A stretch of DNA of 63,317 nt, counting the filler, from Hausera hauseri (lineage: Eukaryota), in assembly GCA_046269625.1 (NCBI GenBank). It is 11 parts of 11 records of this genome, joined end to end, with 100 filler letters (N's around TTAATTAATTAA, not from the genome) between each part and the next. Parts side by side here need not be neighbours in the genome. Positions count along the whole stretch, not along the records: positions 35,606 to 39,943 come from JBJURY010629219.1; positions 40,044 to 46,563 come from JBJURY010091654.1; 9 more parts are not named here. One strand, written 5' to 3'. Positions 1 through 63,317 of the stretch are shown in pieces (position 1 is the first letter of the stretch; every line of letters begins with the position of its first letter). The translations under genes were made by a program, and so were the position numbers. The notes beneath the pieces are model-generated. The model was given only the letters and a program-made list of their open reading frames with translations. It was not told where the DNA came from and searched no databases.

Positions 1-290
1 AATTAAAATTTACTTGTCTCTTCCTGCACGTATTATGAAACGGTTTGATAATTAAATATCTCGAAGAAGTATATTAATCACCAGAATCATCCTTTGATTG
101 ACGCATGATATCTAAAAGATGGATATGTTTAATGTCTCCTTTCCGCACCTATTTCTGAGATATTGTTAGCGTTGTTTTTATTTTTGGAAGATAGAAATCT
201 ACTTACATAAAGTCGTCTTGATCTAAATATTTTCAAATATTGTGTACCGGTTATTAATTTGATATTAAGTTTCATTTTGTATATTTGTAG

Positions 291-3200
291 GTATCGAGAC
301 CAGATTCTAGCAAAAAATCGACATTGACTACAATATCCGCATTTGAGCGTCAAATGTTAAAAACATTAAAACATTCCAAAGATGTGATGGCCGTTGTACA
401 GAGTTTGCTCACTGATTTCGTTGTAAATACATTGTTTGTCGATCAACATGATTTACTCGCCATCGTACATGTTGTCGGTAGAACTGATGAAGCTATAAAA
501 AAGTGGAATGCATTAATGGAACTGGAAGAAGGAAAACAGTTGATACAGTTGCTTAGCCATTGTTCTATGGAAATTATCGATATAGATGACATAATGCGAT
601 TCTGTACAATGATGATGGTTGCTGGATACAGGTTTTTGTTAGACTTGCTCTACGCCAATGACATTTTCAATGAGCCCCTCGCCATTGAAATAGTGCGGCT
701 CATAGTAATTTGTCTTTCTGAAAGATTAATTAAAATCGTTTAGGGTAAATTTGTGTTTTCCGTCGACAATATGTTCCAGTCTCACAATATGAAAGAGGTA
801 GGGTTACCTTTGTTAGTTGTATACAATTATCTAAGCCCCGTCGGTCGTTGGCATCGTTACACGTGCTAGCGTTCCATAGATGTACCAACGGTTGTTTTCC
901 GGCAATGACATCCGGTCGACTTCACACGATCAGAGGAAACAACCAATTCATAGCATTGTCTCAGACAGTTCTACAATACATGAATGGTCTTATCACTGAT
1001 GCTTCCGATGAATCCACATTAGACTGGTCAAGCGACAAAGCACTTGTATGTGGTACACCAGTGAAAACACTGTTGAAAGCATCGGCCAGAAATTGGCTTC
1101 TGACAATACTTACTATTGATGGACCATCGTTGGTGGAGTATTGGCTGCAAGGGGTGATGGAACATTGCCGTCTTGTTATTGTCGGCGTACAAGAGGTCGC
1201 TTCTGTCAGTCGACCAACAGAGACAATTTTGTTTGTTGATGAAGAAGATACACCCGGTGGTAAATAATTATCATCTTTGTTGAGTTATGTCTGTAGAGGA
1301 GTACGGATTGAAACACCTATTCACGGACACACCTGATCGTTCACGACAGTCTGTCAACGACAATACATCTCCCATTCAGAACGAGACATTGCAGCGAATC
1401 GTGTCCCAAAAACAGCTACGGGATTTTATCCGTGAAGTTATTGAAACGTTATCGTCACTTATTGCTTCAGGAGACGACCAACTTCGACCTGTGGTGCAGT
1501 AAGTATTATCGTGGAGTTAGTCTTAGTTGTCTGTAGTGGTCAGCTCACCAGTAATTGTATTGACTTGCTCGTCGACATTGCCGTCATCTTCCAGACGGAT
1601 GCCATTGATCAACCCGCTGCATCTGTTGGTGAACTGAGCAGTCTAGTTGCTCAGTTGGTATCATTCATCAATATCCTATTCTCCACCGGTGCTATTGACC
1701 GTCAACGTAGTCTTCTACTATTATCGAGACTGTCCATTCAGTTAACAGACAACGAATCACATGCACCCATGGAACTTGGTCAAGGGCCATTGGAACTATT
1801 AATGGCTTTACACGCTTGTGTTTTATTCACTGGGCAAATGGCATTACCAACTGATGACCAAACTAGTTGGCTGACTAGTGACAAGTTTATTCGCTTAATG
1901 TGGGGTGCTTTGCTTCGATCCATTTCACACCACGCTATTGACAGTAGTATCCATGGGTCCATTGACGTCCGTCAGGAACTACTTCAGCTGTTCTTATTTA
2001 TCTTTCATGGATTGAGTTCCATCAGTGCCAAAATGGAAATCGTCATGGGTGTTTTTGACTGCATTAAAACTTGCGTCAGTTCTGGACCATCCAAACAGCC
2101 ACTGCTAATAGCTCGACTTCTTTCTGTGCTCAATTACTTCATGCATCACTTCTACGAACAATCCGTGTTGTTGCCAGCTCAGTTACAACACAATTTGCTA
2201 ATGCGTCATTTTCCCGATCCGCCGTCACCATCGCTCGACTTAAAACCTTTCATTTATGAGGAAATGCAAATCGTCAACGGACGCACTACCACCGTTTATT
2301 ACGACGTTGTTACTCCTTGGTCTGTAAACAAAACTTGTTGGCCCGGTGGCAATGTGGATTCAATGGTAAATTGGAGAAATGTTAAATTGATTACCAAGTT
2401 GTAGGTGTTGAAACACGTCATTAACCGAACTGACTATGACGAAGTATTCACTTGTATTCTTGATGCAGTCAGAATTGTGATTGAGAACAAAGGCCAAGTT
2501 AAATTAGGTGAACAAGACTCATCGATTGGGCAATTTGCTAATTCGTTTTTTGGTTATCTCCTGTGCTGGAGACTTTTGGAGGCAATTCCTCCCTCCGCAC
2601 GATATCTTGCTAATGAAACCGATTTGGCGTTCACCGACCCTATTCATTTTATCTATAGTTTCAAATTGCGAAACCTAATGCGTTGTAAAACATCAACGGC
2701 ACAGCTCGTCAAAGTAGTTAGGTGATATTGCAATTTTCTCATATTGTGATGTAGATCATCCTCGATGCGGCAGACAAACCAGCTCCGTCTATCGAACAAT
2801 ACAAGGAAAACATGAACTACGGTTGGGGTAGTACGTTGATCAACGCTGTTACCCTCTGTCGTCGAATGATTGACGGTATCTTGACGGATTCTTTATCAGT
2901 AGGCATTGCACAGCAAGTTCTTCAGATAGATCTCATGATCGTATTCACCAATTACGTATTGCTCTGCGTTAGGGAAAATGGTGATATCACCAAGGATTCG
3001 GACAAATGTACTTTGTCGACAAAATGCTTTTTGGTTAGTACTTGTCGTTTATCGATTTGACTTTTGGTTTCAGAAATCCGATACTCCAGAAGACGTGGCA
3101 CAAACCCGCCGACAATTGTTGAAAGAGTTGTTACAACTACTTGATGGACTGCTGTGCGTTCTGGAGACTTTTGTAAGCAAGGGATCACGAGTCAAGCTGA

Positions 3201-4642
3201 CTACTACTGGTTTGGCAGCGTTTGCCGATATGGGACTGGATAGCAAATTGGATTTCTTTGACACTGTGGCACTGAAGGAACTTAGCAGTCAGTTAGAACG
3301 ACTGCAGGAATTACCTCATTCATTTGGATCTCGTCAGTCTGTTGTACCACTCTCCACTGTTCGCCAAATGGGCGCAGATATATTTGATGTCCGCTGTACA
3401 GGAGAAGTAAGAATCGATTCACGTTTCGTCATTAGTCTGTCATGTAGTTCGACAGTGTCGTCGACATGTTGAGGACTGAATTACACCGGCGGTTTGTTTA
3501 TATCGTAGACCGCACATCCACAATTGGTGGACCAGATATTAACGAGGGACAGCGACTCGTGTTATATGCTCTTCTGGTCGCCATTCGCGACGTTAAGGAA
3601 TCATTCTCTCTTCTTGAACATTTATTCACTGACAGTTCATCTCTGGACATCGATATCATGCATATGCTTGTTGGGTTAGCTGCCTTCGGTCGTACGGCAA
3701 TTGCTGCCCCCGCTACTGCTGGTCCAGCTCGACTGTTGCGACTGGTGCCTGGTCATGTATTCGTTGGTGCTCTGGGTAGACAATTGATAGACATTTTCTG
3801 TGACGGTGTACAATCGGATGGTGCTCTTATCGAAACTAGCGATAACTTACTGCGAATCGGAGCTCTTTGTATTGACAATATCGCCCGCCTTCTCGATCGC
3901 GTCACGGACGCACTTTGTCTTAGTCAGTTAATTACCGTTCTACTCGAACAACGGATGGGTCGATCTGCCATTCGTTGTATATTGTTGGCAGTGCTTCATG
4001 GGGGATCTTTATCAAGTATTCCCGTACGGAAGGCACTACTACGTTTGCTCTGTCTCGTTTTACTGAAATGTGAGCATTGTCTATTATTAATACTGGTCAT
4101 CGGATCAATAGGCCGAGAAAACACGGATCCCGCTAATTCAGATTGTCTCACTAGACTTAACAAAGAATTACAACATGTGCCCGATGACACCATGGCCGCC
4201 GTACGCACCTGGTTGCTGGCCATTTTGGAAAATAAAGGAACTAACGATGCTGATTATCTGGGTCTGGTCATTCTATTCGTCCAAGTTCTTGCCTCCAATT
4301 GTCAGGAAGACAATGATCGCAATGTAAGGCGCAGTGACATCAGTGACTCTCAATGTCCGTATTCAGTTGTGTGTTGTTGCCATTCGATGTATTCTTCGAT
4401 TGGACGATGATGTTCGACACTGGTTGGCTGTTTGTAACGGTCAACAGAAACAGGCTGCTGATGTTGGCACTGCCTGTACGAACTTACATGTCATTATCGA
4501 GTTGGCTTGCATTCTCAGTAACGGCTGTTGTCCGTTGCCTGTCTACGTCAGTCTTATACAAACTCTACTTGATTGGAACAAAGAGATCAATCGATATGTC
4601 TGCGGCCGTTCCGTAGACGGAATTGTCAATGGAGCAAAAACG
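291..4642 (+). CDS. UBR4: UBR4/p600-like giant E3 ligase, partial (region N-terminal to the UBR box), spliced through micro-introns
   Basis: Removing GT-AG introns at 705-743, 798-835, 1260-1296, 1499-1536, 2366-2404, 2714-2754, 3034-3073, 3407-3447, 4070-4111 and 4324-4366 joins the consecutive + ORFs into one stop-free frame. Peptides PLLIARLLSVLNYFMHHFYEQSVLLPAQLQHNLL and CWRLLEAIPPSARYL resemble, from memory, UBR4 segments PLILARLLLIFDYLLHQY..QVQHNLL and LWRILGILPPSKTYI. Confidence 0.7.
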
Positions 4643-5036
4643 GTACGGTTATTTGTGGTAATCTATTGTTTATTGAATGATGGTTGTATTGTGTTGGTAA
4701 ATAAATTATTGAATTTCAGGGAGGAACGTTATTTCCATTCATATTTAACATTTTTAGCCTTTATCACTCCAGACAAAGTCATCGTGGCAAAATTCATAAA
4801 CACTCAACTTGTAACATAATGACAATTAATAAATTGCTAAATTGTGTACTGAAAACATGGCTATTTGTCCGTCAAATAACAAATTTTATAATCAACTTAC
4901 AAAGAACAGCACCTTACTGTTAGTTTTACAAGTTCTACAGGTTCTCTACGAGTACAAAAATGTATTCTGATTAATAATATGAAAGAAATGTTTGTAAACA
5001 AAGCTACTGGTTTCGAAGTATTACGTCATTTCGTAC

Positions 5037-5136
5037 NNNNNNNNNNNNNNNNNNNNNNNNNNNNNNNNNNNNNNNNNNNNTTAATTAATTAANNNNNNNN
5101 NNNNNNNNNNNNNNNNNNNNNNNNNNNNNNNNNNNN
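5037..5136. other. Artificial contig-joining spacer (N44-TTAATTAATTAA-N44); same spacer at 12202-12301, 21399-21498, 25972-26071, 30938-31037, 35506-35605, 39944-40043, 46564-46663, 51534-51633, 58446-58545
   Basis: An identical 12-mer giving stops in all six frames sits centred in identical N runs ten times; sequence content changes abruptly across each. Confidence 0.98.
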
Positions 5137-7040
5137 CCACTGTTTGTTCAATATCCCCTAGTACTTTATTCATTAGTTCTTGGAAGGTGCCCGGAGCTGC
5201 TTCTATGCCGAATAGCATCCTGTTGAAACAGAACTGCCCTAATTTGGTTAAAAACGCCTTCTTCACTTTGGAGTCTTCCTCTAACTCAACTTGATAGTAT
5301 CCATTCCTTAGGTCGATTGACGTGAAGAACTTGGTCCCATATAACCTGTCCAATATCTCTACTACGCTATGCATGGGGAAGGTTTGCCGTTCCGTTGTAA
5401 GGTTCAGCTGTCTGAAGTCCAGGAATATTCTGACATCATTCTTGTCTTTCTTCTATACACATATCACTGGTGTATTCCATGCTGAGTTACATGGATTTAC
5501 AATATCGTTTTCCCATAGGTTTCGGATAGTATCATCGATCTTTTTTTCTAGGTTTACTGGTAGTCTGTGAGGTTTGATATTGATCGGCACTCCTATCATA
5601 TCTATTCGGTGTTTGATGAAAGATGTGCACCCTATTTCCCACTTATCGGCCATGAATGCCTATGGATATTTCTGTATAATGTTGAGTAGTTCTTTGTTGT
5701 CACTCACCTGAAGAGTTTCTTTCGCCCTGTTGACTCGTTCTTCTTTACTAACCTTACGGCCGAACTTGGCTTCCAGGTTGCATATATCTTGCTGTAATAT
5801 TTCCGTTTCCATGCGTTTCCATTCAAGTTTTATTTAGAATGCCTTTTGCAGGTCCACACCACCTATTATTTTTAGGTGTAATTCCGACACTACTAGTAAT
5901 GTTACACGTCTCCTTAGACCCTTGATTTCTACGTCTGTTGTATGTGTGCCCAGGCAATCTAAGGGGCTATTGTTCGCACATCGTAGTGTAGTATCTGATT
6001 TCTCTATGTGCACGTTTGTATGTTTATCCACTATCTTCTTGCTTTCGACGTTTACCCTGCCCCCCCCCCATGTCTAATAAGCAATCTTCCTGTATGATAT
6101 CTCTTCGAAGTACAGTTCTTCTAGCGTGAAGATTTGCGTATTGTTCTCACTTTCCTCCATTTCGTTGAAGGATACTTTTTGGAAATTTTCCGTTTTAATA
6201 ATTTCCGTACCTTTTTTCTGTGTCCTTTCACCCATCAACATATCTCAGTGTCCCCTTATTCTTGATCCGTCTATACTGTTTGATATACTACTATTATAAA
6301 TAACGATATTTTGGGAGACTGGATCTATTGTAGTGCCCCGATTTGCTCCACATCTATCAAGGCTCTGCCTTTTGGGGCAACTGACTCCTAATCAGATTCT
6401 GTTTCTTCTTCCTCTACGTTTGCGACTTTCTCTGCGTTCTGTTCAGATTATCCCCGTACCTTCTTTCGACTCTGCACATATCCCATCCTGGTTTCTTGTT
6501 TCCTCCAACCTGGTGAAGCGCTCCCTTTCGGTATGTCCCCTATTGTGACATCTCGCACAGCTAAGGTTTGTACAATTTCGTCTGATGGGCCCTAGCTGAC
6601 CACATTTGTAACATCTTACTGGTTTTCTTTCCGGACACTGCCTGCTTATGTGTCCTTCGTTTCGGCATTCAAAGCATTTAGTTAATCTCCATGTGGTGCA
6701 AGTTCGGCTCATATATCCTTCCTTCTGGCAATTCCAAAACTTTAATTCACTATTTGGTGGTATAATTGGCGTTGTGTTGATTCTAGAAACGGGTTTCCTG
6801 ATATTTTGTGCTGCCACTTCCTGGTAGTTTCTTCTACCGATTCCCCAATATTCCTTGACCGTGTTGACTTCTTCTGTCTTAATCTTCACCTCGTGTATCT
6901 TCCGCATTTTCTCCTTTATTGTTTTCGCATCTTGTTTGTCACTGAGGCGAATTTCTCTTTTCATCTCTCTATTGTTACAACCTTCGAACAATAATTCTTC
7001 TTTACAGCCTCGCGTGAAAGATCATGCTTTACGACTTTAT
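5137..7040 (-). mobile_element. Decayed Ty3/gypsy LTR retrotransposon: gag with CCHC knuckles, aspartic protease, N-terminal RT
   Basis: Knuckles CFECRNEGHISRQC and CYKCGQLGPIRRNC (ORF 6443-6991). Protease region CLLDMG near 6070-6085 and ..IIGGVDLQ. RT motifs PCNSAWNTPVICV and FTSIDLRNGYYQV..KAF..MLFG..APGTFQELM. Stops and frameshifts between pieces. Confidence 0.9.
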
Positions 7041-8213
7041 CCAGCAGTTTCTCGATTGCCTCGAAGTAAGCCTTTGGTTCTGCTCCATTCATTCTGTACT
7101 CGAGCGCTTCTTTCAGATCTTTTCACAGCGTTGAGGATCGGGTGGAAGCCTTCTGTAGTCTGTTTTGATATCAAGTTATCTTCGCATTTACTGTCTTGTA
7201 TTTTTTTTGTCCTTCCTCCTCCAAGAGGCATTCAACCATGATTTCCCGTTTCGTCGCCGGGATGTTCATGTATTAAAAGATTTTTTCACATCTTTTAATG
7301 AACTTCTCCACGTCGTCGCCTTTCCCGAATTTTTTGGGCAACAATTGGTTTGCGATAATATTTATTGTTGCGTAAGTCGCCATGTTAACCGCAGACGTAT
7401 GCACGCCGTCCACATCATCGCCAAGCTTGGGTATGATTCAAAAATCTCCGCCCGCTAAAGCGGAATTTGATCGTTTGTAAATATTCATTGAAAAGTTAAC
7501 ATTAGTTGTAGAAAATTTTATTGTCTCTCAAATTACTTATCTGGAAACAAAGTTTGCGAAATTCCAAAATTAAATTATACTTTTAATATTACACTTTTAA
7601 ATTAAGTTTTTAAAATTTAAAAATTCTCCTAATTTAAATTTAGAATTTCAGTTCTCGATTATATCCTCACACAATAGAAGACACAATTAGAAAATTTGAC
7701 AGTGATTTGGCGTTGAGTAACGATATCCGAGATACATCGTCGATTTTTCTCAAAGGAAATATGGCGAAAATTATCAGTTCACATGGCGGAGAGACGGCAG
7801 CAGTTTTGCCACCGGAAGGAACTAAGGGCCATCTAACATTGAAGTTTAAAGGATACAAGGATCTGCACGGCATTAAATCACCAATATGGAAACTGGGAAA
7901 GTTTGCGCTAATTTGACTTGCTTTATTTTTGATTTTAGCGTATGATGATTATTAAAATTTACTGGTTTTGTTTGTTTGTTTTTCATATTGTTTCTCGTCA
8001 CATTAAGTTAAATATAAAGGTACTTTAAATGATAATAATAATAAATCAAAAGCAAAACAATGAAAAATGTACATTTTTTATAAAACGTAGATTGCAACAA
8101 AATGTCATAGTCATTTGATCTCTCTGCACTGATTTCATCTCTGTGTTTTTTATTTCAAACTCCAATGTCCGTGCGGCCAACTCTTATTCCACCCCACCCA
8201 CTTTCGCTTATCA

Positions 8214-11159
8214 TCACTGCATGATAAAGCGATTTTTCATTCGTTGCCGTATACAGCTGGCGCTCAATTGATCGGATGATCGTCTAATAAATATAGTCTT
8301 TGATTGTTCTCCGTCTCCTTCTTCATAGACACGGCGATAATCACCGTGGTTTATTTCCTTCTGGGCCAACTTAACTACTTTGGTACGCATTTTCCGTCCA
8401 CCTTCGTCAGTTAAAATGCTATAACATTTTGGACGTAGAAATATCCATTCTCGATACTGAATTCGACCTTCACTTTCATCCTTGAAGCAGTCGATTTTAT
8501 TTTTGATGGCGCCAATATACAGTGGATAATTTTGTGGGTAATTGGACGTGTCAAGTAATCCATCTGCCATCATTTGCCGCAGTAGTTGTCCGCGAATGAT
8601 GTTTTTCAGTTCGAAGAAAAAACTGTCTGTGTCACGGTCAATTATATTGATCTTGCCGCCGAATATTTGTCAGTAACGTGCCAAATCGCGATACTGCAGC
8701 TCAAATATCCGCAACTTGCTCAGATCCAATACCACTTGTCCGATATAACTTGGCCGGTCCAGAACGACTTCATCTATGTTTAACAGCACTTCAACCAATC
8801 CATCGGCAATGTGCATTAACCGTCGAAACTGCGTCTTACTCGTGTACGTAACTAGCCGTTTTCGCAATTTAATAGGCGCGCATTGAGCAACTTTTTCCGA
8901 TTCTCTACTGTATTTCTGTACAGACAATTGTTTTTCAGCTTGTAGTAGTCCTTTTCGAATTTTGTACAGGCTGCAGCTCGTTTCTCCGAATTACCATCGA
9001 TGTACGCCTTTAACATGGGAGCCTGACCGAATCGTATTGCACGATGCAGCTGTGTGACGTGTACACCGTGCTGCATGTAGAACTGTAGCACATGCCAATG
9101 GACCACGTAATTCAGCTTTAGAGACACGTCCAGTTTCACATACTGAAGCATGTAATCAAACATGTTTCTACAGCCGAGTTCTGTTCAACACCTCTGTGCT
9201 TTCCGATATTCATCCTCTTTGATACCTGTCCATCGCGGCGGTAATTCCTCTTCTGTCCGAAGTCGCTCATACGATGTTGCAAAGTCATATGGGAATATGC
9301 TTTGCTTCGTGCAATATGTGTAGGGAACTGCGTTGGGCTTATCGGCACATCCGACAAGGCATTTACCAGCTTCGCCAATGATTCGTTGAGAAATTGCAAT
9401 GAATCAAGGAAGCGTACCTGGAACCGGTTTATGCGTGCTGACAGCAACAGGTACTTCTCCACTGTTGTTGTGATTATGGACAGTTCTTAGTGCGTAAATC
9501 CGTTTATGGTCCATTTCAGTATATGGTGACAATCATAACCTCGGAAATTATAAAAGATCACCGGTAGGAATGGCCGCATACGCCTTGTTAAATTGCATGC
9601 GTGGCATGCTGCTCCAAAATCTCGACCAATGAAATGATCGTGGTCGGGTAGGAGCCGTCCCTGTGCATCAAAAAGGACTAATTTGTTGCAGAGGTAACGT
9701 TCATCGGTCGAAGCAAACAACAGCGGTTCATACTCATCTTTCCAAATCAATGGTTTATTGGAATTATTGTGATACCACGGCTCGATTTTCGTTTCCAATA
9801 TCGTTTGCAAACGCTGCAGGAAATCACGTACACAGTTCCAGCCGTGAAAGTCGTAATACTGCGGCTGAACGACCACTTTTGTTGGGACAGCCAACAAACC
9901 AACGGCTATTAGAAGGCGTTTGGAACGTGCCGTCGTAGAATTGCCTTAATATCGGCATATACCACATATGCCGGACTGTCTGTTTTCGACCAGTCACTGA
10001 ATCGGAGCTCCTTTTTAAGGGACATGACGTATGTGGCTGTTCCCGTTGAATTACGCTTGCACAACATCACATGTTTCTCCCATGTTGTTTTTGACCTGAA
10101 ACCATGCGGATATAGAGGACACCATTTACATAGCATACGCTTTTGGACAAATGGATGGCGATCCATGTTCAACAGTCGGTCCAAATTGGTCACTGCCATG
10201 TAATGGAACTTTCCTTTTTGCTCAAGCAGTAACAAATATATTGGGCGTCCACTTGCGTTCCGACTTCGATAAATTATGTCCTCATGGGGGTTCTTATATA
10301 TCTCTTCGTTTGCCTGTATTTCTATTATTGTATTGTACCGCAACACATTTATTGCCAATGTTGGATTACACCGTTTAAAAGCCGGAATGGTTTTTAGTTT
10401 CATCGGCATCCAGCAATCGTCGAAATCCAATTTGGAAAAATACTGCCGATACTAATTTGGACGATTTGTATTATGTCTGTCCACTTGGTCATATTTTATT
10501 ACCGCTAGAATACTGTAAAGAAAACAGTATTTGCCGTCAATATTTTTTATATTCACTACTGCATGTGAATTCTGCAGAGCTGTAGGTGACGGTATGAATA
10601 ATTTCCCGAACAAGTAAGTTATGTCATTCGACTTTGTTACGATAAAGCCCAGAGTAACAATTTTTATAATTCGCCACGCACTACCTTTTTCGGTTTAGTT
10701 GGCGATTTTCTCATCGAGCTTCTCACCTACCGCTGCGATAAAATCCTCCGAATATGGTACAGCTCGATGTGACAGGTACCATTGTTTCCTGTCGCCCTGT
10801 ACATTTTCAAATTCTGCAAGTGTGTAATATTTCATTTTGCAGTTGTGCTGTTTGAATTTCTCCACTTCTGTTTCCAACCGGCTGCGCACACTGGACGGAA
10901 CATGTCTCAGCTGTATTGTTGTTGTCCCCGACATGTTTACTTTCACGTCCACGTACGATTTCTTTAGATCGTACTTGATAGTAATGAAAGTTTCCTGCTG
11001 TTGCATCTGCTCCTGCCGCTGCTGCTGCTGTTGTTCGGTACCGTTTCGGATGTATTCGTCAAGACTTGTGGTTGCTTGACGTTTCCTGCTTGTTGAGGGG
11101 ATATAGATGTTTATTGTAGCCATCACTATTTCCTTTTTGGACCACTGAAACTGGTTCAA
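8214..11159 (-). mobile_element. Decayed protein-primed family-B DNA polymerase (pPolB) of a Maverick/Polinton or related endogenous virus
   Basis: Ordered minus-strand motifs: VVNIKNIDGKYCFLYSILA, C2H2-like CPLYPHGF..HVMLC, VVYADIKAIL (ExoI), DHDHFIG..GAACHACNL, PVIFYNFRGYDCHHI (ExoII), FLDSLQFL..SLAKLV, KLKNNCLY, DTDSFF (~8618-8635), DTSNY, FKDE, LRPKCYS. Many frameshifts. Confidence 0.88.
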
Positions 11160-11165
11160 GTGGTA

Positions 11166-11432
11166 CTAGTGCTGATAATAAAATTGTTCATAGTTGATTT
11201 CATCAACTATAGAACAACCGGGACAAACGTAAGCCCTTTTAGCGTGCCCAATTGTGGTGCTATAGTACTGCTCCATTACACTGGTAATCATCGTCATGCA
11301 CCTTAGTAGTACAATGGGACAATGATCAACCACCATCTTCTTAGACCGAGTAAACGGTCCGAGATGATGCTTGTACATCGCATAAAAGTCGGAGTACGGA
11401 CATCGGGTTGGAATATCACACGTTGGACACAT
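11166..11432 (-). CDS. Small Cys/His-rich ORF immediately upstream of pPolB, probably element-encoded
   Basis: Same strand as pPolB and abutting its frame; CxxC pairs (CPTC, CPGC). Confidence 0.3.
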   Translation of the reverse strand: MCPTCDIPTRCPYSDFYAMYKHHLGPFTRSKKMVVDHCPIVLLRCMTMITSVMEQYYSTTIGHAKRAYVCPGCSIVDEINYEQFYYQH

Positions 11433-12301
11433 GTGTCCGTGCTAATTTTGTAATACTTCGCCATCTGTTGATGGCACTGATCCCCTCATGTATGCACGAG
11501 ACGCAATACATGTCATATTGCTTACATTTCTAAATTGAAACAAATTAACATTTAAAATAGATTAAAATTATAAAATAAATTAAAATACATAAACTCGTAA
11601 AATTAAACATAATCGCAATGGTCTGTGAAATTGTCCTACTCTGTTATAAAGATTTGTTCCCCATCCTAATACTACTACTAATCAAATGGAACAGTACATT
11701 GAAAGTGAGATTCAGAAATTGACCGATGACATAATGACAGGACATGAGTTTGATGTACAGTTTTTAAGCTCGCAGAAACCAGAATAATAAGCCGGCGAGA
11801 ACTACAGCGGATTAATTGCCTACTTATTGGACTTGTATTTTCTGCTTCGCGTTGTATTGTAATGAAAAAGTTGATTGACCGCTTTTAATCACAAATAGAT
11901 ATTATTACTTTGCTTCATTTTTTGTTTTCGTCAATAAATATAATTGATTTCTCGTGTCTTTGTTGTTGTTACATTTTAGTATAAATACTTGTGCTTCGTT
12001 ATGGCGTGACATTACGACATGTCTCATTTAACAGAACTCATTCGTTTGTATCACTCCTTCGACGGTCTGCGGAGTCATCTTTACAATCTTGATAGACCTT
12101 TACATGATGTCCGATACCGTTCACCCGAAGAAATACATATGCGTGCTAAGTAGAATTGGAGGGTACGAGAACCTTATCTACGACAGGAAGCAGGTTGTTG
12201 GNNNNNNNNNNNNNNNNNNNNNNNNNNNNNNNNNNNNNNNNNNNNTTAATTAATTAANNNNNNNNNNNNNNNNNNNNNNNNNNNNNNNNNNNNNNNNNNN
12301 N

Positions 12302-24699: not shown

Positions 24700-25971
24700 G
24701 ATGCCAAAATATGGCTTAAAACTATTTTTATGAGGAAGGTAAACCCTCTCAATGAAGCGGTCGAATAAGCCAAGCTGTGTCAAAAAGCAGGAAAAAAATT
24801 GTAACCTTCGAGATCAGAGTGCGTCAAGCAACCGATAAAATTTTCGAGTTGAACAAGGAAGAATTCGTTCAAGAATTTCTTAGAAAATGAAATAGCTCAA
24901 AAGTGCTAAGACAGCGGCTTGTTTTCAAACCAAAAATAACGGTAGAAGAGATGAGAGAGAAAGCTAAAATTTTGGAAGATAGTCACAACGTAAGGAAATA
25001 CAGAGAAGGATCTCCAGTGAAGAAATCCTTTCGGGATACGGTAAAGGCTTCCAACAGAAATCTCGGAAAGACATCATACGTGAAACCCATGGAATATGAC
25101 AGAAGACCGGTCATACATAACAGTGTAGAAAAATATCCGAGGAAAGAAAGGTATGAAAAGAGGTCGTGAACAGTAATATTGCTGAAGACAAGAGATTAAC
25201 TTGCAGGTCGATCATAGATGGGCGAAGAAGGCTCCAACGCACTCTGTGTTTCATAAAGCCAGAAAGCTTTACTTTCGCGTGAACCAGTTTCCTGCGACGA
25301 AGGAAAAATGGCTATGTAAGAGTGATTGTTTCTTTTGTGGAAAACATGAGCGCGTTAGAAGAAGCTGCCCTTTAAACAACTTATGTTTGATATGTGGAAA
25401 AAGTGGACTCGGATTTAGAAACTATTTCAAATTACGACAGGTAAATCCTATGTGTGTGGAAGAGATGTATGAAGACCATAGAGATGAAATAGTGCCATAT
25501 GAAGACGACATGAAAGAAACTTCAAACACTATAAATTGTGCTGTGAGCATTTCGTCTGTGGAGTTTGGGTCGAAATTGTACAAAATCGAGATGCAGCAAT
25601 GGTCGTGGGAAAAGACATACGGTGGTGGAGTGAAGTGAAGTTGAACACGTGTGGAATACAAATGTTGTTGGATAGTAGAGCCAGTGTGTCAGTAATCAGT
25701 GAAAAGATTTGGAAGCTATAGGAAAACATAGGCTAACTAAGTGTGCTTTAATAGTGCATGTAGCCTTTTCGAAAAGCAATGGTTGTTTGGGGAAGGTAGA
25801 AGTCAATGTGGAGTGGGATGATGAAGTACATAAGTTTGAATTCATTGTAGTAAAAACAATCAGTTCGGAAACTACTGGGGGTATAGATATCTTAAAGGCA
25901 CTTGGTATGGAATAAATGAAAACAGGCGTTATTTTGTTTCCAATTAGTGAGATAGCAGAAGTAACAACAAT
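24700..25971 (+). mobile_element. Decayed Ty3/gypsy gag-protease fragment
   Basis: Degenerate knuckles CFFCGKHERVRRSC and CLICGKSG; protease MLLDSRASVSVIS and ..TGGIDIL. Confidence 0.75.
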
Positions 25972-27049
25972 NNNNNNNNNNNNNNNNNNNNNNNNNNNNN
26001 NNNNNNNNNNNNNNNTTAATTAATTAANNNNNNNNNNNNNNNNNNNNNNNNNNNNNNNNNNNNNNNNNNNNATTTTACATAGAATATAATTTTACAATTT
26101 AAGATCAATAGAGGGCTACAAAATGACAAAAATAATGCTAATTTAAAACGACATACGACAAAAAAAGTTCCACTGGATCTGATTTTTTAAACATATGCGA
26201 ATTGTTAGTTCAAGTTGACTAATGTAAAATACCGAATAAACATCCAAATTAAAATATTACAAATTGCAAACTGATTATACAAAATTCCGGATGACACAAC
26301 AAATTGATTAATTCTAATTAAATGTCAGAAACAAAACAAACAGTTATCAAGCGGGATTCGAAAACGAAAAAGCAACGATTATAAAGACAGAAAATCGTGC
26401 AGTTAATCTCTGCACTGAAGTCGACGAAAATTATTGACAAATAGTGAATGATATATTGAATTGTTGACGATGGTACATTATGTCTAGAAATCGATTAATT
26501 TTTTAATGGAAGCAAAAGTGTTTGGTGTATTAAAACGTTGGTGCTAAAATTCTTGGGTGACCTTGAAAAAAAAATAAAAAAACAATATAGTCTGCAACCC
26601 TGTTTGGTAGATGTGGTCACCACAGTAACATTTAGCAAGTATAGAAAAGAAAAATCAGTCGAAGGCACCCAACGACTTGTTCACACTAAGACCAACTGAC
26701 ATAGGCACTTTTTCGTTTGGCGATTTTTTCCTTCTGTCTCTTTTACTCTTTATAGTTTTCGCTTTGCCACGGGGGATGATGTGGTGCCCTCCACGGCCAG
26801 TGCCCTTTGGTCCATTTGGCCGGGCACGGCCGGGCGTCCGTTGCCGTCGCGTCGGATCTATAGTTTGGCCCGATTCCCCGCCTAGAAAATTTTCCAAGAC
26901 TTGTCGACAAGAAAAATTAAATGCCAATTCTGGTATCATCAGGTTCAGTAGGAGCAGGAAAATCAACAATCATGATCAATTTGGCCTAGTATTATCGAAA
27001 ACATGACGAAAACCGTCTTTTCTATCATTTCTGTGGTGCGTCCAACAAC

Positions 27050-28130
27050 AGTCACAGTGTGGAGTATATTATCAATCGATTACGTAGACACATGGAGCGA
27101 AAATTGAATATGAAGTTACCAAAACAAGATGAAGGTAACAACAAAATGAAACTAAAAGCACTATTGATAGAAGGTGACTGTACAGATTTGATACTTATCA
27201 TTGAAGGCATAGACGAAATACCTGATGCCAATTTGGTCGCGTACTTACCACAACGAACTGTTCGAACTCGGCTTCTCATTATGTCATGTGTAGTCAGTGA
27301 TGACGTACAAACTGCATACGGCAAACTAATGTCATCCGAAATAAATATTACTGATCTTCCTGTTGAACCCATGTCATATGATGAGCTTATCCAAATAGTC
27401 AATATGTATCTGAATAATTTTGATAAACAGCTAGACAATCGACAAATAGGAATTCTGTATTCATTCGAGAACTTCCGCAATCCTCTGTAAACGATAACAG
27501 CATGTGATGAACTGCGAGTACATTTTAATTATTCAACATTGACAACTGTTATTCAATCATTGCCACCAACAACAATTGAACTTAATCGCAAAATAAATCA
27601 TTGACTTATGATTAAGGACCAGACAAAAATCTTGAGGAAAATTTTGGAGATTTTATCTGAATCACGAGCGGGAGTTTGGGAGAGTATTGCAAAGGATGTT
27701 ATTCTGAGTTTTATCGAATCAAACGAAAAGTCGATCAGTCAAAGTGTTTGGCTTGATGTTGTCAGTCAATTAAAGCCATTTCTGAAGATCCAAACGGTGC
27801 CGTTACCATTAATTAAATTTAAACATCGACTCATGAAACAATCAATTGAAACTGAACTGAATCTTGATAAATCAACGAAGAACAATCTTCATTTTAAATT
27901 GTCCAAGTTTTATAATCCATTGAGTGAAATAGAGATTTATTCAACTGATTATTTATTCCATTTGGTTAGGGCCAGTCGACGGGATTTGCTGCTGGAGTTC
28001 ATGCGATCTAAACAATCGTGGAAAATATTCAACAATTCCATAATGAGCAGTTGACTAATGTAAAGTATGCAGTGTGCAAATGTCCACGTTTTGCCCGATG
28101 ATATGTTGCCGGATTTGACGACCTTGTAAA
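27050..28130 (+). pseudogene. NACHT/TEP1-like NTPase fragment, interrupted by stops
   Basis: Walker-B-like ILIIEGIDEI, then YLP..RLLIMS, L..FDKQLD, NPL*TITACDELRV (cf. NPLYL..ACxELR), LP.T, ESRAGVWE. In-frame TAA/TGA. Confidence 0.6.
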
Positions 28131-28269
28131 TTTTTGCTTTAATAATACAAAAATAATGGCCTTTTTTGAATTTACCTTTTCAGACATTTTTGCTCTTATG
28201 TATTTGTTGGAATTTTTAGTCATATTTTGAAGGAAATTACAAGCGAAGATTATCAAGTCTAGCATTTTC

Positions 28270-29900
28270 TTAGTTCAGTTTCCGAGTGCAATTTTTATTG
28301 TAAGAATTGGTATTCTGCTTTGTTTGTGTCTCAATATTTTGCTATATTCTGAATATTCTTCGATAATCCGTCGGATTTTATATATTTGATTTATTTATTG
28401 CATAAACACTTGCACAATTATGGACGTTTCATATTGCTGATCCGATTGTCAAACTCAGTATGACAAACTATATTTCGTACCAAAATACAAAACCAAAAGG
28501 AGAATCCTACCTGCGAAAAGTTTAAGCAGCACTTGCTCATCTGCATCAGCTTGTACCATGAACTACAGAGTAAAAAATCTCTCCACAGCTTAACTATCGG
28601 ATCTGGTGAAGATAATGACATCGTGATAGTGAGTATGGACTTCGTCAAGAAGTGTTCAAAATTACCGGTGAATGTGTGCCTGAGCATTGATAAAGTTCAC
28701 CGTCTTCACAAAAGCTGACATGATATTTTCCATCTTCAAAACTTCGATTCCCAGTGACTCTTCATGTATGATACAATGGCGTAACAAGAATGGCTGACGA
28801 AAATTTTCTTCAATGAGTTTCTTTTTCACAGAAGCCAAGAGATTAAATGACTGTCCTAACATGGCTTGTGCCCTATACGTTGTTAATCCTAGAAATCTGT
28901 GCCATGGCAACTTCATTAGGTCGAGGGCACCGGTCATTGGGTACCTACATATATACCTAGAGTACAACATATTGTGTTCGAGGTTCAAAAAGATAAGTAG
29001 ACATCGCTTAGTCCCTGTCGGAATATCTGCCCGACCGGTATTCTCTGACGAAGATCTTAGTAAGATCGAAATATTAGAACGTTCAAATCCTGCAACATTA
29101 TTGTCCTCTAAAAGACATGTATGTATGAGAATTATTTAATAAAAAGGAAAAGGCGAAACGTGGTGTGTGATATGGTACTTTGAGGAACCACGTTGCATGA
29201 TCCATCTGCATAGGGCAGACGGTCGAGAACTCGCTCCCACCGCAACGCTTCCGAAACTCCAGGTTGGCCAATCGCCCCTCATCGAAACTAACCGAAGGAG
29301 TGGTGTTGCCTCACCAACATTTTTTTAAAACTCATTGCCAAACTTTCCTCCCCATAGCTTTGGGCTACCTGTTTCAAAACACATTTTGATATTCAATTCG
29401 TTCAAAATGTAATTATTAAAATTGTTAACATTAATGTACGTCAATTCTGAATAGAAATGCGCCAGACTCTCCTTGTTAAATTTCTGACAAACGTTCTCGT
29501 CCATTTCAACGCAATATGATTTTGGTAATTGCTCCATGGGCAGAATAATTAGAGAACAAATTCGACTTTTCTTTAGTTCCTCGGCTCTTGTGTGAGTGTA
29601 GATTTGCGTCTTCCTTGAGTAAGTTGCCTTTGGATTCTGTATTTTGAATATTTTTATGCGGGCAGTTCAATGTATCGCTGGAAATACAAGTGGAACATGA
29701 ACAATTGGTGATGACGTGTTTACGAACGATATTATTCAGAGATTGTCGAAGTAACAGAATTTAATACACTGAATAGTCTGAAGTGATGATTTTCTTCCTT
29801 TAAAGTGAACGATAGTGTGTTCGGCCTGGGTATTAAGTCGTTCGGGTAATTAATGTCATTTGATTCGGTGGCATTGTTATCATTTGAAATACTGTCTTAA
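28270..29900 (-). mobile_element. Decayed GTF2IRD2/SPIN-like hAT transposase split by an insertion at 28939-29317
   Basis: Upstream part YCVEMDEN..SLAHF..ILNEL..GNEF (cf. FSLALDEST..QLAIF..EEL..DIF). Downstream part LPWHRFLGLTTYRAQAMLG (TTDGAPAM) and HCIIHEESL..VKTVNFI. Confidence 0.72.
29041..29079 (+). ncRNA. Minimal type I hammerhead ribozyme
   Basis: TTCT-CTGACGA-A-GATCTT-agt-AAGATC-GAAA-TA-TT-AGAA. Stem I TTCT/AGAA, core CUGANGA..GAAA, 6-bp stem II, palindromic loopless stem III (AUAU), predicted cut after AUU (29075). Confidence 0.72.
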
Positions 29901-30129
29901 AGAAAACTCTCCAGCTATATCATTCCAAAGTAAGCTAGACCGTAAGGTAAGGTTAAGAACAAAAACGTGGAATCACGGTCCTTTTCTGATCCTAAAAGAA
30001 TATTGGCCAATTTACATTTCAGTGAATTGAACTTGTTTGCTGATGCTACTTTCTGTTTGGTTTGGGAAAGTAAGAGACAATTCATATAACATTGTAAGGG
30101 GGCAGATAATTTGCGTTCACTTTCTAGTG

Positions 30130-30325
30130 TTCCTCCCCTTCCCAGCATAACACCAGGCCGCCTTCACTTTCCCAGAGACTTTCTCTGGTGCCCATTTGTT
30201 TAGGCTGGGTGGACCTCTGGAGCCGTTTTGGGGGGAAAAATTCAACCTGCCACAGCTCGGATTGAACACCCAACCACACAATCAAAAGCGAGCATACTAA
30301 CCACTCTGCCATCGTGGCTCCACAC
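30130..30325 (-). mobile_element. tRNA-derived SINE
   Basis: Minus strand: A-box TGGCAGAGTGG, B-box GTTCAATCC, then central motif GGTCCACCCAGCCTAAACAAATGGGCACC resembling a widespread metazoan SINE central domain. Confidence 0.65.
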
Positions 30326-30439
30326 ACATAGGTACATCAGTAATACATAAATAGAACAGCATATGGACAAATGTTCAGTAGATGTAGTGAGGTATCCACA
30401 AAACCACAGTTATCATGTCCAAGTTAAAATCAGGTTTAC

Positions 30440-30596
30440 AATTCTGCAATGCTTGAATGAAGTTTCCTAAAATCATCGAAGCTGGAGGTGAATCTATATT
30501 CATCTTCTGAAACGTGTCATGAGTTGCTGACATGTAGCGAACAAAGGCAACAATTGATAACAGGAAGGTGATCAGCAAAAGGATAAGCCACAACAT
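30440..30596 (-). CDS. First coding exon of a cytochrome P450 (CYP3-clan-like)
   Basis: MLWLILLLITFLLSIVAFVRYMSATHDTFQKMNIDSPPASMILGN: signal anchor, FxKxxIxxP and Pro-rich hinge ending LGN. An upstream acceptor TTTCAG lies at ~30657. Confidence 0.65.
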
Positions 30597-32749
30597 GATG
30601 TTTTCTTGGTATTTTCCTGGTGCATCCAACTGATGACTGTTATTCTTCTAAACCACCTGAAACAGAAATCATTCACATAATATCACCTATACTTATTTTC
30701 GTTGGCATACAAACTTCATTGCCGTTCCAAATCATTTTCAAAAACATGTCATGACATACATAAAATACAAGTAAGGCTCTGAACAACAATGGCGATGCAT
30801 GCATTAAACATTTACCTAAAGTTCGGCTTCCATTATACATCAACCAAAGCTGGTTTTACCTTTTTAAGAGAATAAAGATGACTTTACGTCATACACAGCC
30901 TCTAGCGATTCAACACGCCAGTCCAATGTAGTCTGGTNNNNNNNNNNNNNNNNNNNNNNNNNNNNNNNNNNNNNNNNNNNNTTAATTAATTAANNNNNNN
31001 NNNNNNNNNNNNNNNNNNNNNNNNNNNNNNNNNNNNNCTTTCATCTGACGGACTTCGCACCTTCACCGTTCAATGCGCCATTGCTGTCCCATCATTTCTA
31101 TGTGCCACACATGATCGTGCACCATTTCCTTCTAACATCTGCTTTTTTTCGTGCACTGCTCCTGCTTACTGGGTGCATCGTGCACTTTTGACTTTTTTGA
31201 AATCTCCGTCGCCGATTCTACCCTGCCAGTGCCTGTGTGCGCATCAAGGACGCTTCTGATTAGCTGCAGGGGTGAGCCAGGACCGGCATTTTGCTACTAC
31301 TGACTTAAATAATATTTAAAGTAGCCTATTAAAATAAATCGAATCTGTAATTTATTACAAGAAATATAATCTTGCACTGGAATTATTATCCAATAAAATT
31401 CCACTTAAACAAAATGCAAATCGACAAAGAAATCTTTGATAAAATAGTGCACAAATAAAGATAAACAAATCACTTAGTTGGAGAAAATAAATTGAAAGTA
31501 ATTATCATCAGAAGAATATGGTGAAAATGAAAACGCATTAAGAATAATCGGATAAGGTAGATAAATATCATCCGAAAAACATGAGTGCTGGTCCATGATG
31601 TCAATCACAAATGACAGATAAATGGTGTTTGGCAAAATGTTACAGCCATTTACCATGGCAAGCAAGAATTTAAAAAAAATCAAAGGCATTCAACAAATAA
31701 AAACAGTCACGCATTATTTTCCTCTGAATCACCCATAGCTTTAACAGTTTTATTGGGAAACATCGATTTCAAATGCATTATTTTTAGTTAAAATCTACAA
31801 ACTCATTCTTTCAACTGTTAGCGTTAGCATTTGTATTGGAAGTACTGCTCGATGGAGTGGTGGATGACTGTAAATTATTGCTGATTTGATTAGACACACT
31901 AAGTGGAATTGACGGTATACCGGCAATCGTACTAAATTTGTGAAACCAATAACAATAAATGTGTGAAACAATCGAATCATTAAATAAATAACAAAAAAGT
32001 TCAGCTGAAATTGGATAATTAGCATTTCAGTGCAAATATGCCTGCTTGTGTGTGTGTGGATATGTACGTTTGTGTGCATGTACGTCATCATTTGTAAATC
32101 ACACGAATCTCGTTCAAATTTTTGTAATCAATAGATAATCTTGAGACAAAAAAAATATTTATAAAATTATTTATAAATATAAAACCAATATTTAAGCTCT
32201 TATGAACCGCCAAAAGTATCAAGAATAATTTTACGATACAAAACCAACGAAACCAAAAAAAATCAATCACACGTTTCAATTTAATTATACAAAAAAGAAT
32301 ATTGAAATTTTTAACATCATTTACGCGTCAACCCTCGGCAAAATAAATTAACTATTAAAAAAAAACGTCACACGATTGAAAAATCCTATGACTACAAATT
32401 TTGAACAACAAAAATATTTCGTATTGAATTTCATCAGTGTAGAAATCACAACAGAACAATTTCGCCAAAAAAATCGTCAAAAATATAAATAAACGCCGTG
32501 AAAACCATATCTTTGATAAATCAATTGTATTTCAACATAGAATTTTCGGCAATCATCAAATTAAATTCTGTAATGATAATAATTTGTTAAGTGAATTCGT
32601 TATGACATCGAACAACACAACACAGCATAGAGCCAGAGAAATCGGATTGTGCAATTCAAACAATTGCTATGACGTCATGCATAGGGTCCGAATAATGGTG
32701 ATTATGAAATAAGCTAACGATCACTCAGTAAATAATTCTAGTCACTTAC

Positions 32750-34270
<1,521 letters not shown>

Positions 34271-35932
34271 TTCTTGAAAAATAAGCTGTAATAGCAAAAT
34301 TGAAATTGTAAAATTTCTAACAATACAAACAAAATAAAATTTAAAAATCTAACAAAAAAAACCAGAAGCAATAACTTACCTAATAATGTTTTTTGAGTAA
34401 GGTATTACTATGCAAATTAACTAAAATGGCGGATTGCAAACGCTTCTATTTATTAGGAAAAAGAATGAATTAGTGCTAATAAATGTAAGCACACACGCAC
34501 TAAGGCACACACACACCCAAACCAGGCTAAATAAGAAATGATATTTTCATTTGAAGTATTCTACCGCCTATATATGGTCGTTATCATAAATGTTAACATA
34601 TTAGTCGTCGTCATTTCATAATATATGCCAGCTTACATACTAACGAATTTATTTTAAATACAAATACACGCATATTAGCACACGCTCAAATATCTTTGCT
34701 TTTATATCCACTCATTTACGTGACACACTCGACAAATACATACTAACATGAATTAACAACTAGCTAAGATAAACATGGCTAATCACAGTGTATGAAGTGA
34801 TGAGGACTTGTAAAATTTGATTGAAAATGCCTTGACAGAGAACTCTAACACAAAGGAATTGCATGCTGATTATGGAATACATACATTCTAAATGGCAGTA
34901 GTTTAATAGGTCATAAACAATGTAGAAACCAGTAGTGAAATTTAGCATACTTCGAGGTGATTGAGTAATTACTTAGTTTCATCCACAGACTGACACATGA
35001 ATAAAGAAATATTGCAAAGTTTTTGTATTAATATTTCTAGTAATTTTGATGGTAGAAAGCTTTCTTTACTCTTGTTTGTGTGTTCAAACAGTTAAGAAAC
35101 ATTGTGAAGTAATTTATATTGTCATAAATATTTTTGTTGTTGTAACTGTAATGTCAAGAAAAATTAACTATTTTATTTTTTCTTATGCTAATAATAGAAA
35201 ATAATTGCGAATAATTTTTAATGGTAAAATTCAAGTAATTTGAAACAAATAGACCGTTATTTCTTTGTTCATTCAATTCACCTTATTGTGTCACAATAAC
35301 TGATATGAATATCTTAATTGATCAGTGTTTTCGTACAAGTTTCACGTTCAGAATAATTTAATTATGTTACTAATATTGAACGTATGTTCATTAGTATATA
35401 TGATTGCTAAATTCATGTTAAATTGTTCACCATTGTTTTTAATTTAATTTGATTATAATTATGACTAAATAAAATTTAATTTTCTGATAGGAAGAATAAA
35501 CTCTGNNNNNNNNNNNNNNNNNNNNNNNNNNNNNNNNNNNNNNNNNNNNTTAATTAATTAANNNNNNNNNNNNNNNNNNNNNNNNNNNNNNNNNNNNNNN
35601 NNNNNTAAACAATGCATTGCAGTAGTCATAAAACCAGTCACATGTTTATACAACATAAACGCAAAAAAATAATCAATAATAGGCTTTGAAACAAAACTTC
35701 ACAATCAATGACTTTTATCATTTAATTAAAATTTATCACTAAACTCCCTTTTATCCATTGCATATTTTCAGTGTTTTACTTGAATATTAACTTGATTAAC
35801 GTGAACATGTCATGAGAATAATCATAAATATTTTCTAAAATGACAATAAAAATTATCATATGACAACCGTTACGAAAAAAGGTCATAGTACAATGAATAT
35901 AAATTTGAATAACTTTGAACGACTATCATAAT

Positions 35933-38920
35933 ATGAAACTTATAAGTTTGTGGATATCGATTTTTATACTTTACAAGTTAACATATTATATTTCGGCCCA
36001 GAAGTGCGGATATTCATCATGCGATGTGGGAAAACCGGATAAACTAAACGTTCACATAATACCGCATACCCATGACGATGTGGGCTGGTTGAAAACAGTC
36101 GATCAATATTACTATGGTTACAGAGATTACATTCAGTCAGCCGGAATTCAGTATGTAATTGACACCGTAATCAATGCTCTTGAAGAAAATCCTGATCGAA
36201 AATTCAGTTATGTTGAAATGGCATATTTCTACAGATGGTGGCAGGAACAAACGGATGCCATGAGAAACAGAGTAAAGTCGCTCGTTAATCAGGGCAGACT
36301 ACAATTTCTTCTTGGTGGCTGGTGTATGAACGACGAAGCTACCACGCATTATACGGCAATAATTGATCAATTAACATTGGGTCTTGATTTTCTCAACAAA
36401 ACCTTTGGTGAATGCGGTCGACCGTTAGTTTCGTGGCAAATCGATCCATTCGGCCATTCAATAGAACAAGTAAATATCTTTTATGAAATTGGATTTGATA
36501 GTCTTACGTTTATGCGTCTCGATTATCGAGATAAGGATCAAAGAAAAGCTGAAAAACGATTGGAATTTTTGCAGAATTCGTCATTTATAGGTGGCCCTAA
36601 AAAGCAATTATTCACAAGTATTCTTTATGATTCGTACTGTCCACCCGGTGGATTTTGTTTTGACTCGAAATGTCAAGATGATCCCATAATGGATGATTCT
36701 ACTCTTCATGACTATAACGTAAAGAAACGAGTTGATGATTTCGCCAATTATGTTTTGGAGCAAGGAAAATACTACACCACAAATCATGTTTTAGTTCCAA
36801 TGGGCTGTGATTTTCAGTTTGAAAATGCATTCCACAACTTCAAAAATTTGGATAAACTAATCTACTATACGAATAAATTAAGAAACGATATAAACGTTGT
36901 CTATTCCACACCAGCTTGTTACACATTGGCTGTCAATCAAGCAAAACGCAGTTATACACAGAAAGGGGATGACTTTTTCCCCTACGCTAGTTCTTCCCAC
37001 AGTTATTGGACCGGATACTTTACAAGTCGGCCTGCACTTAAAGGATATGTTCGGCAGTCGAACAGCTTTTATCAAACTTGCAAGCAGATGTATACTCTTA
37101 GCAAAATCAACGATTGGAAGTTAAACCAAAACATAAGTTTTATGGGCATGAAAATGGGCGTTTTACAGCATCATGATGCAGTTTCTGGCACGGAAAAACA
37201 GGAGGTGGCATATGATTATGCTCAGCGCTTAAGTGAAGGGTCCGCTGCTTGTATGGATGTAGTGAGCGCAAGTATGAATAAACTGCTCAATATTAAACCA
37301 GAAAATAGATTAACGTTTGCTACTTGTAATCTACTAAACATCAGCGAATGTGCTCAAACAGATAATATGAAGTACAATATGCCTCTGTTGTTAACGCTTT
37401 ACAACTCACTGGGAAAATCGGTGTCTCATTGGAATAGGTTACCAGTAACAGTGGTCAAAGGTGATCGGTATTCGGTGGTTGAAATGCCAACAAATGCACT
37501 GCCAATCCAACTCATACCAATAACTGACCGAACAAAATCTATTCCAGAAAGGTCCAAACAAGCAACTGCGAATTACGAACTGGTATTTAATACTGACATT
37601 CCACCAATGGGATATTCGATTCTGAAAATTATACGAATGAGAAGTAAAACACTTTCTAACGATTTTTCAAAACTATCAAAACTATCCAATAAAGATTCAC
37701 GAATAATTAAAAATCAAAACCTTCAGTTGAATTATACGAATGGCTATTTGGTATCCGTGGAAAATCTGCAGTCTAAAGTCCAAATTTCTGTAACACAAAA
37801 ATTGGCTTATTATTTCCCAATGCAAGACAATGGGCAATCGTCTGGAGCATATATCTTTCGGCCCACAACCAACGCATCGGTACCATTTACTCAATCGATT
37901 GAAGTGTCAGTTTTAGAGGGAAATTTAGTTACAGAAGTTTATCAGAAATTTAGTGACTGGGCGACTCTCGTTACTAGGCTGTACAATAATAGTAAATATA
38001 TTGAAAATGAGTGGACTGTTGGACCCCTTCCAATTTCGGATAAATATGGAAAAGAAGTCGTCATAGATTATGTAACAAATTTAGACACGATGAACTTAAT
38101 GTTTACAGATTCTAATGGTCGACAAGTTGTTGGCCGAATAATTGATAGACGCTTTGACTATAAGTTCCAACAAACCGAGCCAGTTGCGGGCAATTACTAC
38201 CCTTTGACAAGCGATGCCTTACTCATCAATAGCAGTAAAACGTCTAAAGATGCACCTGCACTAATTGTCCATACTGATAGAGCACAAGGAGTTGGTTCTT
38301 ATGTCAATGGTTTGTTAGAAATTATGGTGCACAGACGCACTTTGAGAGATGATGTGTTTGGTGTTGGTGAACCTCTGAACGAAAAAGGATCGGATGGAAA
38401 TGGAATCATAGTTCGTGGAAAACACTGGATGACCGTTGATATTATTGAGAATATACTGGAAACTAGAAGAATGAAAAGCTTGAAAATATTCAGTAAACCT
38501 TTGTCCTTGTTTACCACTAATATTACGAATTCACTTGAAAGCATTTTATCTCTTCGAAACAAGAATTCTGTTTTAAAATCGTCGTTACCTGATAACGTCC
38601 ATATTATGTCTTTGGAGAACCACTTTACCACGACAGGCAATATTGATTACCAGATTTTACGAATAGAAGATCTGCGAACAATCGATAATGGAAAATTGGT
38701 TGAAATTGACTTTAACAAGCTTTTTACAAATTACACTATTACCGTTTTAGACGAATTGAATTTATCTGCAAATCAGTATTTGAAGAATGTCACAAGATTG
38801 GTGTGGAATTCTGTTAAATCCGAACCGAACTATTCGAGTGAACAAATAAATGACGGAAAATTGTCTTTGTCTGCAGGTCAAATTAGAACTTTCAAAATAC
38901 TTATCGATTCAGTCAACTAA
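35933..38920 (+). CDS. MAN2B1: Lysosomal alpha-mannosidase (GH38, MAN2B1-like), intronless
   Basis: Signal peptide MKLISLWISIFILY..; HTHDDVGWLKTVDQYY, GGWCMNDEA, nucleophile motif WQIDPFGHS, QHHDAVSGTEKQ, SGAYIFRP, EPVAGNYYP, HRR..DD.FGVGEPLNE. AATAAA at ~38972. Confidence 0.95.
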   Translation: MKLISLWISIFILYKLTYYISAQKCGYSSCDVGKPDKLNVHIIPHTHDDVGWLKTVDQYYYGYRDYIQSAGIQYVIDTVINALEENPDRKFSYVEMAYFYRWWQEQTDAMRNRVKSLVNQGRLQFLLGGWCMNDEATTHYTAIIDQLTLGLDFLNKTFGECGRPLVSWQIDPFGHSIEQVNIFYEIGFDSLTFMRLDYRDKDQRKAEKRLEFLQNSSFIGGPKKQLFTSILYDSYCPPGGFCFDSKCQDDPIMDDSTLHDYNVKKRVDDFANYVLEQGKYYTTNHVLVPMGCDFQFENAFHNFKNLDKLIYYTNKLRNDINVVYSTPACYTLAVNQAKRSYTQKGDDFFPYASSSHSYWTGYFTSRPALKGYVRQSNSFYQTCKQMYTLSKINDWKLNQNISFMGMKMGVLQHHDAVSGTEKQEVAYDYAQRLSEGSAACMDVVSASMNKLLNIKPENRLTFATCNLLNISECAQTDNMKYNMPLLLTLYNSLGKSVSHWNRLPVTVVKGDRYSVVEMPTNALPIQLIPITDRTKSIPERSKQATANYELVFNTDIPPMGYSILKIIRMRSKTLSNDFSKLSKLSNKDSRIIKNQNLQLNYTNGYLVSVENLQSKVQISVTQKLAYYFPMQDNGQSSGAYIFRPTTNASVPFTQSIEVSVLEGNLVTEVYQKFSDWATLVTRLYNNSKYIENEWTVGPLPISDKYGKEVVIDYVTNLDTMNLMFTDSNGRQVVGRIIDRRFDYKFQQTEPVAGNYYPLTSDALLINSSKTSKDAPALIVHTDRAQGVGSYVNGLLEIMVHRRTLRDDVFGVGEPLNEKGSDGNGIIVRGKHWMTVDIIENILETRRMKSLKIFSKPLSLFTTNITNSLESILSLRNKNSVLKSSLPDNVHIMSLENHFTTTGNIDYQILRIEDLRTIDNGKLVEIDFNKLFTNYTITVLDELNLSANQYLKNVTRLVWNSVKSEPNYSSEQINDGKLSLSAGQIRTFKILIDSVN

Positions 38921-39494
38921 TTTTAGGTATTGATTTTTGTATTCTGATTAATATTATCAGTGTATTGAGGAAATAAACGTGTATTTTCGTNNNNNNNNNN
39001 TAAATATTGATTTTATTTAATTTGTGTGAAGAGTCAAAAGTTAACCATCATGAATACCAGTAATATACGCATGGGAGGGATTATGAGATAACCCTTCCCA
39101 CGGAAGTTTAAAGATTTAAAATTACAACCGTCTCCCAGCCTCACCAATTAGTTACTGTTATAGCCAATATGATTTTGAATACCTCAAAACTGGTTTTAAC
39201 CGATTATTCTTAGTAGGGAAGTATTCCAATAGTGGTATAAATATTTTAATTCTCATAACAGTTATTTCGGACACTAGCTTCGACGGGCTTGTGACCTTCG
39301 GCCTTTCCGTCACATTTTCCAGGATACTGAGAAATATGTGAGTAGATCTGCGCCTTGATTTCTTCGAGAATTTCAGGTTCATCAGAAGTACTCCACGATA
39401 GAATGAGTTGTTGCGGAGTCAATTTAATTAAATCAATTACTTAGCAAACAAATGTATGATGGATCAATAAATTACTAAATTACTAACTTAATAA

Positions 39495-39630
39495 GCAGAT
39501 TGCAAATGATTGAAATAAAACCGTAACTTGCTGCTATCAAAAATAGCAGATTGCAAAACAGTTCAAACTACGGATTTGATTGAAATAAAACTGTAAATTG
39601 CTGCTATCAAAAACAGCAGATTGTAAAACC
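39495..39630. repeat. Short tandem duplication (~70-bp units)
   Basis: TGATTGAAATAAAAC.GTAA.TTGCTGCTATCAAAAA.AGCAGATTG occurs twice, plus a partial copy. Confidence 0.7.
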
Positions 39631-40825
39631 AAAAATATATTGAAAACGTCTAGTGACTGCTACTTTTATAAGTAGTACAGTACACTAAAAGGCCGAGACA
39701 AATCGGTCAAAATTAATATTGAAACAGTGACGATCTATTTTATCAGTAGTATAGCTACTGATAAAAATTAAAAAGGAGTTATACTTGACTAGAAACACCC
39801 CCAGATAAATTAGTTAAACACCCCCGGTGAAACTTTTGGTGCCCCCAGATATGTTAGAGAATGCCTACCATAAAAATATCAACACCTACAAAAACATTGA
39901 AAACTCCCACAAAAAATAAATAAAATACCCCCAGAAAGTAAAANNNNNNNNNNNNNNNNNNNNNNNNNNNNNNNNNNNNNNNNNNNNTTAATTAATTAAN
40001 NNNNNNNNNNNNNNNNNNNNNNNNNNNNNNNNNNNNNNNNNNNCAATAGATCCAGACGCTGAAGTATTGAATCAAATGCATAAATTAATCGTATTATTAA
40101 CAGAAATGGCGGAAATTGACGAAGTAGTAGCTAAACGACTAACAGATCGAATACGACTGGTAAAAGAAACCCGGTTACGCTCCGAGAAAATGCAATGCGA
40201 GCTAAACGAATTACAGAGAGAAACAGAAGTTTATAAGAATAAGTATCTTTTTACAGATTCCGAAATAAAGGACAAAACGGAATTTATACAGAGATGGCAA
40301 AGAGACAGAATTGCAGAAATAACTAGTTATCGGGAGAAAGCTTTGATACAACCAGAAGAAATGTGCCGATTAATAACATTGATACAACAAGCGTGCGGAA
40401 ATGGAGAAGGATTTAGAATATCCGTAATAAAAACACTGCAACTGCAGATAAGAGAATTACGTGAAAGAGTTCACGTCGGACATGCAGCGCTAATGAATTA
40501 CGAGTTATCTGACGCAGAAAATGAAGCCCAGTGGGACGAATATCTCCAAGGTCTAACCGAGCAAAATCAAAAAACTCGAATACAAATTTATTAGTCACCT
40601 ACTAATACACACAAGACAAAATTTGACGTGCAAATGCTACTTGATCCCACACTAGCCGAGAAGAAACTAAGCAGTATGTTGAAAATAAACATAAGCGAAG
40701 ATAAGTTAAGGAAATTGATTCCAACAGTGACTAAGTTATCCAGCGAAAACACCTCATACAGCGCCGTGCCGAAGCTCTTAATAAGAGAGTATGCTAAACT
40801 ATTAAAAAATAAACCGGAAGCAGAA

Positions 40826-41251
40826 ATCAAAGTGAAAGTATCGTCCGAAGAAGTGGATGACGAGAAATTCGAATGCACTACCTATACCACCGTTGGAGAC
40901 ATAAAACAGCGGATAATTAATAAGAATGGTAGGGAAGAAGTTAATTATCGACTCTATTTTAGAGGTAGAATACTAGATGAGTTGGAATTCTTAATAGACG
41001 TAGGGATTATACCACTCCAAGCTAATCGAATAATAGCAACAATTACTTGTGAGCAAACCAAAGATAAAGCCATAAGGAAGGCGCATACAAAACAATGTGT
41101 TGGGAAAATTATGGGAATTCAAGACGCCGCAATGCACTTTGAATACTTACAGATGGATGACAACAAACCGCAATACGATAAGAATTTAGTTCCATTAAGC
41201 GAAACTTTACCACCAGTAAAACCGAAACGACCAGTCGGAAGACCAAGAAAA
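40826..41251 (+). CDS. Ubiquitin-like domain (40826-41045) and AT-hook (41225-41251) within the retroelement ORF
   Basis: IKVKV..FEC..YTTVGDIKQRI..EEVNYRLYFRGRILDE..LIDVGI matches the ubiquitin pattern TVxxLKxxI..QRLIFxGxxLxD..LxDYxI; no terminal GG. KRPVGRPRK is an AT-hook-like motif. Confidence 0.78.
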
Positions 41252-41739
41252 ATAAAAGAAATCGAATATAACGCAGACTTGATTAGAGAATTGAGACAAT
41301 TATCGGTGCCGACCCCGAGTTCAGACAACGAAGAATTGGTTGAGCTAATGCGAGACTTAATTAGTATAGTCAATTACACCGGACTTCAAGGCGACATATT
41401 AACCGTGAAAGAAAGACTAATATATAATATAGCCCGGACGATGAAGACTCCGCGATTTAAATTATCTAAAAGTACCCTTTCTGACGAAACAGTAATTGAT
41501 AGAATTATGATAGCTAATACGACGGAAGAATTAAGGAAAGTCTTGATAACCTAGCAGTAAGCACCAACTCGCTCCGAGAAAGCGAATTTGACAAGACAAT
41601 TGGATAAGATAGAAAAGCTGCAAGAAGGGTACCCAAAGAAATAAAATGAGCTAAATTATTCGAAAAAGAGGAAGATGCAAGAGGGACTAACAAACTAGAA
41701 GACATTATGCGAAACATCTCCTTGAACAAGGAAAACGGA

Positions 41740-43530
41740 TCGAATTGGTTAATCAACCTAATGACGATAATGATGTTAGTGAAGCAAATGGGAGCAGTTA
41801 CCTTATACGACTGTGATAAATTCAAGGTAGGTCAAAAATATTCCTTAATGGATTTAGAAACATGGGAAGATGCAAGACCTCACAAGCTTGAGACGATAGA
41901 AAAAGAATATATATATTAACTCAACAATGGGACTTAATTGCAATGGATGCAACGGAATGTATGATACGGAGATTTCGCAGCGTTTTTCATTGTGGTAATA
42001 TGCACGGGCATTCTTCAATTATCAGACCAACCACACCATTAATCCCAATGAATGTGGATAGACAACATTGTTTAGGAGCCCGGCCGACCGGCAAAATGGT
42101 TTGGGATGGCATGGAGTTAGAAGCCCAAAGAAAGGTCATTATAGCTTACAAAGTGGCAATCGGAAAACTAAAAGTGCACACGGGCTATTGTGTCGGAGCC
42201 GAATATGATACGGGAAAAGGAAAAGAAGGAGGAATAGTAGTTGTAGATTTTTACGAAACAGAGTTAAGATCCTTAAAGGCAATGGTTCATTGTGTTACCT
42301 AACTATTTACTGAATATCACATACAAGATGGCGCTTGTACGTTCCGAAGTTCAGTTGTTGTATGGAGTGCAACTTCATTAAAATCAGAGTTGAAATTCAA
42401 TGAGACAACTGGAAAACGCTATACAAATAAATTACACACTAATACGAGATGAAGGGAAGACGTGATAGAACATTCCACACCGACGATATTGATATCGGAC
42501 ACGCATGGGTTGAAGTTTATTAGAAAAGATATGTTAACACGTTGCGATGTAGTAATGTATGCCACAAATTATGAGGCATTTTTCGTAGCAGAAACTGAAA
42601 TTAACATGAAAACGTATGATTTAAAAACGCAAGACATACGGATTGAGGATTAACTTAAAAATTGAGAGGACTATTTCTATTACAAAGGACAAACCGGAAT
42701 AGCAGAGCTATGTCACAAAATGATAACAAATTACTGCAGATTAGATACTGAAGTCATGAGAACCAAATTGGCTTTAATTTATGCCAACACAGAATTGGCA
42801 TCACCAATTATAGCAATGAAAGAAGGCGTTTTGAACGAGTTACTGGTGAAGTACTACTAACTTATAAATGCGAAAAGAAAGACGTGCCGATCAACGTAGA
42901 AGAAAAAAGATGAATGCTGGAATTACCAGTCATCTATGAAAATTTGCCTAGACTAGCGATGCCACTCACTAGAGTATTATTGGCAAACTCAATTGAACCA
43001 ACGATCCTGAAGGAATGCAAAACAAGCCTAGGTGAGCCCATGTTTCGACGTAGCAGTACGGACTGAATAAGCTTACCTAATGGAGGCGTCATCGCAGCCC
43101 CTAGCAAGCTAACTGGAACAAATTTAATTAAAGGATTATTAGAAGAAAAGTTTGGAAATACAGCCAATAAAGGAATTTATAGGCCAAAGGGCATAGAAGC
43201 CTTTAGGCAGTTCCTAGCATTTCCGCGACAGAGAACTTATGAACTGAATCGGGCTATGTCAATGGTCATGGATGACACCCGCTTTGAAGCAAAATGGGAA
43301 TCGTTACTTGGCGCTAACCATTATTAAAGAGTAACTTTTGAAATATTGTATAAGATTTGGGGAAGGTTTCTGATTTTTGGACAAGCCGCATCTGGATTTT
43401 TAGCCATTTACTTTCTAGTCCAGCTAGTTAAGGCTGTAATTTAAGCCATTATCAACGGGTATGGAATATTCACGTTAACAGGATTTTCCTGCAAAATTTT
43501 GAACGCAATTATTACGCCCTTTGGAAAAAT
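41740..43530 (+). pseudogene. Chuvirus-like (class III, gB-type) envelope glycoprotein, decayed
   Basis: Internal signal WLINLMTIMMLVKQMGA then VTLYDC; ECMIRR..FHCGNMHGHSS; GYCVGAEY; GEVLLTYKC..ELPVIYEN..PLTRVL; KGIY..FLAFP; TM block WGRFLIFGQAASGFLAIYFLVQLVKAVI*AIINGYGIFTLTGFSCKILNAI. These match the remembered chuviral G motif series in order. Confidence 0.8.
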
Positions 43531-44184
43531 GCTCAAGGCCTACAAAGAAAATCGATGGAAAAATGATGTAGAACGCCATGTCGGATATTATAATTGTAAA
43601 CGAAGAGGCAGACTCTCGATCCTCACTAAACGCAAAAATAAAAAGACAATAATACGGAAAGGTGATTCAAATGATGACGAGCCTAAGGGAGGAGAAGGGA
43701 GTTCCAGAATGAAGATGCATAAGATGTACTCAGTGATTAACGCCGCATTACCTATCATGCCGCCAACAGCACCAATATATGAAGACTGCGACCGTAAATC
43801 AATCGTATCATGTAAATCCGAAATCTATCAGAATTCCATTAGTTATGAAGACCCTTACGAAAAAACAAAACAATATGGGGTACTACGGAAAATGAATGTT
43901 ATCCACCAAGGACCAACAGAAAAAAGGATACCACGTCACATAGAATCGAAAGCAACGATGTGGGAGAACCCGAAGATGTGTTCGATCTCGAGTTCGCTAC
44001 CCAAAGAACCGCTCATTGACAGTCGCGTTACTGAGATAACGAATAACGACCTGTACCCGAACAGAGAATTAAGTCAATTAAGGCAAGATATTATTTCATC
44101 GCCAGAAATAACGATAAATGGATATAGAGTCTCTACTATAAAACGGTCAAAGATAGTGTCAAATTGCTACGGAACAGTAGCAGA

Positions 44185-45600
44185 AGGGAGACCCTTCGCT
44201 AAAATACATTGAAGATTGGGAAGTATATGCATTAATCGACACCGGATCAGCGAAGACGTTTATAAAATACGAATCGATACCAACCACACTGAGAGAGCAA
44301 TTATGCCCACCACTATCGTCAGACCCTGGAAGCGTAGGAGCATTTGGGCAAGTATCGAAGCCAAAATTTAAATGGACTCCTAACATTTATATGTTGGGCC
44401 AAGCACTTCAACATGAATTTGCGGTGATGGACCAGTTAACAGACGATGTAATACTAGGTTGTGATATATTAAAACAGATACCAGGTATGGCAATCGATGT
44501 GCATAATGGAAAATTAATTGAACTTAAACCAATAAAAGGGCCAAAGGTAATAAAGGAAAGAAAATCAGGTGAAGTATGGATCCCAGTAGATGAAGACATT
44601 TCGCCCAGAACCGAGATGATAATTTTCGCACAGATCCGTCAAGACGAGGATTTACCAGTATACTTCGAGCCTCAAAAGAGTATCGATCCAAACCTTATGT
44701 TTAGTAATATTTTGTGTAGAGTAGTGACGGGACGAATACCTATCAGATTACTGAATAATGCATCAATTTCCGTAAATTTGCACGCTAACACTACTTTAGG
44801 TCACACTTACCGAGTATCAGCAGTGTCAATAGAGGAGAAACCATACAAGTGTGCTGAATTTCCACCTCACGTGGAAACCAAATTTTCTCCTGAAGCATAT
44901 TGCAAGTTCTATGAATTATTATGTAAGTACCGTTCAGTAATCGTACAAAATGAGGAAGATATTGGCAGGGCGAAAACTCTGAGACTAACAATTCCGTTAA
45001 GAAAGAAACCCAGCTCGAATGGCAAAATCGACCAAGAAGAACAGAAAATGCCTAAATGGTAACCACCTCCTCACTCATTGAGACCGGAGATAACCAAAGA
45101 AGTAGAGCGAATGTTAAAGGCCGACATAATTCGACCAAGTTATCGATTATGGTATTCATTTATACTTATGGTTAAAAAGAAAAGAACTACAAAACATCGA
45201 TTTTGTATAGATTATCGGGCACTAAATACGTTGATGATGAAAGATTCATTTCCCTTGCCATCAGGAAAGGAAGCTCTAGATAGACTATCAGGAGCGAAAT
45301 GGTTTACCACTCTCGACTTACAATCGGGATACTGGCAAGTGGAAATTGAACAAGATCGATATAAGACAGCGTTTAAAACACACGATGGAGTATACGAATT
45401 TAACGTTATGCCTTTCGGCATCATCACAGGACCAGCCATTTTTACTAGAATGATGAATAAGATGCTCATGGGACTTGACCATGCTTTCGCGTACTTAGAC
45501 GACGTGATGATAGCATAAGAACAGAGGAAAAACACTTAAAGGATATTGAAAATACACTCATGCGATTGGAACAAGCAGGAATGAAACTAAATCCCACAGG
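44185..45600 (+). pseudogene. Retropepsin protease and Ty3/gypsy reverse transcriptase, decayed and 3' truncated
   Basis: RPFAKI/IEDWEVYALIDTGSA (DTG at 44238-44246), VILGCDIL; IIRPS..RFCIDYRALN..DSFPLP..LDLQSGYWQV..KTAF..MPFG..AYLDDV. Confidence 0.93.
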
Positions 45601-46663
45601 ACACAACAAAAGGCCGTTGAAATGGAAAAAGGATTTCTTAAAAAATAAAGCAATTTAAAAATAAAAATGCATAATGATCTGAAAGCTCCGGTTGGCGTAT
45701 TACTACCAGATATGATGTGAAGGGGCGATGGAAAACATTTCAATCGTGTTGAAGAAATTCTTAACATTGGAGTTATGGACTGAAAAGTAGAGAAACTTGT
45801 TATTTACATTAGAAAAATTCTTGATATTGGTATCATGAGCAGAAAGTAGAAAAACTCGTTACTCTCGTTAGAAAAAATTTTAAAATTGATAGTAATGAGC
45901 TGAAGAACTCCGTTAGTGATTTGCTAGCAGATATTATCTACAAAGACATGGAAAAGTTTTTATTTTTTACATTTATATGTTATAAAAATCAGGATGAGCC
46001 TGAGTTACATTAACCCACATGCAGTCATTTAAAATGCAGAAATTGTGTTAAGTATGTATGTTATAATGATGCATATTTTGGCTTTAAAAGAGACATCATG
46101 CTCTTAAATCCTTCTTCACATTCAACTCATTCAGTTGAGGTCTATTTAAAGTGGAACTGCAACGCTTTGGTCTGAATTCCTCCTTTTTGTAACTTCACAA
46201 GCCCTTCTTCACCCCTTTCCTGAGTTGTGTCAGCGCAGAAACATAGAAAACTTAGAAAAAAATAGAAAAACTGAACAAGCTGGAAAAATATGATGCCAGC
46301 AGAATATAAAGATATCTTTGCAGCACTGGTAAACACGAAATTAAACCTTTGTGCACTCCTACAGTCTCCACTTACACAACAAAATGTATTTAACAGCCCT
46401 TTAAGGCATGTGTAGTGGTTGTCATACACAGATACTTTGTAAAATCAATTTTTGTAATCATAATATTAAAAAATAATGCTTTTTTGAACCATTTATTCCA
46501 TAACTGAAAATCAAAATGACCATGCCTGGTTATTTACTACCCATACAATAACATATAGCTAATNNNNNNNNNNNNNNNNNNNNNNNNNNNNNNNNNNNNN
46601 NNNNNNNTTAATTAATTAANNNNNNNNNNNNNNNNNNNNNNNNNNNNNNNNNNNNNNNNNNNN

Positions 46664-48680
46664 GGTTTAGAACGTATCGACTATGGACTAGAATTTAGAA
46701 TAGTAGCTCTTCCTGTTAAACTTATGTTCGAAGTGACTTATAGAGAGAACCTCAACCTAAGCTTATCAATTTTAGAATTTGAACAAACTCCAACATAGGT
46801 AGAGAAGGATGAACACCATCAGTCGTATAGACTAATCTAAGATGGTCGTAGCATAAGAATCATAGCAATAAATTGTGGCAGAGGAGATGATGGATATGGA
46901 ATACCTATCGAAATATCTATTAGAGGAAGTAATGGGACTGAATTATACTCTACCATTATAAACCCTCGGAAACATGTCCAGGAATCGTATACAGAAGTGA
47001 CCGGTTAAAGAAAAGAACAACTCATAAATGGAAAAGATATCCAGCAAGTCCGTTATAAATTAGACCATTGTCTTTACGGTTGTGTGTTAGCAGGCTATAA
47101 TGTACGACAAGAAATCGAGCTATTGGGAATATCCGATGCAAATATTGCCGGACTTAGGGAAATAGCTACTCACCCAATGGTCCAAGAACGAATGGAGAGG
47201 ACCGTACAAGGAAGAAATCCACCAACCGCCCCAGAAACCTTCTTCAAGCTGATAATCGAGTCGATGAACAATGAATCAGGCAAAATTCCAAGACTTCAAA
47301 CAGCTAGCCAACGTTCCAAATATTTACAGGAAATTTACAAGTCATTAAAATGGGAACATAAATGGACTCCTAAAAACCCTACGTATAATTTACGTAGTTC
47401 CCTAAAACTCGAAACAATAAATACCGAATATAGAAAGAATATTAAACCCTACTCTCCGGTCAGAACCGTCCAGCCGACAGACAAGCATAGTTTTATGATC
47501 ACAGTACAAGAACCTATCGAAAAACAAGAAAAAAAGTCGACTTACAAATGATAGAAAAGAAAAACAAAACACTAGATAGAACATCAAAGTCTCCAGAGAA
47601 ACAAAAAAGGGAACCGAGGCCGGAATTTATGATTAAGAAACCGAAATTAGAAGAAAAGTCCCAGTCCAGGAAGACACTATCTATCTATAACTATTTATTT
47701 AAGAAGAAGAGAGAAGACGAGGAACAAAAAGTTGAGAACCAACAAAACAGGCCAAGTTCCTCACAGAAGGTAAAATCTGTAGAAAAGAAAATCAGAAATC
47801 CCATAATAACCGAAGTCAATGCCCTTTGTATTTAAGAAAATCAAGAGAATGTACATTGTAAAACAACCCAAGACTCACCCAGAATGCTGATAACTACAGA
47901 ATATTTTCGTAAGAAAATGATCAAAGAAGCCATGTTTTGCGTCAAAATTGCCCCAGCCAGAGAGGTTTTTGAGAATACCTATGTTTGGGAAAATCCTAAG
48001 CTAGGAAATTATCTCACCTCAGTTTTCCGTTCTAAGAGGACAAAAAAATAATAGTTCCAGTAGATAAGCAAATTCGGATTCTACTAAAGAAACAATACCA
48101 AAAATATCGATTAGAAGGAAAATTTTCCGATTTAGATCGAGACCTTATGGCAGATTGGACATTAATTCGGGTAAACTGTGACCCACGAAAAAGTTCCATT
48201 AACCCTAAACAGAAGGTAATTCATGGATACCTATATTAGGATGTAGATGGTCTTGTGTTCGAACCCATTGAATTAACTATTCAAGTCGACTTAGATAGAG
48301 ACGATTGGGACAAAGAAGATAATGAATGCCCTGTGTGCGATAACAGTTTGAAGCAAGGCTGTCGTCCTGGATAACAAGATTTGCCGTCATAAATACTGTC
48401 GAAACTGTCTGGAGAAGTGGACAATCGACAATGGGAAGACAACATGTCTAGTGTGTCGGGCGGAAGCCACTGAATTGAAATAATACTCCGACGGAAGCTA
48501 CACTCGAGTTGTCTGTATTAAACCCTACCATAGTTATGATTTGGAAACGAACCCCCCAAGAAGCCAAAACTAACCGGATTCCCAAACTGACCTACGAGAG
48601 AGGATGAAACGATTAAAACAACCAAGAACATTAGGCGCCACCTCCTCTGACGCAATAGGCTCCTTCGAGGATGCCGCTCA
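46664..48680 (+). mobile_element. 3' internal region of an LTR retrotransposon encoding a REX4/ISG20-like DEDDh exonuclease fold (~46856-47350) and a C3HC4 RING finger (~48327-48465), decayed
   Basis: Frame from 46664 reads RIIAINCGRG..IEISIRGSNGTELYSTIINPRKHVQESYTEVTG*RKEQLING..VLAGYNVRQEIELLGI..LREIATHP. RING reads CPVC..(frameshift)..CRHKYCRNCLEKW..TTCLVCR. Confidence 0.72.
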
Positions 48681-49430
48681 GGGAGGAGAATTGTAACTGA
48701 AATGGACTATGGCGAGTAATAGTGCAGCTTAATTTAGAAAATTACTCAGCCGATATATTTAGAATTTATTTAATTTTTTCGAAAATTTTCAATGATACCT
48801 TGAATATTGTAAATAATTCATTTCAACAGCTGTGCATTTGAAGATGACGAAATTTGCGGAAATAAAATTAATTTAAACAATCCAGATACAATGAAGAAAA
48901 ATACAAAATAAATTTAGAAAAGTTTACAAATAAATGTAACCAAAATCCGGTCAAGCTGCTATATAAGCAGATCGTGAACAGAAGCGAACAGAAAAATTAG
49001 CTGACGACCTTAAAGCCGTTCAAAACAAAGCAAATCAAATTCCTTGTATTATTGAGTTTTTCTTCGTCTGACTCAAACTATACTCTATTGTGATTGATTG
49101 GAGAATTGTGGTCGTACTACAAGAATAAAGGTTGATTATATTTGGTTCGTTTTAAAATCCCTTATATAGTTTTGCATCGTCTGTTAAAGATGATTAGACC
49201 ATCCTAAGGATAAAATAAACTTAAAATATATAGTTAAGACGAGTTTGTAAATTGAGGCAAGCATTATTGTTGCAGTCAATACAGGCATCACTACATAATA
49301 TCACTTAAAATCTTAAGGTACAAACAGACTATTCGAGAACGAATAGTCCTAACCTGTTGATTCAAAGAACAAAACTCAAAGGAAAATATTGTTATAGTGG
49401 AAGATGGTAAGGGCCACCCCAACTGTAACA
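48680..49430 (+). repeat. Polypurine tract (48680-48690) and 3' LTR (48692-49430)
   Basis: TCGAGGA..AGGGAGGAGAA-T-TGTAAC start, ..GTAACA end, internal TATATAA (~48960) and AATAAA (~49124). Confidence 0.72.
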
Positions 49431-49775
49431 CATTCACAGTTATATCACGGAATTCCGAAAACTTTCATAGGCGTTTGTATGATATCTTCCAATAAAAGGT
49501 ACACGCAAGGAAATTGTACAACTTGATGATTAACAGAGGATTCTACGACTCATTTAATAAACAATTTACACAAGGCGCAGATATCTTCCGTGATTTCGAA
49601 ACGCCACTTAACCCACAAACTAATTGTAATGACGATAATTTAGGCTCGGTAGATGAAGGTTAAAGTATATTGTCAAATAATGACATGATGGCAGCTAAAC
49701 CAAGGTGCAATGGATGTTCAGTACTCCTAGTAGTATTCAACAAGAACGATAATTAAAAACATTTGTATCAAAGAT

Positions 49776-50145
49776 ATGTTTCGTTCAGAACGTCCTTCGA
49801 CATCAACTACCGATGTAGACGTAAAAAAGCGTCTTACAATCTTGAGGGAGATGGCTAATGATGTCAATATTTTTTATGAAACAGCTCAACGCATTGTATG
49901 GGATATTTTTGACATGACACGTGTTGCAGCGCGACTTGTTCCAAAAGGTCTGAATTTCCTTCAACAAAATCGTCGAAAAGCAGTCTCTGAAGAGATGATT
50001 TCCGAGGCAAATAATGATTTAACCATAATGAAACGCATAATTACTGGAGATGCGACATGGGTTTACTAATACGACATCAAACGCGTGTAGCAATCATCCG
50101 AATTGCGTTTCAAAAATGAGACGAAACCGAAAAAAGCTAGCCGAA
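49776..50145 (+). mobile_element. Mariner (Mos1-like) transposase fragment
   Basis: LREMA..RVAARLVPK..KRIITGDATWVY*YD..QSS..PKK (cf. WVPxxL and ITGDETW). Confidence 0.85.
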
Positions 50146-52929
50146 TTCAGTACATTTATTCTTCTATCACAGAGAGTAAATTTATCCCCAAAACACAACC
50201 TCTCCCTGAAACAAAACGCTCTAACAACCTTGCAGTGGACAGAGGATATCAACAATTCTGCGGATTTCCATCTGTATTATCATTAAAATATAAATCGACC
50301 AAATCGAAATGCTATGCCCAACAATATGCTAACCAAATTCTCATTCACCAGTGTACGATAAATTCGAGTTGTAAATATCGAGTTGTAATGAATAAGTACC
50401 ACACCCAAATCAAGTTAAGAAAAATATTTTAAGGAAGAATATTTTCATCTGTGGCATTCCATCGGGATACAGAGGACTGCTCTCTGTACTAGTTAAAAAT
50501 AATATTTTGAAATATAAATGTGGAAATTAAAAAACCAAAAGTACATTTTGATTAATGTACTAATGACTAATAACAATATTGAAAACCAAAATCTATTGAC
50601 GGATTTTGGAAATTATAGAATGGCTCATGTGAGCTATAAATTTTTATGACTCACATAAGCCCTGTTTGGAGTCATTATAAGTATGAAAAAGATTGACGCC
50701 AAAGAATGCTACAGGGAACCCATAGTTGTAGGGATGACCAATAGCGACTTATTTTGGAGTCATTATTAGTACGGAGATGGTGATGCCAAAGCCCGATACG
50801 CGGTACTACACAGCTGTAGAATGATCTTAAAATTGAGTAACAGAACCATAGTGGACTCAAAAATAGTATATAAACTACTATGGAGCATAACAAAAACAAC
50901 ACAAAAATTACTACGACTGAATAGTTTTATTCTCTAAGAAAAATTGTAAGTACACGACGTACCTGCAGTCAGGATAAGTCGCTAACTTCAATCTTTTACA
51001 ATTAATCTTCATTTGTTTTCCAGATTGGCTGTTTAGGATTGCAATGAAACAAGTTATTACCTTCTCTTAGTTGAGACCGTTGCAGTTTATCGTAAATGGC
51101 TGCCCATGATTGAGTGGGAATGATTTGCTGCTTCCATGTTGCTTCCATCATGTTTGCTAACTTTGCTGAAAAGGTTGATTTATGCTACAATTTCGTCTTT
51201 GCGGCATGTCTAAATTTATATAATGTGTTATAATTTCTTCTTCTTTCTTTAATCTAATGATGCTCATTTTTCTTCTTTTCTGAATTATCTGACTTTCTGT
51301 TGGATGCATTAAATTAGACATTAATATCTCTTTCCTTAATTTATTCTCACATAATTAATGAATCTTATTTCACAATCATGGTGTTTTTATCGTGAAAACA
51401 ATGTGAAAATTTAAACTTTTCTGAGCTTTCTATCGAAACCGTTATTATTACCATAGTAACCGGAGTAAAAGTTCATTCGAAAGCAATTGAAAGTAATTTA
51501 ACAGCCAACCTTGCAACACCTTAATATTATATANNNNNNNNNNNNNNNNNNNNNNNNNNNNNNNNNNNNNNNNNNNNTTAATTAATTAANNNNNNNNNNN
51601 NNNNNNNNNNNNNNNNNNNNNNNNNNNNNNNNNTAAGAAATGCCAGGCAGCAGAAAAATCACCAAGAAGGAAGAGATATACAGAAGCACATATCAGGAAT
51701 TGGCACAAAAACATGAAAATGATGCACTAAAGATGAATTTTACCTGTCGTTCAACTACCTTCAGTAAATGTGTCACAAGCTCATGCTGCTGGGGAGATCT
51801 TTCCTAATCAAGGAAACAAAAAAATGCTCTCAAGTGATATCCAAAGTACAGCTTGGCAAAAAAAAAAAAAGAAGACAAAACATATTTTTAAAAAGCATAC
51901 TAGACATAATAAATAACATCAACGAGGTTTTCAAAATTGTCAAAATCAAGATTGTTAAAATTAAAGTCCGAGATTTTGTTTCAAAGAAAATTATCCAGCA
52001 AACAGAAAATGAAACATTTCTTCAAAAATTGTACCATGTTTTTACAAACAAACAAAATTTTAACTGTATGACATTTGTGACTGTAGCAAAACAACTGAAA
52101 GGTTTCATGATGATGAACTATCACAGCCATACCATAACAAATGCCATCTGTACTACAATCAACACAACAATATTATTTTACTCACTTTTTTGTGTGTGTG
52201 TTCAACCTTTGTTAGCCGTCACATGTAAACTTGGCTTTGAGTTTAGCTCTCTGTTGAATTGTATCTGCTAACATTTGTTAATATCAAATGACCTTCTTTA
52301 GAATATCATGTAGTTGAAATTATTGTTTGAGGAAGTTGGTGAAACCAAGCGAGTTGCTGCTGAAACGGCTCATGGAACAGATATAATAGACTGGAAATAT
52401 AGAAGAAAAAGAAATGAAGAAAGTTTTCCAAAAATAAGTCACGTAACGTTCGGAGAATACAATAATGGGGATAACTATAATCGCGGAAAAACATAAATAT
52501 ATACCAGGAAAAAGCATGCGGAAAGAAATAGTGGATATCAAGCAAATTACGGAACAAATAGGTTACCAAATCGAACATCAAATGAAGGTCCACTAAAGGT
52601 GGCTCTTAGGCAGCCGCATAGCCCATCAGATCAAATGAAATATAAGAATGTAGATCTTCCTAAGAAGGATGTTGTAAGTATGGGAAAGACTGTTGATTTC
52701 TCCATAGGAACACTGCCGGGAATAATGAAAGAACGACGGTGAATAGTGGTGAAAATGGTGGAAGAATGATGAATAGAAATTTCAAAAAAACTGCACACAC
52801 AGATAGGAAAGAAATTGGATAAAAAGTAGCTGAAACCAATCAAAATGATAGTAACGCCGAGGGCTACGAAAAAGCATAAAAACAGCATGCTACCTGTTAT
52901 TCCGGACGAATGTCCATAGAACAAGTGTA

Positions 52930-53640
52930 ACATCTAGCATTTAGAAGCGTACCAGTATTGGTATCATATGGATGGAAAACGTTGCAGTTAAATATGTTGG
53001 ACAATGCCAACACGCAGTTATATCGTCCAAAGTGTGGTAAACGAACTTCAGTCAGAGGATAATAATGAAACGGCAAACGTGATGGTACTTGGAGGAAACA
53101 GAATCCGACGATCAGTGAAATACGTTAGTTTGAACTTAACATGCTTGGATGGAAGAACAAACATAAAATTCGAAGCATTCGCTATGAATAACTTCACCGG
53201 AAATATGAAGGCTAGTGAGTGGGTAAGATACAAAAACGATTGGAAACTTTTAAACAGCATATCATATCCGAGTACCAAAAGGAGTGCCCATGTTGACGGT
53301 TTAATCGGAGCCGATTAGTTGTCGTTACAGAGGTGTATCATATAAGTTTATGTAGAGCCTGGACAACCGATAGTTCGTTTGGCTCCATTAAGGTGGCCTT
53401 GTTTCGGTCCAATAACAAAAAAGCACTAATGTCAACAAATTTTTCGATGTATTTTCTCCAAAGATATGGCCCATGTGGAGTTCTAAGAAGACCTTGAGCG
53501 ATTATGAAAGTCGAGAATTACATAATGAAGGATGGACCAGTTTCTATAACATAAGGAAGTAAATAACACATGATGGATCTCATTACACAGTTCCTATTCC
53601 TTGGAAATCCGGAATAAATGAATTACCAGGTTGAGTTAAA
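52930..53640 (+). mobile_element. BEL/Pao retrotransposon protease-region relic
   Basis: VPVLVSYG..MLDN..TRSYI, VDGLIGAD, GQPIVRLAPLRWPCFGP, HYTVPIPWK. Confidence 0.7.
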
Positions 53641-54049
53641 AGTTAGTCATGTCTTCGATTAAATAAAGGTATTGTTGTGGTGGCGTGACGACAAATTTTG
53701 CGACGACAAAACGGATTACAAATGGTTCCTGCAGAATTTATTTTTTAAAACCTCCGTGCCGATAATGAAAGAAAAGGGTCGCCGTAGATACATTGTTGAT
53801 CCATTCAAATACAATATTCATGAACATCAATAAAGATTGCCCGAGTCACTTTTAACAAATTATGATACATATTTACGTATCGGTATTCGTTCATTTATAA
53901 TGTTAAACAAAGCTAGTAGTTCACATGAGTGCCATATGTCATCTCAGAGCTATGATAGCTCAAATCAAGGCAGAGCTATCAATGAAAGAGCTATCGATGA
54001 TTTGGGTGTGAAATTGAGCGTGACCGCCTCCGCTGCGCCGCATTCCTTA

Positions 54050-56440
54050 CCCCTGCTTATCTTCTTCAATAATACACACCCCCATACTTTTTATGCGCCA
54101 TACACGGATACCCCTTATCACCTTCAAGCACATCTATCCTCTATCCTCAACTCGTCAGACTTTTATCTATCATATCATGGTTCTATACTTAATGTACCTA
54201 TAGGCCATGTGGCGACTATCGACAATTAAACAATCTAACTATTACAGATGCCTGTCCACTACCACTCATTAAATATATTCTTAATAGCCTCAACAACATC
54301 AATACTTATTCTACCATTGATCTGCACAAGGCCTACCATCAAATCCCTGTTGCCCCTAATGACATTCCAAAAACTGCTGTCATCTCACCATTTGGCCTTT
54401 ACGAATACATCTTCATGCCTTTCGGCCTACGTAGCGCATCTCAGACCTTTCAGCGCCACATTGACACCTTTCTGTCTGGTCTTGATTTTGCTCACCCATA
54501 CATATATGACATAGTCGCTTCCAGCTCCATCAAACAACATCATGAGCACCTTAGAATTATCTTCCACAGATTGCATCAAAGCAACCTGAAAATTAATTTC
54601 GCCAAATGCAATTTCTTCCAGAAACGCGTCAACTTCTTAGGCCACATAATTACTCCCGAAGGGCATTCGCACCAGCCTGATCGCTTACAACAATTAAAAA
54701 TGTGACGTTACCAACTACTACTACCGATGAGGAGCTTTTAGGGACATTGCATTTCGTACACAAATACGTGCCAAATTGATTCGAGCTAACGGCACATTTC
54801 GCACACCTTTCATCCGGGAAGAAAAGACAATTAAACCGTTGAACTCCCGATCTACTAAATCAATTTGATCGCCTTCGTGAAGGTCTAAAATCCGTTGAAA
54901 TCTTGACTTTTCCAAAACCAAACGCGGAACTGATATTAACTACCGATGCCTCAACCATAGCCACTGGTGTAATATTACACCAAATATACAGTGGTGTTGA
55001 CGAGCCATTGGAATTCTATTCCCGAAAGCTCACGCAACCGAAAAGTCGATACTCAACATTCGATCGTGAACTCCTGGCCGTAGTTCTAGCGGTAAAGCAT
55101 TTCAAGCATTTGCTTCTATCACATCAATTTACCATCCAAACCGACCACAAGCATCTACTTTATATCATGACGTTATAACAGCCACCACCCAGACAAGAAC
55201 GACAGATATCATACCTGTTGACATTTAGCCTTTCTATGAAATACATTTCCGAAACCGAAAATTTGGTAGCAGACTTTCTGTCGCGGTCGGTCAACTCAAT
55301 TACAGCTCAGACAATTTCTTCATCTGAAATCCTGAGAATTAATCATCCATCGTCTGATATTCTCCAAGTTTTTAAATCTGTTGAATTCATTGATGGCATC
55401 GCCTATGACACTTCCAACTCGACCAACAAGAAAATCATTTTTGCTCTATCGTTACAAAAGACAGCTTTCACTCATTTTTACTCTTTTCATCATCCGGGTT
55501 CAAAAGGCACCTTTCGTCTATTGCAACGCCACGTTATATGGCCAACTATGCGTACCGATGTACAAATCTGGGTCAAGGGATGTGTAGCATGTCAGAAATA
55601 CGAAATCCACAAGCACCTGAAACCACCACTTTACCACTTCCCTTGCACTTCTAGTTTTGATACCCTGCATTTGGATCTTATGGGTCCTCTACCTACTGAC
55701 AATGGCTACCAATATATCTTATCAATAATGGATCGTGCTTCCCGCTGGCCTGAAGCTGTTTTGCTTCGATCAACCAACACTGACTCAGTAGCAGATGCAT
55801 TTATCAAAATATGGGTCAGCCGTTTTGGCTCACCATGTCACATCATAACAGACCAGGGTACGCAATTTGAAGCTGATCTTTTTAAATCTCTAGTAAAGCA
55901 CTTGGGGATAGTCCATTTCCATATAACGCCGTACCATCCCCAAGCAAATGGTGTTTTTGACAGATTTCACCGCACCATAAAGATTTCCTTAAAAATCCTG
56001 GCAAACAACAATCATAATTAGACATGACTTCTTCCTCTTGTTCTACTCGGCTGGCGCAACAAGCCATCCACTACCACAGGTTGTTCCCCGGCTGAAACTC
56101 TCTTTGGGACACCAATTTGTGCCCTTTTGAGCTCTCTAATTTCGATGAAAGTCCGTCAGATAAAGTCATTCGTGCGGCACAGTCCCACTTTGTAGAGGTA
56201 AACTCAAACGTCTTTTGCCGTCTTATAAATAAAGACAAATCATATATTCCAGAGGACTTATACTCAGCCAAGTTTGTATGGCTGAAAAATCCTTCACCGT
56301 CTGGTCTTCGGCCTCAATACGTTGGCCATTACAAACTACTAAACCTTTCTTTGCACACCGCAACTATTTTACGCAAAGACAAACCTCAAAATGTACACAT
56401 CTCTAATCTTAAGCCAGCATTCTTCGTTGACGATCCTTAG
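54050..56440 (+). mobile_element. Decayed Ty3/gypsy pol (RT - RNase H - integrase)
   Basis: YRPCGDYRQLN, IDLHKAYHQIP..KTAVISPFGLYEY.MPFGL; LTTDAS..FYSRKL..YSTFDRELLA..TDHK; H..HHPG..CVACQ; HLDLMGPLP..DRASRWPEA..TDQGTQFE..YHPQANG; GPY-like YVGHY. Confidence 0.93.
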
Positions 56441-59063
56441 GATAACATCCTTGTTTTAAATTCTAACTCTAATTTCTCTACCCTCGAGCCATAATCAATT
56501 TTCCTTGATGATTTTAATCCGTCACAGCAATCACTTTTGCGTCACAATCAGTTTGTTTCACTTTCTTCATCGTCCACTGCACTTTCACCACCCACTTCGC
56601 CGTCATTGTCTGCACATCCGCCAATCACTTCACCTTCATCGCACGATTTGCTTCCATCTCCAGTCTTGTCGTCTTCGCGTGATCCTTTTCCCTTGTCAGC
56701 TTCTTCTTCACTTTCACCTCTTCATGAAGCATTCTCCCAAAATGCCACAAAATCCACAGTATTTCTACCTCAAACACCTCTGCAAGCACCAGAAACGTCT
56801 AGCAGATCACGCCAAGTGATATTTAGTACTTACAGCAGGCAGAAGTTCATAGATGGAATCAAACGTCTAACACGTAAAAAACCGAATAGGTACAAGCTGT
56901 CTTTTGGCACTATGATCTCCGTTTATTTTTTCATGTAGTGCCCAAAATGTGATTGCATTGGTTGAGGCTGTCGGATCGGTGAGAGGATTTTTCCCCACCA
57001 TGTAACTGTATGACAAAAAAGTTGTCATCTTAGATAAAAAAGCCATATTCGAAACTCATGAATGGTTTTCGCCAACGTCTCCGTTTTGGTTGCATTAAAA
57101 CGATAGAACGATACAGTACCAACAGTGTACAGTTATCAGAAAGTAAAACAAAATATAACGAGGAATTCAAGGATCCCTTCTAATTGTGGACGTAAACGAA
57201 CCACTTGTCTAAGCAAACTGACTATCCCAAAACTTAACTATAAAGTTGAAAACGTCATACTTATCACCGCAGTCAATTAACAAAAATGACAGAGTAATCG
57301 GAAATCTTCACTGGTGAGATCAATTAACTCATTAAATAAATCATTTCGTTCCAATAATGAGAATAAAAGAATGGATTTGAAACATACAAACAAATTTCCT
57401 TCATCAATCTTCTACAATCTGAGTATTGTCGCTTACTCAACAATGAATTCTCAATAGAACAATTCATACTTTTGTCCAAAGTAAAAGAAATCTATAAATT
57501 ACTATCACGTAAATTTAGGAAAAGTAGTTCAGTTGACAGACTATTATATCCAGTTAATTTGGATATATCATTACATGTCCTCAATCCAGCTCCATCGAAC
57601 TCAGCAACGGGTAAAAAATCAGACTCCTCGCAAACGACGAAATCAGGGAAAAGAGGTGCATGTCGCACAGCTCGTTTCAACCAAAAACATTACGTCATTG
57701 CATACTCTTACAACTTGCCCTTCTAGCCGGCAGAATACAGAACTAATACAAAAATAAATATGTATAACTGTAAATCAAAAATCAATTATTTATTCGTTGT
57801 TATAGTTGAGAAATAAAATTTAGAAATTATTGTCGTATTTCTGTTGTTCTATCCTCATCGGAATTTGTCCTTGTTCATTGGATTTATCTACAACATTTGT
57901 GTTTAATTCTCTACAAATTGGTGTCAGAAGTGGAATAATTGATCATTTATTACTTTGTGATGCTTCCGAATACTTGACTGTCTTAAATAAATTTTCCATC
58001 GGACTCACCAAGGATTTTTTTACTGAAAATATTTGATGAACGTCGATATAATTGTCCACTGAACGGTGAAGGCGATGTATCCAATGATGAATACATTATG
58101 TGTAACAGTCGCTTTGAAATCTTGAAATTATGGGATAACGTCTTCGCTATTGCCGAACTCAAATCGGAACATTTTTTCACCAATTCCAATTTCAACAATT
58201 GGGTTGGGCATTTGGTCAATATTCTTATCGAAGAATTCCGCCACATACAAAAACGGGCTCAAATTGTCAAATTGGATCGATGTTGTCCATCTGTATTGCT
58301 ATATCGACTTCTGTTCCAATTACTGTTATACCGAGGAGAATAACTGGAATGTTTTCCAGATCGCATGGAAATTCTCGGAAATTTCATCCCGGAAATCATT
58401 GGAAATTCGGAATCGAGTATACCGTCGATTGTTATGGTTTGGTTGNNNNNNNNNNNNNNNNNNNNNNNNNNNNNNNNNNNNNNNNNNNNTTAATTAATTA
58501 ANNNNNNNNNNNNNNNNNNNNNNNNNNNNNNNNNNNNNNNNNNNNAGTGATTCTTGCTGGAGGTGTGGCCTCTGCTGCAGTTTATACTGATTGGATTGGT
58601 TGACCTGTGCCAGCTCCACTGTGAAGGAGGCTAAGCTAAGAAGCTAACCGGAAATCACGTGCGCTGTAAACAACCCTACTGAGAGGAGAGAAGTACCGAG
58701 CCGAACGAGAAGGCTGTAAATGAGAGCTGCAGGCTTTGTCAGAGAATTTTAATTTAATTTGGAAGCCTTATCAACACGGACTGGCTTCATTCACTTCCTC
58801 TGCTGCCACTGCTAAACTAACTAGCAGACACTGCAGAAAATCAACTTTGTTCAAAACTCCGCCTTCTGTTTACTGATTGGCCCAGGTAAAATAAACTACA
58901 AGCAGACACTGAGAGAATCTATGTTCCGTTCTGATTGGTTCGGCTAAAAAATCTGCCAGTGAAGTCCTTGTCTGTGGGAGAAATCCCAGACGAAGCAGTG
59001 AAGGGAAACTAGAGTTGAGCGGAGCTGTGAAGAAGGCGAGGGCCAAGCTACAGTTATTGTGTT

Positions 59064-59180
59064 CTGTGACAGGACTGAGATCTGTCCAGGGTCTCTCCTG
59101 CCTCTCACACTCTGACTGCTGGAGTTTTGGACGAGCTTCCTGTGACTCTGAAATGAGGTAGGTGGGTTGAGAGGTTGAGA
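59064..59180 (+). mobile_element. Teleost V-SINE (HE1/DANA-like) 3' relic
   Basis: CTGTGACAGGACTG..CTGTCCAGGGT..CCTGCCTCTC..TGACTGCTGG..TGACTCTGAA follows the familiar fish SINE 3' pattern. Confidence 0.6.
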
Positions 59181-59249
59181 TATTTCTGACTATCAGTTGG
59201 TGGAATTATCACAGTGACAGCTGATTAGTCCCTCTCCTGCTCCTCTTAC

Positions 59250-59430
59250 CTGTGTGATGGTGTCAGTGAGAGGGATGACAATCAAGCTCCACATTCTCCA
59301 CAGCTTCTCCTTGTTCTGTAGAGACTCAGCACTGTGACTAATGGCTGCCAGGACCGACTCTGAAAACGTTAGAGGTGAAGTAGGACCTAACAGGCTGCAG
59401 GATACTAGTGTCTGGAGGCACTGAAAGAAC
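59250..59430 (-). CDS. rif1: Internal exon of vertebrate (teleost-like) RIF1
   Basis: AG..GT-bounded 181-nt exon encoding FFQCLQTLVSCSLLGPTSPLTFSESVLAAISHSAESLQNKEKLWRMWSLIVIPLTDTITQ, matching remembered RIF1 SCVLSGPTSPLAFSDSVL..LENKEHLWKMWSVIVTPLT. Confidence 0.85.
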
Positions 59431-59906
59431 CTGTAGACACACAAGATTTACAAAGAGAATAAAAACATGAAGAAGATTGTCGCTCAGCAGATGGAAGCTG
59501 CTCCTTCGCTTGCTACACCATTTATTATGCCCAAGAAAACTGTGGAAAAAGACAAGCCCCAAAGTGATCTATCACATTCAAAAACAAGATAATTAGACTA
59601 GCATTTCCTCGTGCCTGTTTTGTTAAATGAAGATGGTAGCAATTGTGAGACTAAAGAACCCACAAACATGTCTGAATGAGGTGATAACGATTCAGCTCAN
59701 NNNNNNNNNNNNNNNNNNNNNNNNNNNNNNNNNNNNNNNNNNNNNNNNNNNNNNNNNNNNNNNNNNNNNNNNNNNNNNNNNNNNNNNNNNNNNNNNNNNN
59801 NNNNNNNNNNNNNNNNNNNNNNNNNNNNNNNNNNNNNNNNNNNNNNNNNNNNNNNGTATTTGTCGGATCAAAGTCAGAAATGATGTTCTGTATGTTAATT
59901 GATATA

Positions 59907-62900
59907 CTAGATTTGAGATATCGATGAGATACCAGTAATTTGAATAGATTCAATGAATGTCGGATCATTTTTAACGATTCCAGTTTCGGTAAATGACAAT
60001 TCGGATAATAAAGTGATCGAATTCGGGTTTTTATCATATTGTGCATTGTCAGATACATTTATTTCGGAAACCGATATAGGCTTATTGTCATGTTGACTCT
60101 TTGGAACCATTTCTTTTACAGATTCTAAATTCTCTGTGGCCTCAGTTTGCTCTGGTGATTTTATAGTTGTAACAGTTTCAAATTCACTACTAGCAACGTG
60201 CTCCGATGAAACTCCTTTCTGATCTTCACTTTCTTTTTGTATGAAGCTAGTAGAAAAACATTTCCTTTCGTCTTTACCCAAAACACTAAACTTGAAGGAC
60301 TTCACAGACTTGTTAAAACTCGACGAATCGATATCCGTTGTCAGCTCTAAATTATCCGTATTTTTATAATCATTTTTATAACCCAATAAAAATAAACTGC
60401 GTTCCGGTAGCCTTGTCCTATCATCATAACTTTCTGAATTTGTCGTGATTCTAACCTGAATAACTCCGGATATAACTGAATCCATTTCGGATGTTGAATG
60501 TGTTTCAATAGGTTTAACTATTTCACCAGAACGTTTCTTAACTATTCTATCTGAAATTGAATCAGACTTTGGTTGTGATGTCAACATATCCGAGTCTTCT
60601 TTGATTATTCTTAACCCGAGACTATCATAATTGCTCAGAAAATCAACTACTTTCCCAAGTTCCAGATCTACATATTTTTCTGACGTGAAAAGTGGACGTG
60701 ATGAATTACTTGATGATTTGCCATATTTCAATTCATTATTAGTCGGAATTAATAAGGCTTGTGCTGTTGTTTCATTTTTGAAAGTTGATTTGCTATCAAT
60801 ATCAATTTCATCTTCAATATACTCAATATGAGGGTGATAATCTTCAGTGACCACATGACTCTGGATGTTAATATTAATAATCGTTTTAGAAGAATCTGTT
60901 TCTCTTTTAGGCACTTTTTCATAAGCTTCATTTGCATCAGTATTTCTCTCATGACCTTTAACTGCAGAGGACATTAAATTTAATTGAGGATCATCGAATT
61001 TTAACACCTTAAGACTATCAATTTTTAAAACATCGGAATCATCTGAATTAATATTCTGATATAAAGTTTGAGCTTCTAATTCAACTTGAACAGACGTATC
61101 AGGTTTGGTGTTTAACACATTTTTATCTTCATGTTCAGCTTTTTGGCCAGCCTGAGAAACTACATGCATTCCCAAATTCAAATCATCAAATACCTTGGCA
61201 GTTTCTGCAAGTTTAACAAAATTTTCCGATTTAAGAAGCACTTTAATCCCAGTACTGGAAATACTGCTTTCATTATTTAAAGAACTAGCTTTTGAATGTT
61301 CTGATTTGTCTAAAACCTCAATCAAGTAATTTCCTACATTGTTCAACCGTTTACTATCCGACGACCAACTATCTTCATCGCATTCATCATCATAAACCCC
61401 AGTTGCTTTGGATAAAAGTCTTTTACCCATTTTATTACGGTTGCATTTATCATTTGAACCTAGGTTAATGTAATTTTTCTTAGATTTACAAGTTACACAA
61501 TCGCAATTGCGATGTGAATCACTTAACATGCCGCTTTTGTCAATTTTAAAATCATATTTACTGAATCGTCCGTCATCTAATTCACGGGGATCTACAGACT
61601 TGCTGTTTTTGCCCATTCCTTTTTTAATACCACCTTGACTTGTAACGGATTTCGGAAAACTTAATGTTAAACGACCTTCGTCCGAATCACGGAATGATGA
61701 AACTACGGTACTCTCAGGCTTTTCCACATTTTTACTTCTGACATGTAGACTCTTATCAGACGGAGGACCAAGCGTTGAAGCAGGGCTAGGACTTCTATAT
61801 GTTTTTCCTATAGCACCTTTCATAAAATCATCATACTCATCTTCAGTTTGTTGGTAGTGAGCCACTGTAGAACCTGCATATCTTGATCCTAATTTAACAT
61901 TCGAATCTGATGACTTAGAAACTCTATCAACATTATGAACCGCAGTTGACGGACTTGGATATCTTTGAGACTTTACCTTTGCGTTTATCATAGAATCTTT
62001 AGACCTATCTTCAGTTTGTTGGTACTTAGCTAATGCCAAAGTTGAACCACTAGGTTTATTAAGACCACCACTAGAATCAAACTTCGAATCGTCCATTTTT
62101 GACCTTCTGTCAAATTGACGACTTGGGCTTTTTTGAGAAATCTTCTTTGTGACTCCAATTAAATCGTTTGATTTATCTTCTGTTTGATATTTATACAATG
62201 CAGAACCAGTCTGTTTATTCTGAGGTACAACAATTGATGGACTTGGACTTCGTTGGGACTTTTCTCTATTGTCTCTTATTACATCTTTAGACTTGTTTTC
62301 AATTTGCTGATAATTAGGCATCATATGCTTTTCATGACTAAGTTTGTGGAAAGTATGTGATGAACTTGAGATTCTTTGAGATACTTCGTCAAGGCCCTTC
62401 TTTGCATCTTTAGATCTATTTTCAGTTTGTTGATATTGAGGCATCATAGGACTCGTACGACTAGGTTGATGAACGCCAGTAGATGGACTTGAATTTCGTT
62501 GAGATTTTTCTCTATTGGCCCTTACTACATCTTTAGACTTGTTTTCAATTTGCTGATAATTAGGCATCATATGCTTTTCATGACTAAGTTTGTGGAAGCT
62601 ATGTGATGAACTTGAGATTCTTTGTGATACTTCATCAAGGCCTTTCTTTGCATCTTTAGGTCTGTCTTCAGTTTTCTGATAATTAGGTAACTTAGAACCT
62701 GTACGACTAGCCGGGCGAACGCCATTAGATGGACTTGGACTTCGCTGAGATTTTTCTGTAATGCCGCTTACTATATCTTTAGACTTCTTTTCAGTTTGCT
62801 GATAATTAGGTATCATATGCTTTTCATGACTAAGTTTGTGAAAGCTATGTGATGAACTTGAAATTCTTTGAGATGCTTCGTCAAGGCCCTTCTTTGCATC

Positions 62901-63317
62901 TTTAGGTCTATCTTCAGTTTGCTGATATTTGAGTAACTTAGAACCCGAGCGACTAGGCGGGCGAACAACAATAGATGGACTTGGACTTCGTTGAGATTTC
63001 TCTTTAGGGCTCTTCATGACATCATTAAATTCATCTTCAACATGCTGATATTTAGGCAATACAGAAGTAGCACGACTTGGTCGACGAATGTTAATTGATG
63101 AAATTGAACTTCTTAGAGATTTTTCTTTAGAGTTTTTCATATCTTTAGGTATATCTTCGGATTGTTGATATTTAGGAACTACAGAACTCGTACGTGTAGG
63201 ATGACGAACGCCAGTTGATGGACTCGGACTTCTTTGAGATTTTTCCTTAATGCCTCCCATACCATCTTTAAGATTATCATCAATTTGTTGATACTTTTGC
63301 GACGCCAAACTTACATG
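59907..63317 (-). CDS. Large Ser/Lys-rich tandem-repeat protein of unknown function, 5' incomplete
   Basis: 3.4-kb stop-free frame, open to the window end. About 41-aa repeats starting (K/N)YQQ, with SQRSPSPS motifs. Confidence 0.8.
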   Translation of the reverse strand, partial: HVSLASQKYQQIDDNLKDGMGGIKEKSQRSPSPSTGVRHPTRTSSVVPKYQQSEDIPKDMKNSKEKSLRSSISSINIRRPSRATSVLPKYQHVEDEFNDVMKSPKEKSQRSPSPSIVVRPPSRSGSKLLKYQQTEDRPKDAKKGLDEASQRISSSSHSFHKLSHEKHMIPNYQQTEKKSKDIVSGITEKSQRSPSPSNGVRPASRTGSKLPNYQKTEDRPKDAKKGLDEVSQRISSSSHSFHKLSHEKHMMPNYQQIENKSKDVVRANREKSQRNSSPSTGVHQPSRTSPMMPQYQQTENRSKDAKKGLDEVSQRISSSSHTFHKLSHEKHMMPNYQQIENKSKDVIRDNREKSQRSPSPSIVVPQNKQTGSALYKYQTEDKSNDLIGVTKKISQKSPSRQFDRRSKMDDSKFDSSGGLNKPSGSTLALAKYQQTEDRSKDSMINAKVKSQRYPSPSTAVHNVDRVSKSSDSNVKLGSRYAGSTVAHYQQTEDEYDDFMKGAIGKTYRSPSPASTLGPPSDKSLHVRSKNVEKPESTVVSSFRDSDEGRLTLSFPKSVTSQGGIKKGMGKNSKSVDPRELDDGRFSKYDFKIDKSGMLSDSHRNCDCVTCKSKKNYINLGSNDKCNRNKMGKRLLSKATGVYDDECDEDSWSSDSKRLNNVGNYLIEVLDKSEHSKASSLNNESSISSTGIKVLLKSENFVKLAETAKVFDDLNLGMHVVSQAGQKAEHEDKNVLNTKPDTSVQVELEAQTLYQNINSDDSDVLKIDSLKVLKFDDPQLNLMSSAVKGHERNTDANEAYEKVPKRETDSSKTIININIQSHVVTEDYHPHIEYIEDEIDIDSKSTFKNETTAQALLIPTNNELKYGKSSSNSSRPLFTSEKYVDLELGKVVDFLSNYDSLGLRIIKEDSDMLTSQPKSDSISDRIVKKRSGEIVKPIETHSTSEMDSVISGVIQVRITTNSESYDDRTRLPERSLFLLGYKNDYKNTDNLELTTDIDSSSFNKSVKSFKFSVLGKDERKCFSTSFIQKESEDQKGVSSEHVASSEFETVTTIKSPEQTEATENLESVKEMVPKSQHDNKPISVSEINVSDNAQYDKNPNSITLLSELSFTETGIVKNDPTFIESIQITGISSISQI

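Follow-up and report, generated by a model that had tools for sequence, protein, structure and literature searches.

The window analysed here (63,317 nucleotides of the Hausera hauseri assembly GCA_046269625.1, made up of 11 small contigs with N spacers) carries, on the contig at 40044-46563, what is very probably a decayed and truncated member of a multi-copy, Burro-like (gag-env-pol) retrotransposon family of the Ty3/gypsy type, the active ancestors of which likely encoded one polyprotein. The contig reads, in order, ubiquitin-like module, signal, gB/chuvirus-type fusion protein, anchor, linker, protease, dUTPase-like fold and truncated reverse transcriptase (RT). The window copy is dead: its reading frame is broken five times and interrupted by 12 stops, so that no single ORF is seen in it. 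The features are as follows, with the evidence for each in brackets.

40046..40594, + strand: open, probably helical stretch of an accessory region, running off the contig start (ORF list, translation)
40634..41044, + strand: helix and ubiquitin-like module, UBL core at about 40832-41008 (Pfam, PDB matches, alignment to relatives)
41228..41248, + strand: GRPR motif, which we take to be AT-hook-like (same motif ahead of the signal in P0003, P0007, P0008 and P0151)
41749..41799, + strand: hydrophobic signal, likely internal, directly ahead of the conserved YDC motif that opens the ectodomain (hydropathy, tblastn)
41800..43357, + strand: class III (gB/chuvirus-type) fusion ectodomain with two frame shifts and several stops (PF24664, structure model, Foldseek)
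43358..43525, + strand: membrane anchor, peak at 43370-43453, plus a second, weaker hydrophobic stretch (translation, hydropathy)
43532..44185, + strand: stop-free linker in the envelope frame (stop counts per frame)
44186..44500, + strand: retroviral-type aspartic protease, DTG at 44238-44246, with a frame break in its first strand (PF00077, Foldseek, relatives)
44540..44830, + strand: dUTPase-like beta domain, located past the protease and ahead of RT (structure model, Foldseek)
45066..45600, + strand: Ty3/gypsy-type RT, broken after YLDD and ending before RNase H (PF00078, tblastn)
45640..46563, no strand: flank outside the element (drop in summed contig depth at 45712-45929; no direct repeat listed)

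The envelope ectodomain gave two Pfam matches to PF24664 (E 8.1e-12 and 4.7e-23), and with its structure model (pLDDT 81.9) Foldseek returned both a chu-like G (E 1.8e-16) and herpes gB (E 1.2e-6). These matches bear out the preliminary description, which had read the glycoprotein as a viral fusogen and proposed a structure check against these two proteins. The order that it gave, a gB/chuvirus-type envelope ahead of protease-RT, was confirmed by Pfam, Foldseek and tblastn collinearity with relatives.

On the Pol side, the protease matched PF00077 (E 2.9e-4) and, in Foldseek, a Ddi1 protease-like fold (9e-4). The RT matched PF00078 (E 1.7e-21), and by tblastn the copy ends inside it. The order expected of Ty3/gypsy elements (Metaviridae), an aspartic protease and then an RT with YxDD, is present as DTG at 44238 and YLDD near 45495. 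A model of the intervening dUTPase-like domain (pLDDT 79.3) found dUTPases from rank 3 in Foldseek (E about 1e-3), with no sequence-level match in Pfam or in a sequence search of the PDB; since such a spacer is common to other gypsy Pols, it is not specific to Burro. Neither capsid nor zinc knuckle was found by Pfam anywhere in 40046-45640, including the envelope-protease interval, where capsid and CCHC Gag had already been reported as not visible. The contig at 40044-46563 likewise has no Gag, RNase H, integrase or LTRs, and no direct repeats or target-site mark are listed on it.

Upstream of the envelope, the stretch at 40046..40594 has no family match in Pfam. The ubiquitin-like module matched Pfam ubiquitin at E 5.4e-5 (23.3 bits, below the 25.4 cut-off), and its PDB matches were almost all to ubiquitin, ISG15 or MDY2. 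Among 10 N-termini, 40634..41044 aligned with P0154 242-373 (E 2e-8), and there was a weak alignment with P0007 421-550 (E 0.004), in which the module comes after three CCHC knuckles. The 'X' of the order proposed earlier is no unknown substitute for gag; it matches an accessory module located after the zinc knuckles in a relative, so that the Gag of the window element probably lies beyond the contig start. A query of the ESM Atlas with 40598-41551 gave no usable match. Pfam found no Bcl-2 domain directly before the envelope (40046-41946), nor elsewhere in the window; relative P0006 has a weak BCL2-like match.

The signal-like stretch at 41749-41799 has a hydropathy of 1.54 and matches the signal region of six relatives by tblastn. 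It had been called internal on the grounds that the frame upstream stays coding-like. There is indeed coding-like text further up, but it belongs to a neighbouring frame; in the frame of the signal, about 33 open codons are preceded by a stop at 41647-41649. These codons include an ATG about 14 codons ahead of the signal, and an internal position is thus not provable from the window alone.

Downstream, the hydrophobic block at 43358-43525 shares its frame with the stop-to-stop ORF 43445-44212, which ends in RPFAKIH, and the DTG motif and RT lie in a different frame from this envelope/linker ORF. The ORF list and translation therefore agree with the earlier account of a membrane block in frame with an ORF ending in RPFAKI, followed by a frameshift, the DTG protease and RT; they add an in-frame stop (43442-43444) within the membrane block that was absent from that account. 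The second hydrophobic stretch is above threshold in relatives P0001 and P0012, and single-pass topology is therefore not settled. The linker (43532-44209) runs for 226 codons free of stops, whereas the two alternative frames hold 14 and 21, and it contains no Pfam domain.

The family has many diverged copies. In sequencing run X1, which may itself be the source sample of the window, 13,617 contig pieces together cover the element from one end to the other. Where pieces bridge the linker/protease junction (8 junction pieces listed, 852 more), in four of the five listed the linker reads into the protease without a change of frame; a check of the junction on other copies had been proposed earlier. 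Summed contig depth, which we do not take as copy number, drops from values in the thousands to 7.9 at 45712-45929, and the gapped row at the junction accounts for only 962 of 14,867 (13 contigs). The 3′ flank holds a low-copy piece with 3 differences in 320 bases. No RNA run carrying the element was among the matches listed (one run matched), which is uninformative on expression.

Relatives were found by a profile-free HMMER search with the envelope, which gave 206 matches; a word-index search for longer proteins, with the C-terminal half of the envelope plus the linker as query, passed none of 3,617 candidates. Among the 150 matches examined, a protease motif lies downstream in the same stop-free protein in 10 of the 12 best envelope matches versus 2 of the 138 others, the latter being motif matches only. 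Envelope and protease share one stop-free protein in 12 relatives. By Pfam, the series envelope, protease, RT, RNase H and integrase occupies one stop-free protein in P0001, P0008, P0151 and P0154; P0010 and P0287 have envelope, protease and RT; and P0007, P0009 and P0012, all of which begin with a Gag part, have Gag or a zinc knuckle with envelope and protease. The window is collinear with these relatives by tblastn. Several of the dozen or so stop-free relatives have two to four protease motifs. Together, the bridging pieces and the shared envelope-protease proteins argue against a nested insertion and for one polyprotein.

In a protease-RT alignment of 67 rows, the top eight were six envelope-first proteins and two Pol proteins of their clade. 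A 37-row protease-RT tree (the window and 36 of the 67 rows, picked by coverage and score, the six envelope-first Pol rows being our own addition, though traced via the envelope) joined the window to these eight with an SH-aLRT of 94, on an unstarred branch and with a long window branch. An RT phylogeny had been proposed as a check; the longer protease-RT tree supports the grouping, but the RT-only tree (71 rows, 152 columns) leaves the window on a long branch with its placement unresolved. A metagenome scan with P0001 confirmed none of 20 stretches. An 18S sequence on a separate contig of the window is, by eye, what we take to be insect-like. A mannosidase encoded on the adjoining contig, likewise separate from that of the element, has best matches at 57-58%, with mollusc, nemertean and annelid proteins at 44-47%, and gives no placement of the host. 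That the element represents a deep-branching lineage with the envelope in the polyprotein, hosted by animals other than flatworms, nematodes and bryozoans, seems to us doubtful; if true, such a lineage would carry the gag-env-pol design into a new phylum.

A quite unlikely alternative is that the gene order is the same but the frames are separate, the envelope being translated from a start codon or a spliced transcript of its own, with Pol reached via a programmed frame shift at the linker end. The window frame does change just ahead of DTG, and the ATG ahead of the signal could be read in the same way. Chary and Hayashi (PMC13524379) describe three ORFs and allow ENV-POL gaps in the sections available, and 'polyprotein', 'fused', 'single ORF' and 'frameshift' do not occur in their main text. 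However, set against the proteases of the relatives, the frame break sits inside the first strand of the protease rather than before it; it is missing from most of the listed bridging pieces; and the twelve relatives carry envelope and protease without a stop. Envelope and Pol share a reading frame in these relatives and in the majority of the listed pieces, but not in the decayed window copy itself. There is less still to be said for the contig being an assembly mosaic of copies from a high-copy family, right in its order but with artefactual breaks and truncation: the assembly is fragmented and the family highly repetitive, but a low-copy piece lies at the 3′ flank, and the stops and frame breaks are distributed over the full extent of the copy, as in ordinary decay. 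Least probable, and largely refuted, is a nested insertion or chance adjacency of a chuvirus-derived or BEL/Pao envelope fragment beside an unrelated gypsy pol, since, common as standalone chuvirus-like glycoproteins are (46 of the 150 matches, at 600-720 aa and with no protease motif), multi-copy coverage is continuous over the junction, the linker is stop-free, envelope and Pol indicate the same relatives, and the contig has no listed repeat or target-site mark.

For the favoured reading, a decayed copy of a polyprotein-encoding element, we infer Gag, topology, cleavage, particle formation and infectivity as follows. The ancestral polyprotein would have run from Gag through the ubiquitin-like module, internal signal, gB-type envelope, anchor, linker, protease and dUTPase-like domain to RT, with RNase H and integrase, judged from relatives, completing it. 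The internal signal would thread the envelope into the ER; signal peptidase would cut just ahead of YDC, and the Gag part would stay on the cytosolic face. The anchor would stop transfer, so that Pol would come out on the cytosolic side, still joined to the tail of the envelope, until the element's own protease released it. Particles may then have assembled at, and budded through, envelope-rich membrane and entered new cells by class III fusion.

Among known systems, the closest in anatomy are Burro/GYPSM1, giant (over 25 kb) Ty3/gypsy elements of dugesiid planarians. In the available sections of their description, env lies in frame between gag and pol and matches mononegaviral fusion glycoproteins, with a ubiquitin/SUMO-like motif upstream, a BCL2-like motif directly before the envelope, a dUTPase-like motif between protease and RT, and high copy number with decayed copies (Arkhipova and Yushenova 2019, PMC6431247). 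The window shares the in-order envelope before protease-RT, the ubiquitin-like module, the dUTPase-like domain, the many copies and the decay, but its 5.5 kb contain no Bcl-2, BIR, MATH or ankyrin domain, in a comparison made by described anatomy rather than by sequence alignment or tree. As no BCL2-like motif precedes the window envelope, we call the element 'Burro-like', not Burro.

A BEL/Pao element with a chuviral glycoprotein was also considered and rejected, as the window envelope precedes the protease and its Pol relatives carry Ty3/gypsy-type domain sets. Mosquito elements of that kind reportedly have env after pol. They share the glycoprotein family PF24664 with the window, as far as the available text goes (Dezordi et al. 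2020, PMC7642597). Protein P0028 has DUF5641 and then env, an instance of env in the later position.

GAG-ENV-POL 'ancient errantiviruses' with an HSV/gB-type ENV occur in Platyhelminthes, Nematoda and Bryozoa, according to the sections at hand of Chary and Hayashi (2026, PMC13524379), in which the search of insects covered only GAG-POL-ENV. Both these and the window have a gB-type envelope ahead of pol, the window with no Gag in between, although the window copy, not being intact, would fail the filter of that study as there described. Domain I-II of the window resembles six Schmidtea 'C1a' rows of its supplement, by eye and not by computation, in the motifs TP..L.S and C...(Y)..TNY. Nematode non-canonical endogenous retroviruses, metaviruses with a flipped env/pol order like that of the window, are cited there from Sacco et al. 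(2022, J Gen Virol 103:1739). The novelty that had been implied for the envelope-protease-RT layout thus falls away, the layout having been published for Burro (PMC6431247) and, as GAG-ENV-POL, in three phyla (PMC13524379), at least on the parts of these sources available. For work on the threading, cleavage and packaging of a polyprotein of this kind, the dead, truncated window copy is a poor handle, and intact planarian elements are better suited. To the small published group with a viral fusogen inside a Gag-Pol polyprotein, the window adds what, judged by its 24-34% identity to the nearest relatives, appears to be new only as a divergent family.

Three-frame translation placed the membrane block of the element (43358-43525) and the ORF at 43445-44212, which ends C-terminally in RPFAKIH, in one frame, as the preliminary description had it; a stop codon (43442-43444) falls within the block. 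The DTG motif and RT follow downstream in a different frame, also as described. The linker between the membrane anchor and the protease is 226 codons long with no stops, against 14 and 21 stops in the other two frames. The element lies on the contig at 40044-46563, which starts inside coding sequence. With five frame breaks (near 41.64, 41.90, 42.85, 44.21 and 45.51 kb), 12 in-frame stops counted over the coding pieces and an RT that stops near 45600, ahead of RNase H, this copy is dead. Judged against ten relatives, the 44.21 kb break is inside the first strand of the protease, which decay explains better than a programmed shift.

Both envelope halves matched PF24664 (Monjiviricetes_fusion) over the Pfam cut-off (E 8.1e-12 and 4.7e-23). 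The proposed chuvirus-like identity was borne out by fold comparison: a model of the first 317 envelope residues (pLDDT 81.9) best matched, among viral models, chu-like and xinmo-like glycoproteins (E 1.8e-16, TM up to 0.76) and, among solved structures, herpesvirus gB (E 1.2e-6, TM about 0.45). In Pol, Pfam identified the protease as PF00077 and the RT as PF00078; a model of the protease and the spacer before RT found its counterparts among Ddi1-type retroviral proteases and among dUTPases, at E about 1e-3. A ubiquitin-like domain upstream of the envelope scored slightly below the Pfam cut-off, and its PDB matches were ubiquitin-like proteins almost throughout.

The C-terminal half of the envelope together with the linker, searched against 1.84 billion database representatives, gave 206 relatives, of which 150 were listed. 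A protease motif follows in the same protein in 10 of the 12 best; the other 138 listed contain two downstream matches, both unverified. Pfam found the order env-PR-RT-RNase H-integrase in four single proteins, P0001 (2627 aa), P0008 (2855), P0151 (4844) and P0154 (3003). In P0007, P0009 and P0012 it found Gag or zinc knuckles first, followed by env and after that protease. Our copy is collinear with the relatives from the signal through RT. Of the claim that env precedes PR-RT in one polyprotein, the order stands, and single-ORF relatives make one polyprotein likely for the active ancestors; the copy itself is frame-broken and has no single ORF. The upstream module aligns with P0154 (E 2e-8 in a comparison of 10 N-termini) and, less convincingly, with the part of P0007 coming after three CCHC knuckles, which makes a Gag beyond the contig start probable.

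P0007, P0008 and P0151 also carry several protease motifs per polyprotein (P0151 has six, of which two lie past integrase). They add ankyrin domains, C2H2 domains and membrane-anchored tails C-terminal to integrase. The retrotransposon polyprotein P0001 (HBK71150.1), which carries env and is of animal type, is filed under a 'Flavobacteriaceae bacterium' MAG, most likely through bin contamination.

Other copies were sought in X1, a single public sequencing run that is possibly the source sample itself. Its 13,617 contig pieces, mostly 90-95% alike, cover the element without a break, with depth falling steeply past about 45.7 kb. Among the eight pieces listed at the linker/protease junction (852 more lie there), five extend across it by 31 letters or more per side, and four of these five hold linker and protease in one frame. 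A gapped row at the junction accounts for 962 of 14,867 depth, in 13 contigs. Loose ends bunch at this position, which makes a subfamily with a common break there conceivable.

Comparing protease-spacer-RT across 67 aligned proteins, the top eight (199-216 bits; all others 190 or less) comprised the six env-first proteins plus two Pol proteins from the same clade. In a quick 37-row tree our copy came out as sister to these eight (SH-aLRT 94, unstarred, on a long branch of its own); an RT-only tree did not settle its placement. Envelope and Pol therefore point, with modest tree support, to one set of relatives.

Domain order, folds, single-ORF relatives and many diverged copies are observations; the working steps we infer from what is generally known of membrane polyproteins. 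The internal signal would insert the envelope in the ER, and signal peptidase, cutting near a conserved YDC (found in 10 relatives), would free the ectodomain N-terminus. The anchor would leave Pol in the cytosol, still joined to the envelope tail, until released by the element's own protease. Past the anchor, six of the 12 relatives carry the protease motif two to four times, which agrees with self-processing without proving it. The topology of the anchor region is provisional because a second hydrophobic stretch exceeds threshold in two relatives.

The window joins 11 unrelated contigs of 4-9 kb with N spacers, and neighbours cannot be assumed to share a locus or even an organism. Four further features are as follows.

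5138-7021, minus strand: decayed Ty3/gypsy copy with zinc knuckle and RT (Pfam, RT tree)
54196-56090, plus strand: decayed Ty3/gypsy copy with RT, RNase H and integrase (Pfam, RT tree)
8214-10451, minus strand: decayed ORFs, weakly matching endonuclease VII (Pfam)
59907-63317, minus strand: open frame spanning at least 1136 codons; about ten Ser/Lys-rich repeats of 41 residues (123 nt) each

Both Ty3/gypsy copies are distant from the env-carrying element in the RT tree. By eye, we take the 8214-10451 ORFs to resemble a Polinton/adintovirus-type DNA polymerase fragment. The Pfam search gave no significant family for the 59907-63317 frame. The contig at 46664-51533, separate from the element's, has a strong A-skew like the element's and decayed ORFs, among which Pfam places a RING finger at about 48340-48470 (E 1.6e-4); this contig may be an accessory portion of some related element. 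On the contig adjacent to the element's in the window, 35909-38920 encodes a lysosomal alpha-mannosidase (1003 codons, no introns; best matches 57-58%, named animals 44-47% only). One scaffold, 12302-21398, holds a non-LTR-type RT ORF (12511-14424), spacer repeats rich in GC and an 18S gene (20042-21297) into which a long GC-rich insert is set; by its motifs the 18S looks insect-like. The scaffold's composition is unlike that of the remaining contigs, and the 11 may therefore be of mixed origin.

Chary and Hayashi (2026; PMC13524379) describe GAG-ENV-POL elements whose env is of the gB type from Nematoda, Bryozoa and Platyhelminthes, and list nine from flatworms. Our element would work in the same way as Burro, the planarian elements with an envelope in frame between gag and pol (Arkhipova and Yushenova 2019; PMC6431247). 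We did not file it as Burro in the strict sense because a BCL2 domain was looked for in the element and none was found. The env-before-Pol architecture is real and well supported, and the element is a new divergent family of an already published kind.
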